Assembly (NCBI GenBank): GCA_951406725.2
Contig: OX597815.1
Location: forward strand, 196,044,001 to 196,108,000
DNA length: 64,000 nucleotides
DNA from: Octopus vulgaris
Taxonomy: Eukaryota
Direction: 5' to 3'
Below the pieces are notes generated by a model. The model did not search any database, was not told the origin of the DNA, and was given only the letters and a program-made list of their open reading frames with translations. How positions within the stretch are numbered: the stretch's first letter is position 1; every line of letters begins with the position of its first letter. The translations under genes and the position numbers were made by a program. This document shows positions 1-64,000 of this stretch, piece by piece.

Positions 1-250
1 TATTAATATGCACCTCGATCTACACCTTCAGAAATATATATATGATATAGGACACCCACATCTCTAGATGATGTTTCCTTTGTTTATTACTTTTAGAATA
101 TTTAAAATGAATTTCGCTATTTATAGAAACAATTAAACGAGTAGATACTGGTTATATGCGTTCAGTTCAACTACGTACGATGATGTATGTATATATATGT
201 AGTTTTCATTGTGTTTAATTCCGGATGTTACATTTTCGCTTCGTATCTAC

Positions 251-342
<92 letters not shown>

Positions 343-507
343 TTCATCGTGTTTAATTCCGGATGTTATATTTTCGCATAGTAAGAGTAAACAAGAGAGA
401 CAGAGAAAGGCAGAAACAAGGAATATGTCACTTATATTTGAACACCATACAAATATTCTTTTAAAAAAACTTTTCTTTTAATTTTTCTAAATTTAATTAT
501 TTGATTG

Positions 508-548
508 TTACAGTTGAAAAAGTCTCAATGACTGAAACCGGTACTGAA
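508..548 (+). ncRNA. Minimal hammerhead ribozyme-like motif, U3-A8 core variant
   Basis: CAG-TTGAAAA-AGTC(tcaat)GACT-GAAA-CCGG-TA-CTG: stem I CAG/CTG, 4-bp stem II, palindromic stem III ACCGGT, GUA triplet; about 50 bp from a (TA)n tract. Confidence 0.6.
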
Positions 549-594
549 ATGTTTTTTATAAAATTATCTTAGCATTTTCTACCCTGACTTGTTT

Positions 595-640
<46 letters not shown>

Positions 641-759
641 CTTTATTAGCCACACAGGGTTGCACAGACACACACACACACACACACACATAGAGATACA
701 TAGATTGATGTCCAAATACGTATATAGGTATACATAGATATTTGTATACAGGTGTTTTT

Positions 760-846
760 ATGCTTATATATACGCCTGTATGTGTGTTTATATATGTATA
801 TATAAGTATGGTATGTGTGTGTTTGTATATGCATGCATATATATAC

Positions 847-932
<86 letters not shown>

Positions 933-945
933 CATACACACATAC

Positions 946-976
<31 letters not shown>

Positions 977-1045
977 TGTATATAAGTATATATATATGTA
1001 TGTATATATATATATATATATATATATACATAAATACACACATAC

Positions 1046-1083
<38 letters not shown>

Positions 1084-1100
1084 ATTTACATGTATATAGT
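760..1100. repeat. Compound (TA)n/(TG)n microsatellite
   Basis: Direct reading; source of the YI/CV-rich ORFs. Confidence 0.95.
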
Positions 1101-1481
1101 TTTCAGGTTTTTCTTCTGGGTACATTGGTCTCCATCTTTTTTACTTTTTTATGTCGTGGTATTCCCAATAGACAGATATTCCCAGTGAATGTGCAGGCTC
1201 TTATAACCTATATTTTACCTCTTTTTCTCCCCATTCAAATTAGGCACAACAGATACCGCTACAGCCGTTCATTGTGTATCTTTGCTTCGCATCTCTTGGA
1301 GCTACTCTCACATACTCTTCCCTTAAACGCGTTGACCTGATCTTTATCTCGCACTGAAGTTTCACGAATCATTGCATTATTATCTTCCCTATTCATATTT
1401 ATAAAATATAATCTCAACAAGACATATAAGTTTATATTCTGTTTTCCACGATGGAAGATGGACTTGCACGATTTTCTAGGA

Positions 1482-1835
1482 CAGTGGGTCTATTCACTTA
1501 TAAGATTCTGTTGTTGAAATTTATCTGCAGTGAATTTGTTATACTTCTACAGTACACAAAATATTTTACTAATTTTTAAAATACAATTCTTAATAATAGT
1601 CTTTTACTCTGTTATTCTTTTACTTGTTTCAGTCATTTGACTGTGGTCATGCTGGAGCACCGCCTTTAGTCGAGCAAATCGACCCCAGCACATATTCTTT
1701 GGAAGCCAAGTACTTATTCTATCGGTCTCTTTTGCCGAAACGCTAAGTTACGGGGACGTAAACACACTAGCATCGGTTGTCAAGCGATGCTGTGGGTGGG
1801 GGGCTAACACAGACACACAAACATATACACACATA

Positions 1836-1891
<56 letters not shown>

Positions 1892-2178
1892 CGACGGGCT
1901 TTTTTCAATTTCCGTTTACCAAATCCACTCACAAGGCTTTGGTCGACCCGAGGCTATAGTAGAAGACACTTGCCCAATGTGCCACGCAGTGGGACTGAAC
2001 CCGGAACCATGTGGTTGGTAAGCAAGCTAATTACCACACAGCCACTTTTACGCCTATATGCTACTTGATCATAAGAATATAATATTATAAACATTGAAGG
2101 GCTAGGAGTGTACATACAGGTAGAATAGAAATCAAAAGGTGTCAACGGGTAAAAAAAAAAAAGGGTTCAGAAACCCCG
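1482..2178. mobile_element. Degenerate hAT-type MITE interrupted by a SINE
   Basis: Interior resembles MITE 5380-5655 (aagatt.tgttgtt.aa..ttat; tacacaaaatatt); right end ggttcagaaaccccg resembles the TIR; split by SINE 1601-2056. Confidence 0.45.
1601..2056 (-). mobile_element. SINE family A (tRNA head, internal microsatellite)
   Basis: A-box TGGCTGTGTGGT, B-box GGTTCAGTCCC, internal (TA)/(TG) tract, (gtaaaaga)n tail; 11 copies in window. Confidence 0.9.
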
Positions 2179-3526
2179 TTCCAGGTGATATTCCCTTCCT
2201 TTTAATTTGCATCTTTTATAAACTATTTGCATTTGTAAACTATTTCTGATCTCTACATTTAGCAGTTATATCCTGTTATATTTTGAAATCAAACCTGAGC
2301 GAGTTCGATTTTGACTTTCATTGTTTCGTTGTCGATTAGAACAAAGCACGCACTGAAAGTACAGAACTGACGTCACTGTAATTGATTGTTTTCTCCTGTC
2401 AAAGTATGTGCAGACTTGTCCTATAAATGTTTAGAGATCGTAACAATCGCTCTTTGTTCTAAAGACTGCATTGCTAATGAATAGAGAGACTGTCGTATTT
2501 TACTCACACGCCTTATGTTTTTAAACAGGGACAATTGACACAATGAGTTAACGTTTATGTATTCCGAGGAGGTACTAGAAAAATTACAGCAAAATTCTCT
2601 TCAAACCACTCCATAGTTCTCTTAAATAAGGAGGAATGACATATAATAAAGTCATAACATGTTATATGGGAGTAGAATGCACTTTGCTTAAGAGTGAACT
2701 TTCCTTAAGTTGACATGGGGCTAAAATATAACACGAACATTAGGAACAGGAACAGTCGATTGGCACTAGAGGCGATAGAGAAAATGTCTTTCACCGTTTA
2801 TTCTTATTCAGTTCAATTTATATGCAGATTTCAAATCTAAATCCACTCACACTTTCAGTGTTGCATGTTCCATAAGTACTTCGTGTATTCAATATATTGG
2901 ATTTTACTCGTCTCCAGAGAAAATTAAGACAGTGTACATACGTTATAAACATTTATACTAACTGGAACGGATCGAAGACGAGTTACGCAAATAACATTGT
3001 ATATATCCCACGCAAAGTATTAATTTTTTCACAAAGACAAATCAATGAAAACAAAACATCGACGACAATAGAACCAAATAAGATACAGAAAACAAACTCA
3101 AATGGCATACTTTTAAATCCTCACTCCTTGCCATCCTTTCAGTGATATATTATTTCGATTTTGAAAAGATTCGATAGAAGACACTCACGTGTATGGATAT
3201 GTGTGTGCTTGCTTCTGTGTATATGCTTCTACTTCTACACGAGTGAATGGGTTTCCATGTATGCTTGTAGGTTAGCTTTTGTACATGCATCAACGTGTGC
3301 ATCGATTTAAACGTGTATGAAATCGCATCTTTTCCATTCTCCTTTTCTCTAATACCTGTCTATCTCGTTTTCTCTTTTATAACGAATGGGTCATGTTTTC
3401 AACCGAGAATTTTTGAGTGCACGATTTAGTATTTAAACCTGTATAAATAAAAGTGTAGAAATATCCGAGATCATAAAGATGCGACACTATGAAATATAAA
3501 TTTGCTATCAACTCATTTGAAATGTC

Positions 3527-3845
3527 TGTGGAGGCACATGGCCTAGTGGTTAGAAAAGCGGACTCGCAGTCGAGGAATCGCGGGTTCGAATCTCAGACCG
3601 GGCGATGTGTGTGTTTATGAGCGAAACACCTAAGCTCCACGCGGCTCTGGCAGAAGGTAATGGCGAACTTCTGTTGACTCATTCGCCACAACTTTATCTC
3701 ACTCTTTCCTCCTACATCTTGCAACTCACCTGCGACGGATCGGCGTCCCGTCCAGGTGGGGGACCTATACGCCCAGGAAACCGGGGAACCGACCCTAATG
3801 AGCCAGGCATGGCTCGAGAAGGAACAAACAAACAACAAACAAACA
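3527..3845 (+). mobile_element. SINE head C + tail 3
   Basis: ggaggcacatggcctagtggttag A-box, gggttcgaatct B-box, body shared with other C copies, (acaa)n end. Confidence 0.85.
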
Positions 3846-4597
3846 CCTGAGATGTGTTCGTGCATCCATAAATGTCATAATACATAGAAGGTCCAGAATA
3901 TGGGATATTTATTTTAGGGTATGATACAGGTATGAAATTAAAACATCTACATTGTCTTAAGGCTGGTACAAATAGCAGCCAAGCCTCCCTCAAAGCATTC
4001 ATTAGCGTTTTATAAAATGCTACATTTGGTAATGCTGTTCAGGATACAATGCTCTGGAAGAATCAGTTATGTGTTTAGAACTGGATTGGCTTGTTCATTG
4101 TTGATCGATCTGTTCTTTCAAGTCTGGTCGAGGAGAAAACAAAAAAGGACAGCAGTCACAACAGCAAAAACAAAATTTAGCACAACAATGATAAACACTA
4201 AAAATGAACCAGCACTTTACCCCGACTACACCTACTTCCTCTCTGAGCCAGTTATTAAGGGCCACAGACAGTCTGGACGGAAAATTCCTCCCCAAAGCTG
4301 AGGCTGGAACAATGTTCCGGAAGCCGCTTTTGTATAATTTCAATTGACGAAATGCAAACACAAACAGGTCGAAAGTCCAAATACATCCTATAAGTTTATT
4401 GTTTACGACTGAATGTGTACAAAACAATATGGCAGGAGAACACTACTTCTCTGTTAATCTATATTTAGATATGGTGCTTTCATTTGTTGTTCTTGGTGAT
4501 ATTAGTTATTGTGTGCTATTTTTATTGCCTAGTGGTGATGATTGTTTTAATGAGGATGATAGAAACGTTGGTGATTGGACTTAATCCCTTTGTCAAA

Positions 4598-4828
4598 GGC
4601 GGCGAGCTGGCAGAAGCGTTAGCACGTCGAGCAAAATGTATACGGGTATTTCGTCTGCCGTTACGTTCTGAGTTCAAATTCCGCCGAGGTCGACGTTGCC
4701 TTTCATCCTTTCGGGATCGATAAATTAAGTATCAGTTACGCACTGGGGTCGATGTAAACGACTTAATCCTTTTGTCTGTCCTTGTTTGTATCCTCTATAT
4801 TTATTCCCTTGTGGGCAATAAAGAAATA
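4598..4828 (+). mobile_element. SINE family B (Meta-domain SINE)
   Basis: B-box gagttcaaattcc, central gcctttcatcctttcgggatcgataaattaagta matching the Meta domain as recalled; 17-bp TSD agaaacgttggtgattg. Confidence 0.9.
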
Positions 4829-4853
4829 AGAAACGTTGGTGATTGTAATAATG

Positions 4854-5147
4854 CAAGGGTTCTCAACCATTATTTAACTGTGGATCCCTTTGATTCTTAA
4901 TTTACTTGGGTGGACCCCCATAGTCATTAGTATTGAATTTCTATAATTAATATTTTTCCAAAAGTTTACAAATAACTGTTAAAATATCTTGTGTATTTTG
5001 GACGTATAACCAGTTTATGGCACAAACTTTAATGGTCTGAAGCATAGTTTTTTCTGACCCCTGAAAGATTACCGTGGACCATAAATTTACTATATTGCAT
5101 AATTTGACCCTCAAAATGCTTATATGCACCTCGGTTGACAACCCCTG
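4854..5147. mobile_element. hAT-like MITE
   Basis: TIRs caagggttctcaacc / ggttgacaacccctg; degenerate 8-bp TSD (5/8). Confidence 0.7.
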
Positions 5148-5379
5148 CATTAGTGTATGCGGTGTGAACGTCAAAGAGAAAGAAATCCACCTGGTATGCA
5201 TGCGCTTTCAAGTTTGGCCCTACGGCATGATATTTACTAAGATAAATTCAAGTGACCCCCACCAAGACTTTATGGTGAAACTGATTGACGGATACTGTGA
5301 AAACTTTTTACATGGATTGTACCTATAATTTGGAGCTTCTGTCTTGGCACGTATTTTGACAAGTTCATTCGGCTAGGGC

Positions 5380-5655
5380 TGTGATTCTCAACCGGGATCA
5401 ACATGACCCTTGCAGGTCTATAGAAGATTTTGTTGTTAAAGATTTATGCACAATAAATTGGTTATATTTCTATTTACACAAAATATTTATCGACCCACAA
5501 AATATTTTAACAATTTATTTTTATACAATTCATAATAATATTTGATTATAAAAACGTAATGGGAGATTTTTTTAAAGATCAAATGTTTATACGGGTCCAT
5601 CAGAGCGAAACAGCAATCAAAGGCTCTTTAGGAAAAATATGGCTGAGAACCAACG
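5380..5655. mobile_element. hAT-like MITE (degenerate)
   Basis: TIRs ctgtgattctcaacc / ggctgagaaccaacg. Confidence 0.6.
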
Positions 5656-6195
5656 GACTTCAGGAATACGTTAACGATCACCTGTCTGTAGAATACTCAC
5701 CCACTTACACATTAATTTAACACGAAACCAGTTCAGCTGACCTGACAACTGGACGCTGATTGGTTAAAACTGGAGGAGGAATCAGAATTAATGCTTACGG
5801 TATGAGTAGTGGTGATAGTTTGTTTTGGTGTCGAAAGAAGTATTAGTTGAAGATATGTGGGAAATGGAGTGTCTGTATAATAACTGATAAGCGTGATATT
5901 GATTTCATAAACATAACACTAGATAATTTTAGAGGGAGGTATTATAATCGATTGGTTCGATTCAAGTGCTTGATTAATGCTTATTTCATCGATCTTGGAC
6001 GGCTTGAAAGGAAAAAGTCTTTAACCGACACCTCTAATTATTGCAGGAAATGTGTCACAAAATCCTGTTTTATCATTATACTAAGCACAAACTATAAGAG
6101 TACTTCACCACTTCAAAGAGAAATGTGTATTGTATCTTATATTGTTCCATAAAAATAAAGTGTCGACAATATATGTGTCCGTGTGTTTGTGTATG

Positions 6196-6226
<31 letters not shown>

Positions 6227-7392
6227 GCATAACTACATATATATCTATATACATATATATACATGCATAACTACATATATATCTATATATATATTTATAT
6301 ATACACATACATATGCATATCTCTCTATATATATATCTATATATATATTTATATATACACATACATATGCATATCTCTCTATATATATACACACATACAT
6401 ATGCATATCTATCTATCTATCTATATATATACACACAAATATGCATATATGTATGTATATATATATATATAAATATATACATACATACATACATATATGC
6501 ATCTATGTATGTATACTTATACATTAGAATGAAAGGGATAATGTTATTGGTATTTGATTGGAACTTTATTTATTGACCACAAAATAACGGAAATCAAATT
6601 CACTGCCACTATAAACATCACCAGTAGAAACATGACCCACCAGAATTACCAAAACCACCAACATCAACACCAACACCACCAGCATAATGACCATCGTTAC
6701 CTCCTTGCCAACCGTCACAACCAAGGTCAGAACCACAACGGTCAAGTTACGTCTACCACCGTCTAACTTCTACCACCACCACCACCATCACTACTGCCGC
6801 CACCACTATCACCACCACCGCAATCCTCAGTAGCACAATCAGCATCATCAAAATGAACACCACAGCACCAACGCCAGGTCCACCACCGTCACCACCACCA
6901 CCACCACAAGCACGCAACCGACATTAATTTGGCAACGTTCCTGCTTACCACTCTGCAATACTAGACGATAGAATATATGCATGTATATTAATTTCTAAAC
7001 AAATGAACGAACCAAAGAGTTTATTATATGGGAATATTTGCAATATTTAGAATATGTTGTGGTTTTGGGACACAAACTAACATTTCACTAGAAGCATAAA
7101 ACATACTGGAAGTCTTCCAGGCACTATTCTACACAACACCGCACTGTATTACACTCCATTGCGCTGCAATACACTTCGATGCATTACACTAGACTACCCT
7201 GCATTATACTGCGTTTCATTATCCTATACCACAGATATATCAGTCTTGAGACCCCACACAACATCTTAACGACTTTGGAGTTCAACAGCTTAAGACAACA
7301 AACAATACATACTTTAATAAAAAAAACGCACTCACACATACAGACACACATGTATGTATTTATACATATATGTATGTATATTTATATATATA

Positions 7393-7423
<31 letters not shown>

Positions 7424-7620
7424 GCATATATATATGTGTATATATATGCATATTTATATATGTGTATATATATGTGTCTACATATACGTATATATGTGTA
7501 TGTATATGTAAATGGCAACATATACGTATCTATCTATGTATATCTATTTATATTTATATTATATATATTATATATATATATATGCTTATATATGTGTATA
7601 TGTATATATGTGTTTGTATG

Positions 7621-7657
<37 letters not shown>

Positions 7658-7660
<3 letters not shown>

Positions 7661-8036
7661 CGAATTAGTGGCTGTGTGGTAAGTAGTTGCTTACCGACCA
7701 CATGGTTCCGGGTTCATTCCCACTGCGTGACACTTTGGGCAAGTGTCTTCTACTATAGCGTCGGGCCGACCAAAGCCTTGTGAGTGGATTTAGTTGATGG
7801 AAACTGAAAGAAGCCCGTCGTATATATGTATATATGTATATATATGTGTGTGTGTGTATATATTTGTGCGTCTGTCTTTGTCCCCAACCATCTCTTGACA
7901 ACCGATGTTGGTGTGATTACATCCCCGTAACATAGCGATTCAACAAGTAAGACTAATAGAATAAGTACTAGGCTTACAAAGAATAAGTCCTGGGGTCGAT
8001 TTGCTTGACTAAAGGCAGTGCTCCAGCATGACCGCA
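7658..8036 (+). mobile_element. SINE family A
   Basis: Homologous to 1601-2056; 3' truncated. Confidence 0.9.
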
Positions 8037-8862
8037 CCACTTATTTTCACTTATATATCACCTATTTTCGCCATGATCTCTGCCAGTATCACCAGTAGTA
8101 CATTATGATCATAACCACCAAACCTTCATCACCAGCAGGATTGCTTTCACCGCTTATACCACCACTGATCTAACCATTATTTTACCCACTCCCTCTTTTC
8201 TCTTCTTTTTTTCTTTTCTTTAATCAACTATACCACTGAGCCCGCATCACAGAGTAGACTTTTCATCACTAGCCAGACTGCTCTCACCATTGCCTTCTTA
8301 CCATCACCATCTCGAATCAACAACTTCTCTTCCATCTCCATCAAATATCAATAAACCGCTGTTAAACTACCACCGTTTACACAGCAGTATTACCTTGAAT
8401 AAGCACCAGCCATGCTAGCAACAAAGCCACCAACATAGTTATCAGCACTAGACTATCATCGCCACTACCATCACCACTACCATCAACACCACTGCCGCCG
8501 CCGCAGCCCTCATTGCCGCCAAAAGCATCATAGCCGTCTCCAGCAATTTCGATTTCATCTCTTATCCTTATACACGAATACTTGTTCTGATGTCGCCCAC
8601 ACCATAACCACAACAGCAGCAACAACAACAACAATAATAGTCACCACAGCCACCACAGCCCGCACGCACCATTATTTTCTTCCCTCAATATCACCAATAC
8701 CCTATCAACAACTGCTTCACAAACACCATACTAACAACAACAACGGCAATTGTTTTCTATGGAGCAATCAATTGAACCAGCTAATAATAAAATTCAGCAA
8801 CCATGACAATACAAATCGCCGAGAACAACAGGCAACGAGTCACTACTACTACCACCACCACA

Positions 8863-8907
<45 letters not shown>

Positions 8908-9339
8908 GCCGCTGCTGCTGCTGCTGCTAATTGTACTGTTCATTACACAATCTCCGGCAATGGCATCAGTTCGAGGCAACACGGAAGTTTCTACGTGCTA
9001 AATCGACCTGCTGGAAATAACAGCTACATTTTCCTCTCTAAGAAGACGACTGAATGAATAGTCATGGTTCGAATGCTTTTGATATTTAGGCTTTTATCAA
9101 TCAGATTTGAACTGGATCTAAATGCAAACAGCTATAACCATAGCAACAACCACCACTGTCTGAATCTGTCCCGCCAAGTAGCCAGTTATAACACAAATAG
9201 TACAAATGCCAACGACACCAACGGACAACAAAACTACCGAGAATGAGAACAAAAACAGATCCAATATTAAGAAACATCAACAATAAAAATCATGTTAAAA
9301 ATAATCCTGTCTACTACGGAGACAAGGTCAGAAATTTGA

Positions 9340-9516
9340 GGGAAGGGGCTACTGGATTACATTGACCCTAGTGTACAACTGGTACGTATTTCATCGACTC
9401 CGAAAGGATGAAAAGCAAAGTCGATCTCGGCGGAATTTGAACTCAGAACCTAGCGACAGATTAAATGTTGCTAAACATTTTCTCCAGCGTGCAAAGAATT
9501 CTGCCAGCACGCCGCT
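9340..9516 (-). mobile_element. Older diverged Meta-domain SINE
   Basis: cgaaaggatgaaaagcaaagtcgatctcggcggaatttgaactcagaac. Confidence 0.75.
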
Positions 9517-9537
9517 TTTAGTCATGTTAATAATAGT

Positions 9538-9816
9538 TTATTTATGCGCCCTTTTCAACCCTAGCCAGGCTCATGGGCCCGGTTTTCCCGGTTTCTATGG
9601 CGTATGTGTTCCCCCCAGCTGGACGGGACGCCAGTCCATCGCAGCGTTACTCAAGAAACAGAAAGAAAGAGTGAGAGAAATTTGGGGCGAAAGAGTACAA
9701 CAGGGGTCACCAACACCCCCTGCCGGTGCCTCGTGGAGCCTTACGTGTTTTCACTCAATAAACACACACAACACCCGGTCTGGGAATCGAAACCGCTGGG
9801 CCATTGCGCCTCCACA
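9538..9816 (-). mobile_element. SINE head C + tail 4 (deletion in head)
   Basis: Head ggaggcgcaatggcccag; tail gtaacgctgcgatggactggcgtcccgtccagctgg shared with 12517-13020. Confidence 0.85.
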
Positions 9817-10855
9817 TTTATGGGAAAGGGCTAATAGTTAATAATAATACTTGCTTTTTAAGCTAAGTCAAGGTCTGAAGTTTGAGGTAGGGGAATAGTA
9901 ACTAGATTCATACCAGTAATTGACTGATACTTGATTTCATCGAACCCGGCAAGATACTCTGTTTTCTCTTCACCCCGAGCGGATAAATCTTTCGCCTTTT
10001 ACTAAAGATAAAAATGCAAAGCTGCTTTTGGTGGGTTTTCATCTTGGAAAGCAAAGAGCTAGAATAAATGCCGTGATACATTTAATCCGATTCTCTGACG
10101 ATTCACAACCCTAACATTTACAGTGGTTTAAAATTTGGGCTCAAAGTCAGTTTACTGGATAAGTTGATAACATCGAAGCCAGTAGTTGATCGCTATTTTA
10201 AACTAGTGATAAGATTGTCGACCTTGTGTCTAAATCAGAAGTTATTATGTTATGATCTTGGATTTCGCTGAAAGATAATGTTGTTTGGAGCATAAAAGTT
10301 GATCTCGTTTCATCATGTGAAAGATTTAGGTGGTATCTTCTATATAGTTCCAGAGTGATTGTTCAAAAAAGTTAACGCAGGAACGTTAAGGATTTCGCTT
10401 AATTTTTCGCTTTCATTCCAGAGTTTGAAAAATGTTGCATATATCAAAGTGAATTTTAAGAACGAGTTAACCTTAAAGAAGAAACAAAAAAAATGTAGAA
10501 ACAATACTGAAGAAAATGGGACTAGAGAGGATAATTTAGTGAAAGGAAAAAAAGTGAAAAAAAAGAAACGGTGAAAGAAAATATAAAGAATAAGTAAAAA
10601 CGTAGAACGTTAGAAGAATAGGAGAAAAGGACAAAGAATATGGAGGACAAGAAAAGGCACGTGAAAAATATCATAGGAAAGAATAAAAGGATGGATGGCA
10701 GAAAAAAGGATAAAAACGCACGTGATTGATTGATATGTTCGAAAACCAAAACACTTTAAATAAACAAGAACAAAACAAATTTTGCATGGTAGGAGAAATG
10801 TATTCTGTTAGTGACCATCCCGTTTTCGTTCATTCAATAAAATATTAGTATGTCT

Positions 10856-11181
10856 TGTGAAGGCGCGTGGCTTAGTGGTTAGGGCATTCGACTGACGATT
10901 GTAAGGTCGTGAGTTCGATTCCCGGCGATGCGTTGTGTCCTTGAGCAAGACACTTTATTTCACGTTGCTCCAGTCCACTCAGCTGGCAAAAATGAGCTGT
11001 ACCTGTATTTCAAAGGGCCGGCCTTGTCACACTCTGTGTCACGCTGAATCTCCCTGAGAACTACGTTAGGGGTACACGTGTCTGTGGATTGCTCAGTCAC
11101 TTGCACGTTAATTCCACGAGCAAGCTGTTCCGTTGATCGTATCAGCTGGGACCCTCGTCGTCGTAACCGACAGAGTGCTCC
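10856..11181 (+). mobile_element. SINE head D (CORE-like) + tail 1
   Basis: tRNA boxes, gtgtccttgagcaagacactttatttcacgttgctccagtccactcagctg CORE-like segment; TSD agtatgtctt. Confidence 0.85.
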
Positions 11182-11299
11182 TTTAAGTATGTCTTAGACT
11201 ATATTATTGAATTTGCACTTTCATATATTCCTCGAATATTATGCTCGTGATTTGAGATATGCCTTTAACAAATCGCATCACTATGTAAAGACTCGAAAA

Positions 11300-11530
11300 G
11301 GCGGCGAGCTGGCAGAAACGTTAGCACGCCGGGTGAAATGCGTAGCTGTATTTTCCCTGTCGTTACGTTCCGAGTTCAAATTACGCCGAGGTCGACTTTG
11401 CTTTTCATCCTTTCGGGGTCGATAAATTAAGTACCAGTTACGCACTGGGGTCGATGTGATCGACTTAATCCCTTTCTCTGTCCTTGTTTGTCCCCTCTAT
11501 GTTTAGCCCCTTGTGGGCAGTAAAGAAATA
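11300..11530 (+). mobile_element. SINE family B (Meta-domain)
   Basis: Full monomer; 15-bp TSD tatgtaaagactcga. Confidence 0.9.
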
Positions 11531-12516
11531 TATGTAAAGACTCGATTAAGTTTCCACTCAGAAAATAGTATTACAGTCATTTAAATGTTTTTGAGACACC
11601 AGTAAAAGTGGTCCATCACCACAGAAGAAATACCAGCCTAATTTCGCTCAGATTTACCCTTGTGTCATAAAAACCCCCCCAAATAAATAACACTCTATAC
11701 GGCTAAAATGACTTTGGTCTCAGGTCAATTTTGTCAGATTTGGCCAAGAGTTAAACAAGAACTCAGTTCTTAGTGCTACGCAGAACCAAAACGGAAAGGA
11801 TCTATATGGTTGCTTGACCTGACTGATATAAATTGCAATCAAATCGCTTTTAAGTCACACATGAACATCTTAATAAAGCATGGATATAATCTATAATAAA
11901 TCCTAGCAGCATTATGCCTAAAGAGAAAAGAGGAGCTGATCACATTTCAAACGCCTTTGATCATGGATCTCCTCATTAACTCTGATATGGAACTAGAGAA
12001 AAACAAGTGAAGTATATTTATGTTTGAAACATCTATCGTATCACTGATGGCAGAATAAATTATCTTTACGAATAAAGGAATTCAATTATTTTGCTTTTAC
12101 AAGTTGTTATTATGCTGCAATTGTGCAATGAGAATTGCATTCATTAAACTAATTTTAAAACGCTACCGTAGGTTACTTGGTATGTATCTAGATTTAATAG
12201 GTTTAAAAATCTTAAAAATCTTATCTTGTTTCATTTTAAAATAATGTTTTCAATATATGAGAATTTTCAAACATGAAAAAAATGATAAAATATGCCTCCA
12301 TCTTGCTATCGAATGCTACTTAGAGGATGTACCAGCAGCATCACTAGCAGCATCACCAACAGTATCCAGCTTTGAGAGCCAGACATTAATTAAAATGAAA
12401 TAAATGAATCCAAAAATCACAATTCTGTATTATATATGGTTTATATAGCAAGTTCTCTAATACAAGAATCTTCCGCATAAAACGAGTTGTATATCACTTC
12501 ATATTAATAATAATAA

Positions 12517-13020
12517 TAAATGCACCCTTTTAAAGCCTAGCCAGTCTCATGGGCCCGGTTTCCTCGGTTTCTATGGCGTATATGTTCCCCAGCTGGATGG
12601 GACGCCAGTCCATCGCAGCGTTACTCATTTTTGCCAGCTGAGTGGACTGGAGCAACGTGAAATGAAGTGTTTTGCTCAAGAACACAACGCGCCGCCCGGT
12701 CCAGGAATCGAAACCACAATCTTATGATCATGATGCTGACACCCTAACCACTAAGCCACGCGCCTCCTAAATGCACCCTTTTAAAGCCTAGCCAGTCTCA
12801 TGGGCCCGGTTTCCCGGTTTCTATGGCGTATGTGTTCTCCAGCTGGATGGGACGCCAGTCCATCGCAGCGTTACTCATTTTTGCGAGCTGAGTAGACTGG
12901 AGCAACGTGAAATGAAGTGTTTTGCTCAAGAACACAATGCGCCGCCCGGTCCAGGAATCGAAACCACAATCTTATGATCATGATGCTGACACCCTAACCA
13001 CTAAGCCACGCGCCTCCACA
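12517..13020 (-). mobile_element. Tandem dimer of SINE head D + tail 4
   Basis: Two near-identical ~251-bp units (12517-12767, 12768-13020) inside one degenerate TSD. Confidence 0.9.
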
Positions 13021-13314
13021 TATGTCATTTCATACTAAGATAATATTTTTACATATATCAGCAGAAGACATGATTTGGCAATCCATTCCATTGCCAACCA
13101 ACACTACCAAATCTTAAGTTAACATTGATCAGGTTTCCCTTAATGTAGCAGTTATTGCGGCTTGCATGTACAGAAAAATAAGCAGAATTTGCTTGTACGT
13201 AAGCGGCTGAACTAAATAGTATATAGCTATTAGTTTTGGCAATTGTTTATGACGATTGATTTTACTCTCCCGGGCGAAGACATCAGGCAACAGGTTACTA
13301 CCACTAATACGACC

Positions 13315-13370
13315 AACTACTACTACTACTACTACCACCACCACCACCACCATTACTACTGCTGCTGCTA

Positions 13371-13422
<52 letters not shown>

Positions 13423-13425
13423 CAT

Positions 13426-13461
<36 letters not shown>

Positions 13462-13464
13462 CAT

Positions 13465-13548
<84 letters not shown>
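13315..13548. repeat. (ACT)n/(ACC)n trinucleotide microsatellite
   Basis: Direct reading; gives poly-T/V/Y ORFs. Confidence 0.95.
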
Positions 13549-13804
13549 AGCCTTCTTTATAACGTTGATCATTGCTATATCACAACTCCCTCGCCGCTGC
13601 TATTACCATCACAAATAATTGTTCCTAATTTAGGTGCAGCAGTTTTTTTTTTTGGGTTAAAAAGACACCACGAAATGGCATTTAAAGCTGACCATAGCGT
13701 AATTTTATAATCAGACTGTGCGGAGCCGGAACACATATAGTTAAGGAGCTTATTTACATGCTGACAATTCTTCCTTCAGTGTATTACACAAGCTATATCA
13801 GTAG

Positions 13805-14119
13805 TGTGGAGGCGCAATGGCCCAGTGGTTAGGGCAGCGGACTCGCGGTCGAAGGATCGCAGTTTCGATTCCCAGACCGGGCGATGTGAGTGTTTTTTGA
13901 ACAAAAACACATAAAGCTCCACGAGGACCCTACAGGGGGTGGTAGCGAACCCTGCTGTTTCTCTTTCGCCACAACTTTCTCTCACTCTTTCTTCTGTTGG
14001 CCTGCTCGCTTAGCCAGCGGGGTGGCGTCATTTGAAGGCTAAGACTATGCGAAGCGCATTGTGACCAGCGATGCGTAACAACATATGATAGCCTGGTCCG
14101 TCACGGTGATCACGGTGAT
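13805..14119 (+). mobile_element. SINE head C + tail 2 (RTE-derived tail)
   Basis: TSD atatcagtagt; tail matches 3' end of RTE fragment 42111-42430. Confidence 0.9.
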
Positions 14120-14556
14120 ATCAGTAGTAGTTTTCTTTAATACTCATACGGACACACGCATGCAGTACAAAATATGTTATCCAAAAATAAAGGCACCTAC
14201 AAAAAGCAATGGGGGAGGTTCGTGCATGTAATAGAAAGGTACTCGGTCATAAATGTAACAAAGGTTAAAATCAAATACATACAAATAAATAAGAGCACCC
14301 AGTTAATGCAGAAACTATTTAGGATCAAGTTGTATTAGAATGAGAATACATATTCTCACGAATTTGAGGACTTTATGTTCCTCACACAAGGAAACTACGA
14401 GGATTCTGTTTCCTAAGTTTGATTAGAGGATTTCTATATATATATTTGCCCTTTTCCGGTAATCGTTTCCATGTTCCACTTCCAGTATCATCACTATTAT
14501 ATATGTTCACTATTATATATATATAATATACACTTCTTAACGAAATCATAACAATA

Positions 14557-14605
14557 TTTTGAGAAATTTGAAAAGTTAAACACGAAACCGGTAATTTCTT
14601 CAAAA
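14557..14605 (+). ncRNA. Minimal hammerhead-like motif, U3-A8 core variant
   Basis: GAAAT-TTGAAAA-GT(taaac)AC-GAAA-CCGG-TA-ATTTC; stem I extends with a bulge (ttttgagaaat/atttcttcaaaa). Confidence 0.6.
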
Positions 14606-14756
14606 ACTATGTCACTGTATGAAAAGAATTTATAACATTTTTCTGACATAATGACTCAAATATATATTTTTTAACCTTTTAAAACAAGCCTTCTGTAGTT
14701 TTTTCACTTTTTACGATTTTCTATATATTCAACCACGTGCTTTCATATATATATAT

Positions 14757-14917
14757 GAGAAGGTTTGGAGATGATGTACAGGTATCATATACAAGAAGAA
14801 ATGAGGTACTCAGAATTCCGGATGGTTTTATACTTATACATATTTATTAGTATGCTATATATTTTTATACATCATATATCATATATTAACGATTTCGTCC
14901 ATTCCAGTGGAATCATC
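14757..14917 (-). mobile_element. (TA)n-flanked short element with 5'-truncated hammerhead
   Basis: Homologous to 18420-18600 (aaggtttggagatgatgtacaggtat...gaggtactcagaa); minus strand GATGA-tTCCA..TGGAc-GAAA-TCGTTA. Confidence 0.6.
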
Positions 14918-14923
14918 TATCTA

Positions 14924-14973
<50 letters not shown>

Positions 14974-15106
14974 CTGTGTGTGTACATGTGTGTGATCCAT
15001 GAGTGTGGGAGTGACATTTTCGGTTATAAAAGTTTTGTCTGTGAGCATTCTGTACCTCCGATTAAATTGATTGCAATAATTTGCTTTACACACACACACA
15101 AACACA

Positions 15107-15164
<58 letters not shown>

Positions 15165-15277
15165 CATATATAAATCACACATGTCTAATCGAATGTCAGC
15201 AGAAACAGAGAGAGCAAGGAATAGAGAGATGGCTATATTATGTGCATGATTTTACACGAAAATTCTTTCATTATTTT

Positions 15278-15429
15278 ATTTGACTGTAGCCATGCTGGAG
15301 CACCGCCTTTAGTCGAACAAATCGACCCCATGATTTATTCTTTGTAAGCCTAGTACTCATTCTACCGGTCTCTTTTCTATCCCCACAACCGATAGTGGGG
15401 GACAAACACACATACACATACACACACAT

Positions 15430-15460
<31 letters not shown>

Positions 15461-15618
15461 CATATACGACGGGCTTCTTTCAGTTTCCGTCTACCAAATC
15501 CACTCACAAGGCGTTGCTCGGCACGAGGCTATAGTAGAAGACCCTTGCCCAAGGTACAACGCACTGAGACTGAAACCCGTCGGAACCATGTGGTTACCAC
15601 ACAGCTACTCCTGCGCCT
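15278..15618 (-). mobile_element. SINE family A (internal deletions)
   Basis: Homology to other A copies. Confidence 0.9.
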
Positions 15619-15924
15619 ATATAAGAAATATTTAAATATATTTGAGAATGTGTCTAAAAACAAAAAAATAGAGTGTACCACTATTGGTTTCAAATTTTGT
15701 CACAAAGCCTGCAATATCACCAGTTAATCCATGACATCGACTCTAGTGCAGAACTGGCACTCGTTTTATCGACCACGAAAAGAAAAATCGACATTGGCGG
15801 AATATGAATTTAGAACCCAAAAACCGAGACGATGCTGCTAAGCAGCCTGCCTGGCACGCTACCGATTTTGCCAGATCACCGTCATGGGGGGTAATTAGTA
15901 TTAGTCAAATAGACTAGTCAAAAA

Positions 15925-16523
15925 GGCGGCAAGCTGGCAGAAACGTTAGCACGCCGGGCGAAATGCTTAGCGGTATTTCGTCTGCCGCTACGTTCTGAGT
16001 TCAAATTCCGCCGAGGTCGACTTTGCCTTTCATCCTTTCGGGGTCGATAAATTAAGTACCAGTTACGGACTGGGGTCGATATAATCGACTTAATACGTTT
16101 GTCTGTCCTTGTTCGTCCCCTCTGTGTTTAGCCCCTTGTGGGTAGTAAAGAAATAGGTATTTCGTCTGCCGCTACGTTCTGAGTTCAAATTCCGCCGAGG
16201 TCGACTTTGCTTTTCATCCTCTCGGGGTCGATAAATTAAGTACCAGTTACTCACTGGGGTCGATATAATCGACTTAATCCGTTTGTCTGTCCTTGTTCGT
16301 CCCCTCTGTGTTTAGCCCCTTGTGGGTAGTAAAGAAATAGGTATTTCGTCTGCCGATACGTTCTGAGTTCAAATTCCGCCGAGGTCGACTTTGCCTTTCA
16401 TCCTTTCGGGGTCGATAAATTAAGTACCAGTTACTCACTGGGGTCGATGTAATCAACTTAATCCGTTTGTCTGTCCTTGTTTGTCCCCTCTGTGTCTAGA
16501 CACTTGTGGGTAGTAAAGAAATA
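15925..16523 (+). mobile_element. Meta-domain SINE trimer
   Basis: One head plus three ~184-bp units; TSD agtattagtcaaatagac. Confidence 0.92.
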
Positions 16524-17000
16524 AGTATTAGTCAAATAGACGAGTCGATTGTATCTATTAAAATTCGGTGGAATCCTGGCTTGACAAACCGTATCGCTGA
16601 AACTTTGAAGTTGCTCTGTAACTCGTGGTCATCCCGATTTATTGGAGATTTTGCCCATTTTTCAATATGCTATAATTATGGTGGTAGGTTGTAGGATGTG
16701 AAAGATTTGACAGTTAAAACTATCAGGTTTTTGTTACGAAGAGTCAGGTTTTGCCTGATTGATAACGACTATGGTTTAAAGTTTTTTTTATTCAATGCCA
16801 CCCCATATTTTTCTTAAATATAGTTGAGTGATTTCGGCTGCTAATTTCTGATTCTCCAGAGATCGACTAAAACTATAACATTTGCTATAAATTAGGAAAG
16901 TTTGTAAGGAACTTGTAAAAATTGCAAAAATACTGTCGAAGGAAATAAAGTTGGGTTTATATACTGACAGAAAGATATATACACACAGGAAACTAGTGAA

Positions 17001-17031
<31 letters not shown>

Positions 17032-17480
17032 CATACATACATAGACAGACAGACAGACAGACAGACAGAGAGAAAGAGAGAGAGGCAGGTAATGAGTTAT
17101 GTTCTGCTTCAGAAGACGCAAAATTTGTCGAGAATACAAAGCATTCATGTCATTCCGCCCTTATAGATTACAAAACCATATACTCACCAAGTTTTCTTGA
17201 CTATTTAACGCATGCCTTCACACTAACACAAAGATACGCACGCACACACACACACACTCTCTCTCACACACACGAACACAAACATAAACACAAATGCTAA
17301 CACGGATATACATGCAACATTACAGTTGCTTTCCAAAACATGGATTGTTTGAATTGATTGCTGGAGGACATATTCCAAGAATATACTCACAGGAATATAC
17401 ATATGAGGTGTTACACATACACGCAGACATATGTATATATGTGTGTATGTGTGTGTGTGTGTATAAGTCTTTTTTTTAAA

Positions 17481-17869
17481 ACTTGTTTCAGTCATTTGAC
17501 TTTGGCCATGCTGGAGCACCGCCTTTAGTCGAGCAAATCGAACCCAGGACTTATTCTTTGCAAGTCTAGTACTTATTCTATATGTCTCTTTCGCGGAACC
17601 GCTAAGTTACGGGGACGTAAACACACCAGCATTGGTTGTCAAGCGATGTTAGGGGGACAAAGACACACAAACATATACACACACACACATACATACATAT
17701 ATATACGGCGGGCTTCTTTCAATTTCCACCTACCAAATCCACTCACAAGGCATTGGTCGGTCCGAGGCTATAGTAGAAGACACTTGCCGAAGGTGCCACG
17801 CAGTGAGACTGAACCCGGTACCATGTGGTTGGTAAGCAAACTTCTTACCACACAGCCACTCCTGCGCCT
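17481..17869 (-). mobile_element. SINE family A
   Basis: Homology to other A copies. Confidence 0.9.
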
Positions 17870-18317
17870 AGTTATATATACATAGATATAACATAATAAA
17901 AATAGTAATAATATTAATAACAGATAATATATATGCATATATGGGTACAGGACGTCACGAACTGTGCAAACAACATGAAATACGTAAATGAGTTAAATAA
18001 GTAAACAACGGAAAAATGGAAAACAGGACAAGTAAACAAAGAGAAAGGATACTTCATAAGTTGTCAGCTGTCTATCTACTCCACATTTCAAGCATTCAAC
18101 GACAATATGAATCTTCAAAGACAATTGCTCCACTGAATTCTAAAATAAGATATCAGGATTTATGGAGGGTCAAAATTTGGGAACAAAAGCAGGACAGTGG
18201 AGACATACAGACAGGGAAACCGAACCGAAACAAACTTTGAGGATCGTTAGACCAGAGCGAGAAGAAAATAGTGAACGCTGGGCATAGTATTTTCTTTGAA
18301 AAGAGAAATGATAGAAG

Positions 18318-18361
<44 letters not shown>

Positions 18362-18419
18362 CGCTTGACCACTACAAACTCAATACCACTATAAAATGGT
18401 CAAAACTTTTCACACAGGA

Positions 18420-18600
18420 ACTTAATTTGATTTGAAAACCCCACTAGAATGGGAGAAAGCGCTAATACATGATCTAAGTTATATGATGTATAAAAAATGT
18501 AATATACAAATAAATATCTGTAAAATATAAACCATCCGATTTTCTGAGTACCTCATTTCTTCTAATATAAAATACCTGTACATCATCTCCAAACCTTATA
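18420..18600 (+). mobile_element. (TA)n-flanked short element with U3-A8 hammerhead-like motif (18428-18469)
   Basis: AT-TTGAAAA-cCCCA(ctagaa)TGGGa-GAAA-GCGC-TA-AT; palindromic stem III AGCGCT; weak stem I. Confidence 0.55.
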
Positions 18601-19162
18601 TATATATATATCACAAACATATTACACAAGGTATATCCAAGGATCTCACAAAGATAGATTTTGCATAGAACCAGCCAAATAAAGAACCATGCATATTTTG
18701 CAATGAAATCGTAAATACTTTTCACTCACTAAGCTCCGTACTTAACAACACACTCAGGTCAGGTCTATTATGTGTCATTCATTAAGCTGGCTTACATTTT
18801 ATTTCATTTATTTATCTATTTTGGCTTTTTACCTATTTCGTCACTCACATGATCATTCTCGGTATTTGCAAGATAAGCATCAAAGGCTGTAGCAAAAGAT
18901 TTCACGATTTATTATTTTTTTCTTTTTGCTTTTTCATTCAACATAAGTTTCAAACTTAAATTCTCTAAGTTTAGAACTGATGTAGTTCGTGGCGTACCAC
19001 TGTTGATAGACAAAACTATGTGTTAGACATCGTTTCTGTTGTAAAAATACATTAGTTAAATAACTACCGTAACTTAATAACTCTATGTGAGGATCGACAT
19101 AGGTTTAAAAAAAAATACCTGTAGATTTAGAATAGTCCCACTTCACAAGCGCAAATTTAAAT

Positions 19163-19410
19163 GGGCATATGGCGTAGTGGTTAAGAGCGTGGACTACTAA
19201 CCCCAATATTCCGACTTCGATTCCAGGCAGTGACCTGAATAATAATAATAAGAAGAAGAAGAACAACAACATCGAAAAATACCTTAGGAATGAGAACCCA
19301 GGTTTCGAAATTTCCCCAAGACACCTGATGAAGCCTGGAGGGTGTATCAGCCGAAACGTTGTGTTTAGAACAAACAAGATGAGGACAAATATCCGTCAAA
19401 TGTAAATATT

Positions 19411-19414
<4 letters not shown>
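19163..19414 (+). mobile_element. SINE family E: tRNA head + hammerhead-containing tail
   Basis: A-box TGGCGTAGTGG, B-box-like acttcgattcc, (aat)/(aag)/(aac) linker, then HHR motif and tgtaaata tail; second tail copy at 60625-60740. Confidence 0.8.
19320..19365 (+). ncRNA. Minimal hammerhead ribozyme motif, canonical core
   Basis: GACAC-CTGATGA-a-GcCTGG(agggtgta)TCAGcC-GAAA-C-GTT-GTGTT; palindromic stem III ACGT. Confidence 0.7.
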
Positions 19415-19448
<34 letters not shown>

Positions 19449-19836
19449 ACACACACATATATATATATATATAAACTTACTTGGAAGGTAGCTATGCAGA
19501 TATCTCTTTGTCGCTTTCGAAAATGGGGCTCCACGTAATCGATCTTCCACATTGAATTAACATTCCACAGGGACCTGTCTCTTACTATAATTCTCTGACT
19601 GCATTTGTGTAACACTGTGTGAGACAAGCTGTACCTTTGAATTACTAATCGAAACCATGCGAAGGGCTTCTCTACCGATATATCTCTACCCCGTTCTATT
19701 GACAAAGTATACGATCAACTTGACTCTACACTAAATGATATTCGACGGTTTTGTCACATAGTGGAAGGCAAATGTGTCTGTGCAGTGAACTTTAAACTAT
19801 TTCGCCATTCAAACTTATCTAATGTACATACATATT

Positions 19837-19869
<33 letters not shown>

Positions 19870-20595
19870 ATGTGTACATTTATCTATCTATCTAGCTGTC
19901 TATTTCTGTCTCTCCCCTTCTTTATATACACACACAAACACACATACAACCACACACACTTACACACACACACACAGACATATATTGCATAAATATAGTC
20001 ATCATGTATACATTTAGGTTTCCATCTGTCAGTGCACGAATATCTATATAGACGTACATCAGTCTTGCATACACATACACATTGATAAATACATAAGCAC
20101 ACACACACAGACACTCGTGTCTGTCTGTGTGTGTTTGTACGTATATATATATATATATATATATATATTTACGTATGCATCTATGTATGTTTGTGTGTAT
20201 CTATGCATGTACTTACTCTCATATCCATCCATCCATACATGCATTAATATACGGATGCATGTAACTGTACGAGTGCGCATGTCTGTGAGTGTTTGCATCA
20301 ATGTGTCCTAATTTTACTCTCTCTAATTGCTGGCGAATGTGAAAGTAAACTGTAAATATCAAAGAACATTACGTAACCGACGCTTAGTATGTCACACACA
20401 ATCACAGACACACGTAAACTCATACGTACTCTTACACATGTACACCTATATACTCAATAGATCATTACATCACAGACATGAAAGACTTCTGTCAACATCC
20501 TAAACACGACTTACCATACTAAATAATTTGTTACAGGATGCATTAATGATGCTTATAGATGAAGCACACACACACACACACACACAACACACACA

Positions 20596-20655
<60 letters not shown>

Positions 20656-20657
<2 letters not shown>

Positions 20658-20891
20658 GGAGTAAACACATAAATGTGAAACAAGGTGGAAAAAAGAGTAC
20701 TCAAATACCAGTGGTAGAGTAATATGCTTTATTTAAAGCAGCAGAAAATTCAACAAAACCTGTTACTCTGAGTTTCCCGTTGCCGTTCATCGGACAGTTT
20801 TTGCTAGAATTCTAGCAACAACTGTCCGATGAACGGCAACGGAAACTCAGAGTAACAGATTTTGTTGAATTTTCTGGTGCTTTAAATAAAG

Positions 20892-20896
<5 letters not shown>
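20656..20896. mobile_element. Fold-back element with two opposed hammerhead-like motifs
   Basis: Near-perfect ~87-bp arms (20722-20896) centred on ctagaattctag; each arm CTGT-CCGATGA-aCG(gcaa)CG-GAAA-CTCaGAG-TA-ACAG; (TA)n on both sides. Confidence 0.8.
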
Positions 20897-20958
<62 letters not shown>

Positions 20959-21129
20959 CACATTATGTTATAATATGCACTCGTGTCTATGAACTTTGCT
21001 GTGCAGGATGATACGCATAAGTGTTCAGATATACGTTTTTAGACTATATACTTTGAAATTACGTATACATATACAAATATACTATGCAATTTTCTATAGA
21101 TGAGCGAAACGTATACACGCGTACATGTG

Positions 21130-21530
21130 TCCGTGTATATATTTTTATATGTATTTATATATGAGTATGTACATGTATGTATATTTATACATAAATATAT
21201 ATAAATATACAAGGTGTATATTTATATATGTATTCATATATGAGTATGTACATGTATGTATACATATGTATATTTATACATAAGTATATATAAATATACA
21301 AGGTGTATATTTATATATGTATTTATGTATGAGTATGTACATATATGTATACATATGTATATTTATACATAAGTATATATTTATACATACGTATATATAA
21401 ATAGACAACAGTAAATATACAAGGTGTATAATTATATATGTATTTATATATGAGTACGTACATGTACGTATACATATGTATATTTATACATAAGTATATA
21501 TAAATATACGAGGTGTATATTTATATATTA
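21130..21530. repeat. AT-rich minisatellite (~89-bp unit, ~4 copies)
   Basis: aaatatacaaggtgtata recurs near 21203, 21292, 21413, 21502. Confidence 0.85.
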
Positions 21531-22143
21531 CAGACATACTGATGCACTTGCCTATTTCGTTGTTAATTATATAAACTATCGTTACATTGCAGTTCTGTTG
21601 ACTGTACTCGGACTCATTCATTTCTGCTACTTGTCTAATAAATACCACCGTTTGATTTAGTCATCGTCGTATGTGGGTAAATGTGTAGAATTAGGCTGTT
21701 AAAACACATTTTCTATCTAATGGCAAATGTTTTACTCATAGAACTTGCTGGCTGCTGAAATTGCCGGTGCTGCTACTACTGTAGCTAAATAAACAAACAT
21801 CAGAGACCATCTCCAAATGAAGACCATTTTACTGTCTGACTTACCAATAAGAGCAAACAATTGGGTCACAGACATATTTCTTTGCTTTCTCTCACATTTC
21901 CACAACTACTGAAACTATTTCAACCAATACGCTGTGTATCAACAGCATCTTCACTCATTATTCCTGCAGTACTCTGCGCTTTCTGTTTCCCACTACTCAT
22001 TCTTTCTTTGCCAGAGAATATTAAGGAGATTTTAAGCGATCCATCGACATGCTGGAAATAACAAATCCTTCATTCTTAAATCGCACACACTACCGCCTCG
22101 AAGACAAGAAGGGATAAAATATAGGGGATAGTTGGTGTAATTT

Positions 22144-22570
22144 TTACTTGTAATTGTACTTGTACTTGTGACGGCGTTCACTCAGGACGGGTTGAGCCGG
22201 CTTCTTCTCTGGTCCTAACGGCATCGCGTACCATGGCGGCCCACGCTCGACGGTCCCGGGCGAGATCACTGGAGATAGCGAGCCATTCGAGGTTCCATCC
22301 GCGCAGACCGACCACCTGCGAACCTGAGAGTTCGAAGACATCCTCCTTTATTGTCGTTGCCCAAGTCTTCGGCTGTCCGCCCGTGCGTTTGCGCCAGCTG
22401 GGAAGTGGAAGTGGTAGGAGGACATCGCGAATCAGCTCACCCTCTGGACGCCAGGCAGCATGACTGAATCACCTTAAGCGCCGTTGTAGAAGCACCGAGG
22501 GGAGGGGCCGGAGATTCGGGCGATGACGAAAACCGGCTGTGGGAACCCGATCAATGTGTCGGCATTCTTT
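22144..22570 (-). mobile_element. RTE-clade LINE 3' fragment (decayed ORF)
   Basis: Manual translation LLQRRLR*FSHAAWRPEGELIRDVLLP..WRKRTGGQPKTWATTIKED..LARDRRAWAAMVRD; (acaagt)n tail. Confidence 0.85.
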
Positions 22571-22675
22571 TATGAATCCTAATACTACCATGTAATTTTT
22601 ACGCAGTGACGGTAGCCTACACGGTGAAATGACCTGATCTGGATTAGGAGTATGGTTAGTTTTATTATCCAAAAG

Positions 22676-22783
22676 CCTAACCCGAATCCTAAAACCTAAC
22701 TCTTATAGTAAGGGTTAAGATTTAGGGTTAGGGTTTGGGGTTGGGGTTAAGGATTAGGGTTGGGGGTTTAAAGTTAGGGTTAG
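22676..22783. repeat. Degenerate inverted interstitial telomere-like repeats
   Basis: cctaac-like units followed by ttaggg/ttgggg units. Confidence 0.7.
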
Positions 22784-23075
22784 AATGCATGCTAAAGGGT
22801 AAACGGCCAGAAAGACCGTACACTAAAGTGGCATCGGATAATGTTGTCTAAATATTAAAAAAGAAGTTATGACCATTAGTGAACTATCTTTGGTCTGTTT
22901 AATCAAGGCGGACTTACGGCTATACATCATTACCATTTCCGAATCTTTACTGCGATAACACCAGCTTCCAAGGTCTTGTGAAGATGAATGGAAGTTCAAT
23001 GGTCATGGAGTTTACGCATACTCTATCAGTTAATTGTTTACTCATACTCAATACTACACATAACCTCTCTCTTAG

Positions 23076-23418
23076 TTACTCTTTTACTCTTTTACTTGTT
23101 TCAGTCATTTGACTGCGACCATGCTGGAGCACCGCCTTTAATCGAGCAACTCGGACATAAACACACCAACATCGGTAGTCAAGCGATGTTGGATGGGACA
23201 AATACAGACACACAAACATACACACACACACATACCTATATATACACATATATACGACGGGCTTCTTTCAGTTTCCGTCTACCAAATCCACTCACAAGGC
23301 ATTGGTCGGCCCGGGGCTATAGCAGAAGACACTTGCCCAAGGTGCCACGCAGTGGGACTGAACCCGGAACCATGTAGTTGGTAAGCAAGCTACTTACCAC
23401 ACAGCCACTCCTGCGCCT
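23076..23418 (-). mobile_element. SINE family A (internal deletion)
   Basis: Homology to other A copies. Confidence 0.9.
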
Positions 23419-23809
23419 ATATATAGATATTGCACAAAATTAAATGTCAGTGTAAAAAAATTTGTTATGTTATAGTCACTACCAGACTAATGAAATGAGT
23501 AGACTCAGAATAAAATCGATGAGTCAGAAACAAAAGGTTTTCCATCAAGCATTTCGTTTCTCCTAAGTGTTGTTATGTTGTTGTTGTATTTTTATGTGTG
23601 AGGCAACAGGGTTTGAAGTACAGTTCGACTGATTTCGAAAACAGACTAGACTCAGGTTTTAAACGAAGATGAGACAGTATGAGGGAACTCGACTGAAGAT
23701 AGAAAACTCTGAATGACCAGTTCTTGTTTTTCCTGTCCTTTTTTTGTATCGTCTTACTGTCCAGATGTTTTGCTGTCGCCTGTTACATTCTTGTTCCATT
23801 TTTTGTTTT

Positions 23810-23873
<64 letters not shown>

Positions 23874-23877
23874 GTTA

Positions 23878-24192
23878 GGTTATGCGTATGTGTGTGTATG
23901 ATTCTTGGCACTTAGGCGTAAACAAATGTGCAGAGAAATATAATACATCTATCTATTCATATCTATATGTAAGCATATAAATGAATGTATATGTAGACTA
24001 GCATTTGTATATTTAGAGGTACACATACACACACAGAAAGAGAGAGAGAGAGAGAGGGACAGAGATAGAATCAATAGGCTCACTCAATACCCTATCTACT
24101 TGTTATTGACACTGAAAACAATTCGATTATATTTCTCTGCGCAATTGTTTACGCCTAAGTGCGAAGAATCATGCATACACATTCGCATAACC
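23878..24192. repeat. Inverted repeat, ~68-bp arms with ~180-bp spacer
   Basis: ggttatgcg..tgattctt.gcacttaggcgtaaacaa..gcagagaaatataat and its reverse complement at 24126-24192. Confidence 0.75.
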
Positions 24193-24972
24193 AGACACAC
24201 TGATACACATATACACACGCACATACATACATATATATGACTCATACACTGTGTAATTTTCTTAGAGATCGGAAGAAATCTAAGAACTGTTATGTAACCA
24301 CGATGTTGATGTTTGCATTGTTTGTGTTGTTGTTGCTCTCGTTGTTGTTCTCAGCTTCTTTTTAAGCTATCATTCAACAGCGATCGAACATGCAGCTCAG
24401 TGATCAAAGGACTTCGATCCTTTATTCCATGGCATGAACTATGTAAAGAGCAGAATACATTACATAATGTGACCTCATTTTTTTTTTTGTTTTTGTTTCA
24501 TTCATGTAGCGTGTACATTAATATGTAGGCGGGTGATGAATTGATGACAATTTGACAGTTATTTTTAGCGGGTCTCCGAGGCGGAGCAGAATGGGAGGAA
24601 TTTATCATGAAACCGGAAACACGTTTTCAATGCTTCGCGGCGAATGGAATCTCAAAAACAGGCATCGAGGGTGCTAAGCAGTGATGTTAATCCAGGAAAC
24701 GGATTAAGTTAATTTAGTTTCAGTTTTAATGATTTTGCTGTAACTATATTTAGTTTGACATATTTCTTTCTTCCTATGATTTTTTTCTCAGCCTCTGAAC
24801 TGACCCTGATCGACCACACGTAGGATCAAAATATGTACAATTCAACTTCACTAATATTCACATTTTTGTACAAAATATCATTTATACCTGACTACATGAT
24901 GTAATGTGCTCAAAGGTGTAGTTTGAGAGAAATTTGAATGCGCTTTGTAAGAAGGTGATGTGACTACTTTCT

Positions 24973-25571
24973 TATTTCTTTACTGCCCACAAGGGGCTAA
25001 ACACAGAGGGGACAAAAAAGGACAGACAAACGGATGAAGTCGATTATATCTACCTCAGTGCGTAACTGGTATTTAATTTATCGACCTCGAAAGGATGAAA
25101 GGCAAAGTCGACCTCAGCGGAATTTGAACTCAGAACGTAACGGCAGACGTAATACCTATTTCTTTACTACCCACATGGGGCTAAACACAGAGAAGACAAA
25201 CAATAACAGACAAACGGATTAAGTCGATTATATCGACCCCAGTGCGTAACTGGTACTTATTTAATAGACCCCGAAAGAATGAAAGGCAAAGTCGACCTCG
25301 GCGGAATTTGAACTCAGAACGTAGCGTCAGACGAAATACCTATTTCTTTATTACCCACAAGGGGCTAAACATAGAGGGGACAAACATGGACAGACATAGG
25401 TATTAAGTCGATTATATCGACCCCAGTGCTTAACTGGTACTTAATTTATCGACCCCGAAAGGATGAAAGGCAAAGTCGACCTCGGCGGAATTTGAACTCA
25501 CAACGTAACGGCAGCCGAAATACCGCTCAGGATTTCGCCCGGCGTGCTAACGATTCGGCCAGCTCGCCGCC
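24973..25571 (-). mobile_element. Meta-domain SINE trimer
   Basis: Same unit and junction as 15925-16523; TSD atgtgactRctttct. Confidence 0.9.
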
Positions 25572-26919
25572 TTCATGTGACTGCTTTCTGGCTTGCTCTG
25601 GTAACAAGAGATGGCGTTGTTTAATGGAACTTCATCAAAATTGAACAGATGTATGATTAAATATATTACCACTGTTACTACACTACACAGTCATCTCTCT
25701 CTTCTCTTTTCACATGGTGCTCTTCGCCTTCCAAGAACGTAGCATGTGATTTGAGTGAAAATTTGAGCGACCAAACAAGGAGCTCCCCCGTCTTCACTGC
25801 TGCATAATGGTTTATATCGTTAATGCTGTTGTTGTTGTTGATCGTGCTGCTACTGCTTCTGTTTAACTGCAGCTGACACTTGAGTCATAAGACCTATGAC
25901 CAAATGTATTTCAAGCATGGCCAAACCTGTTTTTTTTAAAGGTTGCCTCGGAGTAAACTATTTCACGTGACCCTCTTTTATTTGCCTATTTATTTTTTCT
26001 ATTTATTTATGTATTTATTTATTTGAAAACAATAATGGTTGATTTGGGTCTTATTTGGTTTACCATATCTAACAAATCGAGCAATCACATAACGACCTGC
26101 ATGCTGGCACGTGATCATTTCATAGTTTAAAACTAGGTCATCTCTGACAGAAAAGCGATAGGATCAAAAGCTTTTCATTCATTCATAAACATCACATATT
26201 TTTACCTATGTGAGTGAATCTAGGACAGCTTTAGCTAACATCCCCTTTTCTAATACGGAAGTGTGTAATTTAGGCGAGGTTTGGTTGCCATTTCTTGCAA
26301 TTCGAGCGACAACATCGTGGCGTTTATGTTGCCTCGCCTTGATAATAGAGCTTGCTGCGTTACAATGAGGTAGGATAGGGAATAGAAGCAGAGATTAACA
26401 GGAAAATTTGCTGTGATGATAGTGGTCGGCATTCTTATTGATCTTTAGACTGGTAGTAATGATAGTGCCAATAGTAAACCTGAAATAATAATCGATAATC
26501 GGCAGTGGAGCGTGATTGCTTTGAAAAAAAAAAAAAAAAAAAATTTTTTAAAAAAAGCAAACAACAAATCTCTTCTCGCTTCATTGAATGTTTATTTATA
26601 CCGCGTGTTGCCATTGTTAGAATACTAATGTGTGTGTGTGTGTGTGGTATCTCTTTGATTTTATGCATCCATTGCCTATATAGGCAACTACACATACACA
26701 TGCACAAACACGTACACGCATAAAACACCCACACACCTATGTGCGTGTGTTTGTATTTGTATATATATATTATATATATCTTTAGGCCATCAAATCTTCA
26801 CAGTTATAAAGGCTCCTCGTGAAATACAGCATGTCGTCTACATTGTAAGCCTAAATTCATCCCCTACGTATCTGTTCGAGGCTATTTCTTCCATAGACAA
26901 TGCGGAAGTAAGCCAGAGA

Positions 26920-26950
<31 letters not shown>

Positions 26951-27130
26951 TGAGAGAGAGAGAGAGAGAGAGATCAAAGAGAAAGTGACCCAAGTGCGAA
27001 ACTAGAACTTCATTTATCAGTCCTAAAGGAAGGGAGGCAAGGATTTCCCCTTTGTATGGAGTGCCTGAACAATTCATGCGAAGTATTGTAGTATTATAAC
27101 CGACATTCTAAAGACTTTGCCAATTCGCTT

Positions 27131-27165
<35 letters not shown>

Positions 27166-27571
27166 CGCATCTGAAGTTACTTCTACATTCTTGCAGGGAA
27201 TCTATATTTGCTTCGTGGTTTTGCATATATCATTTTTCTTTTTAAATATTTTTCTTACATTTGCCTGTTAAATTTAGGGCGTTATCGCACCCCCAATTGC
27301 GGCTGAGTTTTCTACACTTCACTAGAAAACACTACAGCTTGTTTATTGCTTATAAGATTTTCGTGAAAGCCTTTACCCAAATTGATTATTTATTTATCAT
27401 CTACTTTTTTATTCCTATACATAGTGAAGGATGTAGTTTCAATATCACTTGTAATGTCTTCTTCCTGATCGATAGCATTCCAGCATAGAATATAATATTT
27501 TGAGGTTTTCTTTTTATTTCATAAGTACGTATATATGTGTTCATGAATGTATATATTGTGTATATATTGTA

Positions 27572-27965
27572 CTAGCAGTATCGCCCGGCGTTGCTCGGGT
27601 TTGTTTCGACCCTTTAGAATTGGAATTTTTGAAAAGTAAAAATTTTGCATTATGTAGCTTGTTATTCTCTTTAAGTGAAAATTTTTCTGGTTGAAATACA
27701 CCGAAAAATGGTAACACAGCAGTCAAAAAATCGTAAAAAAAAGAGGGATTTTCATAGAAAAAAAGCACCTTTTTGATGTAAATAATTTTTGGTGTTAACG
27801 TGGTCCGATTTGAAATTTGTCTTCTACGGAATGAAGAGCAAGTCTTCTTCTATCATACTCTCAATTTTGGTCAGCTCGCGCCGCAGTGTCTCGGAGGAGA
27901 TAGTGTTAGTTGAAGGCTACCAAACCTGCCATACACAGACAACTTAAGCTTTATATTAATAGAGA
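27572..27965 (-). mobile_element. Non-autonomous Helitron
   Basis: Minus strand begins TCtctattaatataaagc, ends cccgagcaacgccggg hairpin + cgatactgCTAG; inserted between A and T, no TSD. Confidence 0.88.
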
Positions 27966-28730
27966 TTTCTCATGAGCCTTATCTCCTTATGAAACTCGTG
28001 TCAATGCATTTATAAGTTGGCAGATAAATTATATTCAGAGCAATTTCTAAATCTTTGTCTTCAAGGATTTGACTGTAACGTAATGGCAATAATGATAAAA
28101 ATGCTAATCATAATTCAATAATAATTGTACTGATAATTATGATTATTATTATTTTTTTGCATGCGATGACTTAAAGAAGATACTTGTGAATCCATATAAA
28201 CTTACATAACTTCCTTCTGTCCACTCTCCTCTCTCATCCGTTCAGTTCTTTTTCATGCATAGACATGATACACAAACATAGCTGTAAGACCGCTAATTAA
28301 ACAAGCTAAGGACCGACTCTCATATATATATGTAACATATAACTAGCTTTTATTTACATAATCATACGTTAAGCTGCAATATCACACTTCTCCCTTGCTT
28401 TCATATAATCACATGCACGTTTTTCAACGAATCACATCAGCAGGCGAACGTCAATTGTCTTACTCACATATTAAACAGGTAAACATACTGAGTTATATGC
28501 TTTACTCATATCTAGAGACAGACGAAGTAATCAAGCGCAAAGTCAAAGTCCAAAGCATTTCATCTGCCTGCATACAATTATTTTGCATCCAACTGTCCCA
28601 AATATATTCGCTCTCATATCTGCACGATAATTTTCCACCAGCTCAGAAATGCTTTCATAACGGATCCAGAGTAATGAAGTCGTATTCCATTGCATTGTTG
28701 TGTGTGTGTGTGTGCGTATATGCATATAGT

Positions 28731-28936
28731 CTTTTACTCTTTTACTTGTTTCAGTCATTTGACTGTGGCCATGTTGGAGCACCGCCTTTAGTCGAGCAAA
28801 TCGACCCCGGGACTTATTCTTTTTAAGCCTAGTACTTATTCCATCTGCCTCTTTTGCCAAACCGCTAGGTTACGCGGACGTAAACACACCAGCATTGGTT
28901 GTCAAGCGATGTTGGTGGACAAACACAGGCACACAG

Positions 28937-29013
<77 letters not shown>

Positions 29014-29173
29014 CATATATACGACGGGCTTCTTTCAGTTTCCGTCTACCAAATCCACTCACAAGGCTTTGGTCGGCCCGAGGTTATAGTAGAAGATACT
29101 TGCCCAAGGTGTCACGCAGTGGGACTGAACCCGAAACCATGTGGTTCCTAAGCAAGCTATTTACCACACAGCC
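28731..29173 (-). mobile_element. SINE family A
   Basis: Homology; long internal (CA)n. Confidence 0.9.
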
Positions 29174-29925
29174 GAAGTAACAGAGTGATACAATGTCCTT
29201 GCGTCACTCTGCTACTTCTGCTAAATATTAATAAAAAATATATATGTATAATCACATTTTGAGTTCTATTTTTCCTGTTTGCACCATCATACTTTTATAT
29301 ATGCATGGTAGGGTGACGGTATCGGAGGAAATATTTCTTTAGAATCTTACCTGTCCACTTTTATTTTACTTTTAAAAACAAAACCATTGGAAATGTTCAC
29401 CTTCTTAAGGTAAGATGTATGTATGGTGTGTCATATATATATGAGGAATGAATAATTTATGTTTGAATGTTGGTAAGTGGGCACACACTTGTGTCTGTGT
29501 GAGTAAAATTTCTGGTCGGATTCAATAGATTTGTACCACAATGCTGAACCAGATGACCCTTGCACCGTTGGCTTAGTGTATTCTCAGGGACATGAACGTT
29601 AGCACGGAAGAGGATTGCGTACTTATATTTAGTGGCTTATTCTTTTGAGCAACGAAGGATGGATTACAAAGTTGGTTTCCTTGAGATTCACATTCGGAGT
29701 GAAAACTGTAAGAAATTTTGTCCAAGGTTCTTATAATTCCACGTTTCCATTTTTCTTACATAACTATTTCATTTTATCGACGTCAGAAATAAGAAAGGAA
29801 AATTTTATCTCTGCAGGCTTTGACCTCTCAAAAGTTAAAAGCGACGAGAAATGCTGCAAGCGATTGTGTCTGACGTTCTAACGATTCCGTATGCCTGTTG
29901 GACATTCCAGCCTCAGACAATCAAT

Positions 29926-30049
<124 letters not shown>

Positions 30050-30220
30050 GAATGAGAAAGTAGTGCATGCCATTAAAGTGACGCTGGGGTACAACTATTC
30101 AAAACCCACTATATACTTATCATGTCTACCCCTCTGATAAGGTTACACCAGGCACATGCATCAGAACCATATGTGCGTGACATGGTGACCTCCTATCAAG
30201 ATAAACAGCGCATGGCATTA
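30050..30220 (-). mobile_element. Probable interspersed repeat fragment with (TAA)n tail
   Basis: Higher-GC block bounded by (TTA)n on both sides; single copy in window. Confidence 0.35.
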
Positions 30221-30227
30221 CATATAC

Positions 30228-30285
<58 letters not shown>

Positions 30286-30524
30286 CATTATTACTATGTT
30301 GAAGCTCCTGAGTTTAGAAAAATAAACTGTAGAAAATATAGTACAATCAACTGCAGCATATATTTATGTTATGTCAAGGTGGAGGAAATATACAAAAATG
30401 TATTTCTGTATGTTTATGAGCATATATGCATGTGTATGGCTGCTTTGTGATTCTATGCAAGCGTGCGTGTAATTAAATATAAAATTATGCATATTTATAT
30501 ATTTATATATAAATATATACACTC

Positions 30525-30558
<34 letters not shown>

Positions 30559-30704
30559 ATACGTAAAAATATATTGATGGACACATATATACCCATATAT
30601 ATCCGCTTCCGTGTAAATACACATACACCTACATATATGTATACATACATACACATATATATATGTGTATATACATAGTCCACACACACACTTACACACG
30701 CGTG

Positions 30705-30793
<89 letters not shown>

Positions 30794-31200
30794 GTACGGA
30801 TGTATTTATGTATGTATGCGTATATTCTTTTTATTCTCATGAATTCCAGCATAGAGTCTTTGCCCATGCTGAGATAACGCCATTATCATCAACTTTTCCT
30901 ATGCGGTTAGCTTCTTGAGTGAATTTTCCCGTTTGAATTTCATTTTTTCTATTTTTTCTTTTTTTTTTCCTTTTTTTTTTGCCATGCTATAGATTTGACT
31001 GGGATCCTGGAATGCAGTAGGTTAAATTACTTCTCGAAAATACCTACCAACATTCTATGCAGATCTCTTAATTTTTACTTTATTTTTGGCAACATATATA
31101 TGTATATATATATATATATATAGCACATACACACACGCGCACATACGCATATAAATATATGTGTATGTATGTATATTGATATATATACATACATACATAT

Positions 31201-31241
<41 letters not shown>

Positions 31242-31444
31242 TAAAAGAAACAAAACATATGCATATATATAAACATATATGTACGTACCTACCTCTACAT
31301 GTACATATACACGCATATATGAGTACAGGACACCAAAGGGACGTCGAACACATAGAGAAACGAAAACAGACACAAACCAAAGGAACAGGACATTTTTTTA
31401 AAAACAACAAAAATGGAGTACAGGACAGTTAACACAACGAAAAA

Positions 31445-31445
31445 A

Positions 31446-31485
<40 letters not shown>

Positions 31486-31489
31486 TATA

Positions 31490-31541
<52 letters not shown>

Positions 31542-31655
31542 TATATGCATATATATATATATATATATACATATATATGCATATATATATATATATATAT
31601 ACATATATATGCATATATGCATATATATATATATATATACATATATATGCATATA

Positions 31656-31691
<36 letters not shown>

Positions 31692-31730
31692 TATATGCAT
31701 ATATATATATGCATATATATATATATATAT
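31445..31730. repeat. (TA)n tract periodically interrupted by atatgc
   Basis: Direct reading. Confidence 0.9.
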
Positions 31731-32449
31731 TCGATTTGATTACATGTGCTTTCATTTCCTGTACAAATATACCATCACACCCTGCAACGCATCCATCTGC
31801 CTGCATAAACAATGGAGGTACAACGAGGCTCCCATAACAAATCTTGAGGCACACCCTCGACCGCCTAGACAGCATTAAGTAATAGGCCAGCTGTTTGATT
31901 TACAAACGCTTTCTTACCACTAAACTACAATACGCGCTTTACAAAACTGTCTTTTCCTTTGTTATTTTTGTAATACTGTGCAGCCATCTCCTCTGCAAAC
32001 TGAATCGAAATCTCTGTACAAAAACCGCTCGTTGTAACCTACCTTCTCCCACTATTATAAGAAAACTACACACTCATAAGCATATACGCATGTTTTTGGT
32101 TTTCTTTATTTCAATCTTTCCATTTTGAACTGGTCTCAAACAAAAGAAGGTTCCTTTCGTGGTATTTAACTAAAAATTACTGCTCAGAGACAGTCTCATG
32201 CTGAACTTTAGGAAAATCTTGTCTATGTTTCGAAATGCGTACGCAGATTGAATTCAGTGCGCAATCATAAAGGTATTTTGTGATCGGAGAAGAATACGTG
32301 TTTTCTTATAGCTCTATCTACTTGTATGTATTTAAGTATGTATGTATGTACGTATGTATGTATGTATGTATGTAAGTATGTATGTATGTATGTAAGCGTG
32401 CATATATGTATGTATGTATTCGTTTATGTATGTATATATATATTGGAAC

Positions 32450-32615
32450 ATATTTTCTCTCCTTTTTCTCTCTCCTTGTTTTTTTCTCTCCTTGTTTTTT
32501 CTGTGTACCTTTCTGTAGAAGAGCGTAGGCTCGAAATGTAAATGACGTTTTCTCTTCCTGAGCGTTTTGTACACCACCTGTCTTCGTCTTTTGGTTTTTT
32601 GTAAACTTTCCCTAT
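32450..32615 (+). mobile_element. Short TA-adjacent element with degenerate HHR (32508-32545)
   Basis: ctttCTGTAGAaGAGC(gtag)GCTCGAAAtgta; homologous to 49500-49690. Confidence 0.6.
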
Positions 32616-32619
32616 ATAT

Positions 32620-32679
<60 letters not shown>

Positions 32680-32741
32680 CTGTAGTTTCAGCTCATAGCT
32701 GCTGCCATGCTGATTCACCGCCGTTAACGTAAAGACAAACA

Positions 32742-32978
32742 AAATACCTATTTCTTTACTACCCACAAGGGGCTAAACACAGAGGGGACAAACAAGGACA
32801 GACAAACGAATTAAGTCGATTATATCGACCCCAATGCGTAACTGGTACTTATTTAATCAACCGCGAACGGATGAAAGGGAAAGTCGACCACGGTGGAATT
32901 TGAACTCAGAACGTAACGGCAGACGAAATACGGCTACGCATTTCGCCCGGCGTGCTAACGTTTCTGCCAGCTCGCCGC
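32742..32978 (-). mobile_element. Meta-domain SINE plus start of a second unit
   Basis: Ends gaaatag-gtattt, the multimer junction. Confidence 0.9.
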
Positions 32979-34045
32979 TTTTATATGTGTGTATTTGTAT
33001 GTATGTAAGTTTTATGTGAATATGTTTTAACGTATGTATGTAACTGAATGCATACCCATTATTTTGATTTCATAAGTTAACAAGAAAACCTATCATTTTG
33101 TCATAGCTTTCATTGACAGTTGATATTCAGTTATTATATTCATTTGGAAGTCAGTTGAAGCAATTGTTACCACCCAATGTCTCAACGAAGTCTATGTCGT
33201 GATAACAAAACAAATAAATAAACAAAAATAAATTAATAAATAGTAACAAATAAACTAATATTTTAAGTGAAGTAATTACACTATTAAGTATAATTACTTT
33301 TATGTGTGTTTATATACAAACCTCAAGTAAACACCAAGAAAATCACAAGGAAAATTGATTTATTTCACCAGCATTTCAAGATTTAAAAAGATCTTACTTG
33401 TAGTGTGTTCACGTTATACAACAAGTGCACGGAAACATGGAAAGACTTAAGGCCAAATAAGAAATTTTTAAGTGAAAGAAATGTTGAAGTAATCATACTG
33501 ATGTGCCAAATATTGTTTCATGCAATGTTGCAGCCGTCAGATTTATAAAGGGGAAATAAAATATAGCGGTTTGTGTTTTGATTTTATTTTTTTCCTAAAG
33601 GTTAATTACCTAATTTTACGGAAATATTGGTTCAAGTAGTTACAGACGTCCGACCGCGGGTCGTATCACGACATCACGATTTCTGAAATTAGATGTTTGT
33701 GTGACTGAAGTCATTACGCCACTCCACGTTTCCTATTACAACACTCACCAAGCGGAGACTAAACCACTTTGCAGAAATGGTCTGCATTTAGAAAGTCTTG
33801 TATACACACATACACACATACACGTGTGTGTATATGTGTCTACATTTGTAGGCACATGCATATTTATGTGCATGTGTATACACACATAGATATGTTATGT
33901 ATAAAAACAATTTAACGTTAAACAGAAAGATAACTCAATACTTTTGAGAGAGAAAACATGTTTATTTAACTTTTACAAGTTTTTGGAAGACAGTGACTTC
34001 GAAGTTTCTGCTTGCTAGATTTCACTGGACTATTCATCTATCTCT

Positions 34046-34097
<52 letters not shown>

Positions 34098-34396
34098 GTA
34101 TGTATGCGTGTGTGTGTGTGTATGAGTTCATGTGTGGGTATGTATATATGTATGTGAGTGGCGGGCTGTGTGTGTTTGTAGAAACTGAAGAATCATTGTC
34201 ACTTGGCATGCCTCTCCTTTCGAACAGATCAAAGAGGAATATTTCAGCTGTATAATCCAACTAGAAATATATGAGAATTTTTTCGTCAGAAATGCTTTTC
34301 TATCGATGGAGACTACAACTGAGCACTGGACAGGTGGATCTGCGAAAAACATCAGTCGAATTACCTCGAAACACATTCTACTAACAAAAAACGCCT

Positions 34397-34804
34397 GCAG
34401 GCGTGGCTGTGTGGTAAGAAACTTGCTTCCCAACAACATAGTTCCGAGTTCAATATCACTGCTTAGCACTTTGGACAAGTGTCTTCTACTAGAGCCCCAG
34501 GCCGACAAAATCTTTGTGAGTGGATTTGGTACACGGAAATTGAAAGAAGTCAGTTGTACATATGTATATGTGTATATGAATGTGTGTGTGAGTATGTGTT
34601 ATTGTGTGAGTGTTTGTCCTCCACCATCGCTTGACAACCGCTGATGATGCGTTTACATTCCCGTAAATCAGCGGTTCTCAAAAGTTACCGATAGAATAAA
34701 TACCAGGCTTAAAATGATAAGTCCTGGGATCAATTCGTTCTAATAAAACTTCTCCAAGGCGGTGGCCCAGCATGGCCACAGTCAAATGGCTGAAACAAAT
34801 AAAA
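34397..34804 (+). mobile_element. SINE family A (diverged)
   Basis: Homology to other A copies. Confidence 0.8.
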
Positions 34805-35049
34805 TCGACATGGACGATACTTGGTCTGCTAAACCTGACCCAGTTTGTCTGGTAAACCAATAGGTCTGCTAAAACCAATTGGTCTGGTAAATCTGACCAC
34901 CACACACATGAATCCGATGGTCAACATTCCATGCCAATTACGCTGAACTTTCAGTTCACCATCGTTTGCAGCTACTTAATGTAATGATTTTCTATGTAAT
35001 CGTGAAACGCTAATGGCTCTTGGGGCACACACTTGTTGACAGGCGTCTC

Positions 35050-35522
35050 CTTAATAGTGGTGAGCAGGGATATGGTCTAGGGGAAGGACATGAACGCCGG
35101 AGGTATCCTTTGCCACAGGCTCGACAATAAACCTGTCGGAGAGTGATCAACACTTAGATAGCTTGCTTCTATCTGCCTGACGAGCAGCGGAGCTTGGACT
35201 GGTAGCTGACCGTACCAAGTTACAACTGGAGAAGGTTCACAGCATGTAGCATCCATGGTGAGGGGCCTGCAAGCACGGAACGGGAAATTTCTCATAACGT
35301 CCTGTCTTTTACCGTTCTCTCGATCTAGCCCCGGGAAGACTGCAGCGTCTAGGCCAAGCTTTATGATCTTGTTAAAAGCGGCATGCCATGGAAGGTGGCC
35401 AGCACTATGATACTATGCTGTGGGTAGAGGCAGAAAGAACCCGCAGTGATTCATCAGCGGCAAATGCGAGGCTCCCAGATCAGGAAGCCAAGCCTCTGAG
35501 AATCGGCAATGCACAGACAATC
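35050..35522 (+). mobile_element. Possible 5' region of an RTE-type LINE
   Basis: GC-rich island ending in codons KPLRIGNAQT, reminiscent of the APE start motif LRIGTWNVRT. Confidence 0.35.
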
Positions 35523-36111
35523 CCTACCAAGCTAAATATTTGTATTTGTTGTTAATATCCAAGTAAGCTATTTTCGTGTCTTCATACGGTCAAAATTATT
35601 CCAGCGTGAGTTATTATATTCTCTTTCAAATACGTCCTTCCTTTAATATCGTAGGGTGTGATTTGAAAGGTATGAAATAACTGTTTCTAGATGGTCGATT
35701 AACTAATTTTCAACTTTGCAATCTTTCTGCTTTTTTGTGTAGGTGTTTCGTTGCGCTCTATTTTAGCTACTTTTCATTTTTTTCTTTTATGATTTTGTTT
35801 TCATTGTTATTCGGTTAATCATTCTTTCTGCCTAGACATGTGTGAAAAGCAATACGAAAGAAAGGCAACAAAAAGTATATACAATTTACGTAGAAATTTG
35901 TTTTTCATGCCTATTTGCTATTTCTGATGACAACATATCAAATAGATGACAGCTTTCTAAAAATATCTCTCTCAAGTGCAGAAAAAAAATAGTCATAAAA
36001 ACAAAACGAAAAGCAAATAAAGGCGGGAGGAAGCAGACCTCATTTCATTCAGTGCTTTATATCAAATGACGTTTTATGGATACGCTCTTAAATTAATATT
36101 AACGAAGTTAA

Positions 36112-36177
<66 letters not shown>

Positions 36178-36249
36178 CATCAGCAGTAGTAGTAGTAGTG
36201 GTAAAAGTTAATGGTTTCAGATTTTGTCACAAGGCGAACAAGTTCGTGG

Positions 36250-36877
36250 GGGTGGAGTAAGTTGACTACATCGAGCCCAGTGCTCAACTGGTACTCATTT
36301 CATGTACCCCGAGAGGATGAGATATAAAGTCGAACTGCGTAGGATTTGAACTCTGAATGTCAAGAGCCGATTGAAATGCTGTTAATAACTTTGTCCGACG
36401 CGCTAATGATTCTGCAATTTTGTCGCCATAATGATAATCTTTTCTACTATAGGCACAACGCCCATAAGGGGCTAAACATAGCGGGGGCAAACAAGGACAG
36501 GCAAGCGGATTAAGTCGATTATATCGACCTCAGTGCGTAACTGGTACTTATTTAATCGACCCCAAAAGGACGAAAGGCTAAGTTGATCTCGGTGGAATTT
36601 GAACTCAGAGCGTAACAGCGGACGAAATACCTATTTCTTTACTACCCACAAGGGGCTAAACACAGAATGGACAAACAAGGGCAGACAAACGGATTAAGTC
36701 GATTATGTCTACCCCAGTGCGTAACTGGTACTTATTTAATCGACCCCAAAAGGACGAAAGGCTAAGTTGATCTCGGTGGAATTTGAACTCAGAACGTAAC
36801 AGCGGACGAAATACCTATTTCTTTACTACCCACAAGGGGCTAAACACAGAAGGGACAAACAAGGACAGTCGATTATA
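36250..36877 (-). mobile_element. Old Meta SINE plus headless Meta-SINE multimer (36465-36877)
   Basis: Two repeats of the gaaatacctatttc junction. Confidence 0.85.
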
Positions 36878-37004
36878 TATTTTACTCTGCTTTCAATATT
36901 GAGCTCTCACTTCTGTAAATGTTCACTTGTTCAACTGAAATTTGCTTGAAAATAATCGCCTTACACTAACAAACACACACATACATACATACGTACGTAC
37001 ATAC

Positions 37005-37235
37005 ATGATGTTCGTCCTTCGGTTCGAAGATGACCAACTGACATCATCTGATGGAACTGCCGCCATGAGACCGGAGGTGGCTGGTGAGGCCAATCCGGGC
37101 AAGGAAGCCCCTCCCACAGGTGGGGCAGAAGTGGGTAGGGGCAGTGCTACTGGTGCAGGCGGCTCTGACTTTACGCATCTGACGTTTCTGCTCCGCTGAC
37201 CGAATCCGTCCCTCCTCGGCTGTCCCTGCTCCCAC
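37005..37235 (-). mobile_element. RTE/BovB-type LINE 3' fragment with C2H2 zinc finger
   Basis: HFCPTCGRGFLARIGLTSHLRSH*, then short 3'UTR ggtcatcttcgaaccgaaggacgaacatcat. Confidence 0.85.
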
Positions 37236-37413
37236 GGTGGTGATCCCTGCTGAACTCTTTCACCACAACTTTCTCTCACTCTTACTTCCTGTTTCTGTTG
37301 TACCTGTATTTCAAAGGGCCGGCCTTGTCACTCTCTGTGTCACGCTGAATATCCCCGAGAACTATGTTAAGGATACACGTGTATGTGGAGTGCTCAGCCA
37401 CTCGCACGTTAAT
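37236..37413 (+). mobile_element. Partial duplicate of neighbouring SINE C
   Basis: Near-identical to 37636-37813, including private variants. Confidence 0.9.
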
Positions 37414-37513
37414 AATACATACTTAATACATGCATACATACATAATACATACATATATACATACATACATACATATATACACACATACACATGTACGATA
37501 TTTTACAATGTTA

Positions 37514-37885
37514 TGTGGAGGCGCAATGGCCCAGTGGTTAGGGCAGCGGAACGCGGTTTCGATTCCCAGACCGGGCATTGTGAGTGTTTATTGAGCGAAA
37601 ACACCAAAAAGTTCCACGAGGCTCCGGCAGGGGATGGTGGTGATCCCTGCTGAACTCTTTCACCACAACTTTCTCTCACTCTTACTTCCTGTTTCTGTTA
37701 TACCTGTATTTCAAAGGGCCGGCCTTGTCACTCTCTGTGTCACGCTGAATATCCCCGAGAACTATGTTAAGGATACACGTGTATGTGGAGTGCTCAGCCA
37801 CTCGCACGTTAATTTCACGAGCAGGCTGTTCCGTTGATTCGGATCAACCGGAACCCTCATCGTCGTAACCGACGGAGCGCTTCCA
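37514..37885 (+). mobile_element. SINE head C + tail 1
   Basis: Homology to 38967-39351 and 51907-52295. Confidence 0.9.
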
Positions 37886-38966
37886 AAGTCCAATATATTT
37901 TTGTACGGCTGTGTATTGGGACTGTACAGCCATTTTATAGTAACTACGAGTACGAGTATACCATTTAATTTCTTACATTTCCACTCGTGTCCTTTGGTAT
38001 TACACGTAGGAAGTGCTGCACAGTTTCACAAGCCCATCTGTTGTTCTGCATGCTGTAGAATCACATGCGAGTTTGATATATGTGTGTATATGCGTTATTG
38101 TGTGTGGTTGACTATATATAGTGCGTGTGTTTGTGTGTTCTAATAAGGAAAACATTCTTTTTCAATGCAAATTAAGCCCAACCTTTGCACAGAAGTCCTC
38201 CCCCACAACGACTCAATCTCCTAAGCTCGTAATGTCTTGATTAACCGGGTTTTTTTTTTCCTATGACCTACTTCCTGTATCAAGTGGCAATTTCATTAAC
38301 ATACTGAATATTTTTTAATGAGGGATAAACCGCAGGGTTCGGATTATGATTTATTTACTATTTTTCGTATTATATTTGATGGATTGTCATTAACACTCGA
38401 ATGACGGGATAAATTGTTAGCATTATATACGTACGTCCTGTTTTCTCACTTAAAATCAAATCCTGCTGGATTTTCCAGTGTTGTCTTCATTCAGGAAGTG
38501 ATTGTGGTTGGTAATGTTGTTGTTTAGCCAAATATCAACTCTGATTAAACATAACTATATTAAAAAAGCATTCCAGGCGTGACTGTTACATTTTTCAGCG
38601 CTTAATACATTATACACTTTACCTAATGTTTTTTGCATGTTTCAGAATGAAGGATATTTATATTGATATATATAATAAAGAGACAATACAAAATCTATTT
38701 TCGAGGTATGAACCCAATAGCTTAATTAGCTTACTTTATCAAAATAAGTTTCAACATAAATCATGTATCTTTAAGTTTGCAATTTAACATTTGAGGTTAC
38801 TTTGGCAGTTTAAGTGATTGTGTAGAAATGCCCTCGTTGTTTCGTTTAGTAACAGTGGTATACTGAGTTCAATCCTACCATCTGTAAATAATGTATTGCA
38901 CATCAATGCTCCTGTATACACGTATATTGCTATCATTCATTTGACTTTACAGGTGTAATAGGAATT

Positions 38967-39351
38967 TGGAAGCACTCCGTCGGTTACGACGATGAGGGTT
39001 CCGGTTGATCCGAATCAACGGAACAGCCTGCTCGTGAAATTAACGTGTAAGTGGCTGAGCACTCCACAGACACGTGCACCCTTAACGTAGTTCTCGGGAA
39101 TATTCAGCGTGACACAGAGAGTGACAAGGCCGGCCCCTTGAAATACAGGTACAACAGAAACAGGAAGTAAGAGTGAGAGAAAGTTGTGGCGAAAGAGTAC
39201 AGGAGGGATCACCACCATCCCCTGCCGGAGCCTCGTGGAGCTTTTTGGTGTTTTCGCTCAATAAACACTCACAACGCCCGGTCTGGGAATCGAAACCGCG
39301 ATCCTACGACCGCGAGTCCGCTGCCCTAACCACTGGGCCATTGCGCCTCCA
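38967..39351 (-). mobile_element. SINE head C + tail 1
   Basis: Full length; TSD aataggaattt. Confidence 0.92.
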
Positions 39352-39962
39352 ATAGGAATTTAATGAGTCATTGGCTGAGTATTGTTGTTGCCTTTAAATT
39401 AGGCGTAGCTGCTATTTCTACCATGAGAGTCCGGTTAGTTGCGCTCGTCAACACGTCAGAGATTAGTTTCAGCTAAATAATATGGTCTTTATTTGCTTTA
39501 TTGTTGAGCAACACTTTAGCTCTGGTCGAGTAAATATATTTCCAAAAGGCTATAGAAATTCGTTTGAGAGTTGAATGCTTAAGCATTGCCTAAATACTTA
39601 AGCCTTCCTCAGGTTAGATTCCTTTGAATTTAGCTATAAAGTTGTAGAACTGGTGTGCATAACTGACGTCATTATTACAAAATAGGCAAATATTTATTAG
39701 AAGTATTACTTTTGATAACGATAAAAGAATAAGTGCATGAAAGAATGTGCATAGATTTATGTATAAGTGTATAGAAATGCATGCTCTAATTGATGTAGTG
39801 TATTGCGCAGAAGAAATAATACACACACACACTACATACACTCACAGCTCACAGATACGCACGCACAGAAACACACACACATATACATGAACACACTCAC
39901 ACACGTATTTACAAATATGTATGTGTGCAAATATGTATTCTTTTTTTTTCTTCTTTTTTTTT

Positions 39963-40358
39963 CTTTTTTACTTGTTTCAGTCATTTGACTGCGGCCATGC
40001 TGGAGCACCGCCTTTAATCGAGCAACTCGACCCCGGGACTTATTCTTTTGTAAGCCCAGTACTTATTCTATCGGTCTCTTTTGCCGAACCGCTAAGTGAC
40101 GGGGACGTAAACACACCAGCATCGGTTGTCAAGCGATGCTGGGGGACAAACACAGACACACACACGCATATATATATATATATATACATATATACGACGG
40201 GCTTCTTTCAGTTTCCATCTACCAAATCTACTCACCAGGCTTTGGTCGGCCCGAGGCTATAGTAGAAAACACTTGCCCAAGGTGCCACGCAGTGGGACTG
40301 AACCCGGAACCATGTGGTTGGTAAACAAGCTACTTACCACACAGCCACTCCTGCGCCT
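39963..40358 (-). mobile_element. SINE family A
   Basis: Full-length, young-looking copy. Confidence 0.92.
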
Positions 40359-40414
40359 ATATACATATTTACATAGAAATATGTAATTCTATATAATGTG
40401 AGAATATGTGTGAT

Positions 40415-40448
<34 letters not shown>

Positions 40449-41052
40449 CTATGCTTTTTACTGAAATGACGGAGGAATATATGCCGTCTCACAGTCTAAC
40501 GTATACCGAGTTTTCTTGTTTTTGTTTTTTGTTCTTCTTGGTCTACTTTAGATGTAATTATATCGAACTACCAACATCGAAACTGTTCTCACTACGCAGA
40601 TAAGCCAGAACTGCACAATCCGACGCACTCTTCCGATGTGGAGTGTAACTTAGGAGAGGTTCTCTTGCTATTTCTAATGGCCAACTATAGACACTTCCTG
40701 CAAATTGCAAATACCATATATATAATTTTTTCGATTCGATTTATTATTTTTAATACTAGTATTGTTTTTATACATACATACAAGCATATGTAATGATAAT
40801 AATAAGTGGATGTAAACACATGAAAAAAATAAGAATAAACAAAAACAACAACAACAAAAACAAAATACAAATTACATGAACGTATATAAACAGAAGATAC
40901 AAATATTACAGGCATCCCCCCACATACACACACTAAATAAACATAGACGCACACAGAGATATAAGCATGCCCAAATGAAAACATACAATAGAAATACAAA
41001 ATGGCTGACGGTTAGTAAGGAGAGACACAAATAAGAAAGAAGAAAACAAAGG

Positions 41053-41094
41053 ACCACTGATGCGGTCACAGGAGTGTGACGAAAGAACTCTGGC
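41053..41094 (+). ncRNA. Hammerhead-like motif (A9C core change)
   Basis: CCA-CTGATGC-g-GTCAC(aggagt)GTGAC-GAAA-G(aa)C-TC-TGG. Confidence 0.6.
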
Positions 41095-41251
41095 TGAAAT
41101 AAGATTAAGATTAATGTAAAAAATAAATAACACTGAAGCAAAATAACACCAAATATATAGTGCGTGTGTTTTTATTGGCTAAACTGGCAATATGACCATT
41201 CCGAAATATAACAATATATATATATACATACTTTACATATATATATGTATG

Positions 41252-41306
<55 letters not shown>

Positions 41307-41853
41307 TTATACATACATATATATATATATATACATACATATATATACATATATATATATATAGATATATATATATATACATACATATATATACATATAT
41401 ATATATATAGATACATATATATATATATACATACATATATATATATATATATACACATATATACATATATATGTGTATACATACATACATATATATGCAA
41501 ACACACACACATATATATATATATAACTGTTTATTTATGGTTGTATGAATTTATTTATCGCGGATTAGGATGGTATGTTGCTTGGTCTACAGCTTCTCCG
41601 GTCCAAATATTTTAAAGGATTTCAGAAAGTGAGTTTGAATGAAACCTGATATATATATATATATATATAAACTTTGCAGCCACTGACAAAAATTCCTCAT
41701 AGAGGGCTTGACTGAAGGATATCGAGTATGCAAAGAAATACAGAGTAAGAGTTTTCATGAAACTCATTACGCATATTTTCATAAAGTACTCATATGAGCA
41801 TAGATTCGAGTTCAACGAATGACAAAAGCAATTTAATGCTAATATATACATAC

Positions 41854-41902
<49 letters not shown>

Positions 41903-41908
<6 letters not shown>

Positions 41909-42110
41909 ATCCAAAAAAGAAAGCACAAAAAAACACAACAACGCGAGGACGTGGAACAAATATAGTATTATTGGACGCTCAAGAAAGAAAGAAAGAAGAA
42001 GGGTTTAACGTTTCGAGCGGAGCTCTTCGTCGGAAACATAGGAGAAGGAAAGATCCAAAGAAGGGTGGACAGAGGAAAAAAAAATCGCCAACGGTACACA
42101 CGAGGTCACA
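41903..42110 (-). mobile_element. Short TA-adjacent element with HHR-like motif (42003-42037)
   Basis: GTTT-CCGACGA-a-GAGC(tcc)GCTC-GAAA-C-GTT-AAAC; homologous to 62935-63125. Confidence 0.7.
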
Positions 42111-42430
42111 TTCACCTCGATCACCTTGACCGACTAGTCCGTCAGGCGTCCATTTGACACCGCTGGTCACAGCACGCTGTCCACTCCTCTCTGGATCGCG
42201 CCTTTCTCATCCACGTGATCCCAATCGTCCTCCTGAAATCGTAATTCCACCGTCGTGGAGGTCTTCCTGGTGGTCTTTTCCGCTCGCGCGGGTACCACTC
42301 GACAACTGCGTGCGTCCACCGATTATCGGTTAGCCGGGCGACGTGTCCAGCCCATCTATACTTTGCTGCGTGTATACTCTGCGATGACATCTCCCACGCC
42401 GGACTTCTTTCTGATGATCTCGCTACTTAT
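42111..42430 (-). mobile_element. RTE-clade LINE 3' fragment
   Basis: KYRWAGHVARLTDNRWT..VEWYPRERKRPPGRPPRRW..D typical of RTE C-terminus; 3'UTR gtcggtcaaggtgatcgaggtga. Confidence 0.9.
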
Positions 42431-42440
42431 GTGCTCTCTC

Positions 42441-42900
42441 AATAGGAAAAGGAAGAAAATAGAAATTTCGAAGTTAATAAGAGTTTATTATCAGCAAGAA
42501 ATCGATCATTATCCCTTACAGCTGTTTCAATTATACACAGTGAAATTAATTAAATATTAAATTCGTATCCCTGAGATTAATCTCTTCAGAGGGAAAAAAA
42601 TTACCCTTAGATGTTATGTATGTATGTTTGTAGATTAATCACAGCAGACTTGGGGGTCTGCTGTGATGAATCTACAACCAGACATACAGAACATGTAAGA
42701 TGAGTCTACAAACAAACGTACATAACGTCTAAGGGTATATTCCCACACCGCTTTGAAGACATTATTCTCAGGAATATGAATTTGATATTTAATTAATTTC
42801 TCTCTGTATAATTGAAACAGTTGCAGGGGATAATGATCGACTTCTTATTGATAATAAATTCTTATTAACTTCAAAATCTCCATTTTCTTGTTTCCTTTGC
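42441..42900. mobile_element. Long imperfect fold-back element with HHR in each arm
   Basis: ~190-bp inverted arms around hairpin atcacagcagac/gtctgctgtgat. Confidence 0.8.
42512..42594 (-). ncRNA. Hammerhead ribozyme motif, intact canonical core, long stem II insert
   Basis: TCCCT-CTGAAGA-GATTA..TAATT-GAAA-CAGCTG-TA-AGGGA; palindromic stem III ACAGCTGT, GUA triplet. Confidence 0.72.
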
Positions 42901-43165
42901 ATGAATATAAACTACAGTTTATATACATACCTATTATTTTAAGGAAACCAATTGCCCTCAAAATATTAGGTATTGAACCAGTATTTCCTTTGATGGCGCA
43001 ATCCCTTCATGAGGCTAGCATTACTTCTATCTGAATTATATACATAATTATAGATATATTACGCAACGCTCTACACGCCTGCACGCATATACATAAATAT
43101 ATGTCCCCCACACTCGGACTTATATATGTATGCTTTTATATATATACATATATATATATATATAT

Positions 43166-43363
43166 ACAACTTATAAACAAGGGCAAAAGAAATTTATTTC
43201 TATGCCAATATGCTAATAACAGACTTTTAAATCGTCAATTTCCACATATTATTATATACCCACTACATATTATATAACAATATGTGGAAATTGACAATTT
43301 AAAAGTCTGTTATGAACATATTGGCATAGAAATAATTTTCTTTTGCCCTTGTTTATAAGTTGT
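43166..43363. repeat. Fold-back inverted repeat, ~92-bp arms, short loop
   Basis: acaacttataaacaagggcaaaagaaa... / ...tttcttttgcccttgtttataagttgt; begins at a (TA)n tract. Confidence 0.9.
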
Positions 43364-43452
43364 TTATGATTTTAACCTTTAAAGGTATTCTAATATGCTG
43401 CCACTTTTTCTTGATGAAATTTTTTTCTGTAAAAAATCTTCATCCTATATTA

Positions 43453-43505
<53 letters not shown>

Positions 43506-43580
43506 GACACATAGATATTGACAGAAAAAGGCATGAACGAGAGAGAGAGAAAGAATGAGAGAGATAGAAAGAGAGCAAAT

Positions 43581-43631
<51 letters not shown>

Positions 43632-43959
43632 AGAAAGAGACTGGGTGTTTCATGAATAAGTGCAGGGTGTGTCCAATGACTCGCAATTACATAGCATTTT
43701 TGCTGGGGTGGGGTGAATTGATAAAGTGAACTCATAACTTTAAAATCCAAATACGGGAGCGTACAAGATCAACAACATGAGCAAATAGCGCAATAGCCAC
43801 AACAATAACATTCTACCTGGTTATTCGGGTCCGCCCTCTTGTGGCTAACACTTATAGTACATAATATTAAAATATTTGTAATTACACGTTTTACTTCCGG
43901 GTAACATGAGTACAAAGAAGCGCTCGATTGTTTCGCTTTGCGGGCGACACTAAAACTGT

Positions 43960-44218
43960 ATTTGCATGTGTGTATGTATGTATGCATGTATGTATGTGTG
44001 TATGTATGTATATATATATATGCATGTATGTTTGTATGTATATATGCATGTATGTGTGTATGTATGTATATATATATGCATGTATGTTTGTATGTATATA
44101 TATATATGCATGCATGTATGTATGTATATATATATATGCATGCATGTATGTATGTATGTATATATATATATGCATGCATGTATGTATGCATGTATGTATA
44201 TATATATGCATGTATGTA

Positions 44219-44254
<36 letters not shown>

Positions 44255-44620
44255 TGCATGTATGTATGTATATATATATATGCATGCATGTATGTATGCA
44301 TGTATGTATATATGTATGTATGCATGTATGTATGCAAATATGTATGTATGTATGCATGCATACATGTATGTATGTATGTACGTCTGTCTATCCGTTTGTA
44401 CGTATGCAAATATGTATGTTTAGCATATATGTATGTATGACCGTGCGTTCACACGTATGTATATAGGTACGTATTTGTGTATGTAAATATGCATGTATGT
44501 ATGTACGTATGTTCGTGCGTTCGTACGTATGTATATAGGTATATATGTATATGTATGTATGTATTGTATGTATTGTATGTTTGTATGTATGCGTGTTTGC
44601 GTGTATATATATATATGTAT
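43960..44620. repeat. Complex (ATGT)/(ATGC)/(TA) low-complexity tract
   Basis: Direct reading. Confidence 0.9.
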
Positions 44621-44830
44621 CGTGTTGTATGGCTTTCATGCACTCGTATTTTCTTTCAAAGTGATCACAAAATATTAGAATATTTGTAATTATATGCTTT
44701 ACTTCCGGGTAAGGTGAGTGGGCGAAAGCTCACTTCAGTAGGCGACACCAATACTTTGTGCATGCGTATATGTGTGTGTATATATATGTATGTGTGTGTG
44801 TGTACTACCGCCATCACCAAGACACCAACA

Positions 44831-44902
<72 letters not shown>

Positions 44903-44913
44903 TACCACTACAT

Positions 44914-44957
<44 letters not shown>

Positions 44958-45111
44958 GTCTTAGCGGCTGTTGTTTGTTCCGTTTCATTTTGTACTCTTA
45001 TTTTTGTTCTTCTTGGTTCTTTCCACTGTATCCCATTTCAGAAATGCGCAGAAGGTTCCCTTCAGTTTTGCTTGTATTTTACTTCTTGTCTTTGGTAGGA
45101 GAACACAGTTT

Positions 45112-45382
45112 GGAACTTCTCCTTTTGAACGGCAGTTTTCAACACAGTTTCTAGTTAACTAAACACTTTTAAACTTCGTATACTGGTTAAAATTCGTAGA
45201 TTGGTTAAAATTGCCGAAATGCTCGAAATTAAAATCGAAATATGTTACAACATATAGAATTTTCTCAATAAATCCAAGAAAAAATGATGTTTTATAAACA
45301 CATTCTACCAGTATACGAAGTTTAAAAGTGTTTAGTTAACTAGAAATTGTGTTGAAAACTGCCATTCAAAAGGAAAAGATCC
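45112..45382. mobile_element. MITE with ~72-bp TIRs and 8-bp TSD
   Basis: TIR ggaWcttYtcc(t)tttgaaYggcagttttcaacaca..; perfect TSD cacagttt. Confidence 0.9.
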
Positions 45383-45993
45383 CACAGTTTGGCGCTATCT
45401 TTGGCTCACAGGTGCTTTTAGTAAACAGCTCTCTGTTACAAGAATCCAGACAAATCATCCGAATTAGGGGTTTCTCTTACTTAACTACGCACCATTATCT
45501 TCCCACTTGCCCATGACGCAGGATAAAATAACCAAATCCCCTGGCCAAATCCTTTCTATGAAAACCAATATAATCCGTACCATCTTTGTTCCAAAGTCAG
45601 AAGCATTATTAATATTGAGGTTATTATCATCGTTTTTATCTCAATCATTAAACATTATCTAACGCAATATGTTTTAGTCGAATACCTGCTATATTGGAAC
45701 ACCTCTAGAAGTTATACGAATACCCGAGATATCCATCGAGCAGATAACGCATAAATCACTTCCACTTTATTTACTACGGCTATCGGCTTCTGAAGGATAT
45801 AAAATTGATATATATTACGCTTTTATCACACTCGCAGTCTGCTTCTTTCATGCTTTTAACTCGATACCAACCGTATGAGTGCGATTCTGTTTTTCTGTTT
45901 TATACCGCACTTGTCCTATATAAATATATTATTCTATTTTATGTAAACAAACTTCTATATTTCTGTGTGTATACACAGACATACATACATACA

Positions 45994-46075
<82 letters not shown>

Positions 46076-46084
46076 TGGGTGTGT

Positions 46085-46395
46085 GTGAGGCGCAATGGCC
46101 CAGTGGTTAGGGCAGCGCACTCGCGGTTATAGGATCGCGGTTTCGATTCCCAGACCGAGCGTTATGTGTGTTTTTTGATCGAAAAACACCTAAAGCTCCA
46201 CGACGCTCCGGCAGGGAGGGTGGTGGCGATCCCTGCTCTACTCTTTCGCCACAACTTTCTCGCACTCTTTCTTCTGTTGACCTGCTAGCTTACACAGCCG
46301 GGTGGCGTCATTTGAAGGCTAAAACAATGCAAAGCGCATTGTAACTAACGATTTGTAGTAACATCTGATAGCCTGGTCGGTCACGGTCATCACGT

Positions 46396-46399
<4 letters not shown>
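46085..46399 (+). mobile_element. SINE head C + tail 2
   Basis: Homology to 13805-14119. Confidence 0.9.
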
Positions 46400-46435
<36 letters not shown>

Positions 46436-46992
46436 ACACATTATGCACACACACACACATGTATTAATATAAAGAGCCAAGCACAATGTGGTATCTAAAG
46501 GAAAAGTCCAATCGTCACTCATTGTGAATAAGGATGCCGAAGCACTAGCATTGCTAGAAATAAGAGTTAAAATACTCCTAATGCTCTATGAAGAACGCAG
46601 ATATATACATATACCGACAAGGGAGTTACCCAACGTATGGCCGCCACAAAATAACATGATAATGCATTACTTCTTGATCATGGTCAGAAGACCAGGCCAA
46701 ATTCTTAAGTACACCAAAATAATGTACGTGTGTTTGCGTGTTTGCGTGCGCGCGTATATGAGTGTGTACGTGCGTATGTGTATGTGTATGTGTATGTGTG
46801 CATGACTGTATGTGTGCATGTATGTATTTGTTTGCGTAGAATAATATGCGCTAGCAGCACAATATTTGTGGGAAGTCTTTTCTTAAATGTTTCTCCAGGG
46901 AAGTTTGCGGTAGTGCCCCTCAGTCAAGACGTGCAAAGTGAAGTTCAGAATGGAGGGACCATGGGAGCCTTGAAAAGCTAAACAGGAATTTA

Positions 46993-47215
46993 TATTTCTT
47001 TACTACCCACAAGGGGCTAAACACAGAAGGGACAAACAAGGACAGACAAAGGGATTAAGTCGATTGCATCCACCCCAGTGCGTAACTGGTACTTAATTTA
47101 TCGACCCCGAAAGGATGAAAAGGAAAGTCGACCTCGGCGGAATTTGAACTCGAAACGTAACGACAGACGAAATACGGTACGCATTTCGCCCGGAGTGCTA
47201 CCGTTTCTGCCAGCT
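46993..47215 (-). mobile_element. Meta-domain SINE
   Basis: Homology to family B. Confidence 0.9.
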
Positions 47216-47691
47216 GATGTATGGATTTTCTTCGTGTAAGACTCGGCAGTATAAATGTTCACGTCACAGAGACACTAATCTCAAGCATTGTCAGGTACCT
47301 GTAGAGCTTTTAGAAGAATATCTTTGAGGCTTTGAGGTCATTGCTAATTGCTCTGATTTTATCGTTTACAAACGCCGACTTAGAAAAATATCGTGCAGAT
47401 CCAAATGTTAATGGAAAAGTTTGTTAATCAATTAGAGAGAATTTCAGTGTTACCTGGTCTTAATTGTTTGTTATACATAGCAGCTGTTGCATGTTACATA
47501 TGTAAGCTGTTTTCTGATTTGGATGAAAGTAGTTCCTTGAAATGACTCAGAAGGATTTCAGCTTATGTGAGACGTATTTTCCCTGCTCTCAGCGACCCCC
47601 ACCAAAAAAAAAAAATTTGCGTTTGTGATTAAATTTTGACTGCATGGCCATTCTAGGAAAACTTGTCAGAAAGTGTAGGTCTGTATGTGTG

Positions 47692-47797
<106 letters not shown>

Positions 47798-47974
47798 CAT
47801 GTATTTATTAACGAGTATACTTGTATACACCAGCATAAGAATGTATATGGAGGCATGTACACACACACATATATGTGTATATACATCGATAAGTATATAT
47901 ATAAATATACGTGTATATATATATATATATATAAATCAATATGTATATAAATATATATTTATATATATATATAT

Positions 47975-48019
<45 letters not shown>

Positions 48020-48433
48020 AATGAATACATTTATATATATATATATATATGCGTTTCGCATGATAATCGGTCACGTGAAACCTGAATAACAATTTTGTTA
48101 AATGTTTTCGGTTTTAATGAAATATTATATTACTCTAAATGCGATTGGATTACTATACATTCCACCTTGTTTGGCACATTAACTTTGTTCATGTGTGTGT
48201 GTGTGCTTATATATATATATATATATACATACATACATGTACATGCATGTTTATAACTATGTGTATGCACATATGCTCGTTTATGCGTGTATGTATATAT
48301 ATATATATATGTATATATGAATGTATGCGTGATTATGTATACGTACATGCTTATATGTACGAATCCATGCACAAGAACAAACCACACACACCCACACTCA
48401 CATATACACAAATTAACAACCACATAGACATAC

Positions 48434-48466
<33 letters not shown>

Positions 48467-49247
48467 TGCGAAAGCGTGAGAAAATATTCACTTTCCATTA
48501 AAGACACAAGATAACATTCATTGATTGGCAGCTCTTATCAGGAAATACGCGTAAAATCCATATTGATTTTTTTTGTATACTCCTCGATATGCCTTTACAA
48601 TCAATGAATTGTATGGCGTGTATTCGACGGTAAGTTCACATTTTCTCACGCTTTTTCATATAAATACTCTTTTTATAGCAGCTTCTCGTAAGTAGTATAA
48701 GTTGTAGCGCTTATCGTTTTGTCGGTACACCCAAATCTCAAATGAGTAACCGCAAATGAGTAACTTCACATGGCAGCATACCCCGTCGATATATTTGAAA
48801 ACCTGACAGATACAAGAAACGGGAGAAAAAGCTCCAGCGATGCAACCTTTATTAATGTTATATTCCCTTAGCTTAAAACATTGACCCAAGAGAAAATGTA
48901 TGGCATTGCTTAGATGAGTTGCTATAAATGCACAATATAGAAGCCAAACATACGTTTTTGTACTTCGAAGCTAGGCGGTACATGGCACAGTATTTAAAAA
49001 ATCGTATGTTAGGTTGTTTAACTGCAGTCTATTCATATCTAGGGCGTTTTGTTCTAGCTTTCAGTTCTAGGGCGTTACACTTCATGTTGAAATAATAGAA
49101 CTTACATATCGACTTGAGAAGTTTGGCATTTTATATAATATAGTTTACAAAATACGCTGTTTGATGAATACACATTTTTTTTCTTACAGATGTATACAGC
49201 TTAGAATATACAGTCTTTATTGTTTATTAAATGTTTTGTCTACCGAA

Positions 49248-49384
49248 TACGAAGGGGTTCTGAAAAGTTCTTGCCTATAAGGGCGTCGTGAGGCCCAACC
49301 TTCCCTGTTCTTTCACAGGGCTTAGAAAAACTGCAGGATCGATGCAATGAGTGTGTGAATCGAACAGAAAAATTAGTTGGATAA
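49248..49384 (+). mobile_element. Tc1/mariner deletion derivative
   Basis: TA + cgaaggggttctgaaaagtt TIR-like start, then SQGLEKLQDRCNECVNRTEKLVG* resembling a mariner transposase C-terminus. Confidence 0.6.
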
Positions 49385-49397
49385 CACATACATACAT

Positions 49398-49690
<293 letters not shown>

Positions 49691-49744
49691 ATACATATAT
49701 ATATTTTTGTAGTCTAGCCAATAAGACCCGAAATTTGGGGGGAG

Positions 49745-49908
49745 GAGTCAGCCGATTAGATCGACCCCCAGTACGCAACTGGTAGTTAATTTATCGACCC
49801 TGAAAAGATGAAAGGCAAAGTCGACCTCGGCGTAATTTGAACTCAGAACGTAAAGACAAAATACTTCTAAGTATTTCGCCCGGCGTACTAACGTTTCTGA
49901 CAGGTCGC
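49745..49908 (-). mobile_element. Meta-domain SINE (older subfamily)
   Basis: Homology to family B. Confidence 0.8.
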
Positions 49909-50079
49909 CACAGATAGTGAAGGGCTCTCCCGGCGAAGTCGAAGTATGAGTGCTCGGGATTTTTGCCGAAGGAACTGCACAAATGATTTGTTTATAGTGA
50001 TCAAATGTGTGTGGCATATGTGAACTCACTCTCTCCTTCTAATCGACGTTGCGTGAGAAGATCTACGATGTGCTGTGTG

Positions 50080-50180
50080 TTAGAGCAACGTGAGAGGAAG
50101 TAATTTGCTCAAGAACACAATTCAGCACCCCGTCGAGGAATTGAAACCGCGATCACGCGATCGTTAGTGCAACACTCTAA
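50080..50180 (-). mobile_element. Diverged SINE D head fragment
   Basis: gagcaacgtga..ttgctcaagaacacaa..aggaattgaaacc matches 12517-13020. Confidence 0.65.
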
Positions 50181-50589
50181 ATACACACAGACACACACAC
50201 AGACACACACACACACACATACATACACACACACACACAAACACACACGCACATGTATGTATGTGCGTAATGAATATATCTATGCTTGTGTTCAATAGTA
50301 TTTCACTGGGAAAAATCACACATCATCCCTCTATTAATCTTGTCCAATTTCCTTTTGTTGGTGATGGTGGTTGATGTATAAATATTTCACGGATGAAGGC
50401 CACTGGATTAATATATAAAATGACAATTAGCTTCAGGTGCTGAGTTTAAATAATTTCACGCTTCTGAAGAAATTATAAGTAAACTATTCCAGCGTATTTT
50501 CTTTAATTACAAATCGGAGACAATGAATTCTATTGTGAAAATCACTACTTTACTGATAATAACTTTGAAATCTATTATCATCATCATCA

Positions 50590-50633
<44 letters not shown>

Positions 50634-50798
50634 GTTGTTATTATTGCTGTTGTTGTTGTTGTTGTTATATGTATTATGTCTTATTGCAAACTTCTGTGTA
50701 GAAAATTCACCTTTAGCAAAATAACATCTCTTCAATTCTAATCAAAGCAATTTTTATGTAGTTGTGTAGCCCCAAATTCAGCACTTATGGAACAGACC

Positions 50799-51029
50799 TA
50801 TTTCTTTACTACCCACAAGGGGCTAAACACAGAGAGGACAAACAAGGACAGACAAACGGATTAAGTCGATTATATCGACCCCATTGCGTAACTGGTACTT
50901 AATATACCGACCCCGAAAGGATGAAAGGCAAAGTCGACCTCGACAGAATTTGAACTCAGAACGTAGCTGCAGACGAAATACCGCTAAGCATTTCGCCCGA
51001 CGTGCTAACGTTTCTGCCAGCTCGCCGCC
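50799..51029 (-). mobile_element. Meta-domain SINE
   Basis: TSD ttatggaacaga. Confidence 0.9.
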
Positions 51030-51427
51030 TTTATGGAACAGATCTACGACCAAAATCATTGTTACTCTGATCATGCTCATATATTTTCATACGCGGATTC
51101 TCATAGATAACATGTTCCTCTATGTATCCTTCAGAACCATGGTTTCAGATAGAAAAAGAAACCATCTTTTAGACAAATTTGCAAAGACATTGCTTTGTTT
51201 CAGCGTAAACTATTCTTTATAGGAGTAATTCAGATGATCAGAGAGAGGTGAAAATGTACATGGATGCATGTTCTTTTTGTTTTTATGTTTTCGTTTCTCA
51301 TTGTGTTCAACGTTTTCTTGATGTCCTGTAACCATATATACATATATATGTAGGTATGTACATATATGTACGTATATATGCATATATTTATATATTATTT
51401 ATATTATATATAAATATATATATATAT

Positions 51428-51695
51428 ATATGGATTTTTGCGTAATGAGATAAAAAAAACCAAGGCTGTATAGATATTAGAGCATTTATAGATACATGCG
51501 CACGCACACATACACACACACACATACACACACAGACAAATACATATACAGGCATGCATACACATAGATGCGTGGGTGTGCCTGAGAGAAGAGGGAGAGG
51601 AAGACATGCATCATGTCTATAAATGCTCTATAAATGATCTAATATCTATACAACCTTGGGGTTTTTTTTTATCTCATTACGCAAAAATTCATATA
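51428..51695. repeat. Inverted repeat, ~65-bp arms around microsatellite spacer
   Basis: ttttgcgtaatgagataaaaaaaaccaaggctgtatagatattagagcatttataga and its reverse complement; solo arm at 63128-63195. Confidence 0.85.
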
Positions 51696-51906
51696 TACAC
51701 ACGCTGACATAGAACCAACGATGAACCCTTTATTCGCATAATCAGCGAATCTGGAACTTAACTATGGTCTGTCTATAGCACTTATTCAGCATTACCTGAC
51801 ACTTTGGGGTCTCAATGACACCATTATCTCTTATTTATATATATATATATATATATATACATACACACACACACATACCCTATTTAAACCCTGCGTATTT
51901 TGCAAA

Positions 51907-52295
51907 TGTGGAGGCGCAATGGCTCAGTGGTTAGGGCAGCGGACTCGCGGTCATAGGATCGCGGTTTCGATTCCCAGACCGGGCGTTGTGAGTGTTTATT
52001 GAGCGAAAACATCTAAAAAAGCTCCACGAGGCTCCGGCAGGGGATGGTGGTGATCCCTGCTGTACTCTTTCACCACAACTTTCTCTCACTCTTACTTCCT
52101 GTTTCTGTTGTACCTGTATTTCAAGGGGCCGGCCTTGTCACTCTCTGTGTCACACTGAATAACCCCGAGAACTACGTTAAGTGTGCACGTGTCTGTGGAG
52201 TGCTCAGCCACTTACACGTTAGTTTCACGAGCTGGCTGTTCCGTTGATTCGGATCAACCGGAACCCTCATCGTCGTATCCGACGGAGTGCTTCCA
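51907..52295 (+). mobile_element. SINE head C + tail 1
   Basis: Full-length homology. Confidence 0.92.
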
Positions 52296-53115
52296 CCATC
52301 CATTTTTCGAATGTACACATACATTGCTGGAGACTTTCCCAGATCGTCAAGAAGCTTGCTTTGCGATCCTTAGGTTTCCTTGTCGAAGCTATGGAGCTGG
52401 TCTCTTGTTGCACAATTATTATTACGATCGCTCTCTTCTTTCTTTCTTTCTGCTCCCTCTGTATCTGCGTCTTTGGCTTGAAGTTGTTTGGATGTAAATT
52501 CTGTGAAACCCCATTTTATGGACTTTAAAACTCCAAAAGATAGCGTTGTCTTATAAATGTCACCGAAGCTGTCTTAGGACTTCGTAAGGTTACAAATGAT
52601 TGTTGAATACAATTCTTGTTATTACAAATCGACGTGGTAGACATTTACATTGTGTACATTATGATGCATGTCTTCCTCTCCCTCTTCTCCCAGGCGCACC
52701 CACGTATCTACATGTGTATGCATGCCTGTGTATGTATTTGTGCGTGTGTCTGTGTATGTGCGCACGTGCATGTAATTTTGCACGTACACGTTATTATACG
52801 CTTATATAAATTAGCACAGAGAAACTACGTACGTTAAATAAGAGCTTGACATTTGTAAGTTAGGAAATGCACGCCAACAACACTGACTACCGACGTCAAC
52901 CAATTGTACATACTCTTACACCATGTTCCAAGATGGCGCACGTTGCCTTGAACGTAAGCTTCACAATATATATCTATTTATAGTAACAGCTAAATGTATA
53001 TATATGTATCACTCTTGCTTACCACGCTCACACACTCACAATTATACATACGCACATATCTATTTAGATGTGTGTGAGCATGGGAATAAAATATGTATGT
53101 ATATACGTATGTAGT

Positions 53116-53170
<55 letters not shown>

Positions 53171-54168
53171 TGCATAAACTAAGCTCCATTAAGTTTTCCT
53201 ATTGATTTTATTGATCGAAATATTGATTTTTCTCTCTGTGGTATTAGTAATATATGCAACTTGCTGGCGATAAATTCCCGACACATTCAGCTTTTCGTAT
53301 GACACTTCAATGCTCGAAGTTTAACATAACAAACACCACGGCCGCCACCGCCACCGCTACCACCACCATGACTATCTCTTAATAACTTCCGACTACTACT
53401 ATTATCCACAATGTAAATGAAGGAGTCTCATTCAGGGTGATAGCTGAAATTTTCTAGAAAGAGCAGTGGAATCCTCCTCACAACATCCGACCTCTCTTTA
53501 AAACGGGCTGATATTATAAATAAATAAGACACAATTTTTATGGCTAGAAGGCTGTTGGTGCTAGTTCTACTTGATCGAGGCTGAAATGAGACTAAAAAGC
53601 AATTATCAATATTTTTTTCTATTTTAGGTTAAGGGCAGCAGTTGTGACAGCTTGGGGATACAATTAACCCTGTACTTGATCGGTAATTTATTTATCGATC
53701 ACGTGGGTAGAGGAATAATAATAAATAAAAAAAAAAACGATGGCTTCGGTGTGAGTATTCTGACATATCAATACTACGGTTGCGAACAATAGTTGCAACT
53801 ATTATAATAGTTTGTCGTCGGGACTTCCTACACGTGCTGTTTCTAACAACTAGATTGAACAGTCAATTGTACTATGCTGTCAGTAAAGAGGGCACGTTCG
53901 ATAATATAACATTGACGTATCTTCATATATAGAGAATAAAAAACCAAATGATCAGGCCTGGAATGTGACAGTCAAAATAAACATCTACGACTAGATTTTC
54001 TCGATCCGCTATACTTATAATTAAGACGTAATGGTCACGTGTTAGATATTTATCCCTGCATTTTAACTCAGGGATAAATATCTAACACCAGACCCCAATG
54101 CGATCAGAAAATACTCACGACTACAAACACGACGACCACCACCAACAACACCTATCCAACTGCCAAAA

Positions 54169-54243
<75 letters not shown>

Positions 54244-54525
54244 AAAAACAAACAAAGAGATAGAGAGTGGGCACTTTGCTCTCATAGATTTTCCTTTTGC
54301 CGAGGTTACCGCGGTTATTTTTCGTAGGTTTTTCTTTCCACGGATAACTCGAATCAATGTTATATCTTTTTCCCCTTTTGGGAATACAAATCATTAAAAA
54401 AAACCTCAACTTGTTATCTATTTGTGTATTAATCCTCACCCCGCAAAACCCTTTTGATCGATTTTGGGAAAGAAAATTTCTACATTGTTTTGTCCCCTCT
54501 ATGTTAAGTCTGAGTGGCTAAATAA

Positions 54526-54583
<58 letters not shown>

Positions 54584-55677
54584 TCACTGCAAGTACCACA
54601 AACCCCATTACTACACGGCAACTACTGTCACACTTGGTTTCACTTCAATGATCACTATATGACCAATAATACTACTGTACAACCACAACCGGCACCAACA
54701 CCAAAGCAAGTACAGTCTATCACACTTCTGCTGCTGTGACCACTCCCCTTCTCTACCTCCATTCCTCCTCCCTCAACTACTCTTTTCACTTTCCCTCCTC
54801 CTTCTCTTCCTCTTCCTCCTCCATACGCTGCTTCTGATACCACCACCACCACCACCGCCACCACAGTAGTAGTAGTAGAGGTAGTAGTAGTAGAGGTAGT
54901 AGTAGTAGTAGTAGTTTTAGTAGAGGTAGTAGTAGTAGTAGTAGTAGAGGTAGTAGTAGTAGTAGCAGTATTAGTTGTAGTAGAGGTAGTAGTAGTAGCG
55001 GCAGTAACAATAATATCACTATAACCCTACCTGTTCAATGACTGACCTACTAGAAATAACAGCAACCTATTCATTCAATTACACTGTCTACCTTAAAAGC
55101 AAGATCATACACATCCGTGTCTTCCATCTATTTCATTATATATTGCCTGAGAGATACACAAAAAATAATTATGGAAAGGTCCAAGCTGGAGCATATTGCA
55201 CGCTAACTAACCATTCTTTTTATGCTGCCATTCACTCTTAATTTCTCTAGTTATCCATTCTGGTTTTCTTTGTACATTCTTTCGTACCATTACATAGGTT
55301 CCCCACCTCTCTCTCCCTCTCACTTCTCTTTGCTTGATATCCTTTCATTTTTAATTAGCATGGCATACATACACACACAAACACACACTTGCATACAAAT
55401 TAAAAGTAAACTTTGTATACACATAGTCTCTCTTCACACACAAACACAGAAGTACGTAATGATGCTGGTATACTTACACACGATCACTCTTCTGCTTTAA
55501 TATTTTTCTCAGTAAGACCGTCGATTCATTTATTTCATATTCTCAAGAGGGAGTTCTTGCTTTCGTAATTGCTGGGATAATATCAGACTCCATCTCATAC
55601 GGGAGACGCTATGCAAAATACACACGTGAAGTAGTTCCCTCGGCTCTTAATCGACGTTCCCATCTTATCTTTATATA

Positions 55678-56063
55678 TGGCTCTGTGGTAAGAAGCTTGC
55701 TTCTGAGCCACATGGCTTCGGGTTCAGTCCCACTGCGTGGCACTTTTAACAAGTGCCTTCTTCTATAGCCTCGGGCCGACCAGACCCATGTGAATGGATT
55801 TTGTTGACGGAAACTGAAAGAAGCCCGTTGTGTATATATATATGTATGTATATAGCTATATGTGTGCCTTTGTGCCTGTGTTTGTCTCCCCACCACTATC
55901 AGCGCTTGACAACCGGTGTGAGTGTGTTTATATCCCTGTAATAGCGGTTCGGCAAAAGAGACCGATAGACTAAGTAGTAGCCCGGGTGTCGATTTCTTTC
56001 ACTAAATCCCCTCGAGATGGTGCTCCAGCATGTCGAATGATTGAAACAAGTAAAGAAATAAAA
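55678..56063 (+). mobile_element. SINE family A (diverged)
   Basis: Homology to other A copies. Confidence 0.8.
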
Positions 56064-56085
56064 GTATATCTATCTGTCTATCTAC

Positions 56086-56149
<64 letters not shown>

Positions 56150-56571
56150 GTGTGTGTATGTATCTATATATAAACGTATATATAATATAATATAACATAA
56201 CAGACACACACACACACACACACACTCACATATATATATCAAAAGGATGTCAGACCTACATTTCAAGGATTTTGTCGTATATAGTCTCCGAGCCGAATAA
56301 GCCCTGCGTGTGAATTTGGTGTACAAAAATCCGTGGAAGGTTGTCATATGTTTGTGTGTGTGTTCCTGCTTTTCTCTCCCCCGCAGCTTAAAAGCCGCTG
56401 TTGCTTTGTTCATCTTCCTGTGACATTAATGGTCCAACAAAAGAGACGAACGGAATAAATATAGGACTTATAAAATAAGTATTGGTATCGATTTGTTCGT
56501 CTAAACTCTCCGAGACGCTTTTTCAACATGGCCGTAATCCAATGAGTGAAGGCAGTGATAAAGAAAATGAC

Positions 56572-56624
<53 letters not shown>

Positions 56625-57131
56625 CAATTGAGGATAAAATCTTTAAAAGAAATTATCAGTAGTCAGCGTGAAAAACCTCGTAAGAGAAAAAATCCGTAAA
56701 TTCTTCCTCTTTGAAAATATTCATTTATATTATATTGAGGGTACTACTATTCGTAGATACCAACACGCTAAGAGGGACCAATGCGGTCAAAACTACTAAA
56801 AATAAACAAAATTTTACCGAATGCAAAACTTCAAAACACATCATTTTAAAAAAGAATTCAGTTACATATCACATGTGATTTCGCATTTAATGCAATATAT
56901 ATATATATATTAAATACTATTATTAAGTACTGTTATTATAATTTACAGAACTGTTAAAATCCATACCGCTTACCAAAAACGATCGCTGAAAAACAAAATA
57001 TATATATATGGATTTTAACAATTCTGTAAATAATAATAATAGTAATTAATAAGCTTAAAGCTTATAAGCGGTCACCGTGCAGTGACTAAAGAAAATAACC
57101 TAATAATGGGACGGAAAAAAGTAGTTTTTAC

Positions 57132-57206
57132 GGTACCCGTGGGACGCGAACTCGCATTTCTTTGTTCTCGCGACAAGTGTGCTAACTATTTACATCAACG
57201 TCAGAC
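57132..57206 (-). pseudogene. Degenerate tRNA-like sequence with T6 terminator
   Basis: B-box-like gagttcgcgtccc, anticodon-arm-like ttgt-7nt-acaa, T6 about 12 nt downstream; acceptor stem not intact. Confidence 0.45.
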
Positions 57207-59004
57207 TTAAGAGCTATAATTAGTTTCTTAGTGCTGTTCTTGTAAACAAACTTCATGTGCTGTTTCTGCGATGGTTTTTTTTGGTAAGCAGCGACGATTT
57301 TTACTTGTTTTTTTTAACAAATACTAACAATAGCATTTTATACGCTTAAAGCTTATAAAACGATCACCGGGCAAGGACTAAAGAAAATAGTCTAATAATG
57401 GGGCATATAAGCCCTCAGTAGCAAAAAAGTAGGTTTACCCGTACAAATATATATACTTGTATATGTCTATGTGACCGGATTGCTATCGTATTTGTATTGA
57501 ATATGACGAACACTCCCCTGAAGTAGTTTCTCCCAACAGTATTGTAGAAACTCATATTACCTGTTTTTCTGTCTACCAGATACTAGTTTTTTTAAATATA
57601 TTCTCTCATTCTGTCTCTCACCTGTCTAATACCTTGCCTGTCTGTCTGTCTGTATCAATCTGTGTCAGTCGATCTCTCTTTTTCTCCCCTCACCTTCGTT
57701 TCTCTGTCTCTCTGTCTGTCTTTCTCTCTTCTGTTATGTTTTCCGATAATGTTCTTGTCCTAGCTTCAAACTTTCTGTCTCTCGTTAATTACCACGCCCC
57801 TCATCCCTTTGTCTTTATCATAAACTGTTATTATTTTATCACACATTCGCGCTTTCACTTCACACCAAAAAATAGATAGATTGATTGATTGATAGAAAGA
57901 TAGATATATACACCTCACAAACCCACACCCACAGACAGACATACACACACACACACATATCACATTTCTTGCAATTTTATGAATTTTCACTATTTCGCTT
58001 TTTCTTTTACATTTTACGCGCTGTTGCTTCCTAACTTTTTTTTTACCATAAGTTTTATTGTTCTTTATATAAATTTTACATGTGATATTGTATTTTGTGA
58101 ATAATATCGTTGTTGACACCTCAAACATAAGATATTCGCTTCCATTACATAAAAATATTTTTTTGTGTGGAAAGTTATAATTTTAAATTTCAATAAAACT
58201 AGAATATTTATTACGAGTACATTACATGATCTTTAAAACAATATAATAATAAAGGAAACTTAAGCTTACTATCTTATTTGTTTGAAATGAAACTTTTCCT
58301 TCAGGTTGTCGACGTTAACTTTGCAAAAATTGTAATTTAATCAATAATACAGCCTTACGATATATGTAAAAGACAGAAAACGGTGAAGTTATTGTGATTC
58401 GTTTTATTAAAAATGGTTTTGACTTCAGGCAATAACGAAACATCAGTCATAATTCTCGTAGTCGTTTTTGTTTGTCTATTTTTCCTGTATCGTAAATACT
58501 AAATCCTCTTTCCTCCAAAATGAAAATGGGCATGGTAACAATAGCACTCTCGTCACTTGTGATGAATTTGTTTATTCGCTTTGGTTTCATCGCACAGCAA
58601 CATCTTGGTTTATTTTCATTTTGGATAGAGCTTTAAAAGATTCAATTTGTATTTTAGACAATTCTTTTTCGTATTCTGCGTCCGCTTCAATTAAGTTCAC
58701 TCCGTAATTGCTGAGTAAACCACGATGGAAACCTTACTTCCTTTAGCCAGTACAGCGTGGTTATTTTCTTTTGATATAATTCCAGATTGTTTTGAAGCCA
58801 AGTTTTTCTTTGAATCAACGAGAGACCATGATTGCTCATTGCATATTTAATATATTTTAATTTTTTGCCAAAAAAATATCTATAAATTCTCCATAGCTTA
58901 TCCATCAAAATTCTAACAGAAGCTTTTCGTTTCAGTTCACCTTTCAAAAGAGATACAAAAAATTATATTCTTAGTATTTCTATGAATCTTTTTAGCGAAT
59001 TTCC

Positions 59005-59410
59005 AGATCTTTTCGGTTTGAACAGCAGTTTTTCCTAGCGGTGTCATATGAAATTGTCACCCATAATTATGACCCTAGTATCGATCTATTGCATTTCAAT
59101 CTATTTTAGGGTTAGGGTTAGTGTTAGGGTTAGGAAGGGTATCTTTTTTTCTTCACAAATGTAAATAAACCCAATCTATTTCTTAAACGAGGGACTTATT
59201 CATACGGCACAGAATGTTCTTTTACCTCAATAGACGTCATTGATTGGTTGAAATTGCAGAAATTGAAGAAAAAACAACAACACATATCTTACAAACTATA
59301 GAATTTTCTCAATAAAGCCAAGAGAAAAAGGTATACAAGTATACGAAGTTTAAAATTTTTTAGTTACCTAGAAATTATGTTAAAAACTGCCGTTCAAACC
59401 GAAAAGATCC
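59005..59410. mobile_element. MITE related to 45112-45382, carrying TTAGGG repeats
   Basis: TIR (g)gatcttttcggtttgaacRgcagttttt; TSD gaatttcc/caatttcc; ttaggg units near 59107-59135. Confidence 0.88.
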
Positions 59411-60150
59411 CAATTTCCTTATGAAAGCAAACTAACGTTAGTACAAAGCCATGACCTTACACGGTTTATATTTTTAACCCACATAACTGTTTAAAGAAAC
59501 ACGTTTAACATTAACTTTAATGATGGTAATATATATAGTATGAATGAATTCAGTAGCATATTTTTAAAACAGGTGAAATGTTTACAGCTACTAAATTTTC
59601 ATTGGCAGTGACATAGTGCCCTGGCAACATTCTCTGAATGTCATTATCCATCAACAAGGAAGCAGCCGTTTTTCTAGCCAATCGCAACATGGGAAAAATC
59701 TGCACACAAAATACTATGCTTTCCACAAGTGTTTTTTATTTATTTCCATACAAAGAGTTTTAGCGTTTATTTCAGTTATGAATGTTACTTCCTAACTGAG
59801 GTCGCTAACGACTCTCAAAGCCTCGTAAATTCATTCTTCGCGATCAGTGTAATCTCACGTATACGAACAATAGAAATTCCCTGTGAGTGTCCTTCACTTA
59901 AATCGTTGAATGAGAGTACAATATCTCTACGCAACTCATCAATTTTGCTGCAAACATGATTCTTATTGGCATGTCGTTGAAAGTTTCATCGTTCTCCTTG
60001 GGAACCGTGTTTAGAAATCGTGCGTTGCCGGCTTAAAATCCTAGCCTACACCATCAGCCATTCGGGGTTTTGATAACAGTGACGAAATTTCAGAAGTTAC
60101 TGTAGAAGCAGATTATTAATTCCATTTTGTGTAAAGAAAAATATTTCAGT

Positions 60151-60394
60151 GCGAGCTGGCAGAAGGCGACGAGTTGGCCGAAACGTTAGCGTGCCGGGCG
60201 AAATGCTTATCGGCATTTCGTCTGCCGTTACGTTCTGAGTTCAAATTCCGCCGAGGTCGACCTTGCCTTTCATCCTTTTGGAGTCGATAGATTAAGTACC
60301 AGTTACACACTTGGATCGATGTCATCGACTTAATCCCTTTGCCTGTCCTTGTTTGTCCCCTCTATGTTTAGCCTCTTGTGGGCAACAAAGAAAT
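60151..60394 (+). mobile_element. Meta-domain SINE
   Basis: Homology; duplicated 5' gcgagctggcag; TSD-like aagaaaaatat..ttcagtg. Confidence 0.9.
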
Positions 60395-60624
60395 AAGAAA
60401 AATATTATTTCAGTGTCGATATATTTTAGCATATATTTGACTGTTATAAAATATTCCAGTTCTGAATTTACACAAAAACTTTATCATATGTTTTTGTAAA
60501 AAAATATCACAGTTCTTTAGGTTGTATGCCAGAACATTCTAATAGTTGTTATAAAATCCGATCGTGTGACACAATGGTCATGTGTCTCCTGTGATTCATG
60601 AAACAACAATCAGTAAATACAGTT

Positions 60625-60737
60625 CTAAAAGATGAGGAATTATGTACATTATTTACATTATTTACATTTGACGGATATTTGTCCTCATCTTGTTTGTTGT
60701 TAACACAACGTTTCGGCAGACATACCTTCCGGCTCTC

Positions 60738-60740
<3 letters not shown>
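60625..60740 (-). mobile_element. Family E tail, truncated within the HHR core
   Basis: GATGA..gccGAAACGTTGTGTT..caaacaagatgaggacaaatatccgtcaaatgtaaata matches 19327-19408. Confidence 0.85.
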
Positions 60741-60810
<70 letters not shown>

Positions 60811-60817
60811 CTTATCT

Positions 60818-61126
60818 CTTTTACTCTTTTAATCTTTTACTTGTTTCAGTCATGTGACTGTGGCCATGCTGGAGCACCGCCTTTAGTCGAGCAAATCGAC
60901 CCCAGGACTTATTATTTGTAAACCTAATACTTACTCTATCGGTCTCTTTTCCCGAACCGCTAAGGTTGCCAAGCGATGTTGGGGGGACAAACAGACACAC
61001 AAACATATGCACACATACATATATATATATATACATATATACGAGGGGCCTCTTTCAGTTTCCGTCTACCAAATCCACTCACACATGGATGGTAAGCAAA
61101 GTACTTACCAGAGAGCCACTCCTACG

Positions 61127-61129
<3 letters not shown>
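60818..61129 (-). mobile_element. SINE family A (deleted)
   Basis: Homology to other A copies. Confidence 0.85.
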
Positions 61130-61164
<35 letters not shown>

Positions 61165-61186
61165 CATACATACATACATACATACA

Positions 61187-61217
<31 letters not shown>

Positions 61218-61651
61218 GACGACCTGCTTTAACACCCAAAAATTGAAAAGCTTGTACGAAACAGTCACATATGAATTTCATTGTACAATTTTTAAACTCA
61301 CCCCCACAAATATTCAAATTGCAACCCTGTGGGGGTGCGCCCCACATTGGGAATCACAGCTCTGAGACTTCTATAGACACATTGATATTTCTATCAACTG
61401 ACACACATGCACAACTTCAAATGAACGCAACCATACACACATCTACCATTTCGTCTCTATTTCCTGTTTCTTACGGCCTCATACTCACTCCTCTCACCCG
61501 CGCACATGCAAATATCTACGGACGTAGAAATACCATCAGAGATATCTGTACTTACATATACAATCACAATATAGGGAACACATATACTCACACACTTCGC
61601 ACTCTTACTAACACCTCTGCTTTCTTAGTCAGACACACACACTGTACTCAG

Positions 61652-61706
<55 letters not shown>

Positions 61707-61711
61707 CATAT

Positions 61712-62121
61712 CTCTTTTGCTTCTTTCAGTCATTTGACTGTGGCCATACTGGAGCACCGCCTTTAGTCGAGCAAATCGACCCCAGGACTTATTCTTTGTA
61801 AGCCTAGTACTTATTCAATCGGGCTCTTTTGTCGAACCGCTGTTACAGGGACGTAAACACACCAGTATCGGTTGTCATGCGACGTTGGGGGAACAAACAG
61901 AGACACACAAACATAAACACACAAATACATACATACATAGATATATATACATATACATGACGGGCTTCTTTCAGTTTCTGTCAACCAAATCCACTCACAA
62001 GGCTTTGGTCAGCCCGAGGCTATAGTAGAAGACACTTGCCCAAGGTGCCCCGCAGTGGGACTGAACCCGGAACCATGTGGTTGGTAAGCAAGCTACTTAC
62101 GACACAGCTACTCCTACGCCT
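61712..62121 (-). mobile_element. SINE family A
   Basis: Homology to other A copies. Confidence 0.9.
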
Positions 62122-62934
62122 ATATAGCCAAGCATTCCCATTAACATAGATTTAGGCTTACTATTTCACTTTTCCTCACCCAAATTTTCACTTTTTGGTT
62201 TAATGTACATACATATCTATTCAGTCATGTGAACGTGTTTGTAAATACAAACACATACACACTCTTCCTCTCTCTCTTTGTCTCTCTTTGTCCTATTCTC
62301 AGTTTCTCTTTCACTCAAAATTTGCTCTATTTTAATACATTCTCATTAAAGCATACATCCATATTCACATATTGTGGCAGTTACTCACTCACACATATAT
62401 ACAGTGTTAATTACAGGCACATGAAATCACAGTATATCAAATTCTCACATAAAAAAAAAAGAAACAAAAATCTTTCTCGTACTGCTTTCTTCTCTCAATC
62501 ATCCCCCATGTCTTGTGTATGTATGCCATGAAAAAAAAAAAAAAACTAAAAATTTTAGTTCATGGAGTAGCTCTTAGCAACTATTCTTTTAAGCTATTGT
62601 GCATCATTGTTTCATTTTTTAGCCGACAAGACTTGCCTTCTCAGGATGCGGTTTCCTCCCAAGAGAACACCAGACTTTAGTGAATAAACCATGCGCCCAC
62701 ACGCACACATTCTCAATACCCGTACGCTCACAGGCATACACGCATACATCTATATAAAATAGGTCTTAACTAGAACATATCTGATGTTCAATGCGATACA
62801 GGTTTACACGAATAAGTATATTATATATCTGTGTGTGTGTGTGTATGGGTGTGTATATGTGTGTGTTGTATGTGTAGATAGATAAATATATATATACATA
62901 CATACTTATATACATACATTTTTTTAAATATGTG

Positions 62935-63125
62935 ACAGTGTGTGTATTGTTGGCGATTTTCTTTCTCCGACTTTTCCTTTTTTTCTATATTTCTGACGAA
63001 GAGCTCCGCTCGAAACTTTAAATCCTCCTTCTTTCCTTCCTTTCCTGAGCGTCCAATAATACTATACTTGTTCCACGTCCTCGCGTTGTTGTGTTTTCTC
63101 TTTGTTCATGTTTGGATTAACTATA
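62935..63125 (+). mobile_element. Short TA-adjacent element with HHR-like motif (62989-63023)
   Basis: ATTT-CTGACGA-a-GAGC(tcc)GCTC-GAAA-C-TTT-AAAT; homologous to 41903-42110. Confidence 0.7.
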
Positions 63126-63184
63126 TATATGAATTTTTTGTGTAATGAGATAAAAAAAAAACAAGGCTGTATATATATTAGAGC

Positions 63185-63240
<56 letters not shown>

Positions 63241-64000
63241 ATATTTCAACCATATTTACCAGGCACAAACCACATATGATAACGAACTAAAACAGATTAG
63301 TAGCACATAAAGACATGTATTGTGTCCTTTAAATAAATAATATTTATATCTCACCAAATGGAGTACATTTTTTGTTGATCTGTCTATCATAGAACAGTAC
63401 ATCCCCCCCACCCGCACACACACACACATTGATTTAATAAGAGAAATGATGTGAGTGAAGAAATGTTTATCCTGTTAGCTGACAGCTGTTTCGCAATCTA
63501 TGTTAACAACGCTATATTATCCGTCACACTGTGTCGTTATAAGACAATCAGGCTATACTTTAGGACATTTCATCGCAGGTTAAATCACCAGACTCTGCTA
63601 TACATAGCAAATAGTTTCCCTATTTAGTCACAGGCAATTGATATATTGGGGAGATTTCATTCCTTATAAACACTAGAATTACCATATATAGGATGCACTA
63701 ATATTAACAAAGACGGTAAAAGAATAAAATAAAATAGAAATTGAAAAAGTAATAAGAAAATAATTCTATCATTAAAAAATTTTAGCCGACCATCCCGTAG
63801 TATTTAAATGAATAAACTTTATGTTGAAATATAGAGAATAAGATAAACAAATGGGTAAATAAACAAATAAATAGAATGAAAATATGGAGAGGATATAAAA
63901 AAAACTGATAATGTTTAAAGATCAAGATAGGAAGGTAGGCTTGTTTGAGACTAGGCGCATGGCCAAACAGTCTGAAAATTCGGAAATTACCCACGGCAGA

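Follow-up and report, generated by a model that had tools for sequence, protein, structure and literature searches.

Three TTGAAAA motifs on the plus strand of a 64,000-nt stretch of the Octopus vulgaris genome (contig OX597815.1; hereafter the window), located at 514-520, 14568-14574 and 18432-18438, are the cores of minimal type I hammerhead ribozymes that lie in solo pLTR (terminal-repeat) remnants of three Penelope-like families, in which the typical core carries U3-A8. Selection on the parent elements has likely maintained this swap, since the 3-8 base pair stays intact and weak self-cleavage of the element RNA as a dimer would be possible. We assign this reading a probability of about 0.68. 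The original prediction had described U3-A8 as a rare natural functional variant and proposed an abundant lineage that canonical searches would miss. The U3-A8 core of Penelope-element minimal hammerheads, together with a descriptor for it, was published in 2014 by Cervera and de la Pena (PMC4209133). The variant, its context and the proposed dimer mechanism are therefore already in the literature, and the families described here add further members.

As the original prediction had stated, the three cores occur with different stems. Downstream of every core come a short stem II, GAAA, a 4-nt palindrome (CCGG at sites 1 and 2, GCGC at site 3) and TA, and each site has its own stem I; in all three cases the frame is that of a minimal type I hammerhead whose helix III is palindromic. 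Site 1 (511-546, plus strand), delimited by motif listing with shuffle and folding checks, consists of a 3-bp stem I (511-513/544-546), the core with U3 and A8 (514-520), a 4-bp stem II (521-524/530-533), GAAA (534-537) and a palindrome (537-542), with cleavage predicted after A543 from standard hammerhead numbering. Site 2 (14557-14605, plus strand; same evidence) has a longer stem I of 6 bp, a bulge and 5 bp (14557-14567/14594-14605), a 2-bp stem II (14575-14576/14582-14583) after the core at 14568-14574, GAAA at 14584-14587, a palindrome at 14587-14592 and predicted cleavage after A14593. Site 3 (18419-18480, plus strand; motif, alignment with relatives, shuffle and folding checks) is weaker: stem I comprises 2 bp at the core (18430-18431/18465-18466) and a distal 6-bp helix (18419-18424/18475-18480), and the core (18432-18438) is followed by a C18439.A18454 mismatch at 10.1-11.1, a 4-bp stem II (18440-18443/18450-18453), GAAA (18455-18458), a palindrome (18458-18463) and predicted cleavage after A18464. 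This site failed the strict descriptor and was recovered solely by a relaxed GAAA-palindrome-TH listing. Helix I, which closes the motif, is present at all three sites, weakly at site 3. In folding calculations, each 6-nt palindrome forms a self-duplex of -8.3 kcal/mol, and two-copy folds give an intermolecular helix III.

The published elements usually, though not necessarily, have G10.1 paired with C11.1 and an additional base separating positions 9 and 10.1 (PMC4209133). In the window, the 10.1-11.1 pair is G-C at site 2 and A-U at site 1 (G-C in sister copies); in the family of site 3, the commonest form lacks G10.1-C11.1 and only a few copies have it. Compared with the published motifs, stem II, with 2-4 bp, is shorter, and a clear unpaired base between 9 and 10.1 is absent from sites 1 and 2. 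Stem II varies in a compensatory manner within families, namely A-U/G-C/G-U at 10.1-11.1 in family A (site 1) and C-G/U-A at 10.2-11.2 in family B (site 2).

The bare heptamer occurs 28 times in the window and is thus uninformative alone. However, the frame TTGANAA-N7-25-GAAA-palindrome-TH occurs four times, i.e., at the three sites and in a second register at 14559 within site 2, and none of 200 block-wise dinucleotide shuffles reached four (mean 0.165, maximum 2). The claim that canonical searches would miss such sites is borne out: for the regions around the three sites, Rfam covariance models gave 8, 3 and 2 matches with E values of up to 10, with no hammerhead among them. Across the whole window, the 150 matches listed of 308 likewise include no hammerhead; these 150 fall on microsatellites, almost all of them to miRNA models. 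The repeat search of the window was dominated by microsatellites.

Each site lies inside a solo pLTR fragment of 215-245 nt, derived from a different Penelope-like family. The family A fragment (383-608, plus strand, between (TA)n runs) holds site 1 and is 90% identical over 228 nt to copy L130, in which the other repeat copy lies 3' of RT and GIY-YIG ORFs. The family B fragment (14536-14749, plus strand) holds site 2 and is 90% identical over 214 nt to L025, which has the C-terminal coding region of the element upstream; RT stands beside other family B copies (L132/L136). The family C fragment (18368-18611, plus strand, between (TA)n runs) holds site 3 and is 96-99% identical to 39 other full-length matches scored; in copies L128 and L133, direct-repeat pairs flank RT coding regions. 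Overall, RT (PF00078) adjoins families A to D, family A also has GIY-YIG (PF01541), and homologues encode both. The 24-mer that spans stem II to the cleavage site of site 3 has 1,028 exact genome matches, compared with 0 for the control. Families with only 40-55% protein identity retain all other core positions, the palindrome and NUH. No element protein or ORF was found in the window itself, and the three copies are lone fragments and probably inert; they differ by 3-10% from their relatives. For families G, H, J, K and C', and for most of I, the copies sampled had no Penelope-type coding region in the 3.2 kb upstream, and their link to such elements is unproven. A putative 3' splice site before the family A core (pyrimidine tract plus CAG, ~480-513), an idea modelled on the Drosophila virilis intron in PMC4209133, had no joint in contigs of four presumed RNA runs; the joints listed, two in number, lay elsewhere and were not GT-AG. 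Among the runs listed as carriers, none was on record as RNA.

A fragment at 14744-14917 (minus strand) belongs to sister subfamily C' of the site-3 family; it is ~80% identical to the site-3 element over 174 nt and 90% to L171. The original prediction read its 14885-14917 portion as ..GATGA, with G8. This reading is correct, but the fragment is truncated: stem II and GAAA are kept, whereas the palindrome and core are damaged, the core being overwritten by an abutting (GATA)n run, which makes the G8 read there poor evidence. A canonical C3-G8 sister is ruled out, as intact C' copies have U3-G8 or U3-A8, largely the former. The exact stem-II 18-mer of the fragment has only two genome occurrences.

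Genome-wide descriptor counts, which cover the palindromes CCGG and GCGC with reversed patterns as controls, support the proposal of an abundant U3-A8 lineage. U3-A8 gave 11,580 matches with CCGG (control 95) and 2,408 with GCGC (control 26), i.e., at least 13,988 in total and ~100-fold above the controls. The corresponding values were 372 (control 43) and about 370 for C3-G8, 429 (control 50) and 355 (control 10) for U3-G8, and 333 (control 54) and about 90 for C3-A8; with GCGC, C3 followed by either base at 8 was counted jointly (462, control 22) and split by a hand count of 19 A8 per 100 matches listed. With these two palindromes, U3-A8 thus accounts for ~95% of the paired cores, and cores with the double change exceed each single-change core 7- to 35-fold and C3-G8 as well. 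In family A, each single-change core reaches ~1% of the number for U3-A8, as ordinary decay of copies would produce (hand counts of 43, 14 and 22 per 100 listed matches for U3-A8, U3-G8 and C3-A8, scaled to totals), and C3-G8 versions are essentially absent among the 100 C3-G8 matches listed. The site-3 family has the same core in 28 of the 29 motifs among the matches listed. U3-A8 is therefore a family state, not a product of copy decay. Nonetheless, the constraint on 3-8 pairing is not strict, as amplification has also occurred in U3-G8 subfamilies and in small C3-A8 ones. A U3-G8 subfamily of family B accounts for 53 of the 100 U3-G8 matches listed and includes near-identical copies with an uninterrupted frame of 775 codons (L136). 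Among the 100 C3-A8 matches listed, 11 fall in a small retrozyme subfamily arranged in 360-nt tandem (L189) and 7 in family K (L177-L182), whereas 23 represent a chance match inside LINE ORF2, so the C3-A8 matches do not form one real family. A separate retrozyme family in this genome has the canonical core (L035-L041).

With regard to origins, families A and B group with a third U3-A8 family in two trees (support of 100/100 and 0.98), and a third tree leaves this group without resolution; sites 1 and 2 thus probably share one U3-A8 origin. The three independent origins originally envisaged are not upheld, as monophyly of all window families is neither demonstrated nor rejected (AU p = 0.139). 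Penelope-like elements from other sources, 91 loci in all, yielded 27 distinct motifs on the same strand, of which 23 are C3-G8, four U3-A8 and none mixed (Fisher p = 5.7e-5, relatedness ignored). This count excludes two weak minus-strand U3-A8 motifs (L196, L246), two minus-strand C3-G8 motifs (L248 and L240, the latter a duplicate of L220) and duplicate motifs. The outside U3-A8 motifs are scattered over the tree (seven changes on 34 rows), and phylogenetically independent contrasts gave four supported pairs (p = 0.125), a number too small for significance. The proposal of selected covariation holds in part: the dominance of the double change and the lack of mixed cores outside agree with it, but the multiplied single-change subfamilies do not agree with a strict form.

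Other explanations must be weighed against these data. That AT-rich DNA produced the motifs by chance is hardly credible: the heptamer is common, the stems are short and Rfam reports no hammerhead, but the shuffles, the excess over reversed patterns and the recurrent placement beside Penelope-type ORFs all speak against it. Decay of C3-G8 hammerheads by C-to-T and G-to-A changes after insertion would involve two common transitions towards AT, and the divergence of the window copies leaves enough time for it; yet the single-change cores are far rarer than U3-A8, which excludes neutral decay of inserted copies. The uniformity of the core in the site-3 family and the near absence of C3-G8 versions in family A point the same way, and this explanation is very improbable.

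A more serious competitor, which we nonetheless consider unlikely, is that the constraint is weak or non-catalytic, i.e., AT-biased drift gave rise to U3-A8 in a few parents, whose high copy number reflects other success, and cleavage is slow or dispensable. The multiplied U3-G8 and C3-A8 subfamilies, the mismatch at 10.1-11.1 in the most amplified form of family C, and the fact that the copy counts represent a handful of families rather than independent events would all fit this view. Minimal motifs show low in vitro activity (PMC4209133), and in one deep-mutagenesis study G-C was the only 3-8 swap to rescue activity (PMC9901934). Naiad elements spread without any hammerhead (10.1101/2021.04.23.441226). 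Outside U3 cores also lie in AT-richer flanks (four vs. 23 loci, Mann-Whitney p = 0.02); however, there are AT-rich families with C3-G8 (E2, with a flank GC of 0.25) and a GC-rich one with U3-A8 (J, at 0.48), which run counter to this trend. The conservation of the remaining core, palindrome and NUH between such divergent families, the absence of mixed cores among the 27 outside motifs and the identification of 23 listed C3-A8 matches as LINE sequence, not hammerheads, also argue against this competitor.

In a tandem element, two pLTR hammerheads would pair via their 6-nt palindromes to form helix III, and the element RNA would be trimmed by cleavage behind the A of NUH. Weak dimer cleavage has been reported for a minimal motif, along with the U3-A8 variant itself (PMC4209133). 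The swap may have arisen a few times in parent elements, probably via a tolerated U.G wobble step, and AT-rich sequence may have favoured it. It is possible, although we rather doubt it, that this genome holds the whole compensatory path (C3-G8, U3-G8, U3-A8) in living families, with the U.G form in a young subfamily with an uninterrupted ORF nested in a U3-A8 clade, and the canonical core displaced by ~20 to 1. In that case, evolution could pass through the wobble as a viable intermediate, standard models would overlook most hammerheads of this genome, and natural near-identical pairs could be used to measure the level of cleavage that a Penelope element needs. More modestly, CUGANGA/Rfam censuses undercount Penelope-element ribozymes, here by a factor of more than ten with CCGG and GCGC, and natural sister subfamilies whose main difference is position 8 (U-A vs. 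U.G) would make it easier to test what weak ribozymes do for these elements.

Among known systems, Perreault et al. (2011, PMC3088659) state that covarying 3-8 cores had already been proven active in vitro; there, as here, the natural 3-8 pair covaried to U-A, although as a rare variant, whereas it is the family norm in the present retroelement repeats. Lunse, Weinberg and Breaker (RNA Biol 14:1499) described small hammerhead variants that cleave as dimers in Penelope-like retrotransposons, and, as far as the summary in PMC6765202 allows comparison, these variants share with our sites a diminished palindromic stem III and the Penelope-like association, dimeric cleavage being reported for theirs. 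Among the titles listed in the literature on hammerheads and Octopus, none deals with this motif, and the data set of Lunse et al. may already include these families or U3-A8 cores. Animal non-LTR retrozymes carry type I hammerheads from Penelope-element pLTRs (10.64898/2026.07.22.740005), but they are tandem repeats. In the window, each site has a single motif in a lone pLTR fragment, and the sites are 4-14 kb apart and belong to different families.

The closest parallel is provided by PMC4209133, in which a minimal hammerhead is recognised by a CUGANGA core or the U3-A8 form of it, followed by helix II, GAAA and NUH, with a short palindromic helix III, and by its home in the pLTR of an element that encodes RT and GIY-YIG endonuclease. 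The core, palindromic helix III, helix I and, in family copies, the pLTR beside RT/GIY-YIG are found for all three sites. Its supplementary file 2 has no 'Octopus' entry, and the two mollusc species seen in passages of it are canonical. U3-A8 was the smaller class in that study (about 1,300 vs. about 2,000 canonical), in contrast to ~95% here for the two palindromes tested. As in the published elements, most copies are single and dispersed, and opposite-strand pairs lie a few hundred bases apart. The window sites most resemble the Cercyon min-HHRs of Schistosoma mansoni, which are also type I motifs in pLTRs with a short palindromic helix III and U3-A8; one of the S. mansoni motifs listed has the identical UUGAAAA core.

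The TTGAAAA heptamers lie where the original prediction placed them, at 514-520, 14568-14574 and 18432-18438 of the forward strand (sites 1, 2 and 3). Downstream of each heptamer come a short stem II, then GAAA, a four-base palindrome and TA; with stem I closing the motif, this layout, judged from sequence, is that of a putative minimal type I hammerhead. At site 1, stem I is 3 bp and stem II 4 bp. At site 2, stem I is long and stem II has 2 bp. Site 3, recovered only with a relaxed listing of motifs, has 2 bp beside the core and 6 bp in a distal helix, and the basal position of its stem II is a C.A mismatch. This frame occurs four times in the window (once each at sites 1 and 3, and in two registers at site 2), compared with a mean of 0.165 in 200 shuffles, none of which reached four. 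An Rfam search of the three site regions (E up to 10) gave no hammerhead match, and the expectation that canonical searches would miss such motifs thus holds. A second U3-A8-like heptamer at 14559-14565, 9 nt 5' of the site 2 core, belongs to a short duplication present also in three related copies (L021, L030, L049) and lacks matching stems in its own register.

Each motif sits in a 215-245-nt fragment matching the terminal repeat (pLTR) of a Penelope-like element. Elsewhere, copies of family A (site 1) lie 3' of RT and GIY-YIG frames (L130), those of family B (site 2) approx. 140 nt past the ORF end (L132, L025), and those of family C (site 3) form direct repeats 5 kb apart on both sides of an RT region (L128). 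A homologue search (E up to 1e-20) returned 744 proteins; among the 120 listed, most carry an RT and about half GIY-YIG domains. Since no Penelope-type protein (RT/GIY-YIG) coding was found within the 64-kb window, the three copies are lone remnants. In family A copies (L001-L003, L130) and at window positions 480-513, a pyrimidine-rich tract ending in CAG abuts the 5' side of the core and looks like a 3' splice site that overlaps helix I; at this CAG, assembled contigs of four runs presumed to be RNA show no spliced joint. The window also contains a dispersed repeat with a 184-nt internal period (24971-25652, 15919-16530, 32577-33060, 36460-36943 and 50796-51110), in both orientations, its closest copies 88-95% alike. 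Two related, inverted segments approx. 120 nt apart (42441-42600 and 42721-42880) contain GAAA-palindrome motifs and no hammerhead core.

The four possible cores were counted across the microsatellite-rich genome (2.8 Gb, 227 contigs, the window being on C2) with the descriptor core-N{7,25}-GAAACCGGTH and a reversed-pattern control; the counts cover the palindromes CCGG and GCGC, irrespective of stem pairing. With CCGG, there were 11,580 U3-A8 (control 95), 372 C3-G8 (43), 429 U3-G8 (50) and 333 C3-A8 (54) matches. With GCGC, there were 2,408 U3-A8 (26), 355 U3-G8 (10) and 462 with C3 and A or G at position 8 (22); A8 was present in 19 of the first 100 of these C3 rows, counted by hand. Both U3-G8 and C3-A8 are therefore far rarer than U3-A8. 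By hand count, the first 100 CCGG U3-A8 rows comprise 43 of family A, 25 of B and close relatives, 28 of D (a third CCGG U3-A8 family) and four others. Among the first 100 rows for each single-change core, family A supplies 14 with U3-G8 and 22 with C3-A8, and scaling from these puts each such core at approx. 1% of the family's U3-A8 copies. A family C 24-mer has 1,028 exact genomic matches, and 28 of the 29 family C motifs listed share the same core. Decay after insertion could not yield doubles outnumbering singles and is ruled out as the source of U3-A8. Because doubles do outnumber singles and family copies share their core, U3-A8 is the inherited state of these families.

The three hammerheads had been taken to be independent, which the RT trees do not bear out. 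Families A, B and D group together at 100/100 in a 20-row tree and at 0.98 in a 34-row FastTree, and form a grade lacking resolution in the 34-row IQ-TREE run. The closest grouping of family C is with a family from this genome that has C3-G8 (94/96 in the 20-row tree, 98/92 in the 34-row IQ-TREE run), and a constraint joining A, B, C and D was not rejected (AU p = 0.139). Thus, the window motifs represent one or two U3-A8 origins, not three. Deep nodes are uncertain because the rows were pieced from tblastn fragments and several branches are long.

Related RT genes on contigs from metagenomes and genomes gave 91 outside loci, of which 35 carry the motif. On the coding strand these give 27 distinct motifs, 23 C3-G8, four U3-A8 and none mixed (Fisher p = 5.7e-5, relatedness ignored). 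The outside U3-A8 motifs are scattered over the tree (seven state changes, 34 rows); supported branches provide only four independent pairs, 3.9 concordant on average (p = 0.125). The flanks of U3 cores are AT-richer (p = 0.02, 4 vs. 23), with exceptions within this genome. Penelope-type RT genes, several of them with hammerheads, are also present in metagenome-assembled genomes of bacteria, where they lie on short contigs (L270-L280) and are likely eukaryotic contamination.

Within the genome, mixed cores have nevertheless multiplied. Among the first 100 CCGG rows with U3-G8, 53 come from a subfamily of B that is nested among U3-A8 copies (support 81-85). It includes near-identical elements: L129, L135 and L136, apparently young and full-length, are 97-99% alike in protein, and in L136 a frame with an RT domain runs for 775 codons without interruption. 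Small C3-A8 families exist as well, one supplying 11 of the first 100 CCGG C3-A8 rows (a retrozyme subfamily, L189, described below) and another 7 (family K, L177-L182). In the diverged family K, stems I and II are good and the C3-A8 mismatch is consistent; sampled copies showed no Penelope-type coding region on the same strand within 3.2 kb upstream. The commonest C3-A8 match (23 of the first 100 rows; L059, L062, L065) is a chance match inside a LINE endonuclease-RT frame (ORF2 type), without stem II. The relative of site 3 at 14744-14917, previously noted as having G8, belongs not to a canonical family but to C', a sister subfamily of C whose intact copies show U3-G8 or U3-A8; in the window (GATA)n overwrites its core. 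In its commonest form, family C lacks the G10.1-C11.1 pair. The proposed covariation therefore stands in part: U3-A8 dominates and outside motifs are unmixed, but U3-G8 and small C3-A8 families have spread. Selection on the 3-8 pair looks real over long times and loose over short ones. The U.G wobble may be a viable stepping stone that can be seen in active families, though this is somewhat doubtful. A retrozyme-like tandem family with a period of approx. 359 nt (L035-L041, G000:C1:20002278-20004542) carries C3-G8, the canonical core; in one of its subfamilies loop II is longer and tandem copies have a C3-A8 mismatch (L189, G000:C4:80857199-80857949), and L175/L176, with a similar stem II, are U3-A8.

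Tolerance of 3-8 swaps may depend on ribozyme context. PMC3088659 reports in vitro activity for cores in which positions 3 and 8 covary, and a type III ribozyme was rescued by a G-C swap only (PMC9901934). Under the dimer model, as given in PMC4209133 and PMC6765202, two pLTR motifs of one transcript would pair via their palindromes into helix III, with cleavage following NUH. For the palindromes here, self-pairing at -8.3 kcal/mol is predicted, and helix III forms in predicted two-copy folds; cleavage after NUH in these families is a predicted activity.

The U3-A8 observation is real and explained. What is new is only the host, the dominance of U3-A8 and the wobble subfamilies, and Lunse et al. 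may already cover these families. PMC4209133 describes U3-A8 covariation in S. mansoni Penelope-element hammerheads (approx. 1,300 matches to a dedicated descriptor), which share the core found here and, in one motif of the supplement, the UUGAAAA string itself.
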